A stretch of DNA of 64,000 nucleotides, taken from positions 577,377 to 641,376 of the forward strand of contig JAHJQF010000001.1 in assembly GCA_018819405.1 (NCBI GenBank), given 5' to 3'. The notes under the pieces were generated by a model. That model saw only the letters and a program-made list of their open reading frames with translations. It did no database searches and had not been told where the DNA came from. Source of the stretch: Patescibacteria group bacterium (lineage in GTDB: Bacteria > Patescibacteriota > Patescibacteriia > UBA1558 > GWA2-36-10). This document shows positions 1 to 64,000 of the stretch, piece after piece. Within the stretch, counting starts at the first letter, position 1. Every line of letters starts with the position of its first letter. The position numbers and the translations under genes are program-made.

Positions 1-248
1 CCTGGTTCAACTTAGTCCAGTCCGATGATTTGGGCAGAGTAAATTTTGGTATGATAGTTGATAAGGTTTACCAGGGTATGGGCTATGGCCAACAGATAAT
101 GGAGATTATAGAAAATGAAGCCAAAAAATTGGGAGCCAAAAAGATAAGATTAGGAGTTTTCCAAGATAATAATCCAGCAGTTCATATATATAAAAAGTTT
201 GGATTTAAGGAAACTGGTAAAGTGATAAACATGGAAAAGAAATTATAA
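1..248 (+). CDS. GNAT family N-acetyltransferase, C-terminal part (5' end outside window; frame open to base 3)
   Basis: Motif-A-like QGMGYG followed by IRLGV...N..A...Y.K.GF, typical of the GNAT fold. There is no in-frame stop upstream to the window edge. Confidence 0.6.
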   Translation, partial: WFNLVQSDDLGRVNFGMIVDKVYQGMGYGQQIMEIIENEAKKLGAKKIRLGVFQDNNPAVHIYKKFGFKETGKVINMEKKL

Positions 249-256
249 TTTTAGAT

Positions 257-736
257 ATGACCGAAGAAAATAAAAAATATTTAAAATTTGGCAAATACAC
301 AGCTAATTGCTCGGAGGAGCTTTTAGGTAAAATTAAAACTTTAAATTTAGATAAAGTAGACAAAGACACTGTTCATAAAATTTTTAAACTTATTAGACAA
401 GAGTTTGATCCAAGATTACACAAGGTTGAAATAGTGAATGATCTTGCAAAATCCCGATTTATTTCGGCTAAAGATTTATATAGTAAAAGACAATATTCTT
501 GTGGTTCTTTAGCAACATTGGTTGCTTCTATCCTTCGAACTTTAGGTGTGCCAAACAAGCTAATCGATGGAAAATATATAAAAGATAATCCAAATATGAG
601 ACATGCTTGGAATGAAGTATATTTATTAGATCAGGGAAAGTTTGTGGCCTTTGATATAACTAAACCGGGGTTTTCATTGAGTAAATATCATATAAAAGAA
701 GGTGAATACATTGATTGGGAGGATTTAGAAATATAA
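257..736 (+). CDS. transglutaminase-like cysteine peptidase domain protein
   Basis: Candidate Cys-His-Asp arrangement: CGSLATLVASILRTLGVP, then HAWNEVY, then a later Asp, characteristic of the transglutaminase-like superfamily. Confidence 0.6.
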   Translation: MTEENKKYLKFGKYTANCSEELLGKIKTLNLDKVDKDTVHKIFKLIRQEFDPRLHKVEIVNDLAKSRFISAKDLYSKRQYSCGSLATLVASILRTLGVPNKLIDGKYIKDNPNMRHAWNEVYLLDQGKFVAFDITKPGFSLSKYHIKEGEYIDWEDLEI

Positions 737-753
737 AAAATGATCCAAAAGAA

Positions 754-1341
754 ATGCCTAATAAAAGTAATATATTAGAAGCAGAAGCAAAATTTAGATG
801 TAAAGATATTGATAAATTGAAATCTTTGTGCCAGAAGTATAATTTTCGAAAAAAAGACTTAATCAAAGAAATAGATGATTATTTTACCGACAAAGAAAAA
901 ACTTTTATAAGAGATAGAGTATGTTTGAGGTTCCGTGATAAAAATGGAAAGAAGGAATTCACGTATAAGGGTAAATCGGAGTCAGATTCTAATCTTTTTA
1001 TTAAAAACGAATATAATATACAAATGGACCAATCCGAATATAAAGAGAAAATAAGATTTTTAGAATCACTGGGTTTTTATAAATATGTCACGGTTATTAA
1101 AAAAAGAGAGGTGTATACTCAAGTTGATGGGCATTATACCAAGAATGTTATGTTTGATAATGTAGAGGGAGTCGGTAATTTTGTGGAGTTTGAGATTATA
1201 ACTCAAAATAAAGATATATCAGATCAAAATGTAATAAAAAATAAGCTGAATCAATTTATTGATAATTTTAGAGAAGTTGGTTTAGAAAAAGCCGATCTTC
1301 CGTATAGAGATTATGTATCAGAATCAAAAGGTATAGAATAG
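754..1341 (+). CDS. CYTH-domain protein (class IV adenylyl cyclase / triphosphatase-like)
   Basis: N-terminal ILEAEAKFR (ExExK motif) and a C-terminal FVEFEI strand as in CYTH domains. The track ORF starts at a TTG at 715, but the ATG at 754 avoids overlap with the upstream gene. Confidence 0.55.
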   Translation: MPNKSNILEAEAKFRCKDIDKLKSLCQKYNFRKKDLIKEIDDYFTDKEKTFIRDRVCLRFRDKNGKKEFTYKGKSESDSNLFIKNEYNIQMDQSEYKEKIRFLESLGFYKYVTVIKKREVYTQVDGHYTKNVMFDNVEGVGNFVEFEIITQNKDISDQNVIKNKLNQFIDNFREVGLEKADLPYRDYVSESKGIE

Positions 1342-1347
1342 ATATAT

Positions 1348-1506
1348 ATGAAAAATAAAAAACACAATTTAATTTATCAGATTGCATGGTTGTTTATTAT
1401 TATTCTGATATTGTTTGGGTGTTTGATATTGGCTGTTCCCTGGTGGGTATTTTCAGGAATAAAGAATGTAATCACCAGAGAAGAGCAGTACGCAGTATAT
1501 TGGTAA
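1348..1506 (+). CDS. small hydrophobic membrane peptide (52 aa), hypothetical
   Basis: ATG-to-TAA ORF not in the 60-aa track: MKNKKHNLIYQIAWLFIIILILFGCLILAVPWWVFSGIKNVITREEQYAVYW. It has a single TM helix and sits directly upstream of the toxin module. Confidence 0.3.
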   Translation: MKNKKHNLIYQIAWLFIIILILFGCLILAVPWWVFSGIKNVITREEQYAVYW

Positions 1507-1544
1507 AATAAAAACAGGCAAGCTAATAATTAGTTTGCAAAGGA

Positions 1545-2699
1545 ATGAAAAAAAGCGATTTTGGGAGCATAATTTTTATGTTTTGCACTTTGATAATGAT
1601 TGTTCCCCGGCAGATCTTGGCTGTCGGGGACGCAGTCAAACAAATAACTGATAAAACAAAATATGTAGATCAGTATTTTGAGGTTAATCAAAATGGCCAA
1701 TTTAAATTGTATGTTTATTTAGGAGATCAAAAAATTGCTACTATAGATAATGATGATAATTATTTCAATTTGGACAACCATTTGAGCTCACATACCATTA
1801 TTACCAACCCGACGGGTCAAATAGTAGAGACAAATGATTATGATGATTATGGCAGTGTTATACACAGTGAATCATCAATAAATAATGATTATAAATTCAC
1901 TGGTAAGGAGTTTGATACAGAAACGGGCTTGCAATATTTTGGTCAGAGATATTATGATAGTGATGTTGGCAGATTTGCTAGTATTGATCCTTTGCTTATA
2001 TCTGAGATAAATCAATTTTTGTCTGATCCGCAACAGCTCAATAGCTATAGCTACAGTCGTAATAATCCAATTAGCTTAGTGGATAAGACAGGGGAAAAAG
2101 TGTCTGAGTTTCAGCCATATTATAGTAGTAGCGGGTTTTATGAATACAGGCAGGATTATGGTAAATATAGAGGTATGGAATTGGTAAGTGCTGGCGAGTA
2201 TTCGGGACAAGGTTGGCATGATTATCAATGTGTCGATTGGGTTAAAAAATTTGTGAATGACCAATATAAAGTTGAATTAGGCAGCATAGGTAACGCCAAT
2301 TTTTATAGTAAACAATCAAGTTTTAATGATTTTAATAAGAGTCACGACGGACAATATACTGTTTATAAAAATAATAGCAGTATAATGCCTCAAGAAAATG
2401 ATATTTTGACTTGGTCAGGTGGCGATTATGGACACGTAGGTATAATTGCGGAAGTAAGTTTTGATGGAAATTCTAATATAGGTTATGTTTATACATTAGA
2501 GCAGAATTATAGCGGTAAACAGGGACTATATAGTCAATCATTTGTTCGTTCATACAATGATAGTGGTCAGCCAGAATATACAGTAAATGATAGAGGTGGA
2601 TTAAAAGTTCAAGGATGGGCACGCTATAGTCAGCAGACTAGTATTCCATATAGTAATATATTATATACTCCCGCTCCGGGAAATTATATTTATGAATAG
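1545..2699 (+). CDS. mini-Rhs protein: signal/TM anchor + RHS repeat-associated core + C-terminal CHAP-domain (peptidoglycan amidase/peptidase) toxin
   Basis: N-terminal hydrophobic FGSIIFMFCTLIMIV. RHS core block DNHLSSHTIITNPTGQ...YKFTGKEFDTETGLQYFGQRYYDSDVGRFASIDP...NNPISLVDKTGE parallels the core of the 2170-aa protein downstream. The C-terminus has CHAP-like Cys (QCVDWVKKF) and His (GDYGHVGIIAEV) motifs. Confidence 0.6.
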   Translation: MKKSDFGSIIFMFCTLIMIVPRQILAVGDAVKQITDKTKYVDQYFEVNQNGQFKLYVYLGDQKIATIDNDDNYFNLDNHLSSHTIITNPTGQIVETNDYDDYGSVIHSESSINNDYKFTGKEFDTETGLQYFGQRYYDSDVGRFASIDPLLISEINQFLSDPQQLNSYSYSRNNPISLVDKTGEKVSEFQPYYSSSGFYEYRQDYGKYRGMELVSAGEYSGQGWHDYQCVDWVKKFVNDQYKVELGSIGNANFYSKQSSFNDFNKSHDGQYTVYKNNSSIMPQENDILTWSGGDYGHVGIIAEVSFDGNSNIGYVYTLEQNYSGKQGLYSQSFVRSYNDSGQPEYTVNDRGGLKVQGWARYSQQTSIPYSNILYTPAPGNYIYE

Positions 2700-3219
2700 T
2701 AAAAAAACAATATTAATTATAATTATCGTATTGGCAGCTATAATTTATTTTTATTTAAATTTTTATAAAAATAATAAAAAGCCCATTGGTTCTAATAACA
2801 TAAATGTCATAAATTTTCAGTCAGAAAATCAAGAATCTCCTGAAGGGTATAAAAAATTTGTTTCTCAAAATGAAAAATTAATCTTTTTTTATAAAAATGA
2901 TTGGGAATGCAGCGAAGTGGTTTATGATAAAAGAGTGGATTGTTATCCTATAGATAGGATCATGGAGGAATATGATTCAGGTCTAGATAAACAAATTGTA
3001 TATTATCCTGACATAAGTATTTATGACGAGAGTGATCTATGCTCTTTGGTCGTTGACCAAGAAGAATTATTAAAAGCAGAAAAGGAGCCGCTAGTATATA
3101 ATGAATATGGTGAAAATTATTATGGTCTTTTTTATAAAAAATTTAATAATTGTATGACAAAGATTATAACATTGCCCTACATTGATTCTCAAGAAAAATT
3201 AGAAGAAATAATAAGATAA
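2692..3219 (+). CDS. putative cognate immunity protein (N-terminal membrane anchor, extracytoplasmic body)
   Basis: Its start overlaps the toxin stop by 8 nt (translational coupling). TM helix ILIIIIVLAAIIYFYL. No recognisable catalytic motif. Its position immediately 3' of a CHAP-tipped toxin is typical of toxin/immunity pairs. Confidence 0.45.
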   Translation: MNSKKTILIIIIVLAAIIYFYLNFYKNNKKPIGSNNINVINFQSENQESPEGYKKFVSQNEKLIFFYKNDWECSEVVYDKRVDCYPIDRIMEEYDSGLDKQIVYYPDISIYDESDLCSLVVDQEELLKAEKEPLVYNEYGENYYGLFYKKFNNCMTKIITLPYIDSQEKLEEIIR

Positions 3220-3263
3220 TTTTACCCCGTTAAATATATTTTCATAAATTAATCACAAAGCAT

Positions 3264-6200
3264 ATGACAAGCATGAGAAAAATTAATAAATCCAGACTAG
3301 TAATATTATTTTTGATGTTTAGTCTGGTTTTTTCTAGTGTAGCGCCAAGTTTGGCACAGGCTAGAGAAATACTCACTCCAGTGGAAGTAGTGCCAGTAGA
3401 AGATTCAAAAGAAACAGGTATTCCTGTGGTGGAGATTTTGCCTTTGCCAGTAGAGGAATATCCTATTAATGATAAGCCTGTAGATATTGAGCCAATTATT
3501 GATGAGCCGGTTTTGTCACCAGAAGAGCGACTGGAAACACTTTTAGAAGATCCGCCAGCCGATATAACTTATTTGGATAAAGATGAGAAAAAACTGGCTA
3601 ATAAGAAATTAAATATAGATGTTGATAATAATACAGGTGCTTTAATTTATAATTATCCTATTCAAATTCCTTCAGGCCGTAATAATTTTCAGACAGATAT
3701 CAGTTTAACTTATAATAGCCAAGATAAAGAGACACATAATTTATTTGGTTTAGGATGGTCGGTAAACATTCCCAGTATAGAGGTAAGCACTAAACGGGGC
3801 GTTTATTATATGTATAGTAATTACGATTATATCTCATCTATGAGTGGTGAGTTGGTGCCGGTGGGCGCTGTCACTCCGTATGGTAATTATGGCGCTCGGG
3901 TTGAAAACGGCGACTATTTACAATATGAATTTTCTAGTATTACTAATGCTTGGACAGCGACCGATAAACAGGGGATAGTTTATAAATTTGGATCCAGCTT
4001 ATCTAGTCGTCAGGATAACCCTGAAGGACCGAGTATGATATATAAATGGATGCTAGAAGAGGTAAGAGATACAAATGACAATTATATTCGCTATGAATAT
4101 TATAAGGATCAGGGGCAGATTTATCCAGCCAAGATATTTTATACAGGGCACGGTAGCACCGATGGGATTTTCGAAATAGATTTTATCAGAGAGTCTCGTC
4201 TAGATGATTTGGAATCTTATGATAGTAGGTTTTTGGTCAAGAATAATTATCGTATTTCTGAAATACAAATAAAAGTGAATGGCTCTTGGGTCAAAAAATA
4301 TAATTTTAATTATACAGTTGGGGAAAATGGGTCTTTATCAATTTTGGACAACATTGTGGAAAGTGGTAGAGATGAAACAAGTGGACAAGTGATAACATTA
4401 CCCAGTGATGATATGAGTTATAGCCAGGATTTAGAAAGTTGGCAAGGTGGAATAGATTGGAATTTTCCAGTTGGTTTTATTAGTGACAATGGCTATCAGT
4501 CTTTTGATCTGGGCGTACGCATGGCTGATATCAATGGCGATGGATTGACCGATATAGTCAAAGGTTATAGAGATATAAAAGAAATTTATATTAATCATTA
4601 CCCCGATTGGAGTACTAGTACCACTTATTCATTGCCAGATTCTTTTATTTCGGGGGACAATTTTGATGATGGTTTGAGATTGGCCGATGTGAATGGGGAT
4701 AATTTAGTGGACTTGATAAAAGCTGTATATCTTCAGGACGAAGTTAGAGAAATCAGAGCGGTCTATATCAATAATGGTACAAACTGGGTTTTGGATCCTT
4801 CTTGGATTTTTCCTTTGAATTTTGTCAGGCATGATGATTCGGGTGCGGGTATAAGAAGTTTTGATTTGGGTACGCGTATGGCCGATATCAATGGTGACGG
4901 TTTGGTTGATGTGGTATTGGGTTCAAATATAGAAACAAACAAAATTTATATTAATAATGGACATGGTTGGGATTTGGAAACAAATTATACTTTACCTACT
5001 TATTTTGTAGATTCGGATCAGGACGCGGGCACTCGTTTTATGGATGTTAATAGTGATGGTTTGATAGACATTGTCAGAGGAGTGAATGCTTATGGTGCAG
5101 GAGGTGGAAATCAACATAATGAAGTTTATATTAATAATGGGCATGGTTGGGAACTGAATTTAAATTATAGTCTGCCCACTTATTTTGTAAATTTTGATGG
5201 TAGTTGGTATACAGATTATGGTACTAGATTATCAGATATCAATGGGGATGGTTTGATTGACATTCTTCGTGATATATATCCTGATACTTCCGAGGTTTAT
5301 ATTAATACGGGTCAAGGTTGGCATTTAAATAATAATTATTACATATTGAGTCATTTTTTAGGAGGGTCATTTATGATAGACCAAGGGGTTAGACTTTTTG
5401 ATATCAATGGTGACGGGCAAGATGATTTTATAAGAGCTAAAGAGGCTTATCCCAGATATGTTCATGTAAGTTTAGCAAATAAAGAAAATTTAGAAACAGT
5501 TAATAATTCTCGTGGCAGTCAAATTAATTTGGAATATCAGTCAGCTACTCAATATATAGACAGCCCAGACAATCTACCTAATCCCGACTTACCATTTAAT
5601 ATAGAGACAGTCAAAAATATTGTTATAGACGATGGTTTGGGAGGTATTGCCACTACTACCTATAGCTATAGTGGGGGAGACTACTATTATGCTGATCCAT
5701 ATGATAAAAAGTTTGCTGGCTTTGCAGAAGTAGAAAAAACAATTGGTAATCAGAAAACCACCACTTACTATCACCAAGGTAATGTTAGTGATTCTAGTCA
5801 AGGAGAATATCAAGATAGCTACTATAAGATTGGTAAGCCATATCGCCAAGAAATATATGATAATAATACCAATGGATTATTGAATCAGAATATTTACAAA
5901 TGGGAAGAAACCGACTTAGGGCATAATAATAAATTTGTATATAATTCTCAGAAGGCGTCTACTGATTTTACGCAAAGCATTCAATCAACAGCTGTGCAAA
6001 ATGAATATGATTTTAGCACGGGAAATTTACTTACTGAGCATAGTTTGGGTCAAGTGCAGGTAGATACTGCAACTGGTGAAATTTTGGATCAAGTAATTGG
6101 CGATGAAAAAGACACAAATTATGATTACGCCCAAAATACAACCAAACATATTTTAGCAGCTCCAAAAACTAAAATTATATCGAACACTTCTGATAGTAAG

Positions 6201-9200
6201 GAACAAAATCTATACTATGATAATTTACCATTAGGTCAAATAGAAAAAGTCAATTTGACTAAAGAGGACTATATAGAACAAGGCGTAGAAATAAATAGAA
6301 ATTTTAACAGTTATGGCTTGGTGTCTGAAGAAATTAGTCCAGAGGGTGATTCTACTGCTATTGTTTATGATAGCTTAAATCTTTACCCATCAGAAATTAC
6401 CAACGTCTTTAATCAAACTACCTATACGGAATACAATTTGCTTAATGGGCAACTTGCCACCTCCACTGCACCTAATGGAATGCTGACGATTAATAGTTTT
6501 GACGCTTTTGGTCGGCTGGTAGAGGTAAAAATTTCGGACCCAGATAATCCCACTACAACATTTATTAAACAAGAAATTGAATACCAAGATCCTTTTGTAT
6601 TTTTTAGATATAGTGACGATACAGGCTGGTTGTCTCCAACACAAACCGGAAAATACTATAATCAATTTTATAATCCAAGTAATGCTTATGCTAGTGACGA
6701 TATTTATACTACAGCCAGAGATTTTGGTAATGGTGGTTCATCAAGATTTCAATCATACGAAGGATTTAATATAAATCTTCCAGCTGCCTCTGAAATAATT
6801 GGCTTTGAAGTAATGAGTGAACATTTAGTAGATAATACTACCGATGTTGATGAATCTATAAGGTACTATTCTGCTAGTAATGGGGTTTGGTCAGATCCCC
6901 GATTTTTATCAGTTTCTACTATTGATCATGTAGATACAGTGGGAGGTTCCGATGATATTTGGGCATTAAACCCCGTAAGCTCTGATTTTATTAATGATAA
7001 TTTTTCAGTAAATTATTCTGGTTCTCGGCTTGATGGTGGGGATACTACTTGGTTTTTAGATGATATAAAAATTAAGGTTTATTATGGTGTAAATACTGAG
7101 ATAGGCTACAAAGAAACCAAAGACTATTTTGATGCCACTAGCTACATCATTTCTCGTGAATACTACGATGGCCTATATAGAGTAGTGCAAAAGAAATCTC
7201 AAACTGCTACTGCCAATCAGTATGCTACAGTAGATATCAGCTATGATTCTCAGGGTAGAGTAGATAGGCAGTCATTGCCATATATTACTTCTACTTTGGA
7301 ATATACAACAGCAAATCTTAGTCAACCAGCCAAGACCTATACCTATGATGCCTTAGATAGAGTATTGTCAGAAGCTACTCCAACTGGCGTGACCAGTTAT
7401 GAATATGATGGCTTCAAGACTACTATCACTGATCCAAACGGCAATATCAAAGAGCTAACCAAAGACGCCTACGGCAATTTGGTGGAAGTCAAAGAGCATA
7501 ATGATTCTAATATATATACCACTAGTTATGACTATACTTTGACCAACAAATTGGAAAAAATCACTGACAGTCAGGGTAATATTAGAAATTTCCACTACGA
7601 CGCCTTAGACAATCTAGACTGGCAGGATATGGTGCATTTATCATCAGTAGCCGATCCTGAGAAAATACAGTACACTCATGACAAAAATGGCAATGTGCTG
7701 ACTGAGACTAGCTTCAAGGGAGACGCTATTTCCTATGAGTATGATAGTTTAAATAGAGTGTTGTATGAAAAATTAGATAATAGTCCAGTTATTAGTTATG
7801 CCTACGATCAAAATGGTGACATTGGTCAGCTGTCTTTTGTAGATTATGGTGGAGGTAATTCCAAGGCCTATGACTATGATATACTAGGACGACTTACCAC
7901 AGCTACCACAACTATTGAAAATGAAGTCTTTGTCATGAAATATGACTACAATTTAAATGGTGACATCAAAGAAATACAATATCCAAATGCTTGGAAAGTA
8001 GCTTATAGTTTTGATTCCATTGGCCAAGTAAATGGTGTGTCTCTTGATAAAGGTCAGGGTCCAATGAGTATAGTAAATAATATTGTTTACAACCAAAATG
8101 GCCAGATGACTCATCTGGAGCGCGCCAATGGCGTAGTTAGTGATTATACTTATGATCCTCAGCAAAATTTCCGTTTAACTGATTTGATTAGCACTCAAGG
8201 TGCTACAACTTTGCAAGACATATCATATACTTATGACAATATCGGTAATATCACAAATATCACTGACAGCTCTGACACTGACTTGGCCAAGAGCGTGGAT
8301 TATGAATACGATGACTTCTACAGACTGGCATCGAGTACAGTCAGCTATGTCACTCATCCGGCTGACAATTATTCACGAGAGTATCAGTATGATCAGGTAG
8401 GCAATATGACCTACAACTCAGAACTAGGTACAATGAATTATGCCTTTGACAATCCACACCAGTTGTCCAGCTATGGTAGTCGCAATTTTAGTTATGACGA
8501 CGCTGGTAATATGTATTTAAATGGTGGTATTAGCAAATTTTCTTGGGACTGGAGAAATAGACTCAAAAACAGCTATGACATTGCTACCACCAAAAATAGC
8601 TATTATCAATATGACCACAACAATCAGCGCTTCTTGAAATACACTGAAGATTATGTATTTATTCCTCCAGATTTGGAAGATCCACCAATTGTGGGAATGA
8701 TGTCTTTATCTATGGACACTAGTGGAGGTACTTATGAACTCAGACGTGTCAAAGAAGATAAGTATGTAGATAAGTATTTTGAAAAAGACTTGTCTGATAA
8801 TGAAAAAAGCCACCTATTCCTAGGTAGTACCAGAGTGGCTAGTTTAAAAAATAATGATAATCCATATTATTATATATCTGATCATCTAAGCTCCAATAAT
8901 ATTATTACTGACAATTCGGGCAATACCCTTGAATTGAGTGATTATGAGCCTTATGGTAAAATAAACTATGAAACAGGTTCTTCAGAAAACAACTTCAAAT
9001 TTACCGGCAAGGAAATTGATGAAGAAAATGCCTTGCAATACTTTGGGGCGAGGTATATGGATAACCAGACTGGACGATTTACGACGGTGGATCCGGCTAC
9101 TCTTATACTTCACGATGGTCAGAAGTTGAAAGAGATTACCAGAGGTGATCTAGAGAGATTGTTGGCTAATCCGCAGAACCTTAATAGCTATGCATATGCG

Positions 9201-9776
9201 TTGAATAATCCAGTGATAATGAAGGATGATACTGGTGAGTTTGCATTTTTGGCTGTAGTCGCCGTTGCTTGGATTGCTGCTGAAGTAGGTTTTAGTGCGT
9301 GGGATGCTTATGATGCTGGTAATGCGTGGTTTGGTGAGGATACTAGTTCAAAAGAAAAGACATCATCTGGTGGATTCCTACTAGTAGGGTTGGCATTACC
9401 TGGTGGTGGGTATGGGCACATTGATGAAGGTGTTGATGTATTAAAAACGGTCGATAAAACAATTGGCAAATCAATTGATAACGCTGTAAATAAAATTGGT
9501 AATACAGTGTCAGATCATCTTACTAAAATGGATTATGCAGGCTTTATAAGAGATCTGAGTAAGGCACCAGTTTGGAGCAATAATTTAGGCAGGAATTTTG
9601 ACCATTATGATGAAGTTATGTCCGCCTATAAAGGTTTGCAAAATAATGTATCAAAGCTTACAAGATATTTAGATAATTATAATTTAGATAAGAAAACAGT
9701 CGACAGCGTTAACAAAGCTATTGATACAGCTAAAAGTCACATAGACAGAATAGATAATATATTAAAATCACATTAG
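3264..9776 (+). CDS. secreted giant Rhs/Tc-toxin-like protein: Sec signal + SpvB/TcB N-terminal domain + FG-GAP-like repeats + YD/RHS repeats + RHS core + unrecognised C-terminal tip
   Basis: Signal peptide ending ...VAPSLAQA. SpvB-N-like ISLTYNSQDKETHNLFGLGWSVNIPSIEV. Six or more D(I/V)NGDGL.D(I/V/L) repeats. Many YDxxGRL/YDxLxR YD repeats. RHS core DHLSSNNIITDNSG...KFTGKEIDEENALQYFGARYMDNQTGRFTTVDP...NNPVIMKDDTGE. After the core come about 178 aa with no recognisable toxin motif. Confidence 0.85.
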   Translation: MTSMRKINKSRLVILFLMFSLVFSSVAPSLAQAREILTPVEVVPVEDSKETGIPVVEILPLPVEEYPINDKPVDIEPIIDEPVLSPEERLETLLEDPPADITYLDKDEKKLANKKLNIDVDNNTGALIYNYPIQIPSGRNNFQTDISLTYNSQDKETHNLFGLGWSVNIPSIEVSTKRGVYYMYSNYDYISSMSGELVPVGAVTPYGNYGARVENGDYLQYEFSSITNAWTATDKQGIVYKFGSSLSSRQDNPEGPSMIYKWMLEEVRDTNDNYIRYEYYKDQGQIYPAKIFYTGHGSTDGIFEIDFIRESRLDDLESYDSRFLVKNNYRISEIQIKVNGSWVKKYNFNYTVGENGSLSILDNIVESGRDETSGQVITLPSDDMSYSQDLESWQGGIDWNFPVGFISDNGYQSFDLGVRMADINGDGLTDIVKGYRDIKEIYINHYPDWSTSTTYSLPDSFISGDNFDDGLRLADVNGDNLVDLIKAVYLQDEVREIRAVYINNGTNWVLDPSWIFPLNFVRHDDSGAGIRSFDLGTRMADINGDGLVDVVLGSNIETNKIYINNGHGWDLETNYTLPTYFVDSDQDAGTRFMDVNSDGLIDIVRGVNAYGAGGGNQHNEVYINNGHGWELNLNYSLPTYFVNFDGSWYTDYGTRLSDINGDGLIDILRDIYPDTSEVYINTGQGWHLNNNYYILSHFLGGSFMIDQGVRLFDINGDGQDDFIRAKEAYPRYVHVSLANKENLETVNNSRGSQINLEYQSATQYIDSPDNLPNPDLPFNIETVKNIVIDDGLGGIATTTYSYSGGDYYYADPYDKKFAGFAEVEKTIGNQKTTTYYHQGNVSDSSQGEYQDSYYKIGKPYRQEIYDNNTNGLLNQNIYKWEETDLGHNNKFVYNSQKASTDFTQSIQSTAVQNEYDFSTGNLLTEHSLGQVQVDTATGEILDQVIGDEKDTNYDYAQNTTKHILAAPKTKIISNTSDSKEQNLYYDNLPLGQIEKVNLTKEDYIEQGVEINRNFNSYGLVSEEISPEGDSTAIVYDSLNLYPSEITNVFNQTTYTEYNLLNGQLATSTAPNGMLTINSFDAFGRLVEVKISDPDNPTTTFIKQEIEYQDPFVFFRYSDDTGWLSPTQTGKYYNQFYNPSNAYASDDIYTTARDFGNGGSSRFQSYEGFNINLPAASEIIGFEVMSEHLVDNTTDVDESIRYYSASNGVWSDPRFLSVSTIDHVDTVGGSDDIWALNPVSSDFINDNFSVNYSGSRLDGGDTTWFLDDIKIKVYYGVNTEIGYKETKDYFDATSYIISREYYDGLYRVVQKKSQTATANQYATVDISYDSQGRVDRQSLPYITSTLEYTTANLSQPAKTYTYDALDRVLSEATPTGVTSYEYDGFKTTITDPNGNIKELTKDAYGNLVEVKEHNDSNIYTTSYDYTLTNKLEKITDSQGNIRNFHYDALDNLDWQDMVHLSSVADPEKIQYTHDKNGNVLTETSFKGDAISYEYDSLNRVLYEKLDNSPVISYAYDQNGDIGQLSFVDYGGGNSKAYDYDILGRLTTATTTIENEVFVMKYDYNLNGDIKEIQYPNAWKVAYSFDSIGQVNGVSLDKGQGPMSIVNNIVYNQNGQMTHLERANGVVSDYTYDPQQNFRLTDLISTQGATTLQDISYTYDNIGNITNITDSSDTDLAKSVDYEYDDFYRLASSTVSYVTHPADNYSREYQYDQVGNMTYNSELGTMNYAFDNPHQLSSYGSRNFSYDDAGNMYLNGGISKFSWDWRNRLKNSYDIATTKNSYYQYDHNNQRFLKYTEDYVFIPPDLEDPPIVGMMSLSMDTSGGTYELRRVKEDKYVDKYFEKDLSDNEKSHLFLGSTRVASLKNNDNPYYYISDHLSSNNIITDNSGNTLELSDYEPYGKINYETGSSENNFKFTGKEIDEENALQYFGARYMDNQTGRFTTVDPATLILHDGQKLKEITRGDLERLLANPQNLNSYAYALNNPVIMKDDTGEFAFLAVVAVAWIAAEVGFSAWDAYDAGNAWFGEDTSSKEKTSSGGFLLVGLALPGGGYGHIDEGVDVLKTVDKTIGKSIDNAVNKIGNTVSDHLTKMDYAGFIRDLSKAPVWSNNLGRNFDHYDEVMSAYKGLQNNVSKLTRYLDNYNLDKKTVDSVNKAIDTAKSHIDRIDNILKSH
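4500..5440 (+). repeat. FG-GAP/VCBS-like calcium-binding repeats (protein level) inside the giant toxin gene
   Basis: Recurring DINGDGLTDIV, DVNGDNLVDLI, DINGDGLVDVV, DVNSDGLIDIV, DINGDGLIDIL, DINGDGQDDFI spaced about 50 aa apart. Confidence 0.6.
7200..8900 (+). repeat. YD/RHS repeat region (protein level) inside the giant toxin gene
   Basis: Repeated YDxxGR(L/V) units: SYDSQGRVDRQ, TYDALDRVLSE, EYDSLNRVLYE, DYDILGRLTTA, EYDDFYRLASS, YQYDQVGNMTY. Confidence 0.65.
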
Positions 9777-9777
9777 T

Positions 9778-10221
9778 ATGATAGAAAATTTAGAAAAGTC
9801 ACTAAATGAGCTAGATGGCTCTATGGACGCTAGTGATCCCAATGATTCTCTTGTTAAAAAGGTAGAAGATATTAGGAAAAAGAGGTTAAAAGATTTAAGT
9901 GTGGATGATTTGGCATTATTGTTAAGGCAGCAGATTAGTTTAGGTTTTGTGGTACCGTTATCTTTAAGCAAATTAAATGAGAATATACTCATTGAGACTG
10001 AAGACACCGGATTTCGTCTACTATCAACTTTATTAAAAGTTGAAAAGGATTTTTGGTCTAGCAATGATGAGTTATATAATCAAACTGCAGATTTAATAAA
10101 TAGTAAGATGGATGAAATTATAAATCCAAAAATGGATAATCCAGTAGAATTAGATAGCTATATATCTGATGAGCTACCAGAGATTTTGAAACTATATCAG
10201 AGTTTTAAAGATTTAATATAA
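9778..10221 (+). CDS. putative immunity protein for the C-terminal tip of the giant toxin (small acidic cytoplasmic protein)
   Basis: Starts 2 nt after the toxin stop. 147 aa, acidic, no signal peptide. Position and coupling typical of Rhs immunity genes. Confidence 0.4.
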   Translation: MIENLEKSLNELDGSMDASDPNDSLVKKVEDIRKKRLKDLSVDDLALLLRQQISLGFVVPLSLSKLNENILIETEDTGFRLLSTLLKVEKDFWSSNDELYNQTADLINSKMDEIINPKMDNPVELDSYISDELPEILKLYQSFKDLI

Positions 10222-10266
10222 TTTATTTCACTGGTGATTTTTTAAGCCACCGGTGAAATTACACTT

Positions 10267-11073
10267 ATGACAGAATTTTTATTAAAATGGCAAACTCTTA
10301 TTGGAGCTGCACTTGGTCCCTTTCTTTTGGGGCTCGGTGCTTGGCTTAAGGGCGTAATGAGTAAGAAAGAAGAGCGTAAGGAGCATCTACGGCGAATAGA
10401 AATTAGTATAACACGAAGTTTAGATGATACATATAAAACACGCCAAAAACTACAAGATTTTGTTTCTAGATTAAGAATTCTGGTTAATCAAATAAGAGCC
10501 ATAACAGATAAGCACCATTTTTCTCTTGAGACCACAAATTATCCAGCTATAAGAGATGTCTATCGTGACATAGAAGCACCAAATTTTAAGATAAAAAGTT
10601 ATTACTTACATAATAAACTTTTATGGACAGATTCTGGCATTAAAGAGACAAATGAGGCCGTAGCGGGTCTTAAAAATGATTTTGCAGATTTACTAAGAAA
10701 GAACGAACTACATATAGCTTTGATAAGGCAAAATCAAAATCTAAATTCGGATCAACAGAGAGAAGACTATGCCTATAATCTGCAGGGATTTGCTAATTCC
10801 ATAGATGAATTTATAAATAAATTTATAAAACACGGTATAGAAATCATGACGCAAGTCAAGATATATAATGACCATTTGCGTAAAAGGAGTGGAAAATGGT
10901 TTTTATGGAAATGTGAAGGAATTAATTTTAGATATTTTCGTAGTAAAGTTAAACAGAAAGAATTTTCCAGAAATCTTAATTCACTAGAGCGTATTGATAA
11001 GATCATAGAGAAAGAAGTTAAATCAGCTATACAAGACGCAGAAAACAGAGCTGCTGAATTATCACGGAAATAA
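10267..11073 (+). CDS. hypothetical membrane-anchored helical protein (possible orphan immunity/accessory gene of toxin locus)
   Basis: N-terminal TM LIGAALGPFLLGLGAWL. The remainder is predicted helical/charged. No recognisable catalytic motif. Confidence 0.3.
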   Translation: MTEFLLKWQTLIGAALGPFLLGLGAWLKGVMSKKEERKEHLRRIEISITRSLDDTYKTRQKLQDFVSRLRILVNQIRAITDKHHFSLETTNYPAIRDVYRDIEAPNFKIKSYYLHNKLLWTDSGIKETNEAVAGLKNDFADLLRKNELHIALIRQNQNLNSDQQREDYAYNLQGFANSIDEFINKFIKHGIEIMTQVKIYNDHLRKRSGKWFLWKCEGINFRYFRSKVKQKEFSRNLNSLERIDKIIEKEVKSAIQDAENRAAELSRK

Positions 11074-11321
11074 TAATATCAGGGTATAAATCACCCAATC
11101 CGTCAATTTAGTTCATTTCATTAATAAATAAACAAAATGCGACACTTTCTAAACCCTTTTTATACTGTCGCATTTGTCTCATTTTGCTGGAGCAGGTGAG
11201 CACCATAATGGTTCTATTATAATAAATAATGTAAGTGATCCAAATTTACCATATTCTCAAGATATTATAGTTCGCGATCAGAATATTGTTAGTGAAATTA
11301 ATAAGTATATAGTTAAATAAT

Positions 11322-11627
11322 ATGATAGATTTAAGATTTTATACAATTATAGTACGAAAGGATAAGGTTAATGACAAGTTTATGTTTTTATTTAATACTT
11401 TTAATGGGCCGAAAAATGAGGATGATTACTTTTATGTTTTTTATACTATGGCAGAAAGTATTTTGATGGAAATTAAAAAGGAATTAAAGGTTAAGGCAAA
11501 TTTGAAAGGGATAGATAACGATGGAAAATGGCAAGATTATGTTATAGTTGGTTCTATGCAAGGTATATTAGAAGGAAAGTGTGATTGGATTAAGATAGTT
11601 GATAATAAGGTGGAGTATATTGGATAA
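11322..11627 (+). CDS. hypothetical small protein (possible orphan immunity protein)
   Basis: 101-aa ORF with no recognisable motif, located at the distal end of the toxin neighbourhood. Confidence 0.25.
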   Translation: MIDLRFYTIIVRKDKVNDKFMFLFNTFNGPKNEDDYFYVFYTMAESILMEIKKELKVKANLKGIDNDGKWQDYVIVGSMQGILEGKCDWIKIVDNKVEYIG

Positions 11628-11754
11628 AATAATCTCCGAGCCCTAGAAAAATCCTCAGAATTTGATCGCTGATAGTTGTGTATGCATGCTTTTTGCGGAG
11701 ACATTTTCCTGCTATTTGACTGGACAAAAAGAGGTAACAATTAAATAAATGTGA

Positions 11755-11791
11755 CCTCGGAGGTTAATTAACCTCCGAGGTTGTTTCTTTT
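11755..11791 (+). terminator. intrinsic terminator-like perfect 26-bp palindrome + T-tract
   Basis: CCTCGGAGGTTAATTAACCTCCGAGG followed by TTGTTTCTTTT. Confidence 0.5.
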
Positions 11792-11807
11792 AAAAAATAA
11801 TCAAAAA

Positions 11808-11834
11808 TGGTATAATACTTGTACAGGTGTATAA
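11808..11834 (+). promoter_or_regulatory. tandem -10 elements (extended TGgTATAAT and gTGTATAAT) upstream of glycolytic block
   Basis: TGGTATAAT at 11808-11816 and GTGTATAAT at 11826-11834, just upstream of the AATTTCTAACGGG-ATG start context. Confidence 0.4.
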
Positions 11835-11855
11835 TAAAATTAAATTTCTAACGGG

Positions 11856-12248
11856 ATGAAAACTAGCCATTCAATAGTCTTTTTTGTAATTATCCTCTTA
11901 GTAGGATTTTCTATATTTTTGTTTGTAGATCACAAAGAAAAAAACAAACCAGATATAGTCAGATATAAAGTGGGCTGTGATAGCGACAAGATAGAGGCTT
12001 CTATCTACGGACTTAGTGGTAATACCAGTCGTATTGGAGCAATGATAAAGACAAAAGAACAGCCTATTTCGCAAGAAAACAAAGACAAATTGAGCGACTT
12101 GGGTGTATTTTTGGATGAGGCTAGCTCTATTTTTGATTATGTCAGAGTAGAAATACCGACTGAAAAACTTTGTGATTTAGCTCAGCTGGATTTTGTCGTA
12201 TCAATTTTTAATCCAGAAACAAAAGAAGATACTAATTTGTTACAATAA
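11856..12248 (+). CDS. hypothetical membrane-anchored/secreted small protein
   Basis: N-terminal hydrophobic IVFFVIILLVGFSIFLFV. Its stop is 1 nt before the pgk start. Confidence 0.35.
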   Translation: MKTSHSIVFFVIILLVGFSIFLFVDHKEKNKPDIVRYKVGCDSDKIEASIYGLSGNTSRIGAMIKTKEQPISQENKDKLSDLGVFLDEASSIFDYVRVEIPTEKLCDLAQLDFVVSIFNPETKEDTNLLQ

Positions 12249-12249
12249 A

Positions 12250-13413
12250 ATGAAGCTTAGAAATCTCGAGCAAATAAGGACTTTAGAAGGAAAACGGGTT
12301 TTATTACGCCTAGACCTTAATGTCCCTCTCAAAGGTGATCAAGTAGACCCGTCTGGGGACTGGCGTTTGGATCGATCTTTGCCAACTATCAATTATCTTA
12401 TCAAACATAAGGCCAAGATAATTATCGTGGCTCATTTGGGTCGGCCAGATGGTCAAAGGCAAGAAAAATTTTCGCTTTTGCCAGTAGCCAAATCTTTATC
12501 CAAAAAGTTGGGGCAAAAAATAGAATTTTGGGCTGATGATTTTCGTGATTATGTAAAAGACAGTCAGTCTATGGAGTTTTCTCAGATAGCTATGCTGGAA
12601 AATATCCGTTTTGAGCCTCGGGAAAAGAAAAATTGCAAGCGCTTGGCCAAAGATCTGAGTAAATTGGCTGATATTTATGTCAATGATGCTTTTGGCAATT
12701 TACACAGGCAGGATTCTTCAATGCACGCTATTACTGAATATTTGCCAGCTTATGCCGGATTTTTGATCATAGACGAGATAAAACACCTTTCTCAGATACT
12801 GGACGCCAAAGATGGTGTGGTCATTATGTTTGGTGGCGCCAAGATTTCTACCAAGATAAAGCTTATCAAAAAACTATCAGTCAAAGCTGATAAAATACTC
12901 CTAGGTGGAGCGTTAGCCAATACAATGATCAAAGCTTCTGGATACAGTGTGGGCAAGTCTTTGGTGGATGACAAGTCACTAGCCAGCGCCAAGACACTTT
13001 TGAAAAATAATATCCACTTGCCCATTGATGTCAATGTCGCCACCAGCCTAAAAGTAAAAAAGTATCAAACCAAAACAATTGATAATATTCCCAAAAATGC
13101 CATGATTTTGGATATTGGTCCGGCTACAATCAAGGAATATGAAAGTATTTTAAAGTCAGCCAAACTGGTTGTTTGGAATGGACCTTTTGGATATTTTGAG
13201 AACAAAAATTTTGTACAGGGTTCTCGGGAGATTATGAAGTATCTGGCCAAACTGCCAGCCAAAGTCATTATCGGTGGTGGTGAGACAGTAGAACTGGCCA
13301 AAGAGCTTGGTTTTGACAAAAAATTTGATTTTATTTCTACGGGCGGTGGAGCAATGCTCACATACTTGGGGGGTAGTAAGATGCCGTCGTTAGATAGATT
13401 GAAAATAAGGTAA
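12250..13413 (+). CDS. pgk: phosphoglycerate kinase
   Basis: RVLLRLDLNVPL, AHLGRPDG, and a C-terminal FISTGGGA-type motif. The start is taken at MKLRNLEQ (12250) rather than the longer track start at 12193. Confidence 0.9.
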   Translation: MKLRNLEQIRTLEGKRVLLRLDLNVPLKGDQVDPSGDWRLDRSLPTINYLIKHKAKIIIVAHLGRPDGQRQEKFSLLPVAKSLSKKLGQKIEFWADDFRDYVKDSQSMEFSQIAMLENIRFEPREKKNCKRLAKDLSKLADIYVNDAFGNLHRQDSSMHAITEYLPAYAGFLIIDEIKHLSQILDAKDGVVIMFGGAKISTKIKLIKKLSVKADKILLGGALANTMIKASGYSVGKSLVDDKSLASAKTLLKNNIHLPIDVNVATSLKVKKYQTKTIDNIPKNAMILDIGPATIKEYESILKSAKLVVWNGPFGYFENKNFVQGSREIMKYLAKLPAKVIIGGGETVELAKELGFDKKFDFISTGGGAMLTYLGGSKMPSLDRLKIR

Positions 13414-13432
13414 TTCAATATTTAAAAAACAT

Positions 13433-14704
13433 ATGCCGGATAAAATAAAAAAAATTAGCGCTATAGAAATTCTTGATTCCCGCGGCAATCCAACTCTAGA
13501 GACTACAGTTGAATTATCAAGTGGTATATCAGCTACGGCGGCGGTGCCTTCGGGAGCATCGACTGGTCGCTTTGAAGCTCATGAGCTCCGAGATGGTGAC
13601 AAGGTAAGATACGGCGGCCAAGGAGTGCTCAAGGCAGTAAACAATGTAAATACCATTTTAAATAAAGAATTAACTGGTTTATTAGTCAATGAGCAAAGCA
13701 AACTAGATAGATTAATGATTGAGCTTGATGGCACCAAAAATAAAAGCAAGCTCGGCGCCAATGCTATATTATCAGTTTCTTTGGCTTTGGCTCATGCGGC
13801 GGCCAAGTTCAACAATGTCCAGCTTTATGAATATATTAGACAGATTTATAATCCGCGACTTAGATCTTATATTTTACCGACTCCAGTGGTCAATGTCATA
13901 AACGGTGGAGCTCATGCTTCTACCAATATCAATATTCAGGAGTTTTGGATAGTGCCCGTCAAGGCAGCGACTTTTGCCGAAAAATTGCGTCAAGCCAGTG
14001 AGATATTTCATAAACTAGGTACTTTATTGGACGGGATAGGTCTAGATACTGATTTGGGCAATGAAGGTGGCTATGCACCAAATGTCAACTCACACCGTCA
14101 GGTTTTTGAGCTTTTGATGCAGTCAATTGAGAGTAGTGGTTATCAGCCTGATAAAGATATACTTTTGGGTGTTGATGCTGGAGCTTCTGAGTTTTATGAT
14201 GACCAGCAAAAAAAATATATTTTGGACTTGGAGAAGGCCAAATTTAGTAGTGATGAGATGATAGATTTTTATCTGGATCTGATGGAAGTATATCCACTTC
14301 GTTTTTTGGAAGACCCACTTGATCAGGAGGACTGGTCATCTTGGGCGGATTTTACAGGCGATGGTTTTATCCAATCTCAAGATGTCTGTCTGATTGGTGA
14401 TGATTTGTTTGTGACCAACAAGGCTAGACTCAAAAAAGGTGTAGAAATGAAAGTGGCCAATACAATCCTAATCAAGCCAAATCAAATTGGCACCTTGACC
14501 GAGACATTGGACACTATCCGTTACGCACGAGAAAATAATTATAAACTAATAGTTTCTCATCGTAGTGGAGAAACTAGCGACACGACAATTGCCGATTTGG
14601 CAGTAGCTGTCAATTCCGATTATATCAAGACTGGTTCTACTGCCAGAGGTGAGAGGACAGCCAAATATAATAGATTATTAAATATAGAACAAAAAATTAA
14701 ATAA
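13433..14704 (+). CDS. eno: enolase (phosphopyruvate hydratase)
   Basis: SAIEILDSRGNPTLE, SGASTG, and IKPNQIGTLTET signatures. Full length, 423 aa. Confidence 0.95.
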   Translation: MPDKIKKISAIEILDSRGNPTLETTVELSSGISATAAVPSGASTGRFEAHELRDGDKVRYGGQGVLKAVNNVNTILNKELTGLLVNEQSKLDRLMIELDGTKNKSKLGANAILSVSLALAHAAAKFNNVQLYEYIRQIYNPRLRSYILPTPVVNVINGGAHASTNINIQEFWIVPVKAATFAEKLRQASEIFHKLGTLLDGIGLDTDLGNEGGYAPNVNSHRQVFELLMQSIESSGYQPDKDILLGVDAGASEFYDDQQKKYILDLEKAKFSSDEMIDFYLDLMEVYPLRFLEDPLDQEDWSSWADFTGDGFIQSQDVCLIGDDLFVTNKARLKKGVEMKVANTILIKPNQIGTLTETLDTIRYARENNYKLIVSHRSGETSDTTIADLAVAVNSDYIKTGSTARGERTAKYNRLLNIEQKIK

Positions 14705-14710
14705 TATTTT

Positions 14711-16270
14711 ATGTCTAATATACAAAAAAAAGCAAAGACCTTAGCCCTTGTTATTTTGGATGGTTGGGGTTTGTGGGGAGAAGAAAAGGGCAATGCTATA
14801 GCGCAAGCTGATACTCCGGTTATGGCAAAATTGTACAAAAAATATCCCAATATTCAGATTCAGGCTTCAGAAAAATATGTAGGCTTGCCTGACGGTCAAC
14901 CAGGAAATTCTGAGGCGGGGCACATGAATATTGGCGCGGGACGGGTGATAGAGCAGGATGCAGTGACAATATCACGCTCTATAAATAATGGTACTTTTTT
15001 TAAAAATCCAGCTTTTTTGCAAGCTGCTAGCCATGCGGAAAAACACAAATCAGATATACATCTGATAGGCCTACTTTCCAACGGCACCAGTCCTCATTCC
15101 CATGATGATCACATATTATCTCTCTTGAGTTTTTTTATTTCTAAGACAAAACAAAATATTTATTTACACCTTTTTACTGATGGTCGTGACAGTCCTCCTT
15201 ATTCGGCTCTCAAAATATTGGCTCAGTATAATACTGTATTCAACAGTGATCGGGTAAAAATTGCCTCAGTGATGGGTAGGTTTTATGCGATGGACAGAAA
15301 AAAAGCTTGGGATAGAACCCGTAAAGCTTATGAGGCTATAGTTATAGGTAAAGGATATAAAGCTAAGAGCGCTGTCGAAGCTGTCAATCAAGCCTACAAT
15401 AGAGGAGAGAGCGATGAATTTATATTGCCGACAGTTATTAGTAAAAATAAAAAACCTCTTGGGCCAATAAATGATAATGATAGCGTTGTATTTTTTAATC
15501 TGCGTTCTGATAGAGCTAGGCAGTTGACCAAAGCTTTTGTACAAAAAGACTTTGAAAAGAAAAACGGAGGCACTTTCAAGCGCCAAGTAGTGCCCAAAAA
15601 TCTTATTTTTGTAGCTTTGACCGACTTTGGTCCTGATTTGGGTGGGGTGCTCACTGCTTATCCAGGTATTGATATACCAGATACTTTGCCGATAGCTCTT
15701 AAAGATGTCAGACAACTTTATATAGCGGAAACAGAAAAATATGCTCATGTTACATATTTTATAAACGGTGGTTATGATCATCCTATAGCTGGAGAGGATA
15801 GGATTGATATTCCTTCCAAAGATGTGCTTTCTTATGATAAAAAGCCAGAAATGAGTACCAAGGAAATAACTGATAAAGTAATACAATGTCTAAAAAATGA
15901 TAAATATGATTTTTTCTGTATCAATTTTGCAGCGCCTGATATGGTTGGCCATACTGGCAATCTCAAAGCGGGTATCAAAGCAGTGGAGGCAGTAGATAAA
16001 CATTTGGGTAGAATAGTGGATGAATTTTTGAAATTCAGAGGGACAGTAATAGTTACGGCCGATCATGGAAATGTAGAGGAAATGATAAATTTAAAGACAC
16101 AGGAGATTGATACCGAACACTCCATAAATCCAGTCCCTTTTATAATTGTTTCAGATAAAAAATATAAATTGAAAAAAACCGGCCGTCTTTCCCATATTGC
16201 ACCGACTATTTTGGATATCATGGGGATAGATAAACCAATATTAATGAAAGACAATAGTTTAATAAAGTAA
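14711..16270 (+). CDS. gpmI: 2,3-bisphosphoglycerate-independent phosphoglycerate mutase (iPGM), copy 1
   Basis: LVILDGWG N-terminal signature, HTGN metal-binding motif, TADHGN. 519 aa. Confidence 0.9.
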   Translation: MSNIQKKAKTLALVILDGWGLWGEEKGNAIAQADTPVMAKLYKKYPNIQIQASEKYVGLPDGQPGNSEAGHMNIGAGRVIEQDAVTISRSINNGTFFKNPAFLQAASHAEKHKSDIHLIGLLSNGTSPHSHDDHILSLLSFFISKTKQNIYLHLFTDGRDSPPYSALKILAQYNTVFNSDRVKIASVMGRFYAMDRKKAWDRTRKAYEAIVIGKGYKAKSAVEAVNQAYNRGESDEFILPTVISKNKKPLGPINDNDSVVFFNLRSDRARQLTKAFVQKDFEKKNGGTFKRQVVPKNLIFVALTDFGPDLGGVLTAYPGIDIPDTLPIALKDVRQLYIAETEKYAHVTYFINGGYDHPIAGEDRIDIPSKDVLSYDKKPEMSTKEITDKVIQCLKNDKYDFFCINFAAPDMVGHTGNLKAGIKAVEAVDKHLGRIVDEFLKFRGTVIVTADHGNVEEMINLKTQEIDTEHSINPVPFIIVSDKKYKLKKTGRLSHIAPTILDIMGIDKPILMKDNSLIK

Positions 16271-16282
16271 ATTTCTAACGGG

Positions 16283-17860
16283 ATGAACAGACCAAAACCA
16301 GTGGTATTAATTATATTAGATGGATTCGGTATTGCTCCACCGTCTCGAGCCAATGCAATTTCTTTGGCCAAGACGCCCAATCTTGATAAATATTCTTCCA
16401 ATTATCCGGTCATGCCGGTGGCTGCTTCAGGTGAGGCAGTTGGTTTGTCTTGGGGAGAAATGGGCAATTCCCAAGTGGGTCATTTATCATTGGGTTCAGG
16501 TGTTATCCCATATCAAAATTTGCCTAGGATTTCCAAGTCAATTATTGATGGTGATTTTTTACAAAACGAAGCTTTTTTGAAAGTTTGTGATCATGTCAAA
16601 AAAAATAACAGCGCCCTTCATCTTATTGGTTTGCTTAGCTCTGGAGGTGTGCATAGCTATAATGAACACCTTTATGCTTTGATAGATTTGGCCAAAGAAC
16701 AAAAAGTAGAGCGGGTTTATGTGCATGCTTTTTTAGATGGTCGCGATACACCTTATAATAGTGCTTTAAATTTTGTTACTAAACTGGAAGAAAGATTAAA
16801 AAAAGTAGGTTTGGGGGCTATTGCTACACTTAGTGGTCGTTTTTGGGCAATGGATAGAGACAATCGTTGGGACAGGACGGAAAAAGCCTGGCGAGCCTTG
16901 GTAGACGGCGTGTCTGATGAAAAATTTGAAGATCCCCTAGTGGCTATAGAAAAATCCTATGAAAAAAAAGTTTATGATGAAGAGTTTGTTCCAGTGGTGA
17001 TTGTCGATGACATGGGCAAACCACGAGGCACCATCAAAGACAAGGATGGGGTAATATTTTTTAATTTTAGATCAGATCGTGCTAGACAACTGACCAAGGC
17101 TTTGGTTTTGCCTGGTTTTGAAAAATTCAAAAGAGACTATTTCAAAAATTTGATGATGATTACTATGGCTGAATATGAAAAAGATTTGCCGGTTTTGGTG
17201 GCTTTTCCTCCTTTGGTCATAGAGACGCCTTTAGCTAGAATTATTTCTGAAGCCGGATTGCGTCAGCTTCATATTGCCGAAACTGAAAAATATGCTCATG
17301 TTACTTATTTTTTTAATGGTGGTCAAGAAAAAATATATGAAGGCGAAGACAGAGTACTGGTGCCATCACCTCAGGTTACTTCGTATGACCAAAAACCAGC
17401 TATGAGTGCCAGAGATTTGACAGCCAAGGTTACTCAGGCCATCAAAGAAGGCACTTATGATTTTATAGTGCTCAATTATGCTAATCCTGATATGATTGGC
17501 CATACTGGCAATATCCAGGCTACTATTGAAGCTATAGAAATATTAGATCAGTTGATTGGGGAAGCAGTAGAAACTACTTTGTCGTATGAGGGTGTAGTTT
17601 TAATAACCTCTGATCATGGTAATGCCGAGAGTCTTTATGACCTGCAGACCGGTGAGATAAACAAAGAACATTCCAACAATCCGGTGCCTTTATTTATTAT
17701 TGGAAAAGATTTTGCTGGTAAGGCAGTTTTGTCCGGTGTAGCCGGTACTGATCTTAGTCATGTCACGCCAGTGGGAGTGTTGTCTGATGTAGCACCGACA
17801 ATACTCAAGATTATGGGACTCAAAAAACCGCCCGAAATGACGGGCAGCTCTTTGATATAA
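16283..17860 (+). CDS. gpmI: 2,3-bisphosphoglycerate-independent phosphoglycerate mutase (iPGM), tandem paralog copy 2
   Basis: VVLIILDGFG, HTGN, TSDHGN. 525 aa. Clearly homologous to the upstream gene but diverged. Confidence 0.85.
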   Translation: MNRPKPVVLIILDGFGIAPPSRANAISLAKTPNLDKYSSNYPVMPVAASGEAVGLSWGEMGNSQVGHLSLGSGVIPYQNLPRISKSIIDGDFLQNEAFLKVCDHVKKNNSALHLIGLLSSGGVHSYNEHLYALIDLAKEQKVERVYVHAFLDGRDTPYNSALNFVTKLEERLKKVGLGAIATLSGRFWAMDRDNRWDRTEKAWRALVDGVSDEKFEDPLVAIEKSYEKKVYDEEFVPVVIVDDMGKPRGTIKDKDGVIFFNFRSDRARQLTKALVLPGFEKFKRDYFKNLMMITMAEYEKDLPVLVAFPPLVIETPLARIISEAGLRQLHIAETEKYAHVTYFFNGGQEKIYEGEDRVLVPSPQVTSYDQKPAMSARDLTAKVTQAIKEGTYDFIVLNYANPDMIGHTGNIQATIEAIEILDQLIGEAVETTLSYEGVVLITSDHGNAESLYDLQTGEINKEHSNNPVPLFIIGKDFAGKAVLSGVAGTDLSHVTPVGVLSDVAPTILKIMGLKKPPEMTGSSLI

Positions 17861-17864
17861 AATT

Positions 17865-18302
17865 TTACTTTGGCCAGGTATAGATTAACAACATTGTTAG
17901 TACAATGCCGATTATCATGCCAACTATTATTTCTGTGTTGGTATGACCAAAGCGTTCGTTGAGTACCGGAAATTTATATTTTTCTTTACTTGGCATTTTT
18001 TTGGTCATTTGATTGATTATCTGAGCTTGTTTGCCTAGCTTGCGTCTGATGCCAGCTGCATCCTTGACTATCACTATAGCCATTATCAGGGCAATGGCAA
18101 AACTGACTGAAGCCCAACCTTCAAAATACCCAATTACCAGAACCAGAGAGGTGGCTAGAGCTGTATGAGAAGATGGCATACCACCATAAGAAAATATTTT
18201 ACCCCAGCTAAAATTGCCTTGGAATCCATGGACAAGGAGCTTGATTATTTGATTTATACACAATACTAATAGGGGAATAATAAAGAATTTGAAATCAGCC
18301 AT
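17865..18302 (-). CDS. divergent PAP2 family (YuiD-like) membrane protein
   Basis: GGMPSSHTALATSL and KDAAGIRR motifs of acid phosphatase/haloperoxidase-related DUF212 proteins. Confidence 0.6.
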   Translation of the reverse strand: MADFKFFIIPLLVLCINQIIKLLVHGFQGNFSWGKIFSYGGMPSSHTALATSLVLVIGYFEGWASVSFAIALIMAIVIVKDAAGIRRKLGKQAQIINQMTKKMPSKEKYKFPVLNERFGHTNTEIIVGMIIGIVLTMLLIYTWPK

Positions 18303-18395
18303 ATTGCTTTTTTAAAAATAATAATATAAAGTCATTATAACAGAAAATTTTGTTAAAATAAATGGTAAAATATATAATAATTAATTTTTAACGAG

Positions 18396-19178
18396 GTGAA
18401 TGTACTAGAAATTATATTTTTGGGCATTGTTCAGGGTATAACTGAATGGTTGCCTATATCCAGCTCCGGCCATTTAGTGCTGTTTGAAAAGTGGTTAAAT
18501 ATTGATGTTGATTTGTCTTTTGACATTTTTTTACACTTAGCTACTTTATTAGTCATTTTGTGGTTTTTTAGGAGTCAGATAAAAGAAGTTATTTTAGCTC
18601 CATTTGGCAAGGCAGAGTCCGACAAAAAAAGATGGTGGCTATATATTATGGTTAGTAGTTTTTTTACTGCTATATTAGGTTATATATTTTATGAACAAAT
18701 AGATACTTTTCGGACTGTTGATTCTGTCAGTGGTTGGCTACTGGTTACTTCAATGTTGCTATTAGCTACCAAATTTTCCAAAGGGGAAAAAGATTTGAAT
18801 ATTTGGCACGCTATTGCGCTAGGGCTTGCTCAGGGTTTTGCGGTACTTCCGGGCTTGTCTAGAAGTGGAGCAGTCATTGCTTTGGCTCTGACTATGAAGA
18901 TAAAAAAAGATCAGGCTTTTGAATACGGTTTTATAGTGGCTATTCCAGCTATACTAGGTTCATTTCTTTTAACTATCAAAGATATTTATGCTATGTTTTC
19001 GTCAGTGGGCTCTGAGGCGAGTATAGGTTTTAATTGGACATATCTAGCCGCTTTTTTAGTGACTATGGTGGTTAGTTATTTATCTCTTTCTTTATTAAAA
19101 GTTATTTTAAAACGTGATTATTTTTATTTATTTTTTATCTATACTTTAGTCTTAGCAGTTATTATTAAATTAAATTGA
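18396..19178 (+). CDS. uppP: undecaprenyl-diphosphate phosphatase
   Basis: IVQGITEWLPISSSGHL N-terminal BacA/UppP signature and LPGLSRSG motif. GTG start. Confidence 0.9.
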   Translation: MNVLEIIFLGIVQGITEWLPISSSGHLVLFEKWLNIDVDLSFDIFLHLATLLVILWFFRSQIKEVILAPFGKAESDKKRWWLYIMVSSFFTAILGYIFYEQIDTFRTVDSVSGWLLVTSMLLLATKFSKGEKDLNIWHAIALGLAQGFAVLPGLSRSGAVIALALTMKIKKDQAFEYGFIVAIPAILGSFLLTIKDIYAMFSSVGSEASIGFNWTYLAAFLVTMVVSYLSLSLLKVILKRDYFYLFFIYTLVLAVIIKLN

Positions 19179-20218
19179 TGCTGTACCCAGTGATATTAGC
19201 CGGTGGATTGGGCACGCGTTTGTGGCCAGTATCCAACCAAAATAATCCCAAGCAATTCAAAGCACTTTTGTCGGATAAGACGTTACTACAGAATACTTAT
19301 GATAGGGTAGCTAGCTCTTTTGATAAAAAAAATATTTTTGTGGTCTCTTGTCAAAATATTGTTGACAACATCAGGCAGCAGATAGATATCTTGCCGGAAA
19401 ATATTTTAATTGAGCCACAGGCAAAGGGCACAGCTATTGCTATTGCCCTAGCAACTCTTAAAATAAAAAATATTGATCCTCAGGCAATCATAGTAACTGT
19501 AAATAGCGACCATTTTATAAAAAACGAAAAAGAATACACAAAAGCTTTAAAAAAAGCTGAAAAGGTAGTAGAAAAAAACCCAGACAAGATGCTTCTTTTT
19601 GGGGTCAAACCAGCTTATCCTGAGACTGGTTATGGCTACATTGAGACCAAGGGTTCCAAAGGCGATATTTATGAAGTAGCCAGCCTAAAAGAAAAGCCAG
19701 ATCTGGCTACGGCCAAGGCTTATGTAAAATCAGGTAAATTTTTGTGGAGTCCGGGAATTTTTGTCTTTAAAGCGGCTAGCTTGATTGATTGGTATAAAAA
19801 ATATTTGCCAGGGCAATATCAAGCTCTTTTAAGGATAGAGAAGTCACCGGATAATATAGCCAAGGAGTATGAGAAAATACAAAACATCTCCATTGATTAT
19901 GGACTTTTAGAAAAAATGGATAATATGCTGGTAATGCCCATAAATTTTACTTGGGCTGATGTGGGTCATTGGAGGAGTTTGCGTGATATTTTACTTGATG
20001 GTAAAGACAATGTCACCAATACAAGCAGCGTTACTGTTGATAGCAAAAACAATTTGTTGTATAGTTTTAGTGGTAAGCTCGTTGCTACAGTTGGGGTAGA
20101 GAATATGGTATTGGTAGAGACTGAAGATGTTATATTTTTGTGTCCGGCAGATCGTGCTCAGGATGTAAAAAAGCTTTTAGAGCAAATAAAAAATAATGGT
20201 TTGGAAAAATATTTATAA
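19175..20218 (+). CDS. manC: mannose-1-phosphate guanylyltransferase-like sugar nucleotidyltransferase
   Basis: YPVILAGGLGTRLWP nucleotidyltransferase G-x-G-T-R-L motif. 347 aa. Start overlaps the uppP stop. Confidence 0.7.
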   Translation: MMLYPVILAGGLGTRLWPVSNQNNPKQFKALLSDKTLLQNTYDRVASSFDKKNIFVVSCQNIVDNIRQQIDILPENILIEPQAKGTAIAIALATLKIKNIDPQAIIVTVNSDHFIKNEKEYTKALKKAEKVVEKNPDKMLLFGVKPAYPETGYGYIETKGSKGDIYEVASLKEKPDLATAKAYVKSGKFLWSPGIFVFKAASLIDWYKKYLPGQYQALLRIEKSPDNIAKEYEKIQNISIDYGLLEKMDNMLVMPINFTWADVGHWRSLRDILLDGKDNVTNTSSVTVDSKNNLLYSFSGKLVATVGVENMVLVETEDVIFLCPADRAQDVKKLLEQIKNNGLEKYL

Positions 20219-20258
20219 ACACTTGGAAAAAGCTATTTAATAATTAATTTCTAACGGG

Positions 20259-21254
20259 GTGAAAAAATTTATTTTTAAGTTAATTTTAATATTTTTGGTA
20301 GTTTTGCTAGCTTGGTTTTTTATTATAGTAAATTCCAACAACGGTCTATCAAAAAATAAAACATTTTTGGTTCAAGATGGCCAAGGTGTGAATCAGATTA
20401 GTAATGGACTATACAATGATAACCTGATAAAAAGTAAATTTGTCTTTGAATCGTGGTTGTGGATCAAACAGGCCGAGTCAAAATTAATTGCTGGAGTTTA
20501 TGATATTCCAGCTGGTGTTTCTATCCGACAGTTGACCAATCTTTTGATTTTGGGACCGCAGGATTCTCAGGAATCAGTCACGCTTTTAGAAGGCTGGACC
20601 AGAAAATTGATGTCCGAAGCACTAGACAGACACGGTATGTCTGGTCAAAAATTTATGGAGCTTAGCTCTGAAAAGATTGATTGGCAGGACGATTATGATT
20701 TTTTGCTTGATGCTCCTAGTAATGCCAGTTTGGAAGGTTATATTTTTCCAGACACTTATTTTATTGATAGCTCTACCAGTGAAGAATTTTTTATCAAAAA
20801 AACTCTCAACAATTTTAACCGCAAGCTTAGTGACTCTCTTCGCGAGGAAATAAATCGTCAGGGCAAAACTATTTTTGAAGTTGTTACTTTAGCCTCAATC
20901 ATTGAGAGGGAAGTGCCTGTTTATGCTGATAAAAAAATGATAGCGGATGTATTTTTAAAAAGGATTGACGCTGGTATTGGCCTGCAATCTGATGCTACTA
21001 TCAATTATATTACTGGTAAAGGCATGGAACAGCCTACTTTGGATGATTTAACTATTGACTCACCTTACAATACCTATAAATATAAAGGCTTGCCACCAGG
21101 GCCAATTTCTAATCCAGGTATTGATAGTATAGAGGCGGTTGTTTATCCGACTGCCAATGAATATTATTATTTCTTAACTAGCGATGACGACAAAGTGATA
21201 TATAGTCGTACTTATGAAGAACATTTGGAAAATAAAGCCCGTTATTTAGACTAG
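20259..21254 (+). CDS. mltG: endolytic murein transglycosylase MltG (YceG family)
   Basis: N-terminal TM, LTLASIIEREV, LQSDATINY, YNTYKYKGLPPGPISNPG motifs. GTG start. Confidence 0.85.
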   Translation: MKKFIFKLILIFLVVLLAWFFIIVNSNNGLSKNKTFLVQDGQGVNQISNGLYNDNLIKSKFVFESWLWIKQAESKLIAGVYDIPAGVSIRQLTNLLILGPQDSQESVTLLEGWTRKLMSEALDRHGMSGQKFMELSSEKIDWQDDYDFLLDAPSNASLEGYIFPDTYFIDSSTSEEFFIKKTLNNFNRKLSDSLREEINRQGKTIFEVVTLASIIEREVPVYADKKMIADVFLKRIDAGIGLQSDATINYITGKGMEQPTLDDLTIDSPYNTYKYKGLPPGPISNPGIDSIEAVVYPTANEYYYFLTSDDDKVIYSRTYEEHLENKARYLD

Positions 21255-21277
21255 AAAAATAGGAAATTTTACCCAGA

Positions 21278-21310
21278 AAACCCCCTAAAATAGGGGGTTT
21301 TTATATTTTA
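21278..21310 (+). terminator. intrinsic terminator
   Basis: AAAACCCCCTAAAATAGGGGGTTTTTATATTTT. Confidence 0.7.
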
Positions 21311-21340
21311 ACACGTGGTGAACGTAGTGAGCTTTACATG

Positions 21341-21369
21341 TTGACAAAAATATAAAAATATGATATAAT
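21341..21369 (+). promoter_or_regulatory. consensus sigma70-type promoter (TTGACA-17-TATAAT)
   Basis: TTGACA at 21341-21346, a 17-nt spacer, then TATAAT at 21364-21369. It lies upstream of the GC-rich gene. Confidence 0.55.
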
Positions 21370-21446
21370 AGTATATTACTTTGAGGTGGAATGCGACTTG
21401 TTTTAAGTTGCTAGCTAGTGATAAGCCCAAGCAAGGAGAAGCTGCA

Positions 21447-22115
21447 ATGACTCGTCTGTTCAAACTCGTTGCCCTCATCGCCATGTCCCTTTCCATCTTC
21501 GCGCTGCCGGCTGCGGCTCAGTGGCAGCACAACATCAAGTGGTCAGACTCCTGGCACGCTCCGCGAGCCAGGATCCTGTTTCACAACAGCGAGGAAGTCT
21601 CGCCTGGGCTGGAGCGGCGTATCCATTGCTTGTTCCCCAACGTCAACCTCGAAGGTCGGCTCAACTTCCTGGCGTATCTGGGTCTCAACTTCAAATCGAT
21701 GTCACATCTGGATGTCGAGCCAGCTATTGGCTACAACCTGCGTCAGGAGACGATGATCACCTCCACGCGCTTCAGTCTGTATGACGGCCAGTCCATGGCC
21801 TACAGCCGGGCTTATGCTTGGCTGGATCTGGAATACACCCCCAATGGGCAGGGCACCTACTATTTTGCCCAGGCTGAGTACAGCGCTTTGGAGTATGTCG
21901 AATTCGGATTGGAGTCTGAAGGCTGGGGAGGCTTGGACGGCCAAAGCAAATCCATCGGTCTCGGTCCGAACTTGATCCTGCATTTCCGCCGTGGACCGCA
22001 CAACATCAACGTCGATCTGGCGGTCCATTACCGTGACCTCGATGACGTGCCGGACGCGGGCTGGAAGCCGGAGTTCTTCTTCCGGCTGCATCTGATCCCC
22101 AACTTGACAGATTAG
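21447..22115 (+). CDS. GC-rich foreign-looking secreted protein (signal peptide; beta-rich, aromatic-rich), hypothetical
   Basis: Canonical SD AAGGAG 8 nt before the ATG. Signal peptide LVALIAMSLSIFALPAAAQW. GC-rich with CTG/CCG/GCG-rich codon use unlike neighbours. Multiple spurious overlapping ORFs on both strands, typical of GC-rich DNA. Confidence 0.55.
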   Translation: MTRLFKLVALIAMSLSIFALPAAAQWQHNIKWSDSWHAPRARILFHNSEEVSPGLERRIHCLFPNVNLEGRLNFLAYLGLNFKSMSHLDVEPAIGYNLRQETMITSTRFSLYDGQSMAYSRAYAWLDLEYTPNGQGTYYFAQAEYSALEYVEFGLESEGWGGLDGQSKSIGLGPNLILHFRRGPHNINVDLAVHYRDLDDVPDAGWKPEFFFRLHLIPNLTD

Positions 22116-22122
22116 GCTGCTA

Positions 22123-22170
22123 GGCCCCGAAAAACGTGGTTTTTACCACCTTTCGGGGCCTATTTCTTTT
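22123..22170 (+). terminator. intrinsic terminator (GC-rich hairpin + T-tract)
   Basis: GGCCCCGAAA...TTTCGGGGCC followed by TATTTCTTTT. Confidence 0.7.
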
Positions 22171-22195
22171 GCCTTGACCCGTCGGGTAGGCGGAC

Positions 22196-22224
22196 TTGAC
22201 AATATTGCCATTATAATATATAAT
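22196..22224 (+). promoter_or_regulatory. consensus sigma70-type promoter (TTGACA-17-TATAAT) for rplJL
   Basis: TTGACA at 22196-22201, a 17-nt spacer, then TATAAT at 22219-22224. Confidence 0.6.
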
Positions 22225-22404
22225 TTTTTCATCAATTAAATATAGACCGTAGACAGTGGGTTTCGGATCATTTGGTCAGATATAAATCCTACCGAGGAAT
22301 AGCTTATTTTTTCATCGTCTGCGGTATATTGCGCAGATTTTTTTGTACCTGTCATCCTGAACTTGCTTCAGGATCTATCAGGAGGATTCTGAATTAAATT
22401 CAGA
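22225..22404 (+). promoter_or_regulatory. ribosomal protein L10 leader (structured 5' UTR of rplJL)
   Basis: Long leader with hairpins ATCCTGAACTTGCTTCAGGAT and ATTCTGAATTAAATTCAGAAT. Its position matches the known L10(L12)4 autoregulatory leader. Confidence 0.5.
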
Positions 22405-22944
22405 ATGACAATTAATATAAATTATATGCCAAAAACAAGACAACAAAAACAAGATATTTTGGACAATTTGAAAGATAAATTAGCCAAAAGTAAATCAGTA
22501 GTTTTTAGTTCTGACAACGGTCTATCTGTCAAAACCATTGAAGGCATCAGAAAAGAAATGAAGCAAAACAATGCTGAATATTTGGTAGCCAAAAAGACTT
22601 TGGTCAAAATGGCCACCGAAGATATATCAGATGTTAATTTGGACAGTTTGACCGGTTCGGTAGCTTTGACTATTTCTTATGAAGATGAAGTGGCCGGAGC
22701 CAGATTACTAAACAAATATGCCAAAGAAAATGAAGCCTTGCAGCTTGACGGTGGTATTTTGGAAGGTAAGTTCATCATGGCTGATATGGTCAAAAGATTA
22801 GCCAATTTGCCATCCAAAGAGCAATTACTAGCCAAATTGGTGGGGTCACTCAATTCTCCAATGGCCGGTATAGTAGGAGTACTATCTGGTGTACAGAGAA
22901 ATTTTGTTGGAGTTTTATCAGCTATTAAAGATCAAAAAGAATAA
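22405..22944 (+). CDS. rplJ: 50S ribosomal protein L10
   Basis: KQDILDNLKDKLAKSKSVVFSSDNGLSVKTIEGIRKEM...EYLVAKKTLVKMA is L10-like and is followed by rplL. The start may be the downstream MPKTRQQ (22426). Confidence 0.85.
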   Translation: MTININYMPKTRQQKQDILDNLKDKLAKSKSVVFSSDNGLSVKTIEGIRKEMKQNNAEYLVAKKTLVKMATEDISDVNLDSLTGSVALTISYEDEVAGARLLNKYAKENEALQLDGGILEGKFIMADMVKRLANLPSKEQLLAKLVGSLNSPMAGIVGVLSGVQRNFVGVLSAIKDQKE

Positions 22945-23041
22945 TTAATTTTATATATTTATAATTTTACCCCGTTAAATCCTGCTTCGCAGGAGCTCGC
23001 AAAGCGAGCTATTTAACAGGGGTGAAGAAAGGATAAAAAAT

Positions 23042-23452
23042 ATGTCAGAAGAAAAAAAAGTAGAAAAAAAGGACGTTGAAGTTCCTGCCAAATTTAAAGC
23101 AATTGTTGAAGAGATTGAAAAAATGTCAGTTTTGGATTTATCAGAATTGGTATCAATCTTGGAAGATAAATTTGGTGTTTCAGCTGCTCAACCAGTAGCT
23201 ATGGCTGCTATGCCAGCCGCTGCTGAAGCCCAAGAAGAAAAATCTTCATTTACCGTTGAGCTTACTGCCGCTGGTGGCAACAAAATTGGTGTCATCAAGG
23301 TAATCCGCGAAATCACCCAATTGGGCTTAAAAGAAGCCAAAGATATGGCTGATAGTGCTCCATCTCCAATCAAAGAAGGTGTAGCCAAAGAAGAAGCTGA
23401 AACAATCAAGAAAAAACTTGAAGAAGCCGGTGCTACCGTAACTTTGAAATAA
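23042..23452 (+). CDS. rplL: 50S ribosomal protein L7/L12
   Basis: Ala-rich hinge and C-terminal [19 protein letters not shown]...EAGATVTLK. Confidence 0.95.
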
Positions 23453-23465
23453 ATTATATTAAAAA

Positions 23466-23497
23466 ACACCCCCGCATTTTGTGGGGGGTGTTTTTAT
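23466..23497. terminator. bidirectional intrinsic terminator between rplL (+) and the convergent minus-strand gene
   Basis: A-tract, then ACACCCCCGCATTTTGTGGGGGGTGT, then T-tract. Confidence 0.7.
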
Positions 23498-25615
23498 TTA
23501 TTCATTTATTGCTAAGAGATATAGATGATTAGCATTGAGAAGATAAATAGCCTTTTCATCAGGATCCACAGCCAGATCAAGTAAATTATCAAATTTTTGT
23601 GAGGTATATTGATCCTTAATATTGCCATCTTTGTCCAATATTACTATTCTCATGTTTTGTGGGTCAATAATATATAGATAAGCAGAATCCCTGAAGGTTT
23701 TTATCTTGGCTGATTGGCCGATAGTTGGTCTGGGTTCATGATAGTTGAAATCTTCTTCTTGTCCTTTGAGGAAATTTTGGATTTTGCCGCTGTTGTCTAT
23801 GATATATATACCACCATCAATAGTCAAACTGCTGGTTTGTGATAAATCAGCTTCTTCCTGTAGCCATTTTATACCACCGGCAAAAGAACTGCCACTTTCA
23901 GGATATTTAAATATTTGATTACTGGACTGATCTAAGACATATAAATTGTTGCCGTATATAGCCAGATCACCAACTGCTTGGTTGTCGGCTGATTTTTTTA
24001 GTTCGCCGACTATTTTCTTTTGGCTTATATCAAACACTTTGTATGAGCCTTGACTTTCACTGTCTTGGGTATAGATTACTATTTTTTCAGTGTCTGGCCA
24101 GTTGGTCATGGATTGGACTGTTTGATTTTCTGTAAAGTCGTATAAGGTATTTAAGGTATTATCTTTTATTTCATATAATTTATTGTCGCCTAGGATATAA
24201 AAAATCCCGTTTTTTTGGACAATACTTTGTGGTACAGAGACCAAAGAGCCCATGTCAAAAAGCTCCATTGGCATATCTACCACGTGAATATGTCGGACTT
24301 TGTTTAGTTTATGGAACAATGTTTCGTTGAGCTGGTCTATATTTTCTTGTTGTTCCGGAGAGCTGGCCTTGAGGCTGTCTATCAGGTCTTTTATTTCTAA
24401 GAGTATATTTTCAGACGCTTCTTCATCATTATAAATCAGTTTGGCGTCTGCTTCATCATATTTATTTTGGATGCTTATGAGAGTATTATCATAGTATTGA
24501 TTTTTTTCTTCATCAGCTTTTTCTTGGGTCAAAAATATTAGGCTTTGCAAAAATATCAATAAAATTACAAAGAGAGTTACTACGGCTATTTTTTTCTTAA
24601 TACTTAGATTTTTGAACCAATAGTATTTTTTATCAGTGACATTTTTTATACTATCTATAGTTTTTTCTTCTTTAGCTTTGCGGTATTTTTTGGAAGTCAA
24701 AAATAGTATACTAGCTTTGATTTTTTGGAAAATATAGACAAAAATACTGGCTACCATTTGGAAAAATGTACCAGCTAGGGAAAAAAGATTACCTATTTTT
24801 TGGAAAATACCTATATTTTTAAAACCTTTGACATCTACCACCAGTTTGGTTTTGGGTTTACCTATGGTGTCTTGGGGAGTTTTTTCTATAGTATCGCTAA
24901 TTTTTATATCAAGCTCTTGTTGTATATGGCTTGCTTGTCGGGCTTGTTCGGGGTTGATGTCCATATCTCCTAAGCCTGGTTTTTTTATTAAGATAGAATT
25001 AAAGGTCACAAATTCTGGTACAGATTCCAAGAGTTCATTGATTTTTATAGCGGCAGCAGAAGGGGAATATTTGCCGATAATTTGTTTTATTTTTTCTTTT
25101 GATATGTAATCAAATAAAGAATTGGTAGAAATTATCAAAGAATCTCCTTCGTCAAGTTGACCGCTGATAATATCAGAAAAAGCTTTGGCGGGGTTTATAT
25201 CGGTGTTTTTGCTGACAATCGTAGTTATTTGATTGTTGTGCATCAAAAGGCCGTTTATACTGCCAATACTGGATATATATATATTGTCACCGCTCATAAT
25301 GCCAATAGCTAGATCCAAAGTGTTTATCCAGTTGCGGATTTTGATAGAGCCGGCCATTTCTGGGAGTAGTTGGTTTATTTCTTGGAGTATTTCTTCCAAA
25401 AGTGTTTCTGGATCTTCCTGGCCACTGGTATCAAAATAAGTAGCCGCCTGATTTATTAGTTCGTCTACGTAAGGTTGTTGATCAATTTTATGCTTAGGCA
25501 ATTCCAGGATTATAAAGATGCGTCCATGATCAGAAGAGTCGCTCATATATACTTCTGACACTTCTCTAGCATTAAGATGATCATGAGTAAATATTTTGTG
25601 GTATTTTAGGCTCAT
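23498..25615 (-). CDS. large membrane protein: N-terminal cytoplasmic PPM/SpoIIE-like phosphatase-like region (tentative), central TM helices, C-terminal beta-propeller-like repeats
   Basis: N-terminal GRIFIILELP...IGIMSGDNIYISSIGSINGLLMH...SGQLDEGDSLIISTN resembles PP2C-fold blocks. TM segments LFSLAGTFFQMVASIFVYIF and IAVVTLFVILLIFLQSLIFL. C-terminal repeated Y..D/GxxY..D blades. Confidence 0.4.
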   Translation of the reverse strand: MSLKYHKIFTHDHLNAREVSEVYMSDSSDHGRIFIILELPKHKIDQQPYVDELINQAATYFDTSGQEDPETLLEEILQEINQLLPEMAGSIKIRNWINTLDLAIGIMSGDNIYISSIGSINGLLMHNNQITTIVSKNTDINPAKAFSDIISGQLDEGDSLIISTNSLFDYISKEKIKQIIGKYSPSAAAIKINELLESVPEFVTFNSILIKKPGLGDMDINPEQARQASHIQQELDIKISDTIEKTPQDTIGKPKTKLVVDVKGFKNIGIFQKIGNLFSLAGTFFQMVASIFVYIFQKIKASILFLTSKKYRKAKEEKTIDSIKNVTDKKYYWFKNLSIKKKIAVVTLFVILLIFLQSLIFLTQEKADEEKNQYYDNTLISIQNKYDEADAKLIYNDEEASENILLEIKDLIDSLKASSPEQQENIDQLNETLFHKLNKVRHIHVVDMPMELFDMGSLVSVPQSIVQKNGIFYILGDNKLYEIKDNTLNTLYDFTENQTVQSMTNWPDTEKIVIYTQDSESQGSYKVFDISQKKIVGELKKSADNQAVGDLAIYGNNLYVLDQSSNQIFKYPESGSSFAGGIKWLQEEADLSQTSSLTIDGGIYIIDNSGKIQNFLKGQEEDFNYHEPRPTIGQSAKIKTFRDSAYLYIIDPQNMRIVILDKDGNIKDQYTSQKFDNLLDLAVDPDEKAIYLLNANHLYLLAINE

Positions 25616-25688
25616 GATTTTACATTTCTATCAATAAATATTATACTATAATTAAGCTATCAAGTAAACAAACTCCATTTTTATTCAT

Positions 25689-26300
25689 ATGCTTGAACAA
25701 ATTTTTAGTTCAGTAGCTAGGACCAAGATACTAAAATTTTTTTGTGTCCATTATCAAGAGAAATTTTTTGTCAGGGAGCTGGCAAGGCGTTTGGGTGTAC
25801 AGCTCAATTCTATTAGGCGTGAACTGGACAACCTAGAAAATTTTGGTTTTTTACATAGTGAAAATGAAGGTGGTAAGAAATACTATTATGCCAATACAGA
25901 TTTTCCCTTATTTTCTGAAATCAAAAATTTAGTTTTCAAATCTTTGGCCTTGGAGGAGATGAATGTTGCTGGTAAGATGTCCAAAGTGCCTGGTTTGAAA
26001 CTTTTGGTATTTACGGGGATTTTGACAGAGTCGCCAGCCGCTACAGATGTTCTTATTGTCGGCAAGGTTAATAAAACACAATTTGATAAATATTTGGGTA
26101 AAATTGCCGAGGGATTACCGGCAGAACTACGCTATACATTTTTGTCTTTGTCTGATTATCTGTATCGTATAGAAATTACTGATAAATTTATCTACGATAT
26201 CTGGGCTCACAACAAAATAATCGTAGTAGACAAAATTTCTGACAAATTGAAAAAAAATATCTGGGATGACTTTAATTTTAAGCACTTTAAAGGGGATTAA
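25689..26300 (+). CDS. winged-helix (ArsR/MarR-like) DNA-binding domain protein
   Basis: ARTKILKFF...VRELARRLGVQLNSIRRELDNLENFGFL HTH-like N-terminus. Confidence 0.4.
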   Translation: MLEQIFSSVARTKILKFFCVHYQEKFFVRELARRLGVQLNSIRRELDNLENFGFLHSENEGGKKYYYANTDFPLFSEIKNLVFKSLALEEMNVAGKMSKVPGLKLLVFTGILTESPAATDVLIVGKVNKTQFDKYLGKIAEGLPAELRYTFLSLSDYLYRIEITDKFIYDIWAHNKIIVVDKISDKLKKNIWDDFNFKHFKGD

Positions 26301-26309
26301 TAAAATTTT

Positions 26310-26708
26310 ATGAATAATAAAGAAAAAAAGATAAAAATTTCCAAGCCTGTTAGAGATTCATCTCTAAACGGGACTAGGGGGATAAAAAACGTATTTTTAC
26401 TTTTACTTATCTTGCCTTTGCTCTGGGGTTGGGGATGTAAGTCAAAAGACACAAATCAAAATCAACAACAGAATCAGCAGGGTCAACAGCAAGGCCAGAC
26501 TGACGAGCCTTTTGAAGTGCCAAAGGAGAGAGTAGATATCCTGATGCTCAACTGTACTTCAGGCGGAGATGATGGTTGTTGTCTGAGATCGGTTGAGGTT
26601 ATTACTGAAGGTAGTTTTGAATTATCAGATAATGGGGCTTGTGCTGAAGGATATGTAGTAAAAAATTTGGACTGTGAGGGCGGTTATAGTTGGTGCCAAC
26701 CAAAGTAA
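26310..26708 (+). CDS. small secreted Cys-rich protein with Q/N-rich linker, hypothetical
   Basis: Signal-like LLLLILPLLWGWGC. A QNQQQNQQGQQQGQ tract. Eight Cys in the C-terminal 70 aa. Confidence 0.35.
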   Translation: MNNKEKKIKISKPVRDSSLNGTRGIKNVFLLLLILPLLWGWGCKSKDTNQNQQQNQQGQQQGQTDEPFEVPKERVDILMLNCTSGGDDGCCLRSVEVITEGSFELSDNGACAEGYVVKNLDCEGGYSWCQPK

Positions 26709-26711
26709 TTT

Positions 26712-27113
26712 ATGTTGTTGATACTCTTTGTAGAAGATAGAAACAAAGCTTCCTGGATTTTGGGAGACAAGGTCCGGGATTTTGAAATGTTGCCAGGGCA
26801 GGATAATTTGCTTTTGGAGTTGGATAAATTGAAAGTTAATTTTAAAAAAATAGATGCTTTGATTATGCTAGTCAAAGATGCTAGTCTTACTCAGCTCAAA
26901 GTATTTACGACTACCTTAAATACTTTAGCTTGGAGCTTTGATTTGCCGACTTTAGGCAAATTTTATTTTAATGAAGATAAAGAGCAAATCATTAATAAAT
27001 CTAGCCGTGAAATTGCCAAGATAAAAAAATTTAAACCCATTAAAGTAGAGTATAGGAGACAGGCCGAAATTACTTTGAGTAAAAAACAGCCAAAGTACAA
27101 AATAGCCAAATAA
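26712..27113 (+). CDS. short TsaB/YeaZ-like protein (tentative)
   Basis: LLLELDKLKVNFKKIDALIMLVKDASLTQLKVFTTTLNTLAWSFDLPTLG resembles the Kae1/TsaB N-terminal block (subunit-interface region). Confidence 0.3.
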   Translation: MLLILFVEDRNKASWILGDKVRDFEMLPGQDNLLLELDKLKVNFKKIDALIMLVKDASLTQLKVFTTTLNTLAWSFDLPTLGKFYFNEDKEQIINKSSREIAKIKKFKPIKVEYRRQAEITLSKKQPKYKIAK

Positions 27114-27232
27114 ATTACTAAATTTATCAATAAAAACACTACTTGAAAGAAAGTAGTGTTTTATGTTTTAGTTATACACAAAAATTGACTTAGGTTGTTT
27201 TGTGGTGTGGATAAGTATCTTATTTGTTTGAT

Positions 27233-27261
27233 TGACATTTTGGCTAATGGTGGGGTATAAT
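27233..27261 (+). promoter_or_regulatory. consensus sigma70-type promoter (TTGACA-17-TATAAT) for the mraZ-dcw block
   Basis: TTGACA at 27233-27238, a 17-nt spacer, then TATAAT at 27256-27261. Confidence 0.6.
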
Positions 27262-27279
27262 GTAGTTACGTATTAAAAA

Positions 27280-27320
27280 AGTGGGAAAAAATGGGGAATT
27301 AACAACAATCCCTGTGGATA
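27280..27320 (+). promoter_or_regulatory. candidate MraZ operator (GTGGG-type direct repeats) between promoter and mraZ
   Basis: GTGGGAAAAAATGGGGAATT...CCCTGTGGATAAG. TGTGGATAAGT also recurs at 27205 and 27304. Confidence 0.35.
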
Positions 27321-27332
27321 AGTTTGAAACTT

Positions 27333-27764
27333 ATGTTTATTGGTGAGTATAAATACAATTTGGACGACAAAAATCGCTTGGCAATGCCAGCCAAGTTTCG
27401 TGCGCTTTTTAAAGAAGGAGCAGTTATTACCAAAGGTTTGGATAGCTGTCTTTTTATTTATACTGCCAAAGAATGGAAAAAATTAGCGGATAAGTTGGCT
27501 AATTTGCCTTTTTCTCAGGCCAAATCACGTGCCTTTTCCCGTATGATGTTGGCTGGCGCTATGGATGTGAAGTTAGATGCCCAAGGCAGGGTAATGCTAC
27601 CTGATTATCTCAAGCAATTTGCCACTTTAAATAAAAAAGTTGTCATTGCTGGTTTGTATAACAGGCTGGAAGTTTGGGATGAAAAACTGTGGAGCAAGTA
27701 TCAGCAGGTTTCTGAAAAAGACTCTAATGAAATTGCCGAAGGCTTGGTTGACTTAGGAATTTAA
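27333..27764 (+). CDS. mraZ: transcriptional regulator MraZ
   Basis: MFIGEYKYNLDDKNRLAMPAKFR and a second DAQGRVMLP repeat (duplicated MraZ domains). Confidence 0.9.
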   Translation: MFIGEYKYNLDDKNRLAMPAKFRALFKEGAVITKGLDSCLFIYTAKEWKKLADKLANLPFSQAKSRAFSRMMLAGAMDVKLDAQGRVMLPDYLKQFATLNKKVVIAGLYNRLEVWDEKLWSKYQQVSEKDSNEIAEGLVDLGI

Positions 27765-27765
27765 T

Positions 27766-28755
27766 ATGCCAGATGAGTATCAGCACAAAGGTGTGCTAGC
27801 TAAAGAAGTCATAGATTATCTGGAGCCAAAAAGTAATCAGAATTTTGTAGATTGTACTTTAGGCGGAGGCGGACACAGCTTCATGATACTAGAAAAAATT
27901 GGGCCAAAGGGCAAATTGATAGCTTTTGAGCTAGATAGTAGAGCCATTAGAGCCAGTAAAGAAAGATTAAAAAAATTCAAAGACAGACTAATTATAGTAA
28001 ATAAGAATTTTGTTCATTTAGAAGAAGAAGTAAAAAAACACCAATTAGATATCTCAGGTATAGTACTTGACCTGGGGCTGTCATCTGATCAGTTGGATAA
28101 AGCGGATAGGGGATTCTCTTTTAAAGACCATGGACCACTGGACATGCGCTTTGACCCAACTGGTCAGGCTTTGACGGCATCTGATATTATCCTTAATTAT
28201 AATGAGGACCAACTTTTTAAAATATTCCGAGAGTATGGCGAAGTTTATCAGCCCAAAAGGCTGGCCAGGAACATTGTGACTTGGCGAAAAAACTTGGATA
28301 AACAAAAACAAAAAGCCATAAAAACTTCCATGCTTGTCGTCGCCATACTCCGGATATTGAATATAAGCTCCAAGTATAGCTCGGAGCAAAAACAAACTAA
28401 TTTACAAAAATATCGTATACATCCAGCTACTAAAATTTTTCAAGCTCTTCGCATTGCCGTTAATGATGAGTTGGGCAGTCTCCAAAAGACCTTACCTCAG
28501 GCCTTCTCAGTATTACAACCAGCTGGAAGATTAGCGGTCATTAGTTTTCACTCTTTGGAGGATAGAATAGTCAAAAATTACTTTAAAGATTTGGCCAGAG
28601 GCTGTATTTGTCCTCCGGAATCACCTATATGTAGATGCAATCAAAAACCACGGGTCAAGATAATTACCAAAAAGGGCATCAAGCCAAGCTCGGAGGAGAT
28701 AAAAGCTAATCCTCGTAGTCGTAGCGCTATACTAAGAGTAATAGAAAAAATTTGA
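27766..28755 (+). CDS. rsmH: 16S rRNA (cytosine1402-N4)-methyltransferase RsmH
   Basis: HKGVLAKEVIDYL...FVDCTLGGGGHS SAM-binding signature. Sits after mraZ. Confidence 0.9.
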   Translation: MPDEYQHKGVLAKEVIDYLEPKSNQNFVDCTLGGGGHSFMILEKIGPKGKLIAFELDSRAIRASKERLKKFKDRLIIVNKNFVHLEEEVKKHQLDISGIVLDLGLSSDQLDKADRGFSFKDHGPLDMRFDPTGQALTASDIILNYNEDQLFKIFREYGEVYQPKRLARNIVTWRKNLDKQKQKAIKTSMLVVAILRILNISSKYSSEQKQTNLQKYRIHPATKIFQALRIAVNDELGSLQKTLPQAFSVLQPAGRLAVISFHSLEDRIVKNYFKDLARGCICPPESPICRCNQKPRVKIITKKGIKPSSEEIKANPRSRSAILRVIEKI

Positions 28756-28855
28756 TATATAAAATAGCGATGAATCCCGTTAGAAATTCACAAAGTCATA
28801 ACGGGGATATATAAGTAAAATAATAAAAATAAATTTCACTATAATTTCTAACGGG

Positions 28856-29182
28856 ATGAAAACAAAAACAAAAACAAAAATAACGAACATTTGGCAGACT
28901 ATCAAAAAGATTAATGCCTTTACGGTAGTACTTTTGGTGGGTATGCTAATGACTATGCTGATTTCTACCAATTATGCCAATAGTCAGAATCTAGAAAGGA
29001 CAGATCTAAGTAAAGAAATCAAGGCTCTAGAAGATGAATTGAGGCTTTTAAATGCTTCAATCAGCGAGCTTCAGACAACCGGTAGAATTGAAGAAGAGAG
29101 TCAAAGGCTAAATTTGGTAAAGATACAGGCAGAGGACATTTATTACTTGGCCGCTAATGCTGATAGAGTGGCTTTGAAATAG
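28856..29182 (+). CDS. ftsL: cell division protein FtsL-like (single TM + coiled coil)
   Basis: TM VVLLVGMLMTMLIST then coiled coil LSKEIKALEDELRLLNASISELQ. Position between rsmH and ftsI. Confidence 0.55.
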   Translation: MKTKTKTKITNIWQTIKKINAFTVVLLVGMLMTMLISTNYANSQNLERTDLSKEIKALEDELRLLNASISELQTTGRIEEESQRLNLVKIQAEDIYYLAANADRVALK

Positions 29183-29200
29183 CTAATGCTCTGGTAAATT

Positions 29201-31015
29201 ATGAACATATTTAGATCTAAAAATCATCAGATCTCTGCTTTTAGAATAAATGCCCTAGAGTGGGCTATTTTTTTGTTGGTGGCTATTATTTCTGTCCGAT
29301 TGTTTTATGTCCAAATATTGCAAAATAAACAATATTTTCAGGCGGGCTTGGCTCAGCGTTCTATAATAAAAGATGTCAAACCAGAAAGAGGTAGAATTTT
29401 TGCTATTGCCAGTGAACAGGACGGAGATGAGTTTTATCCTTTGGCGGTCAATACTGTATATTATGAGATTAGTGTAGATCCTAGCAAAATAATCCGCCCA
29501 CAAAATGTAACAGACATTTTTGCTGAAGTATTGGAGTTAGATGATGAAGCCAAATCCAAAATACTAGGTAAGGTAAAAAAAGATAATAGATTTTATGAAT
29601 TAATTGCCAGAGAAGTACCTAGAGAAAAAGTAGATACTTTGAAAGAAAAATTTGAAGAACTTAGATTTGATATCAATAAAAGTAAAAATGAGGATGAGAA
29701 AATAGATAGTTTAGAAGAGCTGGGAGTAAATTTTATAAAAAATGTTTTGCGCTATTATCCAGACAAAGAATTGGGAGCCCATATTTTGGGATTTTTAGGT
29801 TATAATGATGATGGTTTGGAAAGAGTGGGAAAATATGGATTGGAAGCCTATTTTGAAAACGAACTAGCTGGTCTTACTGGACAGATAGTTGGTGAAACTG
29901 ACTTAGCTGGTAGGCTATTGGCGGAAAGTAGCGGTAAGGAGGTTGAAAATGGAGCTGATATTGTTTTGACTATAGATCGTACAGTTCAATATGCTGCTTG
30001 TAAATCTCTAGAAAAAGCAGTAGCTAGGTATGAAGCCAAATCAGGCACGGTCATTGTTATGGATACTAAAAGTGGTGCAATCAGGGCAATGTGTAATTAT
30101 CCTAGTTTTGACCCAAACAATTATAGTGATATAGATAACGGCCATGTTTTTAATAATCTAGCTGTTTATGATAGTTATGAACCTGGTTCGGTCATGAAAG
30201 CTGTTAGTATGTCCATTGCGATTGATCAGGGCAAAGTCACGCCAAATACTTTGTTTGAAGATGAGGGTGAAATAAAATTTGCGGGTGGTCAGATTATTAG
30301 AAATTCAGATCTCAAGGCTCACGGTGTGGTGGATATGAAAGATGTTTTGGCCTTGTCATTAAACACCGGTATTATATTTGCCACCAAAGACATCAACAAT
30401 AAGATATTTGAAGACTATATGAAAAAATTTGGTTTTGGTGAAAAAACCAGTTTGATGATTAGTCAGGACTCAGACGGCAATATTTCATCTTTGGCCAAAA
30501 GTGGTGATATATTTAAAGCTACGGCTTCTTATGGGCAAGGTATTACAGTCTCACCAATGCAGATGTTGAGTGCTATAAATGTCATAGCCAATCGTGGTAA
30601 TTTGGTAAAACCATATATTGTGTCTAAGATTATTTATCCAAATGGCAAAGAAAATATTTTTTCTCCCAAAATATTACGTCAGGTGATAGATACATCTACC
30701 GCTACCCAGCTGTCAGCTATGATGGTTAATGTAGTAGATAATGGTCATGCTACCAAAGCAGGAGTAAATGGCTATTACGTAGCTGGCAAAACCGGCACTG
30801 CTCAAGTGGCTAATCCGGATACCGGAAGGTATTATGCTGATAAATTTATTCATACTTTTGTTGGTTTTGCTCCCAATGATAATCCAAAATTTACTATGAT
30901 TACCAAGTTAGACTTTCCCAGTGCTGCTAATTTTGCAGCCGATACCACAGCCCCATTATTTGGTGAAATTGCCAAATTTCTGTTAGAATATTATCAAATA
31001 GCTCCAACTAGATAA
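29201..31015 (+). CDS. ftsI: penicillin-binding protein 2/3-type transpeptidase (FtsI-like)
   Basis: N-terminal TM. Transpeptidase motifs SVMK (SxxK), SLN (SxN), KTGTA (KTG). Confidence 0.85.
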   Translation: MNIFRSKNHQISAFRINALEWAIFLLVAIISVRLFYVQILQNKQYFQAGLAQRSIIKDVKPERGRIFAIASEQDGDEFYPLAVNTVYYEISVDPSKIIRPQNVTDIFAEVLELDDEAKSKILGKVKKDNRFYELIAREVPREKVDTLKEKFEELRFDINKSKNEDEKIDSLEELGVNFIKNVLRYYPDKELGAHILGFLGYNDDGLERVGKYGLEAYFENELAGLTGQIVGETDLAGRLLAESSGKEVENGADIVLTIDRTVQYAACKSLEKAVARYEAKSGTVIVMDTKSGAIRAMCNYPSFDPNNYSDIDNGHVFNNLAVYDSYEPGSVMKAVSMSIAIDQGKVTPNTLFEDEGEIKFAGGQIIRNSDLKAHGVVDMKDVLALSLNTGIIFATKDINNKIFEDYMKKFGFGEKTSLMISQDSDGNISSLAKSGDIFKATASYGQGITVSPMQMLSAINVIANRGNLVKPYIVSKIIYPNGKENIFSPKILRQVIDTSTATQLSAMMVNVVDNGHATKAGVNGYYVAGKTGTAQVANPDTGRYYADKFIHTFVGFAPNDNPKFTMITKLDFPSAANFAADTTAPLFGEIAKFLLEYYQIAPTR

Positions 31016-31025
31016 ATAATAGAGA

Positions 31026-32291
31026 ATGAAAAAAATATTATATTTTAAACTTAAAATTTTGGCCAAAATGGTACTGGCCAAATATAAACCAAAAATTATT
31101 GGTGTGACTGGATCAGTGGGCAAAACTTCCGCTAAAGAAGCAATTTTTTCGGTTTTAGATGGTCATTTTAATGTGCGCAGAAACGGCAAAAATTTTAACA
31201 ATGAGATAGGTACACCACTTACTATCTTTGGTTTTGACAAAAGTCCAGGTAAAAATCTTTTTTTATGGGTTTGGTATTTCTTTTTAGCTTTAAAATTAGT
31301 TTTGATAAAGGATAAAAAATATCCTCAAGTATTGATTTTGGAAATGGGAGCGGATAAACCAAGGGATATAACTTATCTTACTTCTATTGCCCGGCCATCA
31401 ATTGGTGTGATTACAGCCATTGGCCCAAGTCATTTAGAAAAATTTAAAAGTATAAAAAATATTATTCATGAAAAGAGTCAGATTCTTAAAGGTTTGGGGG
31501 AAGATTCATGGGCTATTTTAAATAATGATGACTCAAATCTAAAAGCAGTTATTTCAAGCTGCAAGACTCAGTTAAAGACTTTTGGTATGAAAGAAGGGGC
31601 GGATGTCAGATTGTCTGATGTCAAAATTACCAAAAAAGGGGATGAGTATGGTACAGTTTTTAAGCTAGCTCATCAAGGTTCGGAAGTGCCGATGTTTTTG
31701 CCCGATGTTTTGGGTTGGCAGCACGCTCAAGCCTCAGCAATCGGAGCAGCCGTTGGTTTATCAATGGGGCTCAATCTGGTAGAAATTGGTAAACGTCTTC
31801 TAGATTATCGTCCGGCCAGAGGTAGAACAAATTTGATAAAGGGTGTAAAAAATACTTGGATAATAGATGATACATATAATGCCTCGCCACAATCTTCTAA
31901 AGTAGCGTTAGATATTTTGGCTGAAATGCCAATTGCTGGCCGTAAAATTGCTGTATTTGGAGATATGTTAGAATTAGGAGCTTTGTCTGAACAGGGGCAT
32001 CAGGAAGTAGGGCGGGAGCTTGTCCGATTAGGAATTGATTATCTTTTTGTAATAGGGGAGAGGTCAAGAGATATTGCTCGTGGTGCTAGACAAGCTGGTA
32101 TGGAAGAAGATAAAATATATCATTTCCCCTATACTATGGAGGCAGGTGTATTTTTGCAGGAAAGATTGCAGGAAAATGATGTGGTATTAATAAAAGGCTC
32201 ACGTGGTTCAAAAATGGAGCAAGTGGTTTATGAAATTATGGCCAGACCATGGCTAGCAGGCGAACTTTTGGTTGCCAAAGTAATTAAGTAA
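31026..32291 (+). CDS. murF: UDP-N-acetylmuramoyl-tripeptide--D-alanyl-D-alanine ligase (MurF-like Mur ligase)
   Basis: P-loop IIGVTGSVGKTS. MurF-like DDTYNASPQSSKVALDILAEMP...GRKIAVFGDMLELG. 421 aa with a short N-terminal domain. Confidence 0.7.
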   Translation: MKKILYFKLKILAKMVLAKYKPKIIGVTGSVGKTSAKEAIFSVLDGHFNVRRNGKNFNNEIGTPLTIFGFDKSPGKNLFLWVWYFFLALKLVLIKDKKYPQVLILEMGADKPRDITYLTSIARPSIGVITAIGPSHLEKFKSIKNIIHEKSQILKGLGEDSWAILNNDDSNLKAVISSCKTQLKTFGMKEGADVRLSDVKITKKGDEYGTVFKLAHQGSEVPMFLPDVLGWQHAQASAIGAAVGLSMGLNLVEIGKRLLDYRPARGRTNLIKGVKNTWIIDDTYNASPQSSKVALDILAEMPIAGRKIAVFGDMLELGALSEQGHQEVGRELVRLGIDYLFVIGERSRDIARGARQAGMEEDKIYHFPYTMEAGVFLQERLQENDVVLIKGSRGSKMEQVVYEIMARPWLAGELLVAKVIK

Positions 32292-32294
32292 ACT

Positions 32295-32323
32295 TGACTA
32301 GTTTGTTTATTTTTGTTAAAAAT
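32295..32323 (+). promoter_or_regulatory. candidate promoter for the tRNA-Glu/tRNA-Val transcript
   Basis: TTGACT, then a 17-18 nt spacer, then TAAAAAT. Confidence 0.35.
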
Positions 32324-32366
32324 AGTTTCGTCTATAGCCCATTGTCTAGCGGCTAGGACATTACCA

Positions 32367-32441
32367 GGCCCCATCGTCTAGCGGCTAGGACATCAGGTTC
32401 TCATCCTGACAACCGGAGTTCGATTCTCCGTGGGGTCACCA
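32367..32441 (+). tRNA. tRNA-Glu (anticodon CTC), CCA encoded
   Basis: Cloverleaf by eye: acceptor GGCCCCA/TGGGGTC, D-arm GTC-TAGCGGCTAG-GAC, anticodon loop TTCTCAT, T-arm CGGAG-TTCGATT-CTCCG. Confidence 0.8.
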
Positions 32442-32630
32442 TTCGATTCCGTTCTGCTTTGCAGAACTCCACTCATGGTCTCCGATCAGAAAAACAAATT
32501 AAATAACTTATATTGAATGTCCTGAGCGAAGTCGAAGGGCAGCTCATATATGCGGTCGCATGACTTCCTTTGACTAGACCCTCTCGATTCTACTCGAGGA
32601 CTTCGTTCGGGACAGGCAGCTAGTTAGCGG

Positions 32631-32707
32631 GGGCATGTAGCTCAGTTGGTTAGAGCACTACATTCACATTGTAGGGGTCGAAGGTTCGAGTCCCTCCATG
32701 CCCACCA
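32631..32707 (+). tRNA. tRNA-Val (anticodon CAC), CCA encoded
   Basis: Acceptor GGGCATG/CATGCCC, D-arm GCTC-AGTTGGTTA-GAGC, anticodon stem CTACA/TGTAG with loop TTCACAT, T-loop TTCGAGT with one A-C mismatch in the T-stem. Confidence 0.7.
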
Positions 32708-32756
32708 TTTTACTCTATTTAGCTTTATAAATTTTTATTATTATATGCTTATGTTA

Positions 32757-32787
32757 GAAAACAACTTGCTCAAGTTGTTTTTGTTAA
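32757..32787 (+). terminator. intrinsic terminator after the tRNA pair
   Basis: AACAACTTGCTCAAGTTGTTTTTGTT. Confidence 0.55.
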
Positions 32788-32900
32788 ATTTGAGATATTA
32801 GCTATGCCTTGATAATATATTAGTAGAATAAAAATAATCAAAATATTTAATAATATAATTGTCCAAATAGATATTTTTTTGTTATAATTATAATACTAAT

Positions 32901-33488
32901 ATGAAATTATATAATTTTCATAAACTACTTATAGCTTCTTATGGTATTGCTACTTTTTCAGAAGGAGTATTAATGCCTATTTATGCTATATTTGTGCAAA
33001 GGATAGGTGGAGATATTTTAGAAGCTTCGGGCGCAATTTCTATATTTTTATTTGTTTCTGGGTTAACAACTATTTTAATTCATCGTTCAGATTGGGGCCA
33101 AAAACATCGTATCAAACTCATGGTATATGGTTGGTTGTTGTGGGTTATTGGCATAGGGGGATATTTTTTTATTTCTAATATTTATACATTGTTTGGAATC
33201 CAGATTGTGGTGGCTCTTGGAAATGCCATAGCTAATCCAGCCTTTGATGCTGAGTTAGATGATAGTATTAATAGAAAAAGTAAGTCCTATTCTTGGGGAA
33301 TTTTTGAAGGTATACAAGACATAGCTAATAGCATAGCCGCTATTTTGGGTGGTATTATAGCGAGTTTTTTTGGCTTTCGTGTTTTGATAGCTTTTATGTT
33401 TATTACAGCCGTTGTTTCTTTTTTTATAATTTTATATTATGTAAAGATAAAGAATGAAAGTTGGTTAAATAAAATATTTTTCAAATAA
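32901..33488 (+). CDS. hypothetical polytopic membrane protein (about 6 TM; MFS-half-like)
   Basis: Multiple hydrophobic helices. No diagnostic motif. Confidence 0.35.
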   Translation: MKLYNFHKLLIASYGIATFSEGVLMPIYAIFVQRIGGDILEASGAISIFLFVSGLTTILIHRSDWGQKHRIKLMVYGWLLWVIGIGGYFFISNIYTLFGIQIVVALGNAIANPAFDAELDDSINRKSKSYSWGIFEGIQDIANSIAAILGGIIASFFGFRVLIAFMFITAVVSFFIILYYVKIKNESWLNKIFFK

Positions 33489-33577
33489 TTTTTTATATAT
33501 TTTGTTGGGTTTGTTGTTGATGGAATTCCAGGTATAGGAGCTAGCCAGGTTTTTATAAAAGCCTGTTTTTTTGTAGC

Positions 33578-33618
33578 CAAAAAGAAAACCGCCGCGCGTT
33601 GCATGCAACGCGCGGCGG
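33578..33618 (-). terminator. intrinsic terminator of the GC-rich lipoprotein gene (perfect 30-bp palindrome + T-tract on minus strand)
   Basis: CCGCCGCGCGTTGCATGCAACGCGCGGCGG. On the minus strand it is followed by TTTTCTTTTT. Confidence 0.65.
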
Positions 33619-33635
33619 AAACAACAGACATAGGG

Positions 33636-34061
33636 CTAGTGCCCTTCCTTGTTCCAGTACTTGGTGTAGGCCCAGTCGAGGCGTTCGATCTTGGGGTTGG
33701 AAATGTCCTGGACTATCGTCGGTACACCGACGCGGATACGAACGAGCTCGCGGAGCTGTTCGCCGGTGTCGGGGTCGACACCGCCGTTGAGGTACAGGGT
33801 CGCTTTCTGCCGGATGAGCTCGTTGACCGAGCTTGCGGTCACGATGTCTTCGACGAAGTTGGGCTTGTCACCCTGGGGTTTGAAGTGGAAGACCACATGG
33901 CGCAGGTCCTTGAGCTCCGTCTTGGGGGGCTCGGGAACCTCCGAGTAGGGGTTGTCCTTGAGTTTGATGGTCACCTTCTCGGGCTTGGTGATGTCGCTCT
34001 TGGAGCAACCCACGGTCGAGATGGCAACCAGCAGGAGGAGGATGGTGGCGAACAGTTTCAT
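33636..34061 (-). CDS. GC-rich foreign-looking lipoprotein, hypothetical
   Basis: Lipobox-like signal LLLLVAISTVGC-SKS. Canonical SD GAAAGGA 8 nt upstream. GC-rich with an overlapping spurious plus-strand ORF. Confidence 0.5.
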   Translation of the reverse strand: MKLFATILLLLVAISTVGCSKSDITKPEKVTIKLKDNPYSEVPEPPKTELKDLRHVVFHFKPQGDKPNFVEDIVTASSVNELIRQKATLYLNGGVDPDTGEQLRELVRIRVGVPTIVQDISNPKIERLDWAYTKYWNKEGH

Positions 34062-34224
34062 GACGCGTCCTTTCGTCGGGTGTCAGTGACTTGACTAGCG
34101 AATTGTCTGTATATGTGAGTGCTTTTTGAGCACTTCTTTGGAAACGAACTTGCTTTGAGCAATCATATAATTATAGCATCTTTTATCTTTTTTGTCAATT
34201 TTATAGACTTAGACCCAATAATAG

Positions 34225-34253
34225 TTGACAATTATACTAATTATTGCTATTAT
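34225..34253 (+). promoter_or_regulatory. near-consensus promoter (TTGACA-17-TATTAT) for rplU
   Basis: TTGACA at 34225-34230, a 17-nt spacer, then TATTAT at 34248-34253. Confidence 0.5.
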
Positions 34254-34281
34254 CTTATTGTTTTAAAATTATGTCAGTATT

Positions 34282-34596
34282 ATGAAAGCAATAATAAAAA
34301 CAGGTGGAAAACAATATTTAGTAGCCAAAGGAGATGTCCTTAAGATTGAAAAATTACCCAACGCCGAAGTCGGTAAACCAGTAGTTTTTGATCAAATTTT
34401 AGCTTTAGTTGATAAAGATCAGATTACTTTGGGAAAGCCAATGATAGCCAAAGCTAAGGTAGAAGCTACACTGCTCAAAAATCTCAAAGATAAAAAAGTA
34501 GATGTTACTAAATATAAAAATAAGACCAGATACAAAAGAGTAATTGGTCATCGCCACCAAAGAAGCGAAGTCAAGATTGATAATATAGTAGTTTAA
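34282..34596 (+). CDS. rplU: 50S ribosomal protein L21
   Basis: MKAIIKTGGKQYLVAKGDVLKIEKL N-terminus typical of bL21. Confidence 0.9.
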   Translation: MKAIIKTGGKQYLVAKGDVLKIEKLPNAEVGKPVVFDQILALVDKDQITLGKPMIAKAKVEATLLKNLKDKKVDVTKYKNKTRYKRVIGHRHQRSEVKIDNIVV

Positions 34597-34627
34597 TAAA
34601 AACCCCGCGCTCGCGGGGTTTTTTGTT
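34596..34627. terminator. bidirectional intrinsic terminator (rplU + / recR -)
   Basis: A-tract, then CCCCGCGCTCGCGGGG, then T-tract. Confidence 0.65.
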
Positions 34628-35223
34628 TAGATATTTTTTCTATTTTTTAGAGCCGAGGATAGAGTCACTTCATCGGTATATTCTATATTAGCACCCATTG
34701 GTATGCCTCGGGCCAGCTGGCTGATAGTGACAGGGTGGTCAGTCAATAATCGGGACAAATATATAGTTGTAGCTTCTCCTTCCATACTTTGATCAAGTGC
34801 TAGGATTATCTCTTTGACGCTATTTTTTTTAATACGATCCAAAAGCTCCTTTATTTTTATTTTTTCAGGAGTAATACCTTCTAAAGGACTTAATAATCCG
34901 TTTAGTAAATGATATACTCCAGGGAATTCTCCGGTTTTTTCTATAGCTTCGAGATCTTGATTACCACCCACCACACAGATAAGAGTTTTGTCTCTTTGGG
35001 GATTGGCACAAATATTACACAAGCCGTCATCAGTCAGATTTTGGCACTCGGGGCATAAATTTATATTTTGATAAGCCTGATATAAGGCATCAGCCATTTC
35101 TTTGATATCATCTTTTCTATGGAGTAGATTAAAAACTAACCTGGTGGAAGTTTTTGGTCCAATACCAGGCAGTTTGTCAAATTCAGCAATAAGCTTTTGG
35201 ATAAAATCGGGCAAATGTTGCAT
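34627..35223 (-). CDS. recR: recombination protein RecR
   Basis: LPGIGPKTSTRL HhH, C4 zinc finger CPECQNL...CNICANP, Toprim region VICVVGG. Confidence 0.9.
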   Translation of the reverse strand: MQHLPDFIQKLIAEFDKLPGIGPKTSTRLVFNLLHRKDDIKEMADALYQAYQNINLCPECQNLTDDGLCNICANPQRDKTLICVVGGNQDLEAIEKTGEFPGVYHLLNGLLSPLEGITPEKIKIKELLDRIKKNSVKEIILALDQSMEGEATTIYLSRLLTDHPVTISQLARGIPMGANIEYTDEVTLSSALKNRKNI

Positions 35224-35227
35224 GAAA

Positions 35228-35518
35228 TTATTTTAATAGGCTGTCTAGGCCACCCATTTCTTGCATTTTCATAGCCATTTTTCTTTGGACTTTTTTGATA
35301 GCATCGGAGATGGCATTGATAATTTCTTTTTCCAGCTCTGATTTTTTATCTTTACTTAGATACTCTTCTTTGATATCCAAAGATTTAATATCCTGATTAC
35401 CATCCATGGTTAATTTTACAGCGCGATTTTCCACTTCGACTGTTTCTTGAGCCATGGCACTTTTTAGAGTGCTAGCCTGTTTTCTTAGGTCGTTGTATTG
35501 TTTTAGTTTGTTAAACAT
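35228..35518 (-). CDS. ybaB: nucleoid-associated protein YbaB/EbfC
   Basis: 96 aa; KQASTLKSAMAQETVE...KLTMDGNQDIKSLDIKEEYL...MAMKMQEMGG pattern of the YbaB family, adjacent to recR as usual. Confidence 0.8.
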   Translation of the reverse strand: MFNKLKQYNDLRKQASTLKSAMAQETVEVENRAVKLTMDGNQDIKSLDIKEEYLSKDKKSELEKEIINAISDAIKKVQRKMAMKMQEMGGLDSLLK

Positions 35519-35639
35519 GAATTTAATTTTAATATTAAAATTTTATTTATTTTTTTATTCCCGACTAGTTCGGGAATCTAGCAAATTTTGCTGGATTTCC
35601 GGAGCAAGTCCGAAAATGACAAATAGTCTTTATAATTAA

Positions 35640-37103
35640 TTATGGTATGTTCTGCCAGCCCATATCAGATTGCTGGTCATTTTGTTTGTGGGAAGGTGAT
35701 TTGTTGTCAAAATTTGGGACTGGTATTTCATCGCCACTAGGAGTAGATATATCAGCTCCTTGATATTCTGTATCTAGATTTTTGAAGGAGACTTTGTTTT
35801 CATCAAAAAATAGTCTGCTCATACCAGTTGGACCATTTCTATGCTTATCAATATGAATCTCAGCGATGTGTCGTTCTTCCTCCGGACACTCACGGGATTT
35901 ATCTTTGGCTTTTCTGTAGATAAACATTACGATATCAGCATCCTGCTCAATAGACCCTGATTCTCTTAGGTCAGCTAGTTTTGGTATAGCTGGTGATCTA
36001 GCTTCTACCGCACGAGATAGCTGTGACAAGGCAAGTACCGGAATATCAAGTTCACGGGCAATTTGTTTCAAAGAACGAGAGATAGCTGATATTTCTTGGA
36101 CACGATTTTCAGTCTTGGTACTACCTTCCATAAGTTGTAGATAGTCAATCACCAAAAAACCTAGATTGTGTTCCATTTTTAGACGGCGAGCCTTGGTACG
36201 TATTTCCATAACATTGGCATTTGGAGAATCGTCAATAAATATTGGCGCTTCAGATAGTATGCCCATGGCTCGACCAATACGAGGGAAATCATCATCTTCT
36301 TCTCTGTCGGACAATTTGCCGGTACGCATTTTCCAAAGATCTACCTCAGCTTCAGCAGATAGCAGTCTGTCCACTAGTTGTTCTTTACTCATTTCCAGTG
36401 AAAATATACCGACAGGCACTCTGGCTCTGATAGCTACATTTCGGACCAAATCTAGAGCCAGAGTAGTTTTTCCCAGTGATGGCCTAGCAGCTAGTATTAT
36501 CAGATCAGAATTTTGAAAACCAGATAGTTTGTTGTCCAAATCACGGAAGCCAGTCGGGACACCTCTAGTACCTTTGCCGCCGGATTTGTGTAGTTCATCA
36601 ATACGATTGAAAGTATCGGTCAAAATATTTTTGATTGGTATAAAGTTTTTTTTGAGAGATTCTTGAGAAATAGCAAAAAGTTTTTGCTCAGCTTTGTCCA
36701 GCAATTTGGCTACATCTTCGTCTTGAGAAAAACTAAATTCAGATATTTCTGCCGCGGCTTGTTCTAGGCGACGCAGAGTGGATTTCTTTTGTATAATATC
36801 GGCGTATGATTCTACATGAGAAGAGTTGGGCACTGAAGCAGTCAGCTCGGCCAGATAGGCTTTACCACCAATACTCTCCAGTTGTTTTTTTTCATCCAAG
36901 CGGTTACCAACCGACAAGATATCAATTGGGTCATGTTTTTCAAATAAATCCAAAATAGCCTGATATATCAGACCATTACCATCTTTATAAAAATCAGTAG
37001 GACGCAAAGTATCACCAACTTTTATGACGGCCTCTTTATCTAGGAGTAAGGCTCCTAAAAGTGAGGATTCAGCTTCTAGATTTTGCGGGGGAATTTTGGT
37101 CAT
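35640..37103 (-). CDS. dnaB: replicative DNA helicase DnaB
   Basis: N-terminal PPQNLEAESSLLGALLLD, Walker A GARPSLGKTTLAL, RecA-like motifs LVIDYLQLM. Confidence 0.95.
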   Translation of the reverse strand: MTKIPPQNLEAESSLLGALLLDKEAVIKVGDTLRPTDFYKDGNGLIYQAILDLFEKHDPIDILSVGNRLDEKKQLESIGGKAYLAELTASVPNSSHVESYADIIQKKSTLRRLEQAAAEISEFSFSQDEDVAKLLDKAEQKLFAISQESLKKNFIPIKNILTDTFNRIDELHKSGGKGTRGVPTGFRDLDNKLSGFQNSDLIILAARPSLGKTTLALDLVRNVAIRARVPVGIFSLEMSKEQLVDRLLSAEAEVDLWKMRTGKLSDREEDDDFPRIGRAMGILSEAPIFIDDSPNANVMEIRTKARRLKMEHNLGFLVIDYLQLMEGSTKTENRVQEISAISRSLKQIARELDIPVLALSQLSRAVEARSPAIPKLADLRESGSIEQDADIVMFIYRKAKDKSRECPEEERHIAEIHIDKHRNGPTGMSRLFFDENKVSFKNLDTEYQGADISTPSGDEIPVPNFDNKSPSHKQNDQQSDMGWQNIP

Positions 37104-37238
37104 GCTTTTTTACTTGTAAAATCAGCTTACCTTATCTGGGCTTATTTTTCAAGGCTTATTTATTGACAATTTATAAACACCTTGAGTCAGCTCAGTGCGG
37201 GGTAAATAAAAAAACAGCCGATTGGCTGATATTATAAG

Positions 37239-37315
37239 TGGTGCGCCCAGTAGGATTCGAACCTACGACCGTCTGCTTAAAAGGCAGCTGCTCTACCAGG
37301 CTGAGCTATAGGCGC
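37239..37315 (-). tRNA. tRNA-Lys (anticodon TTT), CCA encoded
   Basis: Reverse complement folds as acceptor GCGCCTA/TGGGCGC (one G-U), D-arm GCTC-AGCCTGGTA-GAGC, anticodon loop CTTTTAA, T-arm GTAGG-TTCGAAT-CCTAC. Confidence 0.75.
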
Positions 37316-37484
37316 GTATGAAAATTGAAATTGATTGTAAATAAATACTAGAGAGCCTAATATCGCTAATTAGCGAAGCCTGGAAGGCTGCCTGCCCCGT
37401 AGCTTTAGCGTAGCGGGGAGCTTATAGGCGCAAAAGCAAAATTACGAGGCTTAGTATATGGTATTTTGGCTGTTTTGTCAATAT

Positions 37485-39296
37485 CTACATTTGCTCAGGT
37501 GCTTCAATTCCCAATAACTTTAGGCCTTTAGCCAAGGTCTCTTGGGTTAATAGAGAAATATTTAGCCTAATTTGTTTAGTATTATCATCTTCGGCATTTA
37601 AGACAGAGTGATGCTGATAAAAATTATTATAACTTTTGGCTAATTCAAAAAGATATTGATTGATCAGACTGGGATTATATTCTTTGGCACTTTTTAAAGT
37701 GATATGAGGAAATTGTAAGATAGTTTTGACCAGTTTTTTTTCTTCAGTATTAAAATGACTGGTTTCGAGGTTCTTTATTTTTTTTATTTGTCCGGATTTT
37801 TTTAGAATACTAGAAATTCTAGCATGGGTGTATTGTATAAAAGTACCAGTGTAACCGTCAAAAGAAATAGATTCACTTGGTTTAAATACTATATTCTTTT
37901 GCGGATTGGCAGAAAGCATAAAAAATTTGAGTGCTCCCAAGCCTACAATTTTAGCAATATTTTGTTTTTGATCATCGCTGGTTTCAACTTTTTTTTCAGC
38001 TTTGTTCATTACTTCTTTAGCAACATCAGTCATAGTAGCCATCAAATCATCAGCATCAGCTGTCTTGCCTTCGCGGGATTTTATTTTGCCGCCAGGTAGA
38101 GATACCATGCCATAGGAAAGATGATAAAGATTATCAGCCCATTTATAACCCAATTTTTCCAAGGTCAAAAATAATATCTTAAAATGGTAGTCTTGCTCAT
38201 TGGCAACTACATAAATACCCTGGTCAAATTTGAATTTTTTATATCTTTTGACGGCTGTACCCAAATCTTGAGTTAAATATACAGAAGTACCGTCAGCTCT
38301 TAGGAGGATTTTTTCGTCCAGTCCTTTTTTGGTCAAATCAATCCAAACAGAACCGTCATCTTTTTTGTAAAAGGTATTTTTCTTTAGGCCCTCTCCAACA
38401 ATTTGTTTGCCCAAAAGATAAGTATCACTTTCAAAATCCAGATGGTCAAACTCTACACCTAGATTTTTGTAGGTTTCTTCATAGCCAATATAAACCCAAT
38501 CATTCATCATTTTCCACAAGCGTCTGACATCTGGGTCATTGTTTTCCCAAGCAATCAGCATAGCATGAGCTTTTTTCATCCACTGGGAATGATTCAAAAA
38601 TTCTTCTTCAGCTTTTTTTCTCTCTAGATTTGGTAGTTTAGCCAAATCAATATTTTTTTTCTTAAAATATTTGTCTTGTTCTTCTTTTAAAACTTGGCCG
38701 AATTTTACATAATATTTTCCCACTAGGTGGTCGCCTTTCATATTGCTCGTTTCAGGTGTTTCACCATCTGCAAATTCTTGCCAGGCCAACATGCTTTTTA
38801 CTATATGTATACCTCGGTCATTTATAATATTTACAGCAATAGTTTTGTAGCCATTAGCTTTGAATATACTTATTAGGCTTTGGCCAATACAGGCATTTCT
38901 GACATGTCCGACATGTTGAGGCTTGTTGGTGTTTGGTCCAGAAAATTCTATCAGTACTTTTTGGCCTTTTCCGATTTTGTTTTGCCCAAATTTTTTATTG
39001 TCAGCTATTTCTTCCAGTGATTTTTTGACAAAATGTCGGTTTACAAAAATATTGAGATACGGACCAATGTTTTTTATTTCTTTTATTAATTCATTTTTAA
39101 CAAATGATTTGGCTAGTTGACTAGCTATGTCATTTGGTTTTTTTTTGCTTTTAGTGGCCAGCTCAAAACAAGCAAAGGCATAATCACCTAGTTTGTCTTC
39201 GGGCGGTAAATCCAAATCAAAATCATCCAATTCTATAGATAATATTGACCGGACATTTTCTTTTATATTTTCTTTTATCTGTTCTAAGGCAGTCAT
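37485..39296 (-). CDS. argS: arginine--tRNA ligase
   Basis: Class I HIGH motif PNTNKPQHVGHVRN, Add-1 N-terminal domain, DALR anticodon-binding C-terminus. Confidence 0.9.
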   Translation of the reverse strand: MTALEQIKENIKENVRSILSIELDDFDLDLPPEDKLGDYAFACFELATKSKKKPNDIASQLAKSFVKNELIKEIKNIGPYLNIFVNRHFVKKSLEEIADNKKFGQNKIGKGQKVLIEFSGPNTNKPQHVGHVRNACIGQSLISIFKANGYKTIAVNIINDRGIHIVKSMLAWQEFADGETPETSNMKGDHLVGKYYVKFGQVLKEEQDKYFKKKNIDLAKLPNLERKKAEEEFLNHSQWMKKAHAMLIAWENNDPDVRRLWKMMNDWVYIGYEETYKNLGVEFDHLDFESDTYLLGKQIVGEGLKKNTFYKKDDGSVWIDLTKKGLDEKILLRADGTSVYLTQDLGTAVKRYKKFKFDQGIYVVANEQDYHFKILFLTLEKLGYKWADNLYHLSYGMVSLPGGKIKSREGKTADADDLMATMTDVAKEVMNKAEKKVETSDDQKQNIAKIVGLGALKFFMLSANPQKNIVFKPSESISFDGYTGTFIQYTHARISSILKKSGQIKKIKNLETSHFNTEEKKLVKTILQFPHITLKSAKEYNPSLINQYLFELAKSYNNFYQHHSVLNAEDDNTKQIRLNISLLTQETLAKGLKLLGIEAPEQM

Positions 39297-39490
39297 ATGT
39301 TTACCCTGTTAAATAATATTTAAGCATACTTAAATATTAAATTCAAATTTCTTCTTATTTTGTTTATTAGTTTTTTAGCTTATTATATTCTTCTATTATT
39401 TGAATTTATTATATCAAAACTTGAATTTATTTAACAGGGTAATTTCAATAAAATTCAAGCGTGGTCATATTTATTATTTGTCTATATTTA

Positions 39491-39499
39491 TGTTATAAT
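39491..39499 (+). promoter_or_regulatory. extended -10 (TGtTATAAT) placed for a leaderless P-type ATPase transcript
   Basis: TGTTATAAT ends 6 nt before the ATG at 39506, putting the predicted TSS at the start codon. Confidence 0.45.
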
Positions 39500-39505
39500 A
39501 TAGGC

Positions 39506-42178
39506 ATGTCTGAAAAAGAAATAGCTTGGCATAGTTTGAGTTCAGCCCAAGTTTTGAAAAATCTAGACTCTAGTGAAAAGGGCTTGAGTTCCCAAGAAGC
39601 AAAAAAACGTCTAACAAAATATGGTTTTAATTTATTGGCAAAATCCAAGCATTTTTCTGCTGGGGCTTTATTTTTCTCACAATTTAAAAGTGCTTTAGTT
39701 TATGTTTTGATAATAGCGGGATTTATTTCTTTGTTTTTTGGTGAATATATAGATTCGTATGTTATTTTTTTGGCGGTTATCATAAATGTTATTGTTGGTT
39801 TTATTCAAGAATTCAAAGCCAATAAATCATTGGAAAAATTAAATGAAGTGGTCAAGCAAGAAACAATAGTTTTTAGAGATGGGCAGGAGCTAAAAATAGA
39901 ATCTCATAATATTGTAGTGGGGGATATTATAATTCTTGAATCAGGTAACCGTGTGCCAGCTGATGCACGTTTGATTTTAGCAAATGATTTGGAGGTAGAT
40001 GAGGCTACTCTTACCGGAGAATCTTGGCCGGTGAAAAAAAAATTGAACTCTATTGATATAGGTACTGTATTGGCCGAGAGGACAAATATGGTTTTTATGG
40101 GGACCTTGGTCGTTGAAGGTAGGGCTAAGGCAGTGGTAGTAAATACTGGTTTTACTACTGAAATGGGCAAGATTACTGTGTTGTTGAAAGAAACAGAGGA
40201 TGAAAAAACACCTTTACAGGAAAGATTAGACAATTTTGCCAGAAGTATTACCAAAATAATAGTTGTTATTGCTATTTTTTTGTTTATTTTTGGGATATTA
40301 AAAGGTCAGGAATGGTCTCATATGTTTACATTGGCGGTAGCCGTGGCCGTATCGGCAATTCCAGAAGGATTGATAATAGGTATGACTATGATTCTAACTG
40401 TAGGTATGCAGAGAATCCTAAAACACAATGGTTTGGTCAGGCGTCTGATTTCAGCTGAGACACTGGGATCAACGACTGTGATTTGTACAGATAAAACTGG
40501 CACCCTAACCGAAGGCGAAATGAGAGTGACTAGTATAATTACCAGCAGCCACCGTTTTGATTTGTCTACCGGCTCATTAAAAGATATTCTCTCAAAAACT
40601 GAAATTGATATTTTGGAAAAAATTTCTTTTTTGTGTAATGATAGCTCAATACAAAATATAGATCAGGCAGCTGACGATTGGTCTATTATTGGCAGTCCAA
40701 CTGAAAAAGCGTTAATTATATTTAGTGCAAACAATAGTAATGTCAGAAATTTGAGCAAAGAGCATCCGCGAGTTCAAGAAATACCTTTTGATTCTGGTAG
40801 AAAGTTTATGATTACCCGTCATCATTTTGATACTAAGCGTGATATCATATTTATCAAAGGAGCACCGGAAAAGATATTGTCTTTTTCAGATTTTTATCAA
40901 AATGATAAAAAAGTTACCAAAATTTCAAGTTCGCTAAAGAAGCGTTTTGATGAAGATTGGCAGAATTTGAGCAAAGAGGGGCTTAGGGTTTTGGCTGGAG
41001 CATATAGATTGGTACCTAAGGATTTTAAAGATTTTGAAAAATGTAAAGATAATCCTAATAATTTTATTTTTGTAGGTATTTGGGGTCTGTCTGATCCACT
41101 GAGGCCCGAGGCCAAAGAAACTTTACAAAAAACTTTGGCGGCTGGTATTAATACGGTGATAATTACTGGTGACAACAAATTTACAGCCAAAAGTATTGCC
41201 AAGGAACTCGGATTACCAGTCAGCGATAATAGTATTGTCACAGGTGACGAGCTACTTCAAATGACGGATGGAGAATTAAGCAAAAGAATTAGAGATATCA
41301 AACTTTATGCTAGGGTCACTCCAGCTGATAAATTGAGGATTATCAAAGCCTGGCAGAGTAAAGGTGAGGTAGTTTCTATGACTGGCGACGGAGTCAACGA
41401 TGCGCCAGCTCTTAAGGCAGCTGATACAGGTGTGGCTGTATCAAGCGGTTCTGATATAGCCAAAGAAACCGCGGATTTAGTGCTTTTGGATAATAATTTT
41501 TCCACCATAGTAATGGCAGTCAAACAGGGTAGAGTTATTTTTTCAAATCTCAAAAAACTTATATTATATCTTTTGTCAGATGCATTTTCAGAGGTTATAT
41601 TAATTACCGGTAGTTTTATATTGGGTATGCCTTTGCCTATTTTGGCTGCTCAGATATTGTGGGTAAACTTGGTTGACGATGGTTTTCCAGCTCTGGCTTT
41701 AACCATGGAGCCGGAAGAAGAGGAAATCATGAACAAAAAACCGGATAGAGGCAGCTCTTTATTAGATTTTGAAAGCAAATTTATTATTATGATGATCAGT
41801 TTTTTGACTGGTAGTGCTAGCTTGTTGATATTTTGGTTTATTTCTCAAAATACACATGATGAGGATTTAGCTAGGACAGTTACTTTTACTTTTTTGGCAA
41901 TTAGTACTTTGTGCTATGTATTTTCTATTAAGAGCCTGGAAAATAATATTTTTAGGTCTCATCCTTTTAATAATAAATATTTAAATGGAGCTGTTTTCAT
42001 AGGACTGATTACTCAATTGGCAGCTGTTTATCTTCCTTTTTTTAATAAGTTTTTAAGGACAAAACCAATAGGCTTTTATGAGTGGCAGGTTATTATTTTA
42101 TCTATCTTATTTTTGATAGTTTTAATAGAAATATCAAAGTTCATATTTATCAAATATAATAGAAAGTTTTCAAAATAA
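39506..42178 (+). CDS. P2-type cation-transporting P-type ATPase (Ca2+/Mg2+-ATPase-like)
   Basis: DKTGTLTEGEM phosphorylation site, PEGL, TGDGVNDAPALKAADTGVAV hinge, 10 TM pattern. Start taken at MSEKEIAW (39506), not the track start at 39461. Confidence 0.9.
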   Translation: MSEKEIAWHSLSSAQVLKNLDSSEKGLSSQEAKKRLTKYGFNLLAKSKHFSAGALFFSQFKSALVYVLIIAGFISLFFGEYIDSYVIFLAVIINVIVGFIQEFKANKSLEKLNEVVKQETIVFRDGQELKIESHNIVVGDIIILESGNRVPADARLILANDLEVDEATLTGESWPVKKKLNSIDIGTVLAERTNMVFMGTLVVEGRAKAVVVNTGFTTEMGKITVLLKETEDEKTPLQERLDNFARSITKIIVVIAIFLFIFGILKGQEWSHMFTLAVAVAVSAIPEGLIIGMTMILTVGMQRILKHNGLVRRLISAETLGSTTVICTDKTGTLTEGEMRVTSIITSSHRFDLSTGSLKDILSKTEIDILEKISFLCNDSSIQNIDQAADDWSIIGSPTEKALIIFSANNSNVRNLSKEHPRVQEIPFDSGRKFMITRHHFDTKRDIIFIKGAPEKILSFSDFYQNDKKVTKISSSLKKRFDEDWQNLSKEGLRVLAGAYRLVPKDFKDFEKCKDNPNNFIFVGIWGLSDPLRPEAKETLQKTLAAGINTVIITGDNKFTAKSIAKELGLPVSDNSIVTGDELLQMTDGELSKRIRDIKLYARVTPADKLRIIKAWQSKGEVVSMTGDGVNDAPALKAADTGVAVSSGSDIAKETADLVLLDNNFSTIVMAVKQGRVIFSNLKKLILYLLSDAFSEVILITGSFILGMPLPILAAQILWVNLVDDGFPALALTMEPEEEEIMNKKPDRGSSLLDFESKFIIMMISFLTGSASLLIFWFISQNTHDEDLARTVTFTFLAISTLCYVFSIKSLENNIFRSHPFNNKYLNGAVFIGLITQLAAVYLPFFNKFLRTKPIGFYEWQVIILSILFLIVLIEISKFIFIKYNRKFSK

Positions 42179-42296
42179 CTTAATTTATTGACAAATATAT
42201 ATATTTATGTTAAACATATATGTTTTTTAGTTTCCGGAATTATGAGGATAATTCACGGAGGAAGCAAGTAGTACACTGAACAAAGGAGTTGTTGCA

Positions 42297-43118
42297 ATGG
42301 CTCAAGATAAGCGGATCAATGCTCACCTGAGTAAGTTGTCTCTGGATGAGCAGGAAGCTTGTTCTCTGGTTGGCGGCTACGGTAGTCGTCATTTATCACC
42401 GACTTTTGTCTACGATTTTCGTCTCTTGCCGGAGGTCGTGATCTACTCCGGACCAAGTCGCTGTTGCCTGCGACGCATGATCAGGCAAGCCGAGAAGACT
42501 GGTAGCCGCAAGGCCTTGATCATGGATTTGGCTGATCGCACCAGGGTCAGCAAGCGATCTGTCCGTCGTTGGTTTAGCCTGAAGGCCGAACCCGGGCTCT
42601 TCCACTGGCTGGCTCTGCAGTACTTCATGTATTTCAAAGGATATGTGTCCCACGAAATCAGCATGCTGCCGGACTACGCCCGTAGTCTGATTGAGTCTGT
42701 TATCCAGGACAAGATCAGTCTCGGACAGGTGGCTCAGCGCATGGGCTGCAATCTGAATGATCTTGGAGAGCTTTTCCGAGGAGAGCGTCGGCTCACCTCC
42801 AAGGATAGACTCAAGATGTTGATGCTGGTCAGATATTTGAGTGATCAGCAGCACAATGAGGCTGTCCTGGCGGTGGCGGAGCTGGATCTCAACGAGGAGG
42901 GCGATACTCAGCTGACTGATGAAGGCATTAGTCAGGTTGCGCGCTATCTGCCTACTTTCGGACAAAATCATCGTCAGATTTTGGCCGGGGACAAGGCCAG
43001 CGACAGCACCAAGACTGATGGCGAATCGGCCGTCAAACGCAAGAAGAACACCAAGCGCAAGATTCGTCGCAACCGCGCGGCCAAGCGCAAGGAAAAGGAG
43101 AACGACAAGGACTCCTGA
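42297..43118 (+). CDS. GC-rich foreign-looking HTH-containing protein with lysine/arginine-rich C-terminal tail, hypothetical
   Basis: Canonical SD AAAGGAG 9 nt upstream. HTH-like LADRTRVSKRSVRRWF and SLGQVAQRMGCNLNDLGELF. C-terminal KRKKNTKRKIRRNRAAKRKEKE. Elevated GC with a fully overlapping antisense ORF. Confidence 0.5.
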   Translation: MAQDKRINAHLSKLSLDEQEACSLVGGYGSRHLSPTFVYDFRLLPEVVIYSGPSRCCLRRMIRQAEKTGSRKALIMDLADRTRVSKRSVRRWFSLKAEPGLFHWLALQYFMYFKGYVSHEISMLPDYARSLIESVIQDKISLGQVAQRMGCNLNDLGELFRGERRLTSKDRLKMLMLVRYLSDQQHNEAVLAVAELDLNEEGDTQLTDEGISQVARYLPTFGQNHRQILAGDKASDSTKTDGESAVKRKKNTKRKIRRNRAAKRKEKENDKDS

Positions 43119-43126
43119 TGACAAGT

Positions 43127-43170
43127 CCCCGTCGGAAGTGCCAAACACTTCCGACGGGGATATTTTTTTA
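43127..43170 (+). terminator. intrinsic terminator (15-bp stem + T-tract)
   Basis: TCCCCGTCGGAAGTG-CCAAA-CACTTCCGACGGGGA followed by TATTTTTTTA. Confidence 0.75.
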
Positions 43171-43369
43171 TTCTGATTTGACAGATTGGCTAATATTTGG
43201 TTAAATATAATTAATACTAATAAATTTAAAAGAATTTATGTTTGGAAAAGTCTTAAATAATGTAAATAACGCTAACCGATTGTTGTGACCGGGGACTTTT
43301 TATATATTGATTTAAAAAAGAAAATATCTCAAAGTTGTCGGTCACAGAAGGCCGATTTTTTTATCGCTT

Positions 43370-43445
43370 TCCGGGGTAGTTGAGTTGGTACAACGCCACG
43401 CTGTTAACGTGGATATCGCAGGTTCGAGTCCTGCCCCCGGAGCCA
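43370..43445 (+). tRNA. tRNA-Asn (anticodon GTT), CCA encoded
   Basis: Acceptor TCCGGGG/CCCCGGA, D-arm GTTG-AGTTGGTA-CAAC, anticodon stem CCACG/CGTGG with loop CTGTTAA, T-arm GCAGG-TTCGAGT-CCTGC. Confidence 0.8.
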
Positions 43446-43487
43446 CCGAGCTCAGCTCAATAAAAGTGTGCTATAATTATAAAACTT

Positions 43488-45248
43488 ATGCAGTATTTGA
43501 CAAAACAAACATTTAAAATTTTTTGGGAACACTTGCTAAAGTATAAATGGCAGGTTTTATTCATTTTGTCATCTATTACACTCGCTTCAATTGGCAATAT
43601 TATTGGGCCACTTTTGTATAAAGATTTTTTTGATATTTTGAGTAGTTCAGGAGATAGTATTGATAAAGTACCAATGCTCAAAATCATTCTGATGAAGGTA
43701 CTAGCTGTGTATATGATAAGTTGGTTTTTTTGGAGGGTCTCTACTTTTTTGACCACTTATTTTCAGACTCATGCTATGGCCGATATATCCAATTCTTCTT
43801 TTGCATATTTACACAAACATTCCATTTCTTTTTTTAATAATAGTTTTGTAGGATCGCTCGTCAAAAAAGTAAATAGATTTTCTAGGGCTTTTGAGGTTAT
43901 CACTGATTTAATATTTTGGGATTTTTTGCCAATTTTGGTAAATATATCTTTGATTATTATAGTGCTGGGCAAAAGAAATATATGGTTAGGCCTTGGTATT
44001 TTGACTTGGACTATAATTTATATGTTGATTAATTATTATTTTTCTTTATATAAATTAAAATACGATGTAGAAAGGGCTAGTCTCAACTCCAAGGTTACTG
44101 GAGTATTGGCCGATACTATTAGCAATCATCTTAATGTCAGATTGTTTAGTGCTTATAGTAGAGAAAGAAAGCGCTTCAAAGATGTAAATAGTGAGTATCA
44201 AAAAATGCATCAATTTACTTGGAATTTGGCCAATTATTTTGAAGCTTTCCAAACATTACTGATGACTGCTTTGGAAATTGGTGTGATGTATTATGCTATT
44301 TCTCTGTGGCAAAAAAATATTATTAGTATTGGAGATTTTGTTTTAATTCAGACTTATTTAATCAGTATAATAATGAGGCTCTGGAATTTTGGCCGTATTA
44401 TTAGAAAATATTATGAAGCTATGGCTGAGGCAGAAGAGATGACTGAAATATTGGAAACTCCACACGAAATTCAAGACATTAAGAGTGCCAAAACACTCAA
44501 AGTAAGTGGTGGTCAAATACAATTTCAAGAAGTAGATTTTTCTTACCACAAAACTCGGGAGATTATTTCTGATTTTAATCTAGATATTAAGCCTAAAGAA
44601 AAAATAGCCTTAATTGGTCCATCGGGCAGTGGCAAATCCACTTTAGTAAATTTGTTGCTGAGAAATTATGATATTGATAGGGGTGGTATTTTGATTGATA
44701 AGCAAAAGATTATCGGTGTCACACAAGAGTCTTTGTGGCAAAATATAGCTTTGGTCAATCAAGATCCGGTGTTGTTTCATAGGACACTCAAAGAAAATAT
44801 ACGTTACGGAAAACCAAATGCTAGTGATAAGGAAATTAAAAAAGCTGCTAAGTTGGCCCACGCTAATGTTTTTATTGATAATTTTACTGAAAAATATGAA
44901 ACATATGTAGGCGAGCGTGGGGTCAAACTTTCGGGTGGTGAAAGACAGCGTGTAGCTATTGCCAGAGCTATTCTCAAAAACGCGCCGATATTGGTACTTG
45001 ATGAGGCTACTTCATCTTTAGACTCTGAATCCGAAGAAATGATTCAAGACGCACTGGCTAATTTGATGAAAGATAAAACAGTAATGGTCATTGCTCATCG
45101 TTTGTCTACTATTATGAAGATGGATAGGATAGTTGTCCTTGATAAAGGTAAGATTGTAGAACAAGGTACTCATCAGGAGTTGATCAATAAAAAAGGCGGT
45201 TTGTATAAAAAACTTTGGGAAAAGCAAGTGGGCGGTTTTATTGCATAA
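43488..45248 (+). CDS. ABC transporter permease/ATP-binding protein (type I exporter, MsbA-like half transporter)
   Basis: Six N-terminal TM helices. Walker A GPSGSGKST, signature LSGGERQRVAIARA, Walker B ILVLDEATSSLD. Confidence 0.9.
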   Translation: MQYLTKQTFKIFWEHLLKYKWQVLFILSSITLASIGNIIGPLLYKDFFDILSSSGDSIDKVPMLKIILMKVLAVYMISWFFWRVSTFLTTYFQTHAMADISNSSFAYLHKHSISFFNNSFVGSLVKKVNRFSRAFEVITDLIFWDFLPILVNISLIIIVLGKRNIWLGLGILTWTIIYMLINYYFSLYKLKYDVERASLNSKVTGVLADTISNHLNVRLFSAYSRERKRFKDVNSEYQKMHQFTWNLANYFEAFQTLLMTALEIGVMYYAISLWQKNIISIGDFVLIQTYLISIIMRLWNFGRIIRKYYEAMAEAEEMTEILETPHEIQDIKSAKTLKVSGGQIQFQEVDFSYHKTREIISDFNLDIKPKEKIALIGPSGSGKSTLVNLLLRNYDIDRGGILIDKQKIIGVTQESLWQNIALVNQDPVLFHRTLKENIRYGKPNASDKEIKKAAKLAHANVFIDNFTEKYETYVGERGVKLSGGERQRVAIARAILKNAPILVLDEATSSLDSESEEMIQDALANLMKDKTVMVIAHRLSTIMKMDRIVVLDKGKIVEQGTHQELINKKGGLYKKLWEKQVGGFIA

Positions 45249-45367
45249 GATAATATGGCTAATAAATATCAATATTCTACACGAAACATTAAGCTTGTGT
45301 TATAATTTAAATATAATAAATTGCAGGCATCAATGTGCCTTTTTTTATTAAACTTTTAAATAAAATT

Positions 45368-47098
45368 ATGAAACAAGAGACAGCCTTAGAAATTTTGAAA
45401 TCAGGAGCTAATGTTTTTTTGACCGGTTCAGCCGGAACTGGCAAAACTTATCTTTTGAATCAATATATAAATTATCTAAAAGAAAGAGATATAGAATTAG
45501 CTATTACTGCACCGACAGGTATAGCGGCTTCTCATATAGGTGGTATTACTATTCATTCTTTTTTTGGTGTTGGTATTAGAGAAAATATAGATGATTATTT
45601 TTTGGATTCTTTAATGCAAAAAGAATATCTGTTCAATCGTTTCAAAAAATTAAAAGTTCTCATTATTGATGAAATATCAATGGTATCGCCCGAGCTGTTT
45701 AAATCTATGGATAAGATTTTGCGTAATTTCAAAAATTTACACCAAGCTTTTGGGGGAGTTCAATTGGTATTGTCGGGAGATTTTTTTCAATTACCGCCAG
45801 TTAGCAAAAGTACAAGTGATTTGAGGTTTGCTTGGCAGGTAGATGCTTGGCGAGAAGCAGACCTGAAATCTTGCTATCTTACAGAAAAATTCAGACAAAG
45901 TGATGAGACACTGATAAATATTTTAGATGAAATTCGCTCAGGTCAGGTATCTCCAGAGTCTATGGAAGTTTTTAAGACTTCTTACAAAAAAGAATTAAAA
46001 GTAGATTTTAAAGTCACCAAACTTTATACTCACAATAGAGATGTAGATAAAATAAACGAACAAGAATTAGCTTTGTTGCCAGGTCAGCATATATTTTTTC
46101 AGGCTAGAAATAAAGGGGCCAAAAAAGATCTAGAGAAAATTTTTAGCACTTCTTTGGTAAGTGAAGAGTTGGTACTCAAAAAGAAAGCTTTGGTTATTTT
46201 TATTAAGAATAATTATGAAGCTGGTTATATAAATGGCACTTTGGGTCAGGTGATAGATTTTGATAAAAACACTGGCTTACCTGTAGTTAGGATTTTTTCT
46301 GGCCGAAAAATTGTAGTAGAGCATGAAGAATGGAAATTAGAAAATGCCAAAGGAGAAATAAAGGCAATAGCTAGACAGATTCCTTTGCGTTTGGCTTGGG
46401 CTTTGACTATCCACAAATCGCAAGGCATGACCCTAGATGCTGCCGAAATTGATTTGTCGCAGACTTTTGAAACAGGTCAAGGTTATGTAGCTTTATCCAG
46501 AATAAAATCTATTGAAGGTTTGAGACTCATGGGACTCAATGATGTGGCTCTCAAAGTTGATAAAATTATTTTGAGTGTTGATAAAAAAATCAAAGAAGCA
46601 TCAGACTCATACGAAAAAAAATTTGCTGAATTTTCTCAAAAAGATAAAGAAAAAATGTTCAAAGATTTTATTATTAGAAATGAAGGCACTGTGCAGGAAG
46701 ACAAGATAAAAGAAAATAAAAAGAAATTTAAAAGTAAATCACAAAATATAAATACATCAACCAAAGAAAAAACTTTGGAAGTTACCAAAAAATTATTAGC
46801 CAAAAAGAAAAGTATAATAGAAATTTCAAAAGAAAGAGGGATATCTGAAAATACTGTTTTAGATCACATAAAAAAGATTTCCAAATTTTGGCCAGATTTT
46901 GAGCTGGATTATTTGAAGCCCAAAAAGAAAGTTTTGGACAGGATTTTTGAAACAACAAAAAAAATTGAAGCAGAAAATAACAAAGATAATTTATTGGCGG
47001 ATGGCACTGTAAAATTGAGAGTTATTTTTGAAGCTTTGGGCGAAGAAATTCCTTATGAGGATATAAAAATGGCTTTGATATTTTATTATAAAAATTAA
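45368..47098 (+). CDS. PIF1/RecD-family ATP-dependent DNA helicase with C-terminal helix-turn-helix-like extension
   Basis: Walker A FLTGSAGTGKTY. PIF1 blocks LAITAPTGIAA, LIIDEISMV, GDFFQLPPV, TIHKSQGMTLD. Start at MKQETALEIL. Confidence 0.8.
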   Translation: MKQETALEILKSGANVFLTGSAGTGKTYLLNQYINYLKERDIELAITAPTGIAASHIGGITIHSFFGVGIRENIDDYFLDSLMQKEYLFNRFKKLKVLIIDEISMVSPELFKSMDKILRNFKNLHQAFGGVQLVLSGDFFQLPPVSKSTSDLRFAWQVDAWREADLKSCYLTEKFRQSDETLINILDEIRSGQVSPESMEVFKTSYKKELKVDFKVTKLYTHNRDVDKINEQELALLPGQHIFFQARNKGAKKDLEKIFSTSLVSEELVLKKKALVIFIKNNYEAGYINGTLGQVIDFDKNTGLPVVRIFSGRKIVVEHEEWKLENAKGEIKAIARQIPLRLAWALTIHKSQGMTLDAAEIDLSQTFETGQGYVALSRIKSIEGLRLMGLNDVALKVDKIILSVDKKIKEASDSYEKKFAEFSQKDKEKMFKDFIIRNEGTVQEDKIKENKKKFKSKSQNINTSTKEKTLEVTKKLLAKKKSIIEISKERGISENTVLDHIKKISKFWPDFELDYLKPKKKVLDRIFETTKKIEAENNKDNLLADGTVKLRVIFEALGEEIPYEDIKMALIFYYKN

Positions 47099-47110
47099 TT
47101 AGTTATTTTT

Positions 47111-47407
47111 ATGTCTAACAAATATCAACATTTTAATAATGCCCAGGCTGAGCTAGATTTTCATAATCGTGGCCCAATGACCAATCAGCAGATTGTTGAT
47201 TTGGCCGATAAATTTATTCATCAATCAGCGTCTGAGGGATGTAGGACTATAGCTATTATTACGGGTGTAGGTATACATTCCAAAAATGGTCCGGTCATAA
47301 AACCATTAATTGAAGATTTACTTAGAAGTCATCCCTTGGTTCTCAGTTTTGCTGAAGGAAAATTTGCTCAAGGTGGGCAAGGAATGTTTAAAATTAAATT
47401 GCTTTAA
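47111..47407 (+). CDS. Smr (small MutS-related) domain protein
   Basis: LDFHNRG ... IAIITGVGIHSKNG matches the Smr LDLHG / ITGKG pattern. Confidence 0.6.
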   Translation: MSNKYQHFNNAQAELDFHNRGPMTNQQIVDLADKFIHQSASEGCRTIAIITGVGIHSKNGPVIKPLIEDLLRSHPLVLSFAEGKFAQGGQGMFKIKLL

Positions 47408-47474
47408 TATTTTACTCAGCCGTGTTTGATACGGTTTTTTATAAAAAGTTTTTAATATAAATAAACTATTTTGT

Positions 47475-47522
47475 CAACCTGCGAGCTTGGGTCAACCTCG
47501 CAGGTTGTAGTAGAACTTTTTG
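47475..47522 (+). terminator. terminator-like hairpin (11-bp stem) downstream of the Smr gene
   Basis: CAACCTGCGAG-12 nt-CTCGCAGGTTG. The T-run follows only after 8 nt, so efficiency is uncertain. Confidence 0.35.
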
Positions 47523-47649
47523 TTAAAATGTTGTATAATATATTTATTCTTTTAGGTGTTTATAAAATTATATATAAAAATTTATTAGTTTTTTAGCACG
47601 GTTTATAAAACACGTGGTATTTTTTTTATAAAAAATTCTAAAGAGTAAA

Positions 47650-48627
47650 ATGGCAAACAAAAACATAATAGAAAAATTACAATTAGCTGATTTACGCGGT
47701 AGAGGTGGCGCTAATTTTCCCACTTATATAAAATGGCAGACTGTTTTGGAAGCAAAAGGTAAAATTACTTATATTTTGGCCAATGGTAGTGAAGGAGAGC
47801 CGGCTACCATGAAAGACGCTTATATTATTGAAAATTATGCTGAGGATTTGATTGACGGCATCAAGATTGCTTTGGGCGTCTTCAAAAACAGTCAAGCTTT
47901 TATTTATTTACGCAAAGATTATTTCAAAAAATACAAAAGAAAATTGGAAAAATTGATTGGTGATTTGCCGATTACAGTTGTCCGAGAAAAAGGTGGTTAT
48001 TTGTCTGGTGAAGAAACAACAGCTTGTCAGGAGATAGAAAAAAAGATTCGTCGTCCACGACTGAGGCCACCATATCCAGGTCAGGCCGGTATTTTTGGTA
48101 TGCCTACTTTGATAAATAATATTGAGACTTTTTATTATATATCTCAAATTGCCAAAGATAAATACAAAAAAAATAGATTTTATACTATCTTGGGCAAAGT
48201 AAAAAATAAAGGAGTTTTTGAATTACCTATCAACTGGCCAATAGCCAAAATACTTCAGGAAACTGGCAACTGGCCAAAATTTGAATTTTTTTTACAAGTA
48301 GGCGGTGGAGCCAGCGGTGAAATACTTTTGGCCAATGAAACAAAACAACTGGCCGGTGGGAGTGGTTCAATAGTTGTTTATGACAAAAATCAAACAGATC
48401 CTTGGGATCTTATGAGAAATTGGTTGGATTTTTTTATGAATGAAAATTGTGACAAATGTACACCCTGTCGTGAAGGTACCTATCGTTTGATGCAAATGGT
48501 CAGAGACAGAAAATTTGATGAGCAGATTTTGGATGATCTTTTATTTGTTTTGGAAAATACTAGTTTTTGTGCCTTGGGCAAGTCAGTAGCTATGCCATTT
48601 AGGTCGGCAGTTAAAAAATTATTATGA
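47650..48627 (+). CDS. NuoF-like (51-kDa) NADH-binding flavoprotein subunit, probable hydrogenase diaphorase partner
   Basis: LRGRGGANFPTYIKW (NuoF GRGGAGFPTG-like), SLBB region, 4Fe-4S CDKCTPCREGT. Its stop overlaps the hydrogenase start (ATGA). Confidence 0.75.
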   Translation: MANKNIIEKLQLADLRGRGGANFPTYIKWQTVLEAKGKITYILANGSEGEPATMKDAYIIENYAEDLIDGIKIALGVFKNSQAFIYLRKDYFKKYKRKLEKLIGDLPITVVREKGGYLSGEETTACQEIEKKIRRPRLRPPYPGQAGIFGMPTLINNIETFYYISQIAKDKYKKNRFYTILGKVKNKGVFELPINWPIAKILQETGNWPKFEFFLQVGGGASGEILLANETKQLAGGSGSIVVYDKNQTDPWDLMRNWLDFFMNENCDKCTPCREGTYRLMQMVRDRKFDEQILDDLLFVLENTSFCALGKSVAMPFRSAVKKLL

Positions 48628-50351
48628 AAAATAAAAATATAAACTTAACAATCAACGGCAAAAAATATACAGCCCAAGCAGGGGAGACTATTTTGGATGT
48701 GGCCAGACGCAATAATATTCATATTACTACTCTCTGTTATCATCCGGATGTCAAAATTCAGGGATCTTGTCGTATGTGTATGGTAGAAGTAGAGGGGCAA
48801 AAGGGTTTGCAGGCTTCTTGTACTACTCCGGTGTCTGAAGGGATGAAAATTATTACAGATTCAGAAAATATTTATCGGGCAAAAAAAGTAAATTTAGAAT
48901 TGGTTTTTTCTGAACATTGTGAGGAATGTAATGATTGTCTGTATTTTCAGGATTGCAATATAAAAAAATATGCTAAAGATAGCAAAGCAAAAATTACCAG
49001 ATTTCCTGACAGAAAAAAAAGCTATCCAGTCCACAAATTCGGACCAGCCATAGAATTTGATTCTTCCAAGTGCATTGATTGCGGACTGTGTGTAGAAATT
49101 TGCAAAAAAGAAGGTGTAGATTTTTTGGAGTTTAAGAAAAAAGGCAAGTTTTATGAAGTCTTGCCGTCAGCTAAAATTTCTAAAGATTGTATATATTGCG
49201 GGCAATGCCTGACTCATTGTCCAGTGGGAGCTTTTGAAGGAGTGGGCGAATTTGAAGATGTAGATAAATATATTGATTTCAAAGGCAAAACAGTAGTATT
49301 TCAGTTTGCTCCGTCAATACGCTCTACTATTGGAGAAGAATTTGGTATGCCATATGGGTCAGTAGTTACTGGCAAATTGATAGCGGCTATTCAAGCACTG
49401 GGGATTAAACATGTTTTTGATGTATGTGTAGGAGCGGATATGACCACTATGGAAGAGGCCAAAGAATTACTTGATAGAATAAAAAATGATAAGCCACTAC
49501 CGATGTTTACTTCTTGTTGTCCGGCTTGGGTAAAATATGTAGAGTTTTTTCGTCCTGATATGATTCCTCATCTGACCACTGTCCGCAGTCCTCAACTTAT
49601 CATGGGCGGTATTATCAAAACATATTGGGCCAAACAAATGGGACTCAAAGCCAAGGATATTATAGTAGTAGGTGTGATGCCCTGTGTAGCCAAAAAATAT
49701 GAGATAGAAAGAAGTCAGGTCAAGATAAATGGCATCAAGCCAGTTGACCAGATACTGACTACTCGTGAGCTGGCTTATCTTTTTAGAAAAAAGAAAATAG
49801 ATTTTAAAAATATCAAACCAGTCAAACCCAACTCTCCGATTCATGCTTCCAGTGGGGCAGCAGTAATTTATGGAGCGTCAGGTGGTGTGATGGAATCAGC
49901 CTTACGGGCAGCCTATCGCATGGCTACCGGCAAAGCAATGCCAAATTTGCAACTCAAACAGGTCAGGGGGATTAAGGGTTTTAAAAAAGCCAATATTAAA
50001 ATAGGAAAAAAGACTTTGAAGGTAGGAGTAGTCAACGGTATTAGTAATGCCAAGCGAATTTTAGAGGAGCTAGAAGCCAATCCCAAAGCCTATGATTATG
50101 TAGAAGTAATGGCTTGTTTTGGTGGTTGTATTGGTGGTGGTGGTCAGCCAGTACCAGTAGATGATGAAATCAGAATAAAGCGCTCCCAAGCTTTGTATGG
50201 AGTTGATGACAGACAAAAAGTACGTAGTGCCGAAGCCAATCCTATTATACAAAAGCTGTACAAAGAATTTTTTAAAGATCACATTACTACTCATTCAATT
50301 TGCCATACCTCATTTGTCAAAAAGAAAAAAGAGGTATATCCTAAAAAATAA
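48624..50351 (+). CDS. hydA: [FeFe]-hydrogenase catalytic subunit with N-terminal 2Fe-2S and two 4Fe-4S ferredoxin-like domains
   Basis: H-cluster motifs L1 TSCCPAW, L2 MPCVAKKYE, L3 EVMACFGGCIGGGGQP. CIDCGLCVEICK and CIYCGQCLTHCP 4Fe-4S motifs. N-terminal CYHP...GSCRMC 2Fe-2S. Confidence 0.9.
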   Translation: MKNKNINLTINGKKYTAQAGETILDVARRNNIHITTLCYHPDVKIQGSCRMCMVEVEGQKGLQASCTTPVSEGMKIITDSENIYRAKKVNLELVFSEHCEECNDCLYFQDCNIKKYAKDSKAKITRFPDRKKSYPVHKFGPAIEFDSSKCIDCGLCVEICKKEGVDFLEFKKKGKFYEVLPSAKISKDCIYCGQCLTHCPVGAFEGVGEFEDVDKYIDFKGKTVVFQFAPSIRSTIGEEFGMPYGSVVTGKLIAAIQALGIKHVFDVCVGADMTTMEEAKELLDRIKNDKPLPMFTSCCPAWVKYVEFFRPDMIPHLTTVRSPQLIMGGIIKTYWAKQMGLKAKDIIVVGVMPCVAKKYEIERSQVKINGIKPVDQILTTRELAYLFRKKKIDFKNIKPVKPNSPIHASSGAAVIYGASGGVMESALRAAYRMATGKAMPNLQLKQVRGIKGFKKANIKIGKKTLKVGVVNGISNAKRILEELEANPKAYDYVEVMACFGGCIGGGGQPVPVDDEIRIKRSQALYGVDDRQKVRSAEANPIIQKLYKEFFKDHITTHSICHTSFVKKKKEVYPKK

Positions 50352-50363
50352 CAAGACAAAAAT

Positions 50364-50876
50364 ATGACATTTACCAGAACTTTAGCTTTGGATAGAGCCA
50401 AAACAATCGCTATTATACAATTTGTTACCTTGTTAAGTATTGCTACAGTTGCGCCCTTTTTTCATCAGCAGTGGCTGACCGGGCCGATTGTCAATGCCAT
50501 GTTTTTGATAGCCGTAGCACTTTTGGGTACAGAGAGCGCAATTTTTTTGGCGCTGCTACCTAGTACTATTGCTTTGTCAGTCGGTATGTTGCCGGCAATT
50601 TTGGCACCGATGATTCCTTTTATAATAATTAGTAATACCATTCTGATTTTAGGTTTTTCTTATTTGAGGGACAAAAACTTTTGGCTTGGTGTGATAGTTG
50701 CTAGTTTCTTGAAATACCTTTTTCTTTGGTCAACCAGTTTTGTTGTAATAAATTTACTTATAAAAAAAGAATTAGCTACCAATGTCTCAGCTATGATGAG
50801 CTGGCCACAGTTTGTAACGGCAGTTTTAGGAGGAGTGATTGCCTACGGATTTTTGAAAAGCATCAAGAAAATATAA
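50364..50876 (+). CDS. hypothetical polytopic membrane protein (5-6 TM)
   Basis: Hydrophobic helices throughout. No diagnostic motif. Confidence 0.35.
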   Translation: MTFTRTLALDRAKTIAIIQFVTLLSIATVAPFFHQQWLTGPIVNAMFLIAVALLGTESAIFLALLPSTIALSVGMLPAILAPMIPFIIISNTILILGFSYLRDKNFWLGVIVASFLKYLFLWSTSFVVINLLIKKELATNVSAMMSWPQFVTAVLGGVIAYGFLKSIKKI

Positions 50877-50936
50877 ATTACAGATTTTAAATACCCCACA
50901 ACAGTCCTTACCCACCAGCTTAAGGAGGTGATTTAG

Positions 50937-51191
50937 ATGAGTCAGGGTAGTATCGACAGGGAAGGAGCCTTCATCGACATCACAGTGCCTGTCGAATTTG
51001 CCCAGGAAATTCGTGACCGACTAAGTCAGTGCGAGTCTTACACTCTTGATCAAAACAATTGTCATCAGGATCAGGAGGTGGCGCACATACGCATAATCCT
51101 CAAGGTCATGTCCAGAGGGGCATGTTACCAGAAGATCAAGGAGATCGGTCAAGAATTAGGGATTTCTGTCTTGGACAAGACAGCAGGCTGA
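50937..51191 (+). CDS. GC-rich foreign-looking small protein (84 aa), hypothetical
   Basis: Canonical SD AAGGAGG 9 nt upstream of the ATG. GC-rich, CTG/CGC-rich codons. Followed by a strong hairpin terminator. Confidence 0.45.
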   Translation: MSQGSIDREGAFIDITVPVEFAQEIRDRLSQCESYTLDQNNCHQDQEVAHIRIILKVMSRGACYQKIKEIGQELGISVLDKTAG

Positions 51192-51237
51192 AAAAAATTC
51201 CCCGCGAAGCGAAGCTTCGCGGGGAATAATTTTTTTT
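51192..51237. terminator. bidirectional intrinsic terminator
   Basis: AAAAAAATT-CCCCGCGAAGC-GAA-GCTTCGCGGGG-AATAATTTTTTTT, between convergent genes. Confidence 0.7.
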
Positions 51238-52687
51238 ATCTTTCTATTAGTGGCATAGGAACACCAGGTTGATCTATAGGTGTGAGTCGGCTATCTACAA
51301 TATCTTTGGCCAGGGGTACTACTACTGTTTCTTTGTAGTAATATCCCTCAGTCGGTTGTTCTAGGACTGGAAATACTAGGGCTGGCACAAACAATTGATA
51401 TGATTGCATTCCATCGTAGTGCCAGGCGCTGGTATAAGCTAGTTTTGGTTCGCCTAATTTTACTTCTACGATTTCTGAATCTTGGGCATAATATATTGGC
51501 CATCCACCACCTTGTTCAGCTAGTTTTTTCAGTCGGTTGGTGTCAGTTTCCATGTCATAAAGGGAGCTTTGGTATTTTTGACTGCTAATACCCCAGGCGC
51601 CTGATGCTCTATTTTCACGGATATTTATATTCACCCTTAGACCAAATTTTCCACCATATTCTTCGTATATTTCCTGTTCATTTATAATTTGTGGGTAAAC
51701 TACTGATATCATCTCAGGTATGTAATAATAGTCCTTTTCTGGTGAGTTTTCATAATATAATCTCCATTGATTGTCCACGCTTGGCTCGCCGTATTGGCTG
51801 ATGTCTATTTTTTTATCAGCCAAAAATTTGTCGGCAATACTTATTAATTTTTCGTCACTTGGTATTTGTTCTATTTTTATAGGCTCATTATATTGAGGTT
51901 GTGGCCATCTTTCCCAGTTTTCTGAAATAGAAATTATACCTTCATATAAATCTACATATAGTGAATATCCGTAGTCTCTATCTTCCGTAATATTGAAGTT
52001 TCTGAGCTGGGTATTTTTGAATGAACTCATATTGAGATCTTCAAATTTTGTCTGTTGTATCATTTGAGCTAGTGATGAAGCAGCACTGGAGCCTTTTATT
52101 TTTTTGTATACTGGCAGTTGTGACTGATCAAAATCAATTTCACCATCATAAATATATTTGTATGATACAGGCATAGGAGCAATCATTTTGCTGTCAGCCA
52201 TGGCAGAATCTGTGCCGGTGATACCGCCACCTCCACCCAAGCCTGCGGCCTCAGCAGTAGGAGCAGTGCCTCCTGAATTATCAGTTAAAGAGCCAAAAGC
52301 TCTATCTTGTATTGGTAGTACTTCAAAAGAAAAATTTGCCTTTTCAGTTTTATTGGCTAGTTTGAGTTGGCCAGGAGTATCTTTTGATAAATTTGGTAGA
52401 ACTATTAAAAGAACGACTAAGGCAGCGCCCCCAAGGGCATAAAATAATTTATTCATAAAATTGTTATTAGTTTTTAATTTTTGTTTCATATCATCCTGTT
52501 GTTTTATTTGATTAAATTTTTCCAAAAGCTCACTGCGCAGCTGGCTTTTGAATGATTCGTCAAATTTTACTTTTGGACGAGAAGCAATCAGTGATTCTAT
52601 TATTTTTATGAGCTCTGGTTCATATTTTTTTAGGCTTTTGTCAGCCAAGTAGAGCTCGTCTAAAATTGTTTGTATATTTTTGTCCAT
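51236..52687 (-). CDS. putative anti-sigma factor: cytoplasmic N-terminal helix, single TM, large extracytoplasmic domain
   Basis: Lies immediately downstream of, and 4 nt from, the ECF sigma gene on the same strand. TM LFYALGGAALVVLLIVL at about residue 85. Confidence 0.5.
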   Translation of the reverse strand: MDKNIQTILDELYLADKSLKKYEPELIKIIESLIASRPKVKFDESFKSQLRSELLEKFNQIKQQDDMKQKLKTNNNFMNKLFYALGGAALVVLLIVLPNLSKDTPGQLKLANKTEKANFSFEVLPIQDRAFGSLTDNSGGTAPTAEAAGLGGGGGITGTDSAMADSKMIAPMPVSYKYIYDGEIDFDQSQLPVYKKIKGSSAASSLAQMIQQTKFEDLNMSSFKNTQLRNFNITEDRDYGYSLYVDLYEGIISISENWERWPQPQYNEPIKIEQIPSDEKLISIADKFLADKKIDISQYGEPSVDNQWRLYYENSPEKDYYYIPEMISVVYPQIINEQEIYEEYGGKFGLRVNINIRENRASGAWGISSQKYQSSLYDMETDTNRLKKLAEQGGGWPIYYAQDSEIVEVKLGEPKLAYTSAWHYDGMQSYQLFVPALVFPVLEQPTEGYYYKETVVVPLAKDIVDSRLTPIDQPGVPMPLIER

Positions 52688-52691
52688 ATTT

Positions 52692-53246
52692 TTAATTGAT
52701 GATTAGAGTAATAAATAATATGAGAATTGTTAGAGACAACTTGAGTTGTTTTATGGCTCGGGAAAATGTCATTTTGCAGCTACCTTCTGATTTGCCGACA
52801 ATCTGAGATATTTCTTTGTATGACAGTTCATTCCAGACACGCATTATAATTATTTCTTTTTGCTGAGGACTTAGGCTGTCAAGTTTTTCAGTTATTTTTT
52901 CTAGCTCTTGTTTTTGACTGATGTTTTCTTCTAATTTTTTGTCATCATAAGTCATAAAATTTTCTTCTAGGCTAGTAGTTTCTTTGTTTGATCGGTAATA
53001 ATCTATTAGGTTGTTTCTGGCAATTTTATATAGCCAGGCTGAAAAAAAGCTAGAGGACGTATCAAAGCTTTGTATTTTTTCTAAGGCCTTGCTAAAAGTC
53101 AGACTGGTTAGATCTTCGGAAGTTTCTTTGTGGCTAGTTTTGTAATAAATGAAACGGTAAATTTTTTGAAAGTATTTGTCGTAGAGCTGACCAAAGGCAG
53201 CGCTGTCGCCATTTTGACAATTTAGGATTAATTGTTTTTCTTCCAT
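52692..53246 (-). CDS. ECF-type RNA polymerase sigma-70 family factor
   Basis: Region 2 FGQLYDKYFQKIYRFIYYK...AWLYKIARNNLIDYYR and region 4 SPQQKEIIIMRVWNELSYKEISQIVGKSEGSCKMTFSRAIKQL. Confidence 0.8.
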   Translation of the reverse strand: MEEKQLILNCQNGDSAAFGQLYDKYFQKIYRFIYYKTSHKETSEDLTSLTFSKALEKIQSFDTSSSFFSAWLYKIARNNLIDYYRSNKETTSLEENFMTYDDKKLEENISQKQELEKITEKLDSLSPQQKEIIIMRVWNELSYKEISQIVGKSEGSCKMTFSRAIKQLKLSLTILILFITLIIN

Positions 53247-53361
53247 ATTTTTGTTATCTCACTATATTATAACGAATTTTTCGTAAAAAGGTAACATATA
53301 TTGACAAAAAAGCTAAAAAATGCTAATTTGGGCAGACTTATTATAATATTAAAATCTAAAT

Positions 53362-54981
53362 ATGAAGACTTATTCACTAAAAATTCGTTTCTTATCAATT
53401 TTGTTGATTTTGCCATTTTTTTTGGCTGGATGTGGACAAAATAATGATGAACAGACAGAAACTACTATTAAAAAGAAAGTAGAAGTACAACAGGTTGTAA
53501 AACAAAATCAGGTTTCATCCAAGCTTTTGGCTAGTGGTACAGTAGTCCCAAAAGAATATAGCTTGATTCGCTCTCTTACTCCTGGAACCATAGAATATTT
53601 AGCTCCGGTGGGTTCGGAAGTAGTGGCCGGACAGCCGCTATTTTCTATAAAAGATTCGGGAGTAGAAAATAATTATTATAATAGTTTAAATAATTTTCAA
53701 CAAACTCAGATAACTAGTAATCAGCGTATTCAACAAGCCGAGCTGGGTGTAAATAATGCTAAAGCTAGGTTGGATTTAGCTAGAGTTCAATACGATAATA
53801 CTGTTATTCAAACTGAACAGAATACTGGCAACATAGAAAATTCGGCTATTGTTGCCTATGGTTCAGCTTATAATACTTTAAGCCAGTTTTTATTGTTTTT
53901 AAATAGTAGTGTTAGCTTTGATAATCCAGTATATATTTATGAAAATATATTGACAGCTCAATATCAATTTTCAGTAGATACTAGATGGCAGTTTTTAAAG
54001 TCTGTTAATGAATATAAAACTTTAGCTACTCAGATAAGTTTGGAAAATTTGGATGGTGATTTATTTAAAATGCACAAAGTACTTTTAGAAAGTAAGTTGT
54101 CGGTAGATAATACTATTATTTTATTACAAAATGCTATACCAGGCGCTAATTTTACATCAACAAGTATAGAAAATGATAAATTAATTATAGCTGGTTACCA
54201 AACATCTATTAATCAACATTTATCTAATATTATTAGTATTATAAATAGTGTAGAAAATATTAAAATAACAAATAGTCTAGCCATAAATAATTCTCAAGCG
54301 CAGCTTGATTTGGCAGAAATAGAATATAAAAATTCTGAAATTGCTTTACAAAATGCCAAAGATGGAGCTGACTTGGAGCAAAGCATATCTCAATCACAGT
54401 TTGATATGGCCGCTTATAGCTATAATAATTTATCAATGCCCTCACCTTTTAGTGGTACAATTTTGTCGCATTTTGTCACTGAGGGTGAGCAAGTATCAGT
54501 CGGAAAAGAGCTGGTGGAAATTGGTAATCTTTCTTTGGTAGAAATTAGCGTTGATGTAGATGTAGATTTTGCCAAAGCTATAAAACTTGGCGATGAAGTA
54601 ACTATTGATCAAAAATATAAAGGCATTGTTTCAGAGATTGAGCCGATTGGTGATCTAAAAAGTGGCAAAATCAGCGTCACAGTGCAAAGCCAGGAGGCCG
54701 GTGATGGTCTAGTGGCTAGTAGTATTGCTGAAGTAGAATTCAATCTTCTCTATGAGGGGCTTGATACCATGGTCATTCCTATAAAATCCGCTACTATTGA
54801 AGCTTCTGGAAATTATGTTTATACAGTAGAGGACGGAAAAATTGTCAGAAAAAATGTGACTTTGGGTCAAATATATGGTGACAAAGTATCTGTAGTTAGT
54901 GGTCTGGAAGAAGGTGAAAATCTGGTGATTTTAAATGGTGTATTTGTTTCCAGTGGAGAAGAAGTGGAAGTCATTGAATAA
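53362..54981 (+). CDS. efflux transporter periplasmic adaptor (membrane fusion protein)-like lipoprotein
   Basis: Lipoprotein signal LAGC. Long coiled-coil segments. C-terminal beta-barrel-like GDKVSVVSGLEEGENLVILNG. Directly precedes the RND pump. Confidence 0.55.
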   Translation: MKTYSLKIRFLSILLILPFFLAGCGQNNDEQTETTIKKKVEVQQVVKQNQVSSKLLASGTVVPKEYSLIRSLTPGTIEYLAPVGSEVVAGQPLFSIKDSGVENNYYNSLNNFQQTQITSNQRIQQAELGVNNAKARLDLARVQYDNTVIQTEQNTGNIENSAIVAYGSAYNTLSQFLLFLNSSVSFDNPVYIYENILTAQYQFSVDTRWQFLKSVNEYKTLATQISLENLDGDLFKMHKVLLESKLSVDNTIILLQNAIPGANFTSTSIENDKLIIAGYQTSINQHLSNIISIINSVENIKITNSLAINNSQAQLDLAEIEYKNSEIALQNAKDGADLEQSISQSQFDMAAYSYNNLSMPSPFSGTILSHFVTEGEQVSVGKELVEIGNLSLVEISVDVDVDFAKAIKLGDEVTIDQKYKGIVSEIEPIGDLKSGKISVTVQSQEAGDGLVASSIAEVEFNLLYEGLDTMVIPIKSATIEASGNYVYTVEDGKIVRKNVTLGQIYGDKVSVVSGLEEGENLVILNGVFVSSGEEVEVIE

Positions 54982-54986
54982 TATTT

Positions 54987-57900
54987 ATGAATGAGAATAA
55001 TATAGAAAATAAAAAAGACGAAGCAAAGAATAAATTTGCTCATCAAGCTATTATTAGAACTCGTAAGAGTTTTAAGGGTTATTTTATTACTCATTTTAGG
55101 GTAATAATTTTGATGATTTCGGCTATTGTGATTATGGGTGCTTTGGCTTTGGCAAGTATTCCTCGCGAATCAGATCCAGAAGTCAAAATTCCTATTGCAG
55201 TTGTGACAACTGTTTATCCCGGAGCCAGTCCAGCTGATGTGGAAAATCTAGTGACTGATGAGATAGAAAATAGACTGGAGGAACTAGATAATGTCAAACT
55301 TATTACTTCAGCTTCTAGAAATAGTATTTCCTCAATTACTGTAGAGTTTGAGGCCGAGGCAAATCTTGATGACAGTATCAGAGAGTTAAAAGATAAAGTA
55401 GGCGAAGTCACTGGTTTGCCAGGGGATGCGGAAGATCCAGTAGTGACCCAAATAAGAGCCAATGATTACCCTATCATTACATTTTCTCTTTCTGGTGATT
55501 TGACTGATAATCAGTTCAAACAATTGGGGGAAATAGTTCAAGATGAACTAGAGGGTATTTCTGGAGTTTCCAAAGTGCCTTTACTTGGTGTCAGAGACAA
55601 GGAATTTTCAGTCTTGGTTGATAAGACTGCTTTGTCCCGTTTGAATTTGTCTTTATCAACAATAGTTGGTGCAATCAGAGCTTCTAATCTGGATATGCCG
55701 CTGGGCAATATTGATATAGATGATTTGCATTATAATATCAGATCTGTTGGTAAATTGAATGATATTGATAATCTAAAAAACGTCGTTGTAGCCAACAACA
55801 ATGGTCAGATTGTGCTTTTGAAGGATATTGCACAGGTCAATGAACAATTTGTAGACCGTAGCAATATTTCTAGGATTTCTATTGCTGGTGAAACGACTCA
55901 AGAAAATATATCTTTGCAGATTTACAAAAAGACTGGTGGGAATATATTGGACATTGTTGATAGTGCCAAGGCCAAAGTAAATATGCTAAGTGATGAGAAA
56001 GTAATTCCTGACAATGTAAAAATAGAAATAAACAGTGACTATTCTTCTTTTATCCGTGATGATTTGCATACTTTGGGAAGCAGTGGAATACAGGCTACAA
56101 TTTTGATATTTATTATCATGTTTATAGCCTTGAGTTTTAAGGAAGCTATTATTGCCCTATTGGCTATTCCGCTCAGTCTTTTGATTACTATCATAGCTTT
56201 ATATTTTTCTGGTTATACCTTAAACAGTATGTCTCTTTATGCTCTGGTGTTGTCACTGGGACTTTTGGTGGACGCTTTTATAGTGGTACTTGAAGGAATA
56301 TTTCATAATATTCGCGAAGGTTATTCTTCCAAGGATGCCGCGCTTTTGTCAGTAGCTCACTATAGCGGTCCGGTGACATCGGGCATGCTTACTACTGTAG
56401 CGGCTTTTTTCCCTATGCTTCTGGTCAGTGGTATTTTGGGAGAATATTTAAAAATATTTCCAATTACAATTGGCATTACTTTGACGGCGTCTTTATTTGT
56501 ATCTTTGATTTTAGTGCCCTCTTTTGCTTCTATATTTTTGAAGAAAAGTCAGTTTGTAGGCACAGCCAAAGAAAGTATTTTGGAAAAATATGTCACCAAT
56601 AAACTCAGAAGACTTTATCGTAAAAATATTACTATTTTTTTGAGAAGCAAAAAATCAAAATTTAGGTTTTCTATAATTCTGACAATTTTGTTTGTAGCCT
56701 CTTTGGGACTTTTGGTAACCCAGACTATACCAGTACAGCTTTTCCCAAAGATGGATGCCGATTTTGCTTATGTTGATATAAAAATGCCGATTGGTACTAA
56801 TCTGGAAACAACTAGTCAGCTAGTTTCTCAAATAGAGGAAAAACTGTATAAATATCCAGAAATAAAAAACTTTGTCAGCACTATTGGTCAGTCATCTAGT
56901 ATTGGATCATTTGACCCAAGTAGGTCAAGTGAACATTTGGCCAATATTTCTATTGATTTTGTAGACAAAAAAGAAAGAAGCAAAAAAAGCTATGATATTG
57001 TAGATAGTATCAGAGAAGATATCAAGACAATCAATGAAGGTGATATAAGTATCACTGAATTGTCAGGTGGTCCACCAACTGGTTCTCCAATTGAAGCTAG
57101 AATAAGTGGAGAAGATTTGTTGGTACTTGATAGTATATCAAATAAGGTAAAAAATATTTTGGAAAATACCGAAGGCGTCATCAATGTCAGTAGTAATCAA
57201 GACCTATCACCGGCTGATTTGACTTTTACATTAAATAAAGAAACAGTAGCTAAATCAGGCTTGACCGTGGCTGATGTATCAAATTTACTCAGGACTGCTA
57301 TTTTCGGTGTGACTGCTACAGAAATTTCTCAAGACAATAATGATCTTGATGTAGTAGTAAAACTTGATAAAAATAAAATTGATTCAGTAGAGCAAATAAA
57401 AAATCTGTCACTAATAAACAATTATGGTCAGGAAGTAAAACTTTCTTATTTGGCTGATTTTTCACTGGAGCCGGCTTTGGCTACTATTCGTCATCGTGAT
57501 TTTGAAAGGACAATCAGTGTCAGTGCTGATTTGGCATCAGGATATACGGCGGCCAAAGTTGTGCCAGGGATAGAAGAATTAGTAGCTCAGGAAAATATAG
57601 CCCATGGCTACAGAGTAGATTTTGGAGGAGAAGTAGAGGATATCCAACAGTCATTTACTGAATTATGGAATGCCATGATTGTGGCGGTAATACTAATTTT
57701 GATTATTTTGGTCTTAGAATTTGATTCATTTATACGCACTGGTATCATACTAATGTCACTGCCTTTGATGCTGATTGGTGTGGTAGTCGGTATGGGTATA
57801 TTTGGTCTGCCATTTAGCTTTATGGTATTTTTGGGACTGGTGTCACTAGCTGGTATTGGAGTCAATGATGCAATAGTGCTAATGGATAAGACCAAAAGAA

Positions 57901-58184
57901 ATATTGAAGAAAAAAATATGACGCCACTTGAAGCAGTGGCTGATGCTGGGGATACAAGACTTCAACCTATTTTGTTGACTACCATTACTACTATTATGGG
58001 TGTAATACCCTTGGCCTTTGCCAATGAATTTTGGGTAGGACTGTCTATTTCTATAATTTTTGGTTTGGCTTTTGCTACTGTCATACAGCTATTTGTCATA
58101 CCAATGCTTTTTGTCAGATTTGAAGGCAAGAAAAAAAATAAGAAAGACAAGGCAGATATTCCTGAAGTACAATATTCTAAATAA
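54987..58184 (+). CDS. RND (HAE family, AcrB-like) efflux transporter permease
   Basis: 1065 aa; 12-TM pattern with two large periplasmic loops. LVDDAIVV-type motif at VDAFIVVLEGI, conserved GLAFATVIQLFVIPMLF C-terminus. Confidence 0.85.
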   Translation: MNENNIENKKDEAKNKFAHQAIIRTRKSFKGYFITHFRVIILMISAIVIMGALALASIPRESDPEVKIPIAVVTTVYPGASPADVENLVTDEIENRLEELDNVKLITSASRNSISSITVEFEAEANLDDSIRELKDKVGEVTGLPGDAEDPVVTQIRANDYPIITFSLSGDLTDNQFKQLGEIVQDELEGISGVSKVPLLGVRDKEFSVLVDKTALSRLNLSLSTIVGAIRASNLDMPLGNIDIDDLHYNIRSVGKLNDIDNLKNVVVANNNGQIVLLKDIAQVNEQFVDRSNISRISIAGETTQENISLQIYKKTGGNILDIVDSAKAKVNMLSDEKVIPDNVKIEINSDYSSFIRDDLHTLGSSGIQATILIFIIMFIALSFKEAIIALLAIPLSLLITIIALYFSGYTLNSMSLYALVLSLGLLVDAFIVVLEGIFHNIREGYSSKDAALLSVAHYSGPVTSGMLTTVAAFFPMLLVSGILGEYLKIFPITIGITLTASLFVSLILVPSFASIFLKKSQFVGTAKESILEKYVTNKLRRLYRKNITIFLRSKKSKFRFSIILTILFVASLGLLVTQTIPVQLFPKMDADFAYVDIKMPIGTNLETTSQLVSQIEEKLYKYPEIKNFVSTIGQSSSIGSFDPSRSSEHLANISIDFVDKKERSKKSYDIVDSIREDIKTINEGDISITELSGGPPTGSPIEARISGEDLLVLDSISNKVKNILENTEGVINVSSNQDLSPADLTFTLNKETVAKSGLTVADVSNLLRTAIFGVTATEISQDNNDLDVVVKLDKNKIDSVEQIKNLSLINNYGQEVKLSYLADFSLEPALATIRHRDFERTISVSADLASGYTAAKVVPGIEELVAQENIAHGYRVDFGGEVEDIQQSFTELWNAMIVAVILILIILVLEFDSFIRTGIILMSLPLMLIGVVVGMGIFGLPFSFMVFLGLVSLAGIGVNDAIVLMDKTKRNIEEKNMTPLEAVADAGDTRLQPILLTTITTIMGVIPLAFANEFWVGLSISIIFGLAFATVIQLFVIPMLFVRFEGKKKNKKDKADIPEVQYSK

Positions 58185-58221
58185 AAAAGAAAAGCCGCCC
58201 CAGTATTATGCCGGGGCGGCA
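58184..58221 (-). terminator. intrinsic terminator for the minus-strand GC-rich membrane gene
   Basis: GCCGCCCCAGTATTATGCCGGGGCGGC with a T-tract on the minus strand (plus-strand AAAAAGAAAA). Confidence 0.6.
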
Positions 58222-58261
58222 GGTGAGCAGTTGTGACTTGCTCAGGTCTGATGCCGGAGGA

Positions 58262-58864
58262 CTAACCTCTGGTTTTTTGGTTGAAGCGTAGTCTGGTTAC
58301 AGCTATCGCTATAGTACCCTGTAGCAGGATCAGCCAGATGCCGGTGATCAGGTGCCCGTCGAGCAGGCTGCAAAAAGTAGCAGTGACGGCCAATGCCCAG
58401 GCCAAGAGGTCTTCTTGTTTTTTTTCCACAAGGACCTTTTTGAGGATGGGTAAGGAGGCAGCACTGATACCCGCCAAGGCGCAAGCAGTAGCAGCCAGAG
58501 GGCCGACAGACAAGTAGAGGGCAATAGATATGCCCACAAATATACTGCAGCCTGTTTCCAGCTTTGACCAAGTGGCGTATCCGTATTTCAGGGTGAAAAG
58601 GGCTACAGCCAGTGTGCCAATATTATACTCAATCATCATCGGGTCAAGGATGCCATTACTGAGCTGGCTGCCCAGAATGACAACGTCGAGCGCCATGTAT
58701 AGAAACCAAGACGAGCGAGGAGGCGGTGGCAGTGTACCCTTGACCATGGCCACGATAAAGCGCAAATGCACTATCGCGGAAAAGACAAAGGATAGTAGGC
58801 CAAAGAGCCTTACTTCGATAGGATAGCCCCGAAGGGCCGTGTCTATCACGACAGGATTCCACAT
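58262..58864 (-). CDS. GC-rich foreign-looking integral membrane protein (about 5 TM), hypothetical
   Basis: Canonical SD GGAGGG 8 nt upstream. GC-rich with overlapping spurious ORFs on both strands. A TTGACA-18-TATATT promoter lies at plus 58914-58942 on the minus strand. Confidence 0.5.
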   Translation of the reverse strand: MWNPVVIDTALRGYPIEVRLFGLLSFVFSAIVHLRFIVAMVKGTLPPPPRSSWFLYMALDVVILGSQLSNGILDPMMIEYNIGTLAVALFTLKYGYATWSKLETGCSIFVGISIALYLSVGPLAATACALAGISAASLPILKKVLVEKKQEDLLAWALAVTATFCSLLDGHLITGIWLILLQGTIAIAVTRLRFNQKTRG

Positions 58865-59012
58865 ATTGTAGACCCTCCAGGGTTTGGGTGTTGTCAGTGA
58901 ACTTTAACTTTGTAATATACAATATATTGTCTATTTTGTCAATATTATATAATTAATACCTTGTAAAATCTTTGTATTTTAGCTATTATTTAATAAGCTA
59001 ATTTTTTTATTT

Positions 59013-60302
59013 ATGGAAAAAGTATTTATAAATGATTTATCACAATATGTTGATAAACAGGTAGAAATAAATGCCTGGGTAGCCAATTTTCGCTCATCAG
59101 GCAAGATTTCTTTTTGGCAATTGAGAGATGGTTCGGGTTATACTCAGGCTATACTCAATCAGGCTGATTTTTCTGAGGACAAATGGGTGGAATCTCAAAA
59201 AGTAACTCTGGAAACGTCAGTCAAAATAATGGGCGTTGTAGCCAAACATCCCAAAAAAGAAGAGTATGAACTGCATGTCAAAGATTTTGATTTTTATCAA
59301 ATTGCCCAGGATTATCCAATATCAAACAAAGAACATGGGCCAGAATTTTTGATGGACAATAGGCACTTGTGGCTTCGCTCTTCCAAGCAGTGGGCTATCC
59401 AGAGAGTGAGAAATACTCTGATTCAGGCGACATATCAATACATGAAAAATAATAATTTTATCAAGATTGATTCGCCGATTCTTACACCAAATGCCTGCGA
59501 AGGAACAACTGAGCTTTTTGAAATGGATTATTTTGATACCAAAGCTTATCTTTCTCAATCTGGTCAACTATATTTGGAGTCAGCTATTTTTGCTCACAAT
59601 AGAGTCTATGATTTTGGTCCGGTATTTCGAGCAGAAAAATCCAAAACCAGACGTCATTTGACAGAATTTTGGATGATGGACGCTGAAATGGCTTTTGTAA
59701 ATCTTGATGACAATTTAAAAATTCAGGAAGATTTGATTCGTTTTATGGTGCAAGCAGTTTTGAAAAACAACCAAGCTGATTTGCAGATACTGGAGAGAGA
59801 CATCAAACCGCTGGAAAATATTAGCAAGCCATTTCATAGAATCACACACAGCGAAGCTATCAAAAAATTGCAAGCTATGGGAAGTGATATCAAAGATGGC
59901 GAGGATTTGGGAGCTGATGATGAAACAATGCTGACCAAAGAATTTGACAATCCAATATTTGTGACCAATTATCCGGCCAAGATAAAGGCTTTTTATATGA
60001 AGAGAAATGCTAAAGATGATAGCCTGGCCGAATGTGCTGATTTGCTTGCTCCAGAAGGATACGGAGAAATAATTGGTGGTAGTCAGCGTGAAGATGATTA
60101 TGATGAGCTCCTAAAGAGAATAAAAGAGCATCATTTGCCAGTTGAAGAATTTCAGTGGTATTTGGATTTAAGAAAATACGGTAGCGTACCACATGGTGGT
60201 TTTGGTTTTGGTTTGGAGAGGATTGTAGCTTGGGTAAGTGGTATCCAGCATGTCAGAGAAACCATACCATTTCCAAGGACGATTTATAGGCTCAGGCCAT
60301 AA
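59013..60302 (+). CDS. asnS: asparagine--tRNA ligase
   Basis: Class II motifs FRAEKSKTRRHLTEFWMMDAEMAF (motif 2) and GGFGFGLERIVAWVSG (motif 3). N-terminal OB fold. 429 aa. Confidence 0.85.
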   Translation: MEKVFINDLSQYVDKQVEINAWVANFRSSGKISFWQLRDGSGYTQAILNQADFSEDKWVESQKVTLETSVKIMGVVAKHPKKEEYELHVKDFDFYQIAQDYPISNKEHGPEFLMDNRHLWLRSSKQWAIQRVRNTLIQATYQYMKNNNFIKIDSPILTPNACEGTTELFEMDYFDTKAYLSQSGQLYLESAIFAHNRVYDFGPVFRAEKSKTRRHLTEFWMMDAEMAFVNLDDNLKIQEDLIRFMVQAVLKNNQADLQILERDIKPLENISKPFHRITHSEAIKKLQAMGSDIKDGEDLGADDETMLTKEFDNPIFVTNYPAKIKAFYMKRNAKDDSLAECADLLAPEGYGEIIGGSQREDDYDELLKRIKEHHLPVEEFQWYLDLRKYGSVPHGGFGFGLERIVAWVSGIQHVRETIPFPRTIYRLRP

Positions 60303-60311
60303 TCGGCTTTT

Positions 60312-60387
60312 GCCGAGATAGCTCAGTTGGTAGAGCAGCGGTATCGTAAACCGCGGGTCGCAGGTTCGACTCCTGTTCTCGGCTCCA
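60312..60387 (+). tRNA. tRNA-Thr (anticodon CGT), CCA encoded
   Basis: Acceptor GCCGAGA/TCTCGGC, D-arm GCTC-AGTTGGTA-GAGC, anticodon stem GCGGT/ACCGC with loop ATCGTAA, T-arm GCAGG-TTCGACT-CCTGT. Confidence 0.8.
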
Positions 60388-60414
60388 TTATTTTTTAAAT
60401 AAGTAAATAAAAAT

Positions 60415-61830
60415 ATGCAAAGAAGCAAAACTATTGAAACAGTTGGAAAAATAGGTGAAAATGTCCAGCTCTTTGGTTGGGTCAATGTCCGCCGTAATAT
60501 GGGTAAAATTGTCTTTCTTGATTTGCGAGATCGTTGGGGCATACTACAAGTAGTAGTTGTACCATCTGAGCTAGATAAAGACTCTGAAGAAATTTTGGCT
60601 AATATTAGACCTGAATATGTTTTATCTATTCAAGGTTTGGTTCAAAGTAGAGGAGCTAAACAGATTAATAAAGATTTGCCAACTGGTATGGTGGAAGTTT
60701 TGGCCAAAAAGATAAATATATTGTCCAGTGCCGAGACACCGCCTTTTGAAATAGACAATGAAGAACGTCAGGCCAATGAAGAATTGAGACTCAAATATAG
60801 ATATCTTGATTTGAGACACGAGCGCATGAAAAAAAATATCTTAGTCAGAGACAAGGTTTTTGCCTATTTACGTAATTATTTGCATGACAATGATTTTATT
60901 GAAATTCAGACTCCTATACTTTCCAAATCAACTCCGGAAGGAGCTAGAGATTATTTAGTACCGAGTCGTTTGCATAAGGGCAAATTTTTTGCTTTGCCAC
61001 AAGCCCCACAGCAATACAAGCAGCTACTCATGGTGGCTGGTATGGAAAAATATTTTCAGATTGCTCCATGTTTTCGTGATGAAGATGCCAGAGCTGATAG
61101 AAGCCCAGGTGAATTTTATCAACTAGATATGGAAATGTCTTTTGTCAAACAAGAAGATATTCTTAATCTGGTAGAGAGTATGTTTACTGCCATGGTAGAG
61201 GAGATATTTCCAGAAAAGAAAATGACTTTTAGTCCTTGGCCACGATTAAACTACAGTGAAGTAATGGAAAAATATGGCTCTGATAAGCCAGATTTGAGAA
61301 AAGACAAAAATGATCCAAATGAATTGGCTTTTGCCTGGGTAGTAAATTTTCCACTATTTATGCCACAGACTGATGAAGACAGATTTGTCGGCGCCGGGGA
61401 CACTTGGGGCCCGGCTCACAATATGTTTACAGCACCCAAAGAAGAAGATGTTGCTTTGCTAGATTCTGATCCAGGCAAAGTCAGATCATACCAACATGAT
61501 TTGGTACTCAACGGTTTTGAAGTAGGTGGGGGAGCAGTTCGTATTCATGATATGAAAATTCAGGAAAAAGTCTGGGATTTGATTGGTTTTACAGATAAAC
61601 AAAAAGAACAATTTAGACACTATTTTGAAGCATTCAAATATGGTGTCCCACCACATGGTGGTATTGCGCCTGGTTTGGAAAGACTTTTGATGGTACTCTT
61701 GGGTGAAAAAAACCTCAAAGAAGTAACAGCCTTTCCTTTGACTTCAGATGGGCGGGATCCGATGATGGAGTCTCCATCAGAAGTAGACAAGTCTCAACTT
61801 GATGAACTTGGTCTAGAATTGAAGAGATAA
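60415..61830 (+). CDS. aspS: aspartate--tRNA ligase, short form lacking the GAD insertion
   Basis: LRLKYRYLDLR, motif 2 FRDEDARADRSPGEFYQLDMEMSF, motif 3 GGIAPGLERLLMVLLG. 471 aa. Confidence 0.85.
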   Translation: MQRSKTIETVGKIGENVQLFGWVNVRRNMGKIVFLDLRDRWGILQVVVVPSELDKDSEEILANIRPEYVLSIQGLVQSRGAKQINKDLPTGMVEVLAKKINILSSAETPPFEIDNEERQANEELRLKYRYLDLRHERMKKNILVRDKVFAYLRNYLHDNDFIEIQTPILSKSTPEGARDYLVPSRLHKGKFFALPQAPQQYKQLLMVAGMEKYFQIAPCFRDEDARADRSPGEFYQLDMEMSFVKQEDILNLVESMFTAMVEEIFPEKKMTFSPWPRLNYSEVMEKYGSDKPDLRKDKNDPNELAFAWVVNFPLFMPQTDEDRFVGAGDTWGPAHNMFTAPKEEDVALLDSDPGKVRSYQHDLVLNGFEVGGGAVRIHDMKIQEKVWDLIGFTDKQKEQFRHYFEAFKYGVPPHGGIAPGLERLLMVLLGEKNLKEVTAFPLTSDGRDPMMESPSEVDKSQLDELGLELKR

Positions 61831-61873
61831 TTTTAAAATATAGATAAAATTAATATATTGTCCTCAACTCGTA

Positions 61874-61949
61874 AGTCCCCGCCAAAGAGCTATGCCTCAG
61901 CAATCTACCAGACTGGAGAGCTCTTTGGCGGGGACTCTTTCTTTTTTTT
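61874..61949 (+). terminator. intrinsic terminator of aspS (18-bp stem, large loop, T-tract)
   Basis: AGTCCCCGCCAAAGAGCT...AGCTCTTTGGCGGGGACT followed by CTTTCTTTTTTTT. Confidence 0.7.
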
Positions 61950-61976
61950 GACAAAATCAATTTTTTATATTATAAT
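61948..61976 (+). promoter_or_regulatory. perfect consensus sigma70-type promoter (TTGACA-17-TATAAT) driving a non-coding GC-rich segment
   Basis: TTGACA at 61948-61953, a 17-nt spacer, then TATAAT at 61971-61976. Confidence 0.6.
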
Positions 61977-61983
61977 TCTCAAG

Positions 61984-62149
61984 AATTCAGTTCCTATTCA
62001 TTTCATCGCATCATGCTGCAGAGTTGGATCCCCAGCTCCAATCCTGACGGCATGGCCGTCGTACTAGAAGCGTGCTCCACAAGAGTATTTCGAGACGCCT
62101 CTTACGATGGCACCCAGGGGTTCGGCAATCGTCGAACCCCTCTTTTTTT
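61984..62149 (+). ncRNA. candidate small RNA (about 165 nt, GC-rich, structured) of unknown family
   Basis: Bounded by the consensus promoter and an intrinsic terminator AGGGGTTCG-GCAAT-CGTCGAACCCCT-CTTTTTTT (62115-62149). No plausible ORF: the only long frame runs through the terminator stem and lacks an SD. Internal hairpins GACGGC-ATG-GCCGTC and GCGTGCTC...GAGACGC. Confidence 0.45.
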
Positions 62150-62213
62150 GTTGAAAATAAAAACTAAAAATGTTATAATATTTGTGAAATTCTTAATTTT
62201 TTTATTATAGCCA

Positions 62214-62918
62214 ATGCATAAAATTCAGCTTGAACAATTTGAAGGGCCGCTTGATCTCCTGCTAAAACTAATAGAAAAAAATAAGTTACAAATCACAGAA
62301 ATTTCTTTAGCTAAGCTTACTGATCAATATCTCTCATATATAGAAAATACTGACAACTTGGCTTCCACTGAAGTGGCCGATTTTTTGTTGATTGCTTCTA
62401 AACTTATTTATCTAAAATCAAAATATCTTTTACCTGATCTTGATGTAGAAGATGAGCAGGGTGCTGGTGATCTGGAAAAACAACTCAAAATATATCGTCA
62501 GTATTATGAAGCCAGCTTGGCTATCAATAAAATGTTTTTGAGTAAAAAGAAATTTGCTTATCATCGTATGGCTAGCTACAAACTGCCTCAAGACCAAGGA
62601 TTTTCACCACCACAAAATGCTGATCCATATTCTATGAAAGAGGTTTTTTTATTGGTTTTATCCAAAATTGAAAGAGTGGTCAACTTGCCCAAGATGGTTA
62701 TTGCTAGGGCTATTTCTATAGGAGAAAAAATATCACATATTCAGGAGATGATAAAAAGTAATACCAAATTTAATTTTAAAAAGCTTTTGCAAAAAAACGA
62801 TAAGACAGAGATTGTAGTCAGTTTTTTGGCGCTTCTTGAATTGGTAAAAAGAAAAGAAATTAATGTAGATCAAGAGGCTCTTTTTGGTGATTTAAATATT
62901 TCAAAAAACAATAAATAA
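62214..62918 (+). CDS. scpA: segregation and condensation protein A (kleisin ScpA)
   Basis: N-terminal LEQFEGPLDLLLKLIEKNKLQITEISLAKLTDQYL kleisin motif. Followed by scpB. Confidence 0.85.
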   Translation: MHKIQLEQFEGPLDLLLKLIEKNKLQITEISLAKLTDQYLSYIENTDNLASTEVADFLLIASKLIYLKSKYLLPDLDVEDEQGAGDLEKQLKIYRQYYEASLAINKMFLSKKKFAYHRMASYKLPQDQGFSPPQNADPYSMKEVFLLVLSKIERVVNLPKMVIARAISIGEKISHIQEMIKSNTKFNFKKLLQKNDKTEIVVSFLALLELVKRKEINVDQEALFGDLNISKNNK

Positions 62919-62919
62919 T

Positions 62920-63474
62920 ATGGAAAAAAATAAACTATCAGAACTCGAAAGTTTACTTTTTGCATCAGGCAAGGCAATGACTTTCAAAGAGTTAGAAAAT
63001 TTTTTATCCGCCAAAACCGGAGAACTGGAGGAGATGCTAGAATCTCTAAAGCAAAAATTCAATAATGACGAGAGTGGATTACACATCAATATAAATAACA
63101 AAAAAGCCCAATTTGTTTCTAATCCGAAAAATGTCACCACTTTGCGTAAATATTTTAATGATGAATTAAGCGGTGAGCTAAGCAAGCCATCTCTGGAGAC
63201 GCTGACTATCATTGCTTATCGTCAGCCTATTTCCAAAGAAGAATTGGAACAAATAAGAGGAGTCAACTGTTCTTTAATTTTGAGGAATTTACTCATCAGG
63301 GGTTTGGTGGAAGAAAGTACTCAAAAGGGTGATTTATCAGCCAAATATTCAGTTACCATGGATTTTTTGCGTCATTTGGGTATCAACTCGGTCCAGGAAT
63401 TACCTGATTATGAAAAATTAAATAGTGACGATAATTTACAAAAATTACTTGAAGATGGAACAGAAGAAAATTAG
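62920..63474 (+). CDS. scpB: segregation and condensation protein B (ScpB)
   Basis: LESLLFASGKAMTFKEL and TLTIIAYRQPISKEELEQIRGV winged-helix repeats. Confidence 0.85.
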   Translation: MEKNKLSELESLLFASGKAMTFKELENFLSAKTGELEEMLESLKQKFNNDESGLHININNKKAQFVSNPKNVTTLRKYFNDELSGELSKPSLETLTIIAYRQPISKEELEQIRGVNCSLILRNLLIRGLVEESTQKGDLSAKYSVTMDFLRHLGINSVQELPDYEKLNSDDNLQKLLEDGTEEN

Positions 63475-64000
63475 ACTAGCTAAGTTTTTGTCTCAGGCCG
63501 GAGTTGCTTCTCGTCGCAAGGCAGAAAATTTGATAAAACAGGGCAAAGTAAAAATTGGCCTTCATATAGTCAAAGATCTGGCTACAAGTGTCCCCGAAAA
63601 TAGTCAGGACATTTTTGTAAATAATAAAGCTGTAATTTTAGAAAAAAAAGTTTATTATCTTTTGAATAAACCGACTGGATATGTTTGTTCGGTCTCAGAT
63701 CCGCATAATAAAAAAACAGTCATGTCATTGGTACCAAAAGAGCCAAAAGTTTTTCCAGTCGGACGCTTGGACAAAGATTCGCAAGGATTAATACTTTTGA
63801 CCAATGACGGAGACTTGGCTCACCAGTTGACTCATCCAAAATTTGAAGTAAAAAAAACTTATTTGGTTACTGTAGATAAAATTTTGACTAGAGATATTGA
63901 ATCAAAATTAAAAAAAGGTATCAGTTTGGAAGAAGGTTTGGCCAAAGTGGATAAACTGAAAATTTTGTCCAGCAAGAAATTGGAGATTGTTATTCATCAG
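63455..64000 (+). CDS. rluB: RluB/RsuA-family pseudouridine synthase with N-terminal S4 domain (3' end outside window)
   Basis: S4 RLAKFLSQAGVASRRKAENLIKQGKVKIG and catalytic PVGRLDKDSQGLILLTNDG. Its start overlaps the scpB end by 20 nt. The ORF is open at the window edge. Confidence 0.8.
   Translation, partial: MEQKKIRLAKFLSQAGVASRRKAENLIKQGKVKIGLHIVKDLATSVPENSQDIFVNNKAVILEKKVYYLLNKPTGYVCSVSDPHNKKTVMSLVPKEPKVFPVGRLDKDSQGLILLTNDGDLAHQLTHPKFEVKKTYLVTVDKILTRDIESKLKKGISLEEGLAKVDKLKILSSKKLEIVIHQ

Follow-up and report, generated by a model that had tools for sequence, protein, structure and literature searches.

Upstream of a giant rhs gene, a short gene encoding the end of an Rhs core and a wall-hydrolase-like domain was found together with an overlapping partner gene (1545-3219), in a 64,000-nucleotide stretch of DNA (the window) from an ultra-small bacterium of the Patescibacteria. 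This arrangement raises the question of whether the short gene is a displaced piece of its large neighbour or a toxin gene in its own right. An earlier note on this DNA had read it as a stand-alone gene composed of a signal peptide, the C-terminal Rhs core alone and a CHAP Cys/His tip, and both the domain matches and our reading of the sequence agree with that composition. We consider it probable that the pair is a toxin-immunity module, in which a Sec-exported polymorphic toxin devoid of an Rhs shell would attack peptidoglycan and the partner would confer immunity outside the cytoplasm. The features of the pair are the following:

1545..2699, + strand: shell-less Rhs-core/CHAP toxin gene (mini-Rhs), 384 aa, stop codon included (ORF list, domain matches and full-length homologues with 36-61% identity)
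1545..1628, + strand: predicted Sec signal peptide, residues 1-28, MKKSDFGSIIFMFCTLIMIVPRQILAVG, with putative cleavage before D29 (sequence inspection)
1659..2096, + strand: Rhs C-terminal core fragment, residues 39-184 (TIGR03696; 41% identity to the giant Rhs)
2067..2096, + strand: core/tip junction PISLVDKTGE (PxxxxDxxGx), with predicted self-cleavage after E184
2097..2696, + strand: 200-aa toxin tip with a CHAP fold (PF05257, AF2, Foldseek and phmmer)
2692..3219, + strand: 175-aa partner, a probable immunity protein, with an 8-nt overlap with the toxin gene and an N-terminal TM helix

The ATG at 1545 is supported as the start codon by the KKSDFGS N-terminus, which is conserved in the homologues. 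By inspection, the segment ending before DAV shows the n-, h- and c-regions expected of a Sec signal peptide, with a KK n-region, a hydrophobic core of 14 residues, Pro21, and small residues at positions -3/-1. The pattern MKK(K)SDF...AxA/G is kept in the toxin homologues, and residues 7-25 form a helix in the AF2 model of the 384-aa toxin. The protein had been proposed to possess its own N-terminal hydrophobic anchor; the hydrophobic segment is present, but it looks like a cleavable signal peptide and not a permanent anchor. Cys14 was considered as a lipoprotein site and rejected, because FMFC and MLC are not lipoboxes.

The core fragment that follows consists of a few YD-like strands and the whole Rhs-associated core domain. 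The NCBIfam model Rhs_assc_core (TIGR03696) matched residues 99-183 with an E value of 2.4e-21 and 76 bits (cut-off 32.5), being covered at positions 1-75 of its 76. No matches to the PF05593 or TIGR01643 repeats were found in the 384-aa toxin at E <= 0.1, and only residues 39-98 aligned to the last strands of the giant Rhs ahead of its core. A 146-aa core fragment cannot enclose a 200-aa tip, and there is no closed YD shell. The AF2 confidence on the core fragment was poor (pLDDT 30-65, residues 40-185). The putative autoprotease aspartates of the core are D148 (1986-1988) and D180 (2082-2084). Across 52 short proteins that differ in their tips, D124, Y131, R135, Y136, D148, P149, N166, Y168, N174, P175, D180 and G183 were invariant, and D148, P149, D180 and G183 were also invariant in 31 full-length homologues with 30-61% identity. 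All the invariant columns of these 52 proteins with unrelated tips fell within core residues 124-183, which argues for selection acting on the core itself.

The canonical Rhs cleavage motif is PxxxxDPxG[LWF] (10.1101/2024.02.26.582050). The toxin junction matches it apart from lineage-specific substitutions: it differs from the DPxGL form by the changes of P to K and of L to E (DKTGE), and the junction of the giant Rhs (PVIMKDDTGE) departs from it likewise (DDTGE). Among family members with different tips, homology stops exactly at the DxxG junction. Shorter versions also exist: an intact 307-aa relative (7905-8828 of locus L013) is made up of a signal peptide, around 65 aa of core and a CHAP tip, and P0019 and P0032 are minimal in the same way. 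Since these relatives keep only those three parts, the protease-bearing core seems to be the retained element.

In the tip, Pfam CHAP (PF05257) matched residues 223-321 (nt 2211-2507) with an E value of 1.2e-10 and 42.2 bits (cut-off 26). The searches proposed by the earlier note placed both CHAP and the Rhs core above their curated cut-offs. Cys229 (2229-2231), His297 (2433-2435) and E319-Q320-N321 (2499-2507) were located in this region; C229, H297, Q320 and N321 were invariant across 31 sequences, and position 319 was E or D across the toxin family. The AF2 model of the tip had a pLDDT of ~90 over residues 190-370. In a Foldseek search with the tip, the best match was the CHAP domain of the E. 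coli Gsp amidase (3a30; E 1.7e-6, target TM 0.68), and the next ones, LysK CHAPK (4csh) and then 4olk, were CHAP domains as well. With phmmer against PDB sequences we obtained the CHAP endolysin 8h1i (E 7e-4), LysK and LytN, the alignment with 8h1i covering the QC/GH/EQN motifs; a weak similarity to PcsB was also detected (NCBIfam, E 0.02). The CHAP-like Cys/His domain claimed at the C-terminus is thus present, with invariant residues and a confidently modelled fold. From the sequence and the model, we infer that the tip is a CHAP cysteine amidase/endopeptidase with peptidoglycan as its substrate; a different amide substrate is possible, given that the nearest structural match is a glutathionylspermidine amidase.

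When proteins were clustered at 50% identity, the architecture of signal peptide, short core and tip was found in at least 53 cluster representatives, mostly from Patescibacteria and with a patchy distribution. A word-indexed search with the N-terminal 185 aa had given 6 matches only and was superseded by an exhaustive HMMER search. The 384-aa toxin therefore belongs to a conserved family and is not a stray fragment. A tandem arrangement of two core+tip modules was found in locus L013, the second copy being frameshifted in a C6 run; the window contains no sign of such damage. That the gene is itself part of a longer one, produced by mis-assembly or a frameshift, as had been contemplated before, has a practically negligible probability: its ORF is intact, with a conserved start and signal peptide, an identical protein is encoded in an independent assembly (P0001), and its architecture is shared by more than 50 clusters and dozens of independent assemblies. 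Moreover, the genes directly upstream are unrelated, with a CYTH gene and an ORF of 52 aa ending 38 nt ahead of the start codon, and nothing coding for Rhs repeats was found 5' of 1545.

Within the family, the signal peptide and core module (50-67% identical) also bears tips other than that of the window: CHAP-B and VanY/Peptidase_M15_4 tips, two unknown ones and several more. A census of the tips in 52 proteins gave 29 CHAP, 2 VanY/M15, 1 Tse3-like muramidase and 1 RNase, peptidoglycan hydrolases accounting for 32 of the 33 recognisable tips. Further tips were glycine-rich or hydrophobic, and a more distant member had a Tse2 ADP-ribosyltransferase; this one and the RNase tip need entry into the target cell. 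CHAP enzymes are common as autolysins, and Patescibacteria have reduced genomes with few wall hydrolases. Taken with the weak resemblance to PcsB, this could suggest a housekeeping autolysin for growth or division of the producer's own wall, with the partner as a membrane regulator and the Rhs core as a functionless relic. We judge such a role very improbable, because conservation in the family is highest at the core residues, which a relic would not show, tips are swapped among close relatives while partners are hypervariable, the distribution is patchy, and the gene is set in a toxin island, beside an Rhs toxin and a CdiI_3 immunity gene.

A partner gene was always present directly 3' of the short toxin gene, coding for a protein with an N-terminal hydrophobic helix. 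In the window, the overlap of 8 nt and the membrane anchoring proposed for the product of this ORF were confirmed in the ORF list and by its hydrophobic helix (residues ~6-24, nt 2707-2763), which AF2 placed at residues 2-28 with a pLDDT of ~80. For the whole partner, the AF2 model (from 5 sequences) had a pLDDT of 46.7, the TM helix alone being reliable. The cysteines C73, C84, C117 and C154 are invariant among the homologues, suggesting disulfides located outside the cytoplasm. The charges flanking the TM helix (+2 before and +3 after) do not fix the topology by themselves, and the pattern in the homologues fits N-in/C-out better. No significant match to any known family was obtained for the partner in Pfam, NCBIfam, PADLOC or PDB sequences, and its homologues formed 5 clusters only among 5.8 billion proteins, all from Patescibacteria/Komeilibacteria.

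We distinguished 9 tip clusters and 14 partner clusters, and the partner largely tracked the tip class: one partner family accompanied the VanY tips, another one four CHAP-B tips, and a third was common to the window and L003. There were two exceptions, L001, where a CHAP-A tip is followed by a partner of the family otherwise associated with CHAP-B tips, and L011, where a CHAP-B tip has a unique partner. The shift of partner family with tip family across relatives is what an immunity gene would be expected to show, in line with the earlier proposal, and the 175-aa protein is a probable immunity protein against the CHAP tip.

Residues 39-184 of the toxin aligned by BLASTP with residues 1833-1992 of the giant Rhs at 41% identity (E 7e-37), so the paralogy of the two cores, already noticed from their sequences, is real but old. 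Core identities were 44-64% between mini-Rhs proteins, 52-65% between giant proteins and 37-51% between mini and giant ones, and mini-giant pairs of one genome were no closer than pairs across genomes; mini and giant cores are separate old paralogue groups. An alignment of the two genes at the DNA level had been suggested in the search for a recombination breakpoint, and none was seen: the best blastn patches were 50 nt at 78% and 23 nt at 91% identity.

These results bear on the idea that the gene was once the C-terminal end of the main rhs gene, displaced by recombination and left as an orphan tip or silent cassette, serving as a reservoir for tip switching or having gained its signal peptide later. 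Orphan modules, by definition, lie downstream, lack trafficking domains and have a homologous stretch in common with the main gene (PMC4436062). What the module retains, a core end with its tip and probable immunity gene, is exactly what orphan rhs-CT modules retain, and the tandem modules of L013, one of them frameshifted, resemble a cassette array. Nevertheless, the module is located upstream and bears a conserved signal peptide, its DNA similarity to the main gene is limited to the two short patches, its core belongs to a distinct old group, and the full-length family is conserved in dozens of assemblies. A displaced tip, the origin suggested by the earlier note, is consequently highly unlikely and, as a recent event, largely refuted, whereas an ancient origin of the mini-Rhs from an Rhs C-terminus is likely.

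The genes downstream of the pair complete the island:

3264..9776, + strand: giant Rhs toxin, 2170 aa, conserved as the neighbour downstream and probably part of one operon with the pair (Pfam/NCBIfam)
9778..10221, + strand: immunity gene of the CdiI_3 family, for the tip of the giant Rhs (PF18616, E 3.6e-14)
11751..11784, + strand: first strong intrinsic-terminator-like hairpin downstream, with a 15-bp stem containing 7 GC pairs, then a T-run

The giant toxin is composed of a signal peptide, SpvB, FG-GAP, an RHS shell, an Rhs core and a weak Ntox28-like tip, and the CdiI_3 gene begins 1 nt past its stop codon. The gap between the partner and the giant gene is 44 nt and no terminator was found before 11751, suggesting that the mini-Rhs pair and the giant Rhs are probably in one operon. 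Housekeeping genes lie past the hairpin, where the toxin island or operon probably ends. The 64-kb window contained no further Rhs core besides those of the mini-Rhs and the giant Rhs, nor another CHAP tip or partner copy, and PADLOC related none of the genes of the island to a defence system. The position of the short gene ahead of the main toxin gene (1545 vs 3264), correctly described before, had been thought unusual for a self-exported module; the order mini-Rhs, partner and giant Rhs in fact recurred in 13 of the 15 loci that could be evaluated, over a range of 36-70% identity. In L011 the pair had no giant Rhs inside 10 kb, L015 had none within the ~3.5 kb that its sequence extends downstream, and the short members L020, L022 and L032 were placed downstream of the giant gene.

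This synteny could reflect a dedicated helper role instead of an independent toxin. The CHAP enzyme would then open either the wall of the producer, for the giant Rhs to pass, or that of the target, for the cocoon to get to the membrane, and the partner would restrain it on the producer, with EssH of the S. aureus type VII system and the VirB1-type hydrolases as analogues. The conserved gene order, the short gap without a terminator and the predominance of wall hydrolases among the recognisable tips are all compatible with such a role, and a folded cocoon of ~240 kDa is unlikely to pass intact peptidoglycan unaided. We nonetheless consider it unlikely, for polymorphic tips co-varying with their partners are the mark of antagonistic toxin-immunity pairs and not of a housekeeping helper, and non-wall tips exist (RNase, Tse2 ADP-ribosyltransferase, and glycine-rich or hydrophobic ones). 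The pairs of L011 and L015 and the downstream short members also speak against it, and the synteny could be due to simple inheritance inside one lineage. Both roles can coexist, and the mini-Rhs may act together with the giant Rhs, with which it is probably co-transcribed. A stronger version, in which the Rhs core would be an autonomous, portable, shell-free, self-cleaving module and the mini-Rhs would open the wall of a host or competitor before the giant cocoon gains the target membrane and delivers its intracellular toxin, appears to us possible but doubtful; the operon would then encode a two-part attack, each component with its own immunity protein.

Under the toxin-immunity reading that we prefer, the 384-aa precursor would be exported by Sec by means of its own signal peptide, from a producer cell presumed to have no outer membrane. 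The aspartates of the Rhs-associated core (...IDP..., ...DKTGE) would cut the chain after the PxxxxDxxGE junction, or the core may at least mark the border of the exchangeable tip. The freed CHAP enzyme of ~200 aa (Cys229/His297) could then cleave peptidoglycan stem peptides of neighbouring cells, the targets being kin competitors, the host cell of a probable episymbiont, or both. Having neither a cocoon nor a translocation device, the family would be expected to carry mostly wall enzymes that act from outside. The genome itself encodes wall functions (BacA, YceG/MltG), and so the producer would need self-protection; the co-translated partner, which its single TM helix would tether to the outside of the membrane, may provide it by binding and blocking the CHAP domain.

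Rhs toxins are understood as cocoons, and to our knowledge the aspartyl autoprotease of the core has been studied only inside the shell. The mini-Rhs has in common with Rhs/YD toxins (T6SS Rhs effectors, B. subtilis WapA and the TcB-TcC cocoons) the two-aspartate core, the PxxxxDxxG junction, the variable C-terminal toxin and the presumed immunity gene downstream. It differs from them in having no YD-repeat shell or encapsulation, with ~60 aa of YD-like strands left (none in the 307-aa relative), in lacking an N-terminal plug, PAAR, VgrG, SpvB or wall-anchor domain, and in the length of its precursor, 384 aa vs 1400-2700 aa. In comparison with orphan rhs-CT/rhsI modules, which also contain the core end, tip and immunity gene and adjoin a full-length rhs gene, the mini-Rhs is upstream, starts at a codon of its own with a conserved signal peptide, has no usable DNA homology to the main gene and represents an old, separately evolving paralogue group.

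Enzymes that act on the wall or its precursors and are countered by extracytoplasmic immunity proteins, membrane-anchored in Gram-positive bacteria, include the T6SS Tse1/Tae-Tai amidases and TelC-TipC of S. intermedius. The mini-Rhs pair would resemble them in attacking the wall from outside and in the presumed location of its immunity protein; delivery would differ, relying on Sec and a self-cleaving Rhs core instead of the T6SS or T7SS used by Tae and TelC. Its CHAP subfamily is nearer to the Gsp-amidase and endolysin CHAP domains than to the peptidoglycan effectors, and the partner has no similarity to the Tai, Tsi or TipC families. The tip has the same fold and Cys-His-Glu/Asn constellation as the CHAP endolysins and autolysins (LysK, LytN) and the Gsp amidase; unlike the endolysins and autolysins, it lacks an SH3b or LysM wall-binding domain, stands behind an Rhs core and has a dedicated inhibitor-like partner. 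The same logic of organisation is seen in MafB/MafI of Neisseria, where a small Sec-exported toxin joins a variable tip to a constant N-terminal module that is short, and the immunity gene lies beside it (PMC4436062). In MafB this module is DUF1020, in the mini-Rhs it is an Rhs core; the tips are mostly nucleases or deaminases in the former and mostly wall hydrolases in the latter, and the hosts are Gram-negative pathogens and Patescibacteria, respectively.

Zhang et al. 2012 (PMC3482391) predicted Rhs toxins that are delivered by Sec, bear peptidoglycan-hydrolase tips and have immunity genes linked to them, and giant Rhs toxins have been noted in Saccharibacteria (PMC6031116); our literature search gave no account of shell-less Rhs-core toxins or of this mini-Rhs family. 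If the pair is merely another toxin-immunity pair, it represents a modest addition to the polymorphic-toxin catalogue. However, this conserved family keeps the core alone after the signal peptide, in some members no more than ~65 aa of it, which suggests that the core is useful by itself; it could be a self-cleaving release or pro-domain, or provide a constant handle for tip exchange, an idea directly testable with a small protein. Patescibacteria are ultra-small, mostly uncultured and probably episymbiotic bacteria, and the family is a concrete candidate for their attack on the walls of hosts or competitors as well as a source of new pairs of wall hydrolases and inhibitors. Its fixed place ahead of the giant Rhs also raises the possibility of a cooperative system of wall opener and cocoon.

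Finally, the commonest unknown tips, X1 (P0016/P0021 type) and X2 (P0034/P0037 type), matched neither Pfam nor PDB sequences. Motifs of the His...Cys type were seen in them by eye (GHSW...CSAF and GHAF...NCTD), and there is a hint that these tips might be permuted papain-like enzymes.

The mini-Rhs gene and that of its partner were found to open a string of genes lying on the same strand, followed downstream by a terminator-like hairpin:

1545-2699, + strand: mini-Rhs ORF (384 aa), first gene of the string
2692-3219, + strand: partner ORF (175 aa), overlapping the mini-Rhs gene by 8 nt
3264-9776, + strand: giant Rhs gene (2170 aa), 44 nt past the partner gene
9778-10221, + strand: CdiI_3-family immunity gene (147 aa, E 3.6e-14), 1 nt past the giant Rhs gene
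11751-11784, scoring as a terminator on both strands: first strong terminator-like hairpin downstream of the string

The hairpin is a perfect 15-bp palindrome (GTGACCTCGGAGGTTAATTAACCTCCGAGGTTGT) and separates the toxin island from the glycolysis genes. Past it lie the housekeeping genes for PGK, enolase, two iPGMs, BacA and YceG/MltG, the last two indicating that the organism builds peptidoglycan. The two iPGMs are tandem full-length paralogues of the cofactor-independent phosphoglycerate mutase (519 and 525 aa; 14711-17860, after PGK and enolase), which is unusual in a reduced genome of about 1 Mb. The GC content of the window was about 30-40%, its nearest relatives were Candidatus Komeilibacteria and other Patescibacteria, and the partner protein was identical to NCBI KKH39_03010 ("Patescibacteria group bacterium").

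Profile searches bore out the sequence-level claims of the earlier note, which had described an Rhs core paralogous to that of the main toxin and a CHAP-like Cys/His end. The TIGR03696 Rhs-associated core model covered mini-Rhs residues 99-183 end to end (E 2.4e-21), residues 39-184 aligned with residues 1833-1992 of the giant Rhs (41% identity, E 7e-37), and Pfam CHAP matched residues 223-321 above the gathering score (E 1.2e-10). The N-terminal hydrophobic segment proposed in that note was also recovered: by inspection, the N-terminus (MKKSDFGSIIFMFCTLIMIVPRQILAVG followed by DAV) looked like a cleavable Sec signal peptide, and since the KKSDF...AxA/G pattern was kept in the homologues, the start codon can be taken as fixed. 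AlphaFold2 modelled the core fragment poorly (pLDDT 30-65), and residues 190-370 at a pLDDT of about 90. The best Foldseek match of the tip was the CHAP domain of E. coli glutathionylspermidine amidase (3a30; E 1.7e-6, target TM 0.68), an enzyme acting on a small thiol-polyamine conjugate, followed by phage K LysK CHAPK and LysGH15. A sequence search of PDB chains retrieved CHAP endolysins, LysK and LytN, the alignments running through the motifs QC, GH and LEQN. All 31 full-length homologues that were aligned (30-61% identity) had Cys229, His297, Gln320 and Asn321. Judged from sequence and predicted fold, the tip is a CHAP enzyme, with peptidoglycan as its putative substrate.

The homologue search yielded about 45 clusters of the mini-Rhs architecture (360-410 aa), whose named sources were Parcubacteria or Patescibacteria. 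An exhaustive HMMER search using only residues 1-185 as query retrieved 131,312 Rhs-core proteins, the best scorers being overwhelmingly short, with the core beginning at most about 80 residues from the N-terminus. When all retrieved sequences were parsed, 53 distinct representatives began with a hydrophobic segment and continued with a short core and a tip of about 180-220 aa. The sole invariant columns in 52 of these (D124, Y131, R135, Y136, D148, P149, N166, Y168, N174, P175, D180 and G183) all fell in the core, the two aspartates that belong to the Rhs autoprotease motif among them. An intact protein of only 307 aa, encoded in a related locus of Komeilibacteria CG11 (L013, 7905-8828) and resembled by the representatives P0019 and P0032, had a signal peptide, a core of about 65 aa (GLQYFGQRYY...IDP...NNPVRYVDPTGL) and a CHAP tip. 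Because such shorter intact versions keep the core, selection appears to retain the protease-bearing core and not the YD strands. The mini-Rhs thus belongs to a well-supported, uncharacterised family and is not a stray fragment; that it is an artefact is unlikely.

The same L013 locus (7905-11255; Ca. Komeilibacteria CG11, PCWQ01000023.1) has two mini modules in tandem, with a giant Rhs of 2742 aa downstream of them. The intact 307-aa "micro" version is copy 1, and its family-II partner is 338 aa long. Copy 2 resembles the window module (tip 70% and partner 68% identical), but a frameshift at a C6 run (9964-9969) sets its signal peptide ORF (9882-9989) apart from the core, which may point to a pseudogene, to an error in sequencing or to phase variation. 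Several loci of this Patescibacteria type (L001/L012, L014, L021, L022 and others) came from MAG TPA_asm records titled "uncultured Gammaproteobacteria bacterium", and the L018 fragment was labelled Zixibacteria; these records are probably mislabelled or contaminated bins.

Signal peptide and core modules 50-67% identical to that of the window bore other tips, switching exactly at the DxxG junction: a second CHAP subfamily (CHAP-B), VanY/Peptidase_M15_4, and at least two families without known match. Among 52 proteins, we counted 29 CHAP, two VanY/M15, one Tse3-like muramidase and one barnase-type RNase tips, so that wall hydrolases made up 32 of the 33 recognisable tips, the other proteins having tips that could not be assigned; a more distant short member had a Tse2 ADP-ribosyltransferase tip. 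Since these proteins have neither cocoon nor translocator, mainly outside-acting enzymes are expected, and exceptions aside the census agrees with this. A housekeeping autolysin is an unlikely reading of the protein. Short Rhs-core proteins lacking a wall enzyme were P0057, one member of alignment A3, L032, P0072, P0074, P0154 and P0199, several of which had glycine-rich or hydrophobic tips resembling membrane-active peptides.

The gene directly 3' of the mini-Rhs gene always coded for a small protein whose N-terminus forms a hydrophobic helix. The window partner has one such helix; the earlier note had already described it as membrane-anchored and its ORF as overlapping. Partner families varied along with the tips (14 partner clusters for 9 tip clusters): one was common to both VanY loci, another to four CHAP-B loci, and a third was shared by the window and L003 (55% identity). 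The exceptions were L001, whose CHAP-A tip goes with a partner from the family that elsewhere accompanies CHAP-B tips, and L011, with a CHAP-B tip and a unique partner. Comparison of L001 (10001-11864) with L004 (10001-11904) placed the L001 tip at 51% identity to the window tip and its partner at 36-48% identity to the CHAP-B-associated family, a mismatch which may mean that immunity is cross-protecting or that the tip was swapped recently while the partner stayed. The window partner family comprised only 5 clusters among 5.8 billion proteins, and the partner had no match in Pfam, NCBIfam, PADLOC or PDB. Its four invariant cysteines would fit a disulfide-bonded body outside the membrane. Taken from sequence, these features are hallmarks of polymorphic toxin-immunity pairs (Zhang et al. 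2012, PMC3482391; Jamet and Nassif 2015, PMC4436062), the partner being the putative immunity protein.

The giant Rhs consists of a signal peptide, SpvB, FG-GAP, RHS shell and Rhs core, with a weak Ntox28-like tip. At its junction (gene pair 3264-10221), PVIMKDDTGE is followed at once by a hydrophobic stretch, FAFLAVVAVAWIAAEVGFSAW, and then by the tip, whose Ntox28 match was weak (E 1.5e-3, below the cut-off) and which may represent a divergent RNase that brings along a segment for membrane entry. A giant SpvB/FG-GAP/Rhs gene followed mini-Rhs and partner, in this order, in 13 of the 15 evaluable loci (the window, L001, L003, L004/5, L006/7, L008/9, L010, L013, L014, L016, L017, L021 and L050, but not L011 and L015). 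Core identities were 44-64% between minis, 52-65% between giants and 37-51% between mini and giant; the groups were separate and the window pair (45% in this alignment) was no closer than cross-genome pairs, so the duplication must be ancient. At the DNA level the two genes shared only a 50-nt patch (78% identity) and a 23-nt patch (91%), and thus have no substrate for tip exchange. An orphan module is defined by where it sits, by having no trafficking signal and by its DNA homology to the main gene (PMC4436062). The mini-Rhs, with its upstream site, conserved signal peptide and lack of usable DNA homology, departs from all three, and the idea of a displaced orphan tip is not supported. In L020, L022 and L032, the site downstream of a giant gene that is classical for orphans was taken by other short Rhs-core genes, some with their own signal peptide.

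In the mechanism we propose, the precursor would be exported by Sec and the core aspartates would cut after PISLVDKTGE, a sequence that follows the canonical Rhs cleavage motif PxxxxDPxG[LWF] (10.1101/2024.02.26.582050) with substitutions that also occur in the giant Rhs (DDTGE). The freed CHAP domain would then cut peptidoglycan stem peptides in neighbouring cells, while the membrane-anchored partner would stop the enzyme at the producer surface. The main rival, suggested by the close linkage to the giant Rhs gene, with which the pair is probably co-transcribed, is a helper role in which the hydrolase might open the wall of producer or target for the giant Rhs cocoon of about 240 kDa, much as secretion-associated hydrolases do. 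Polymorphic tips, co-varying partners and the stand-alone pair in L011 argue that, helper or not, the pair serves as a toxin-immunity module, and one role does not preclude the other.

The published framework (PMC3482391) already includes Rhs toxins that are delivered by Sec, bear wall-hydrolase tips and have immunity genes linked to them. The literature also mentions giant Rhs toxins in Patescibacteria (PMC6031116), and MafB toxins show that short toxins built of a signal peptide, a constant module and a variable tip occur (PMC4436062). Our literature search turned up neither an account of a toxin family that has the Rhs core but no shell nor one of such genes having a fixed site upstream of giant Rhs genes. 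The family makes it testable whether the Rhs core protease acts without a shell, and its pairing with the giant Rhs raises a plausible model of cooperative cell-wall attack for ultra-small bacteria.

The upstream CYTH gene recurred alongside the kept order. It lay a short way upstream of the toxin pair in the window (region 257-1341), L004 (region 6052-9960) and L001 (region 12265-14781, fused to methyltransferase and HAD domains), accompanied by a transglutaminase-like gene in the window and by NUDIX genes in L004. Between the CYTH and mini-Rhs genes of the window, ending 38 nt before the latter, there was a 52-aa ORF (1348-1506) with one strong TM helix and no family match, which the related loci that we examined did not show at this site. 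Large HisKA_7TM/GAF sensor kinases were found a few genes upstream in L001, L003, L004 and L008, and together with the CYTH genes they may reflect lineage synteny only or regulation of the island.

Follow-up and report, generated by a model that had tools for sequence, protein, structure and literature searches.

The BC cocoons of Tc toxins known so far require TcA for opening and translocation, and we know of no demonstrated TcA-independent route for them. Other Rhs toxins, such as WapA of Bacillus subtilis, form a Sec-dependent, WapA-type group in Gram-positive bacteria. WapA of Streptococcus suis is reported to act in competition between bacteria with no dedicated machine to inject it (PMC12704120). 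The TcdB/TcaC class of Rhs toxins has only a comparative-genomic definition in the literature consulted: in the defining survey (Zhang et al. 2012, Biol Direct 7:18; PMC3482391), a leader made up of a signal peptide, SpvB, and an integrin-like beta-propeller precedes the RHS repeats, the toxin at the C terminus varies, and an immunity gene is linked to it. Here, we analyzed a stretch of DNA (64 kb, hereafter the window) from an ultra-small Patescibacteria bacterium, carrying a giant gene that an earlier note, made from the letters alone, had likened to insecticidal Tc B/C components and Rhs polymorphic toxins.

Results

The giant gene (3264..9776; like the other features described between 1545 and 10221, on the + strand) is an intact, single open reading frame without frameshift interruption, encoding a TcB/TcC-like Rhs polymorphic toxin of 2,170 amino acids (aa) with zero cysteines. 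It starts with a Sec-type signal peptide (aa 1-33, 3264..3362) in which a basic n-region leads into the hydrophobic core LVILFLMFSLVFSSVAPSL and cleavage is predicted at an A-x-A type site, SLAQA|RE; behind it lies an acidic Pro/Glu-rich linker (aa 34-110, nt 3363-3593). This leader is also kept in the orthologues of related loci L001-L003. Next come a SpvB/TcB N-terminal-like region (aa about 111-400, 3594..4463), with a Pfam SpvB match at aa 123-284 (E 1.3e-15), and six FG-GAP repeats (aa about 401-745, 4464..5498), where FG-GAP_3 matches three stretches (E 2.8e-14) and exactly six D-[IV]-N-[GS]-D-[GN] motifs start at aa 422, 475, 541, 594, 658, and 713. This region is matched by phmmer to YenB (aa 349-793) and TcdB1 (aa 508-821), and we read it as a putative beta-propeller of six blades, the counterpart of the gate domain in TcB; its repeat number differs from orthologue to orthologue.

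The order of signal peptide, SpvB N terminus, FG-GAP repeats, RHS shell, and Rhs core proposed in the earlier note is borne out by HMM matches far beyond chance, with SpvB, FG-GAP, RHS_repeat, and RHS core all significant, and the motifs quoted there are all found in the protein (LTYNSQDKETHNLFGLGWSVNIPSIEV, plus the core end at aa 1981-1992). Its proposal that export runs through Sec, with no leader of the T6SS or T7SS kind, also stands, as the signal peptide is present and a Pfam HMM search of the protein gave no match to PAAR, LXG, or WXG. Four features did not appear in that note: the payload, an insertion in the shell, a hydrophobic pre-toxin module, and an upstream mini-Rhs.

The RHS/YD-repeat shell (aa 746-1893, 5499..8942), broken by one inserted domain, is matched by RHS_repeat (Pfam, E 1.1e-17) and RHS_core (NCBIfam, E 4.2e-22). 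In an AlphaFold2 model of aa 800-1995 (pLDDT 86, pTM 0.79), it takes the BC-type cocoon fold, with TcdB2-TccC3 as the best Foldseek match (E about 1e-48, TMq 0.67-0.69), which supports the anticipated RHS cocoon at the level of structure prediction and, together with the sequence matches, the kinship to Tc B/C components and Rhs polymorphic toxins. Full-length T6SS Rhs proteins (TMq 0.38-0.57) and teneurins (0.30-0.41) match the shell less well. The Rhs-associated core (aa 1894-1992, 8943..9239; NCBIfam Rhs_assc_core, TIGR03696, aa 1894-1991, E 3.2e-16) ends in NNPVIMKDDTGE and carries the aspartyl autoprotease motif that had been suspected near DDTGE, with cleavage predicted after E1992 (…NNPVIMKD-D-T-G-E|F). 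An alignment of 51 homologues shows no variation at D1988 and G1991 and at least 90% conservation at D1943; Asp takes the place of the proline usual in the D-P-x-G cleavage motif, and some homologues are also non-Pro at this position.

The shell is interrupted by a 170-aa beta-sandwich (aa 1113-1281, 6600..7106) that is missing from the L001-L003 orthologues, occurs at the equivalent site in homologue P0154 and inside the shell region of homologue P0167, and is replaced by LamG domains in relatives. Its own AlphaFold2 model (pLDDT 93) resembles CBM16/4/61/11/35 and Cry domain III, as well as phage tail and baseplate proteins (TMq up to 0.75). It matched nothing in Pfam and no PHROG family consistently, and its family comprises 678 representative proteins at E<=1e-3, with members fused to Peptidase_M23, GH25, dockerin, or VWA+SpaA. 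Lectin-type insertions recur in the giant-protein family (Laminin_G_3, CBM_4_9, LysM, and this new domain), and we regard the domain as a candidate surface-glycan or receptor-binding module from a widespread, uncharacterized family.

The part beyond the core begins with a hydrophobic pre-toxin module (aa 1993-2055, 9240..9428; Kyte-Doolittle 19-mer maximum 2.04), in which the TM-like helix FAFLAVVAVAWIAAEVGF is followed by SAWDAYDAGNAWFGE and GGFLLVGLALPGGGYG. The module is common to three homologues with different toxin ends (P0002, P0184, and P0246), and a TM-like helix opens the C terminus in 28 of 108 homologues. The remaining domain (aa about 2056-2170, 9429..9773) is, by alignment, homologous to the anticodon-loop tRNase CdiA-CT of Escherichia coli 536 (PDB 5j5v_B, 8zyc_B, and 5j43_F; phmmer E 1.6e-7 for 5j5v_B, and profile search E 1.9e-6), and its Pfam Ntox28 match (E 4.9e-5, 23.9 bits) falls just under the gathering cutoff of 25. 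D2090, F2112, H2114, and E2117 align with D155, W176, H178, and E181 of the E. coli enzyme, so that the catalytic Asp, His, and Glu are kept, along with K142, N145, and N191; R187 is replaced by Lys, and the catalytic-loop residues W176 and K170 by Phe and Ser. In the E. coli enzyme, the Asp binds Mg, the His acts as general acid, and a GYGI tail is the anchor to the activator CysK (PMC11724271). This tail is missing here, and thus the activity or the activator of this toxin may differ.

One base 3' of the giant gene starts a gene for a 147-aa CdiI_3 protein (9778..10221; Pfam E 3.6e-14, 52.9 bits against a cutoff of 28), the apparent cognate immunity protein. Its best PDB profile match is 5j5v_C, "Immunity protein CdiI," the strain 536 cognate (E 0.055), and since it has no signal peptide, it is taken to be cytoplasmic. 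It is 77% identical to an orphan immunity gene product at related locus L004, where a copy of this toxin-immunity cassette stands and the giant gene is absent from the site. DNA identity to this orphan is about 0.5-0.65 at first, rises to 0.8-0.9 where the nuclease domain starts, about 170 nt past the predicted cleavage point, and stays high through the immunity gene. In four orthologues, by comparison, the scaffold is about 64% identical and the C termini are unrelated; similarity stops entirely at the core end, with everything after the D-x-x-G motif replaced. Other toxin domains among the homologues include RNase, EndoU, REase, ART, NlpC/P60, and VanY.

A second toxin gene lies upstream (1545..2699). 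It encodes a 384-aa mini-Rhs with a signal peptide, about 130 aa of Rhs-associated core ending in NNPISLVDKTGE (NCBIfam Rhs_assc_core, aa 99-183, E 2.4e-21), and a CHAP peptidoglycan-hydrolase domain (Pfam, aa 223-321, E 1.2e-10). Orthologues occupy the same position in L001-L003 and L005-L007, and the part after their core is swapped among CHAP, Peptidase_M15_4/VanY, or an unknown domain. The next gene (2692..3219) encodes a 175-aa candidate immunity protein for the CHAP toxin, with the hydrophobic N terminus ILIIIIVLAAIIYFYLNF as a transmembrane anchor and no match to Pfam or NCBIfam. Same-position open reading frames in L001-L003 also have a hydrophobic N terminus, yet they are nonhomologous (16-29% identity), and those in L005-L007 are of similar size with no family match. 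The compartments of both immunity proteins fit their toxins, the cytoplasmic one going with the tRNase and the membrane-anchored one with CHAP.

The locus adjoins PGK-enolase, and its synteny is kept in at least six related genomes, in keeping with the earlier suggestion that the giant gene matters for the organism's lifestyle. The nearest loci are in Ca. Parcubacteria and Ca. Komeilibacteria metagenome-assembled genomes, and one homologue on an 847-kb JGI contig (P0153) is 100% identical to the giant protein over 99% of its length. Such a gene had been called unexpected in an apparently minimal genome; however, there are 721 homologues at E<=1e-20, hundreds of them across Patescibacteria, and the best 120 of the 721 share the same architecture, the named ones being nearly all Patescibacteria. 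The accompanying remark that murE is absent is doubtful as well: in an mraZ-rsmH-ftsI cluster, the gene after ftsI encodes a Mur ligase (31026..32291).

Discussion

On sequence grounds, the giant protein is a polymorphic Rhs toxin of the TcdB/TcaC class aimed at bacteria and not an insecticidal Tc toxin, given its CdiA-CT-like payload, CdiI_3 neighbor, swapped C termini, and orphan cassette. The Tc-like reading of this gene thus holds for the architecture but not for its eukaryote-directed logic, since payload and neighbor make up an antibacterial toxin-immunity pair. Taking the whole locus into account, we consider it probable that the protein serves as main effector in this conserved two-toxin locus of a Parcubacteria-type Patescibacteria bacterium, as a TcB-TcC-like Rhs cocoon made in one chain, exported through Sec, and antibacterial in function.

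Judging from the families involved, after export the shell would close around the unfolded 178-aa C terminus, and the Rhs aspartyl protease would cut after E1992. Less certainly, the FG-GAP propeller and the lectin-like, phage-receptor-binding-like shell domain may bind the surface glycan of a neighboring cell, while the co-conserved mini-Rhs may free its CHAP wall hydrolase and loosen the target wall. Placed in front of the nuclease in the freed fragment, the hydrophobic module could take it over the target membrane without a TcA channel; cleavage of tRNA anticodon loops could then stop translation. The cytoplasmic immunity protein would shield the producer and its kin, which would make competing bacteria whose envelope resembles the producer's, namely related Patescibacteria, the main targets; immunity genes are, however, needed for self-protection in any case, so they do not prove kin as the target.

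It is conceivable, though unlikely, that the same molecule is directed at a host: an episymbiont would disable or lyse its host bacterium with the cocoon toxin and CHAP hydrolase and feed, with immunity serving self-protection during synthesis only. The source organism belongs to Patescibacteria, a group generally regarded as host-cell dependent, and the locus, a conserved, vertically inherited core feature beside glycolysis genes, unites an enzyme that hydrolyzes the wall with a poison of translation and with modules that resemble lectins and phage receptor-binding proteins. However, the C termini and immunity genes are hypervariable among close relatives, and orphan cassettes are kept in a related genome where the giant gene is absent from the site, a signature of kin or competitor conflict and not of a fixed host target. 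Moreover, the location of the candidate CHAP immunity protein outside the cytoplasm implies that the CHAP toxin reaches walls like the producer's own.

A role mainly as an adhesin, in which a teneurin-like YD shell, propeller, and lectin domains would hold cell and partner together, the toxin tip being secondary or vestigial, is improbable. The autoprotease motif, nuclease catalytic residues, and matched immunity gene are retained and exchanged as a cassette; the protein has a cleavable A-x-A site in its signal peptide and no membrane anchor, sortase signal, or wall-binding domain. TEN_YD-shell matches in precomputed Pfam lists and teneurins among the fold matches speak for attachment, as do the FG-GAP, LamG, CBM, and LysM decorations that vary within the family and the fusion of the insertion family to VWA+SpaA pilus adhesins, but teneurins fit worse than Tc BC. 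A BC subunit docking on a TcA pentamer encoded elsewhere and injecting eukaryotic cells is scarcely credible, despite TcdB2-TccC3 as best structural match, an SpvB N terminus, a six-repeat propeller resembling the TcA-binding gate of TcB, and B-C fusions in true Tc loci, as no TcA-like gene occurs in the window or the flanks of seven related loci (L001-L007), the protein has its own Sec signal peptide, a tRNase of bacterial type is its cargo and an immunity gene lies beside it, while 1,608 surveyed Tc loci yielded no immunity genes, and surveyed TcC proteins are 96.4% from Proteobacteria and 3.2% from Firmicutes (PMC7861908).

The giant protein shares the RHS cocoon and, by prediction, an encapsulated toxin cleaved by the core aspartyl protease with T6SS Rhs effectors (RhsA, Tse5, Tse15, and RhsP), which turn up among both its sequence and fold matches; however, it begins with a signal peptide, lacks PAAR, VgrG-binding, and clade domains, and matches their full-length models more weakly than the BC fold. 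WapA differs in its repeats that bind the wall, and it is not known to carry SpvB or a propeller. S. suis WapA is alike in its Sec signal peptide, RHS shell, and polymorphic toxin with immunity gene (PMC12704120). Toxin and immunity protein are both homologous to CdiA-CT/CdiI of E. coli 536 (Ntox28/CdiI_3; PDB 5J43, 5J5V, and 8ZYC), with the Mg-binding Asp, general-acid His, Glu, and several tRNA-contact residues kept; in contrast, the predicted carrier is an Rhs cocoon instead of a CdiA filament, the hydrophobic module stands in place of the CdiA cytoplasm-entry domain, and the CysK anchor is missing. Tc BC (Photorhabdus TcdB2-TccC3, PDB 4O9X and 6H6G; Yersinia YenB-YenC2, 4IGL) is alike in fold, SpvB N terminus, propeller, RHS shell, and autoprotease-bearing core, whereas the giant protein consists of one chain that brings its own Sec signal, has a domain inserted in the shell and no TcA gene nearby, and bears an antibacterial cargo with an immunity gene, which Tc loci lack. 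The leader, RHS repeats, variable toxin, and linked immunity gene are those of the TcdB/TcaC class, although Patescibacteria are not named in the phylum lists quoted from the survey (PMC3482391), and to these the locus adds its unusual features: the lectin-like beta-sandwich inserted in the shell, the hydrophobic start of the released toxin, and a mini-Rhs that is its constant companion, paired with a candidate immunity gene for a membrane-anchored protein. Thus, a known kind of bacterial weapon is found here in a little-studied lineage, with a few unusual additions.

RESULTS

The giant gene, an uninterrupted ORF of 2,170 codons at 3264..9776 (+), contains all the peptides quoted in an earlier note made from the sequence alone, and its product is, according to structure prediction, a single-chain BC-type cocoon. 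HMM searches confirmed the domain architecture proposed in that note, hitting the SpvB, FG-GAP, RHS, and Rhs core families, from SpvB in Pfam (aa 123-284, E 1.3e-15) to RHS_core in NCBIfam (E 4.2e-22). Pfam also placed FG-GAP_3 in three stretches (E 2.8e-14) and RHS_repeat (E 1.1e-17), and NCBIfam placed Rhs_assc_core at aa 1894-1991 (E 3.2e-16). Motif scans found exactly six D-[IV]-N-[GS]-D-[GN] repeats, at aa 422-713, and the features of a signal peptide, namely, a hydrophobic N-terminal core followed by SLAQA/RE. The protein has no cysteine over its full length, and the GC content of its gene region (0.33-0.37) lies inside the range of the remaining window (0.30-0.41).

Modeling of aa 800-1995 on an alignment of 51 homologues gave a shell of beta-hairpins nearly throughout (pLDDT 86, pTM 0.79), which bears out the RHS cocoon suspected earlier. 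Foldseek against the PDB ranked TcdB2-TccC3 fusions at the top (E about 1e-48, TMq 0.67-0.69), followed by T6SS Rhs proteins (TMq 0.38-0.57 for full-length models), while teneurins scored TMq 0.30-0.41. By phmmer, the N-terminal part of the giant protein matches YenB and TcdB1, and the C-terminal part matches TccC2 and YenC2. An aspartyl-protease autoproteolysis motif, which the earlier note had proposed to seek near DDTGE, is present in the form D-D-T-G-E, the known form being D-P-x-G. D1988 and G1991 of this motif do not vary across the 51 aligned homologues, and conservation of D1943 is at least 90%; the Pro after the motif Asp is substituted, as it is in a minority of relatives.

The toxin payload and its immunity gene had been missed in the earlier note. 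The 178 aa that follow …KDDTGE match "tRNA nuclease CdiA" chains 5j5v_B, 8zyc_B, and 5j43_F, with E 1.6e-7 by phmmer and E 1.9e-6 with a three-sequence profile. Pfam Ntox28 is matched at E 4.9e-5, its 23.9 bits being slightly below the gathering score of 25, and PF15605 is listed in the precomputed annotation of P0001 and of P0153, a protein 100% identical to that of the window. A word-indexed search with the 178 aa returned two relatives only. The toxin of 5J5V, 5J43, and 8ZYC is a CysK-activated, Mg-dependent anticodon-loop tRNase of uropathogenic Escherichia coli 536 (PMC11724271). Reading these structures as the EF-Tu-dependent NC101 toxin was rejected, since the residue numbering mismatched and the same source identifies the CysK-dependent toxin. 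When the two proteins are aligned and residue roles are taken from that study, the Mg ligand D155, the general acid H178, and the catalytic E181 of the E. coli toxin fall on D2090, H2114, and E2117 of the giant protein; the tRNA contacts K142, N145, and N191 are conserved, and a further contact, R187, corresponds to K2123.

One nucleotide past the stop codon of the giant gene begins the ORF at 9778..10221, whose 147-aa product has a hydrophilic N-terminus and matches CdiI_3 (PF18616; E 3.6e-14, 52.9 bits against a gathering score of 28). Its best PDB profile match, though weak (E 0.055), is 5j5v_C, the cognate CdiI of strain 536. Toxin and immunity protein both match the strain-536 partners, which makes them, on sequence evidence, homologues as a pair of a characterized antibacterial toxin-immunity pair. 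Directly past the immunity gene, the ORF at 10267..11073 encodes a 268-aa protein that combines a TM helix at the N-terminus with a coiled coil; it has no family match, and the related loci L005-L007 have no similarly sized ORF after their immunity gene.

The C-terminal toxins are exchanged on a conserved scaffold. In three related Patescibacteria loci, L001, L002, and L003, the giant orthologues (2,535, 2,495, and 2,363 aa) are about 64% identical to the window protein up to the D-x-x-G motif, and past it the four proteins have nothing in common. The syntenic site of a related MAG, L004, has no giant gene and holds two orphan cassettes instead. In the first, a 496-aa Rhs C-terminal fragment bearing essentially the window toxin precedes an immunity gene of 146 aa, 77% identical to the one in the window. 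DNA identity between window and L004 is 0.5-0.65 across the Rhs part and 0.8-0.9 from about nt 9400 through the end of the immunity gene, rising roughly 170 nt past the predicted cleavage point, near the start of the nuclease domain, a pattern to be expected from cassette exchange. In the second (L004 9950..11270), an Rhs-core fragment of 292 aa combines a Pre-toxin TG domain (PF14449, E 1.7e-10) with a toxin end and is accompanied by a 146-aa ORF unrelated to CdiI_3. Among the 120 homologues listed, precomputed Pfam annotation of the tips includes barnase-type RNase, EndoU, Tox-REase-7, Ntox21, Tox-ART-HYD1, NlpC/P60, and VanY.

The fragment released by cleavage would open with FAFLAVVAVAWIAAEVGF, a TM-like helix (KD 2.04); behind it come a conserved stretch, SAWDAYDAGNAWFGE, and another hydrophobic stretch rich in Gly. 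Such a helix opens 28 of 108 homologue C-termini, and the hydrophobic module is common to the homologues P0002, P0184, and P0246, where it precedes different toxin ends. In CDI systems, a cytoplasm-entry domain occupies the N-terminal part of CdiA-CT regions. These sequence features suggest that the hydrophobic module is a membrane-entry module that would replace this domain.

Upstream of the giant gene lies a mini-Rhs gene (1545..2699, +), whose product has its own signal peptide, only about 130 aa from the C-terminal end of an Rhs protein (Rhs_assc_core, E 2.4e-21, ending NNPISLVDKTGE) with no shell, and then a CHAP domain. Among its orthologues, the N-terminal half is retained and the rest varies between CHAP, Peptidase_M15_4/VanY, and an end without family. 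A search returned 60 relatives, several of which share a contig with giant homologues. The next ORF downstream (2692..3219, +) encodes 175 aa with an N-terminal membrane anchor, and its sequence is not conserved; both traits fit a candidate extracytoplasmic immunity protein that counters a wall hydrolase. In L001-L003 and L005-L007, six related loci, a counterpart of the pair at 1545..3219 likewise stands beside the giant gene, with the hydrolase domains swapped.

The shell also carries modules that differ among relatives. An insert at aa 1113-1281 (6600..7106) is missing in L001-L003; the homologue P0154 has it at the equivalent place, and P0167 has it somewhere in the shell region. Searching with it returned 678 representative proteins at E<=1e-3 (including P0003-P0152), either stand-alone (about 160-200 aa, starting M-A-D-T-G-W-K-S-P-T-A-T-G) or as repeats in large proteins. 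Neither the insert nor its relatives have a Pfam match, and PHROG gave one stray match among 32 members. A model built with 31 relatives is a confident beta-sandwich (pLDDT 93), a region that reaches a pLDDT of only 40-65 within the large shell model (aa 800-1995). Its fold resembles carbohydrate-binding modules 16, 4, 61, 11, and 35 and Cry domain III at TM about 0.4-0.46 and is closer to uncharacterized tail, baseplate, and fiber proteins of tailed phages (TMq up to 0.75). The insert defines a large unannotated domain family with a phage-tail-like fold that occurs on wall hydrolases and pilus adhesins, being fused to Peptidase_M23, GH25 lysozyme, dockerin, and VWA+SpaA pilus modules. Laminin_G_3 domains stand at other shell positions in L001 and L002, and further giant homologues carry CBM_4_9, LysM, and DUF2341. 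From these we infer a family of cocoons with exchangeable putative surface-binding modules.

A whole-protein search scored 8,000 candidates and found 721 proteins at E<=1e-20, the best 120 of which are all annotated with SpvB plus FG-GAP and/or RHS (YD-shell). Among the matches listed, the named sources are nearly all Patescibacteria lineages (Komeilibacteria, Parcubacteria, Ryanbacteria, Falkowbacteria, Uhrbacteria, Paceibacterota, and Gracilibacteria), with one "Candidatus Methanoperedens." Close loci in a species-representative genome collection come solely from MAGs of "Candidatus Parcubacteria," "Candidatus Komeilibacteria," and "Patescibacteria group." The matching protein P0153 is identical over 99% of the query, is called 17 codons shorter, and lies on an 847,426-bp JGI contig. 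Gene order in the window and in L005-L007 is identical, running from CYTH through mini-Rhs, small ORF, giant gene, and small ORF to a 130-aa ORF, PGK, enolase, and iPGM; the four-gene core from mini-Rhs to the second small ORF is found in L001-L003 too. The toxin locus is a conserved and apparently vertically inherited locus of the clade. The shared order and the many Patescibacteria homologues therefore make the giant gene no anomaly in a minimal genome, contrary to the surprise voiced in the earlier note.

Several features border the locus. Between it and the 130-aa ORF and PGK, a strong bidirectional terminator-like hairpin with a 15-bp stem (11751..11784) may mark the end of a transcription unit. 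A promoter scan returned 85 sites against 63 expected and is uninformative in such AT-rich DNA. In L001 (6418..9210) and L003 (2329..5169), a large 7TM-GAF histidine kinase is encoded a few genes ahead of the toxin locus, which rules out these roughly 930-aa ORFs as TcA; a 937-aa ORF in L002 (4986..7799) is like them by size and position only. Such a kinase could be a regulator of the toxin locus; the window starts too late to reveal any upstream kinase of its own.

The window also encodes PGK, enolase, two iPGM, a PBP, a P-type ATPase, an FeFe hydrogenase, and an mraZ-rsmH-ftsI-Mur-ligase cluster, and this gene content bears out the earlier description of a small, AT-rich, reduced genome. The accompanying statement that murE is lacking is doubtful, because a Mur ligase (31026..32291; 421 aa, Mur_ligase_M plus Mur_ligase_C) sits at the normal murE position in the division and cell wall cluster (27324..32291: mraZ, rsmH, a 108-aa ORF, an ftsI-like PBP, and the Mur ligase). 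After PGK and enolase, tandem cofactor-independent phosphoglycerate mutase paralogues of 519 and 525 aa lie at 14711..17860, and the same pair (526 and 525 aa) is found at 19499..22676 of L004. An Rfam match to the HPnc0260 "antisense RNA" at 32669..32797 (-) scores 63.4 bits against a gathering score of 59, overlaps a tRNA-Val (32631..32707, +), and may be spurious and driven by the tRNA. The 705-aa ORF at 23498..25615 (-) has no family match.

DISCUSSION

Patescibacteria are abundant and mostly uncultivated, and their dealings with hosts and rivals are largely obscure. The giant gene accounts for about 0.8% of a roughly 0.85-Mb genome. The locus keeps its position while its toxin tips and putative surface-binding inserts are exchanged, a pattern that points to lasting conflict with other cells as central to Patescibacteria biology.

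Judging by its leader, the giant protein would be exported by Sec; its fold, together with established knowledge of Tc BC and Rhs proteins, suggests that it would then form a cocoon and cleave itself after E1992. The domain families are consistent with target binding by the propeller and the insert, and the conserved linkage of the mini-Rhs gene suggests that its CHAP toxin would loosen the wall. More speculatively, the hydrophobic module might pass the membrane. The nuclease would cut the tRNA anticodon loop, as its homology and conserved catalytic residues suggest, and a cytoplasmic CdiI_3 protein would neutralize it, in keeping with homology and gene position. Taken as a whole, the design in which Patescibacteria deploy a self-sufficient, TcA-independent BC cocoon, with lectin-like or phage-receptor-binding-like grafts and a variable FG-GAP propeller picking the target, the mini-Rhs hydrolase opening peptidoglycan, and the hydrophobic module carrying the nuclease across the membrane, is tentative, and we consider it rather unlikely to hold in full. 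If true, it would be a new contact-weapon design with which ultra-small episymbionts could compete for hosts or exploit them.

As the target of the toxin, a host is a possible but less likely candidate. We favor competing bacteria of similar envelope, as argued by the hypervariable tips, the orphan cassettes, and the external immunity protein. Whether aimed at such competitors or at hosts, the family represents a natural set of BC-type cocoons, apparently TcA-free and with grafted putative binding domains, which bears on the re-engineering of Tc and Rhs cocoons for protein delivery.

T6SS Rhs effectors begin with an N-terminal loading domain, whereas the giant protein begins with a signal peptide and has no Pfam match to a T6SS-type PAAR, prePAAR, or VgrG-loading domain. 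Compared with the CdiA-CT of E. coli 536, the giant toxin keeps the D/H/E residues but has F2112 and a Ser in place of the catalytic-loop residues W176 and K170. The GYGI tail of the E. coli toxin (including I227), which plugs into its activator CysK (PMC11724271), is absent because the giant protein ends …DRIDNILKSH.

The earlier note had claimed kinship with Tc B/C components and Rhs toxins. The predicted BC-type cocoon fold stands, and as in the Tc (ABC) complex, TcB-like and TcC-like parts share one cocoon. However, Tc complexes carry eukaryote-directed cargo without an immunity gene, whereas the giant protein carries a homologue of a bacterial tRNase and has an adjoining immunity gene. 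Immunity genes are absent from Tc loci, nearly all of which occur in Proteobacteria and Firmicutes (PMC7861908), and no TcA-type domain was found among the scanned ORFs of the window or within the roughly 20-30 kb surrounding each of L001-L007. The giant protein is therefore filed as a polymorphic antibacterial Rhs toxin and not as a Tc toxin subunit.

We found no papers on SpvB or RHS toxins in Patescibacteria or CPR bacteria in the literature. The closest counterpart is the TcdB/TcaC trafficking type of polymorphic toxins, defined by architecture in 2012 as a leader of signal peptide, SpvB domain, and integrin-like beta-propeller (PMC3482391). The giant protein has the same leader, with a six-repeat FG-GAP propeller, and an RHS shell closed by an Rhs core with a D-D-T-G-E motif at which cleavage is predicted. 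Its orthologues have variable C-terminal toxins on a conserved scaffold, its cognate immunity gene lies directly downstream, and an orphan cassette is present in L004. Thus, the giant gene is a Patescibacteria addition to a class already known from comparative genomics.

Follow-up and report, generated by a model that had tools for sequence, protein, structure and literature searches.

An RHS protein of a Patescibacteria group bacterium ends in a hydrophobic pre-toxin module and a predicted Ntox28-family tRNase, followed by a CdiI_3-type immunity gene

The window analysed here, a stretch of 64,000 nucleotides from a Patescibacteria group bacterium (contig JAHJQF010000001.1), carries the gene of a large RHS polymorphic toxin and, directly behind it, a short acidic open reading frame. 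The features to which the following text refers are:

3264..9776, + strand: RHS polymorphic toxin gene, 2170 aa, ORF intact (from the ORF and its translation)
8943..9239, + strand: Rhs-associated core domain, aa ~1894-1991, with the C-terminal end NNPVIMKDDTGE
9225..9239, + strand: DDTGE motif, aa 1988-1992
9240..9773, + strand: 178-aa tip, all residues after DDTGE
9240..9416, + strand: hydrophobic pre-toxin module, tip aa 1-59, protein aa 1993-2051, FAFLAVVAVAWIAAEVGFSAWDAYDAGNAWFGEDTSSKEKTSSGGFLLVGLALPGGGYG
9423..9773, + strand: Ntox28-family toxin domain, tip aa ~62-178, protein aa ~2054-2170, predicted tRNA anticodon nuclease
9531-9533, 9597-9599, 9603-9605 and 9612-9614, + strand: putative active site residues D2090, F2112, H2114 and E2117, from the alignment to CdiA-CT(UPEC536)
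9778..10221, + strand: predicted immunity gene of the CdiI_3 family, 147 aa, with its ATG 2 nt after the toxin stop

The RHS protein begins with a Sec-type signal peptide, read from the sequence (aa 1-33, MTSMRKINKSRLVILFLMFSLVFSSVAPSLAQA), which is followed by an SpvB/TcB-like region, FG-GAP repeats, RHS/YD repeats, the Rhs-associated core and the 178-aa tip; the ORF terminates with a TAG codon at 9774-9776. Pfam matches were obtained for SpvB (1.3e-15), FG-GAP_3 (2.8e-14), RHS_repeat (1.1e-17) and also DUF6443, and the core is recognised by TIGR03696 Rhs_assc_core (E=8e-17; 61.5 bits, cut-off 32.5). The sequence DDTGE at its end is a local variant of the DPxG[L] autoproteolysis or demarcation motif and replaces DPxGL, the same columns of the homologue alignment reading D (93%), P (88%), x and G (99%). 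The protein thus combines RHS repeats, an Rhs-associated core and a tip of the kind that varies behind a shared core, as is typical for RHS/YD polymorphic toxins with a TcB-TcC-like shell. The 178 residues behind DDTGE had been quoted exactly in the original prediction, but a frame check sets their start at nt 9240 rather than 9241.

The tip consists of two parts, the hydrophobic module (tip aa 1-59) and the toxin domain (tip aa ~62-178). Word-indexed homologue searches returned only 2 proteins for the tip as query and only 25 for a 60-sequence alignment, and it was an exhaustive search among representative proteins that revealed the two-module structure: 66 proteins matched the module only, 71 the toxin domain only and 9-13 both. 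The 66 proteins that match the module alone all belong to the RHS type and end in a wide variety of toxin domains, and about 15 different enzymatic toxin families were seen behind the module, including EndoU, colicin-E3-like, RNase A-like, HNH, GH-E, deaminase, Fic and GIY-YIG domains. The carriers belong to Patescibacteria, Bacteroidota, Gemmatimonadota, Ignavibacteria and Methylomirabilota. By these comparisons, the module is separate from the toxin domain and forms part of the constant region in this RHS class.

The module is strongly conserved and displays the motifs WxxxE, DxY, EK and, at its end, PGGGY (as GxxxPGGGY); among 80 sequences, E15, D22, G55 and Y58 are invariant, while Y24, G50, P54, G56 and G57 are conserved to at least 93%. 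The two hydrophobic segments that had been noted in the first part of the tip do exist, though membrane-spanning length is reached by the first alone (tip aa 1-21), with a Kyte-Doolittle mean over 19 residues of 2.04 compared to a peak of 0.99 for the second (tip aa ~44-53, GGFLLVGLAL), which comprises about 10-13 residues and is, thus, too short for a membrane span. An AF2 model reaches a pLDDT below 50 over the module, and searches yielded neither a Pfam or NCBIfam match nor, with a profile, a PDB match. PT-TG (PF14449) was considered as the identity of tip aa 1-59 and rejected, since there was no Pfam match at E<=1 and the hhalign probability was 0.9% over 20 columns. A sortase-like reading of LPGGGY as LPxTG was likewise discarded because there is no Thr and because the hydrophobic helix lies before the motif, an order that does not fit a sorting signal. 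In the open-access literature we found no description of a C-terminal hydrophobic pre-toxin element of Rhs proteins; an earlier description elsewhere is possible.

What the module does may be approached from the company it keeps. All toxin domains that could be recognised behind it are cytoplasm-acting, the module is missing from a peptidoglycan-directed CHAP tip encoded elsewhere in the window (1545..2699), and the full-length carriers of the module have signal peptides and show no literal PAAR motif and no Pfam PAAR match, so that these apparently Sec-dependent proteins, being without PAAR or injection apparatus, should need some entry device; all three observations are correlative and come from small samples. 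It may, hence, be that the module helps the toxin to cross the target membrane. More specifically, we tentatively propose that it might represent a self-contained translocation device of Sec-exported RHS toxins, in which, once freed from the shell, a helical hairpin in the target cytoplasmic membrane would carry inward whatever nuclease, deaminase or Fic domain lies behind PGGGY; this is possible, yet we hold it with considerable doubt. The same three observations speak against the view that the module serves structure or processing in this RHS subclass, for instance as an anchor or plug inside the shell or as a spacer for autoproteolysis, has no role in entry and is conserved merely as the constant side of the junction. 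That view is nevertheless a serious contender, if one short of probable: the module occurs on RHS scaffolds only and directly after DPxG, whereas Ntox28 is also found on LXG, PT-TG, PT-HINT and eCIS scaffolds among its 71 homologues, the second hydrophobic stretch is too short to span a membrane, and the invariant E, D and Y, surrounded by hydrophobic residues, point to a specific contact with a protein. The module is a concrete candidate for the means by which RHS toxins exported by Sec pass the target membrane when no injection machine is at hand, and, if the translocation device is real, it could contribute to the attack of Patescibacteria episymbionts on hosts or rivals.

The second part of the tip had been described as devoid of recognisable nuclease motifs, which does not hold for the C-terminal ~115 residues. 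As a single sequence, the tip matched PDB chain 5J5V_B, named 'tRNA nuclease CdiA', in a phmmer search (E=1.6e-7), and a family profile including the tip matched the same chain with E=6.4e-20 over residues 123-222, the nuclease domain; further PDB matches of that name were 5J43 and 8ZYC. Among the homologues of the toxin part, 62 of 71 are Ntox28 proteins (match at E<=0.001), and homologue P0001, which is 91-92% identical, has a precomputed PF15605 assignment. Scored alone against Pfam Ntox28 (PF15605), the tip gives E=4.9e-5 over profile positions 19-112 of 113, its 23.9 bits falling slightly short of the gathering cut-off of 25. The AF2 model of the domain is all-alpha with a pLDDT of 80-94, and Ntox28 has been described as an all-alpha family with the signature motif [DN]HxxE (Zhang 2012; PMC3482391). 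This signature is present in the tip, and its H and E are invariant in the 71 homologues, in which the DHLT..D..G..D..P positions are at least 90% conserved. The best-studied relative, CdiA-CT of uropathogenic Escherichia coli 536, cuts the anticodon loop of tRNA with the active site D155/W176/H178/E181 (PMC9086364), and in the phmmer alignment, read with this residue list, D2090, H2114 and E2117 are identical to D155, H178 and E181, while W176 is replaced by F2112. Ntox28 activity has been assayed for CdiA-CT(UPEC536) and for Tox28(Rlac) of Ruminococcus lactaris, thus in Proteobacteria and Firmicutes, and was the same in both (PMC9086364).

Judged by these matches, the toxin domain and the tRNase domain of CdiA-CT(UPEC536) are homologues, and from this we infer that the former acts as a tRNase with tRNA as its substrate. 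That it would instead be active on another RNA, or on DNA, is unlikely, even though the identity to the single characterised prototype lineage is only about 25-30%, the assayed members are those two proteins only, and substrates can shift within one fold in BECR-type toxin families; conservation covers the catalytic D/H/E as well as the DHLT..D..G..RD..P motif around them, and both assayed members, from different phyla, have the same activity. The predicted tRNase also differs from its prototype in its very end. CdiA-CT(UPEC536) has a GxGI tail for CysK (PMC9086364); such a tail is absent from the window tip, which ends in ...RIDNILKSH, and activation by CysK is therefore not expected. Among the C-termini of 80 relatives, P[YF]GGI(x) is found in 25 and an xSH ending in 10, including the window tip. 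Tox28(Rlac) is CysK-independent (Johnson et al. 2016, as cited in PMC9086364), and the window tip is expected to behave likewise.

The ORF behind the tip fits the role of the antidote. As the original prediction had it, this acidic ORF of 147 aa starts 2 nt after the stop (ATG at 9778, end at 10221), with a pI of 4.35 and 30 D+E residues against 17 K+R; its NCBI entry is KKH39_03020, from a Patescibacteria group bacterium. Pfam CdiI_3 (PF18616) matches it with E=3.6e-14 and 52.9 bits (cut-off 28) over profile positions 12-93 of 95, and PF18616 is carried by all five of its homologues. No signal peptide and no transmembrane segment were detected in the 147-aa protein (maximum KD19 of 1.53). With the AF2 model (pLDDT 76, built from a 5-sequence alignment), the top two PDB matches in Foldseek were 5j5v_C and 5j5v_F, both CdiI of UPEC536, at a probability of 1.00 and with TM values of 0.56/0.66 and 0.52/0.59, respectively, at 19-20% identity and E-values of only 0.03-0.06. 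Homologues that are 67-80% identical, with many invariant positions, immediately follow tip homologues in four further loci. The ORF, translationally coupled to the toxin gene, is predicted to encode a cytosolic immunity protein and by profile and structural model belongs to the CdiI_3 family. Both it and the RHS ORF are real genes and not chance ORFs. A scan for terminators gave no canonical one immediately behind the immunity gene, and PADLOC found nothing among the neighbouring ORFs of unknown function.

Related genomes were surveyed by a locus scan with a 9-sequence module alignment and the narrow pattern [AVL]G[LTF][AV]LPGGGY, the six loci obtained being a sample and not a census. Compared to the locus L005, whose toxin is unrelated, the window sequence is 64% identical in the core and 69% in the module but only 25% in the toxin, whereas compared to the related Patescibacteria locus L002 the identities are 57%, 52% and 88%, respectively. 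Toxin and immunity genes are adjacent in the window as well as in L001, L002, L003, L004 and L006, while in L005 an orphan CdiI_3 gene has been kept after replacement of the tip. L002 contains only truncated RHS fragments, and a PT-TG fragment there follows an RHS core. In these alignments the toxin/immunity pair behaves as a mobile cassette whose swap point is PGGGY, a motif that may serve annotators as a demarcation for delimiting new toxin domains in this RHS class. The survey that had been suggested along with the original prediction, accordingly, showed the behaviour of a cassette: toxin and immunity stay together, module and toxin recombine, and Ntox28 occurs on several scaffolds. With the CdiI_3 match and the adjacency in related loci, the proposal of a polymorphic-toxin tip with a coupled immunity ORF behind the RHS core is borne out; the tip did not turn out to be a structural domain without toxicity, and conservation extends to the ORF behind it, so that the idea of a cassette stands, while the supposed novelty and mechanism do not. 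Rather than a new family, the toxin is Ntox28, and the immunity protein is a CdiI_3 member structurally closest to CdiI of UPEC536.

It is very unlikely that the pair is a decayed, non-functional relic: RHS loci do gather orphan fragments, as the truncated ones in L002 illustrate, but here the 2170-aa ORF with its signal peptide and the catalytic residues are intact, and the immunity protein is 67-80% conserved over five sequences with many invariant positions. About as improbable is the pore-forming payload initially favoured over an enzyme, in which the whole 178-aa tip would insert into membranes like Tse5-CT or ionophoric CdiA-CTs, with the acidic ORF as its immunity protein; the tip does start with one helix of transmembrane length and a second, short hydrophobic stretch, and Rhs-borne examples exist (Tse5, PMC10684867), but two thirds of the tip (aa 62-178) are an Ntox28 nuclease domain with intact catalytic residues, the hydrophobic part is a separate module that recurs before about 15 enzymatic toxin families, and the immunity protein is soluble, has no transmembrane segment and belongs to CdiI_3, a type that counteracts a tRNase in the cytosol.

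We therefore return to the toxin/antidote reading, which we consider quite likely: the variable end of a Sec-exported RHS toxin is composed of the pre-toxin module and an Ntox28 tRNase, with a CdiI_3 protein as antidote, and is of a known toxin/antidote type. On a scaffold that is similar to WapA or to a TcB-TcC cocoon in fused form, the 178-aa piece behind the core motif (DDTG|E) would be cut off by presumed autoproteolysis and kept within the RHS shell. At the target cell the fragment would be freed and the Ntox28 domain would get into the cytoplasm, where it might cut the anticodon loop of tRNA and thereby stop translation, while the co-translated cytosolic CdiI_3 protein would protect the producer by covering the His/Glu active site of the toxin, as CdiI(UPEC536) does. 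The searchable open-access literature yielded no data on activity, cleavage or delivery of Patescibacteria RHS proteins, nor a description of RHS toxins in Patescibacteria/CPR, although absence there proves little. The toxin/immunity pair itself is ordinary; yet the Ntox28/CdiI_3 pairing, for which only E. coli 536 and a single homologue from Ruminococcus have been characterised, is extended here to a Patescibacteria RHS scaffold, and the locus shows textbook cassette replacement in this group.

Among the known systems, CdiA-CT/CdiI of uropathogenic E. coli 536 (5J5V, 5J43) is homologous in both toxin and immunity protein and shares the order of toxin followed by immunity gene. Its C-terminal region is likewise made up of two parts, a non-catalytic N-terminal one and the nuclease. 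However, the prototype is mounted on a CdiB/CdiA filament and the window toxin on a Sec-exported RHS shell; the window protein is without VENN motif, GxGI tail and W176, which is a Phe, and its pre-nuclease part is an unrelated hydrophobic module instead of the CdiA-CT cytoplasm-entry domain. Tox28(Rlac), an Ntox28 toxin from outside the Proteobacteria that is CysK-independent, is by its description the likelier functional model for the window tip, while its scaffold is, as far as we know, not RHS.

With regard to the carrier, WapA of Bacillus subtilis is similar in its signal peptide, RHS/YD shell, C-terminal tRNase and downstream immunity gene. WapA is Sec-dependent and cell-wall-associated and mediates contact-dependent competition without a T6SS in a cell that has no outer membrane. 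Its N-terminal part consists of wall-binding repeats, where the window protein has SpvB/TcB-like and FG-GAP domains instead, and to our knowledge WapA tips are not Ntox28 and do not include a hydrophobic module. The TcB-TcC cocoon of Tc toxins, built from SpvB, a beta-propeller, RHS and an autoproteolytic core, has the domain order that the window protein shows within one polypeptide, and likewise a hypervariable C-terminal fragment after the core motif, but its cargo is a eukaryote-directed enzyme and not, as in the window, an antibacterial-type nuclease with an immunity gene.

As to the module, PT-TG (PF14449), which precedes Ntox28 in 5 of the 71 relatives, is also a pre-toxin element between carrier and diverse nucleases, but is not hydrophobic; the local resemblance of DPxASxxEK to TGxELSxxER is faint. 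Non-catalytic regions that are hydrophobic or interact with membranes, namely the prePAAR or N-terminal transmembrane domains of T6SS Rhs and Tse6-type effectors and the entry domains of CdiA-CT, have been proposed to move cytoplasm-acting toxins across the inner membrane (PMC9825190). By analogy, it might be proposed that the module is functionally similar, and its role, if translocation is indeed its task, would parallel that of these domains, to which a comparison of the module revealed no sequence similarity. PrePAAR transmembrane domains form the N-terminal end of the entire effector, lie outside its shell and depend on Eag chaperones, whereas the module of the window protein resides on the C-terminal fragment that is presumably cleaved off, directly before the toxin.

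The tip of the RHS protein, comprising the 178 residues behind DDTGE (residues 1993-2170), is encoded within a tightly spaced gene pair:

3264..9776, + strand: RHS polymorphic toxin gene, an intact ORF of 2170 aa
9774-9776, + strand: its stop codon, TAG
9778..10221, + strand: immunity gene, 147 aa, CdiI_3

The RHS protein possesses a Sec-type signal peptide, an SpvB/TcB-like domain, FG-GAP repeats, RHS repeats and an Rhs-associated core (TIGR03696, 61.5 bits) terminating in NNPVIMKDDTGE. A stretch within the RHS region (aa ~1130-1290, FFRYSDDTGWLSPTQTGKYYNQ...DDIKIKVYYG) is unlike YD repeats and has no match in Pfam; it may be a domain inserted on the RHS shell. The tip is as originally quoted but starts at nt 9240 instead of 9241, and the ORF behind it, described as acidic, begins with an ATG at 9778, ends at 10221 and encodes a product with a pI of 4.35. 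Both hydrophobic stretches reported for the tip are present, but only the first (tip aa 1-21, 19-residue Kyte-Doolittle mean of 2.04) is of membrane-span length and hydropathy; the second, GGFLLVGLAL, covers ~10-13 residues with a 19-residue peak of 0.99.

When 1.84 billion representatives were searched exhaustively with the tip by phmmer, 219 proteins were recovered at E<=0.001. The matches listed were re-aligned locally to the tip and sorted by the part covered: 66 proteins cover only tip aa ~1-65 (N-only), 71 only aa ~70-178 (C-only) and 9-13 both parts. Because the matches split in this fashion, the tip consists of two independent modules, a hydrophobic pre-toxin module (aa 1-59, 9240..9416) ending in PGGGY and a toxin domain (aa ~62-178, 9423..9773).

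Judged by its sequence, the C-terminal module is an Ntox28 domain. Pfam Ntox28 (PF15605) matches the tip at profile positions 19-112 of 113 (E=4.9e-5; 23.9 bits, just below the 25-bit cut-off) and also 62 of the 71 C-only homologues. A phmmer search of all PDB sequences with the tip recovered 5J5V_B, 5J43_F and 8ZYC_B ('tRNA nuclease CdiA'; E=1.6e-7), and a profile of the tip and its homologues matched the nuclease domain of the same chains (residues 123-222) at E=6.4e-20; these entries are CdiA-CT of uropathogenic E. coli 536 (UPEC536) with CysK and CdiI. CdiA-CT(UPEC536), a characterised Ntox28 member, cuts the tRNA anticodon loop with the active-site residues D155, W176, H178 and E181 (PMC9086364), with which D2090, F2112, H2114 and E2117 of the RHS protein align in the phmmer-to-PDB alignment. 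The putative active-site His and Glu are invariant among the homologues and the surrounding DHLT..D..G..D..P positions are at least 90% conserved, in agreement with the Ntox28 definition of Zhang et al. 2012, '[DN]HxxE, all-alpha' (PMC3482391). Thus, the original prediction of a pore-forming payload without recognisable nuclease motif gives way to an Ntox28 nuclease domain at the tip C-terminus, on the grounds of the Pfam match, the homology to 5J5V_B and the aligned D/H/E active-site residues.

The 147-aa protein, present in identical form at NCBI as KKH39_03020 from a Patescibacteria group bacterium, matches Pfam CdiI_3 with 52.9 bits (cut-off 28). All five of its homologues carry the family too, and one of them bears the NCBI annotation 'contact-dependent growth inhibition system immunity protein'. 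The best two PDB matches of its AF2 model (pLDDT 76) are 5j5v_C and 5j5v_F (probability 1.00, TM 0.56/0.66), both of them CdiI, from the complex that also contains the toxin chain matched by the tip; a hydropathy scan revealed neither a signal peptide nor a membrane segment. The CdiI_3 match and fold together with the toxin homology therefore indicate that the two genes are homologous to CdiA-CT/CdiI(UPEC536) as a pair, and the idea of a new toxin family is not supported. Divergent Ntox28-like RHS tips (locus L012, 4001..5493, and two JGI contigs), 22-29% identical where BLASTP aligned them and carrying the hydrophobic module, are followed by a 184-191-aa HEAT_2-repeat protein instead of CdiI_3. 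The Ntox28 fold may thus have a second immunity family, or CdiI_3 may itself be a diverged HEAT-like repeat.

Comparison with related loci demonstrated that the toxin domain following PGGGY and the immunity gene are exchanged as one unit. In L001 the tip is 91-92% identical and the immunity gene directly next; in L003, L004 and the syntenic Patescibacteria contigs L002/L006, truncated RHS fragments carry a tip 77-79% identical, followed by an immunity gene 77-80% identical. The L002/L006 fragments have further orphan toxin fragments and recombinases as neighbours and lie upstream of PGK-enolase-iPGM, as in the window. The RHS end of L005 has kept the hydrophobic module, joined to an unrelated toxin that comes with a small Cys-rich ORF of its own; an orphan CdiI_3 gene (73% identical) is next. 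Identities to the window for RHS core, hydrophobic module and toxin domain are 64%, 69% and 25% in L005 versus 57%, 52% and 88% in L002. That toxin and immunity genes adjoin and swap together upholds the predicted coupled polymorphic-toxin cassette, as does the occurrence of Ntox28 among the C-only homologues on PT-TG, LXG, PT-HINT, eCIS and DUF6531 scaffolds, the kind of survey originally proposed as a check; the family, though, is a known one.

C-terminal tails mark subgroups of the Ntox28 homologues (P0004-P0151). The window tip ends in ...NILKSH and is one of 10 among 80 relatives ending exactly in [IL][IL]xSH-COOH, while 25 of the 80 have a terminal P[YF]GGI(x), with 0-1 residue past the Ile, resembling the CysK-binding GxGI tail, usually with one residue more. 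Tox28 of Ruminococcus lactaris is reported to be CysK-independent (PMC9086364), and we infer the same for the window toxin.

The surroundings of the pair contain the following features:

1545..2699, + strand: short polymorphic toxin (CHAP protein), 384 aa, with signal peptide, Rhs C-terminal core and CHAP peptidoglycan hydrolase tip
2692..3219, + strand: 175-aa ORF overlapping the CHAP protein gene, N-terminal hydrophobic segment, no family match
10225..10259: 12-bp stem with one G-U pair, an 11-nt loop and no T-run, immediately behind the immunity gene
10267..11073, + strand: 268-aa ORF, N-terminal hydrophobic segment, remainder charged and helical-looking
11322..11627, + strand: 101-aa ORF, like the former between immunity gene and conserved flank
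11751..11784: 15-bp palindromic hairpin before the conserved 130-aa gene, scored bidirectional terminator-like
11856..12248, + strand: small membrane protein, always before PGK (L002 13818..14189, L005 1843..2214; 123-130 aa, 39-46% identical)
14711..16270 and 16283..17860, + strand: tandem cofactor-independent phosphoglycerate mutase paralogues after PGK and enolase, a duplication also found in L002
32669..32797, - strand: Rfam match to HPnc0260 (Helicobacter antisense RNA), 63.4 bits, cut-off 59

The Rhs core of the CHAP protein, ending ...NNPISLVDKTGE, is 44% identical to the L002/L003 RHS fragments, and the 175-aa ORF is positioned as its immunity protein. For the 268-aa and 101-aa ORFs, Pfam, NCBIfam and PADLOC gave no match and the related loci contain no equivalent; they may represent orphan immunity genes or simply unrelated ones. 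To the right, the small membrane protein bounds a variable toxin island, which has a different content in every related Patescibacteria genome; in L002 it contains two genes for serine recombinases, one for ThsB-TIR and three orphan RHS fragments. A tRNA gene on the other strand (32631..32704) overlaps the HPnc0260 match, which is most likely an antisense-of-tRNA artefact.

The hydrophobic module has no match in Pfam, NCBIfam or PDB, and a relation to PT-TG was rejected as not significant in profile-profile comparison. In an 80-sequence alignment it begins 4-5 residues past a D-P-x-G motif (93/88/99% conserved); E15, D22, G55 and Y58 are invariant, Y24, G50, P54, G56 and G57 at least 93% and W11, T29 and K40 82%, 86% and 89% conserved. 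AF2 models it with a pLDDT of <50. Carriers in a narrow genome scan belong to Patescibacteria, Komeilibacteria, Kordia (Bacteroidota), Methylomirabilota, Gemmatimonadaceae and Ignavibacteria, with a different ~100-150-aa tail behind the module every time, then a small ORF. Each of the 66 N-only matches is an RHS protein (RHS_repeat, RHS, TEN_YD-shell, SpvB, FG-GAP). Where their C-terminal domain can be recognised, it belongs to EndoU, colicin-E3-like 'Cytotoxic', RNase A-like, Ntox50, one of several HNH types, GH-E, deaminases, Fic or GIY-YIG; three of four full-length carriers inspected have a signal peptide (P0008, P0148, P0149), a literal PAAR motif occurs in none of the four, the Pfam matches listed for the set include no PAAR family, and the CHAP toxin lacks the module. 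Because of the association with cytoplasmic toxin domains and signal peptides and the absence from the CHAP toxin, it might be speculated, with some doubt, that the module assists toxins that act in the cytoplasm and are carried by Sec-exported RHS proteins in crossing the target membrane. About as probable is the main rival explanation, by which the module would be an element of structure or processing linked to the RHS shell. No description was found in the searchable literature, the coverage of which is incomplete; the module is the only element here that could be new, and it provides a modest, testable lead on cell entry by non-injected RHS toxins.

Taken together, the RHS protein would be exported via Sec, as its signal peptide suggests, and, by analogy to RHS/Tc biology, might cleave itself at DDTG|E and encapsulate the tip. 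Upon release at the target cell, the module may aid membrane passage, the weakest step of this scheme, and D2090/H2114/E2117 would, by homology, cleave tRNA, while the producer would be protected by CdiI_3 binding over the toxin active site as in 5J5V. By itself, the toxin/immunity pair is ordinary and belongs to the known Ntox28/CdiI_3 kind, likewise represented by CdiA-CT/CdiI(UPEC536). In contrast to this prototype, the window pair originates from a different phylum, its carrier is an RHS protein and not CdiA, and its toxin is devoid of the CysK tail.
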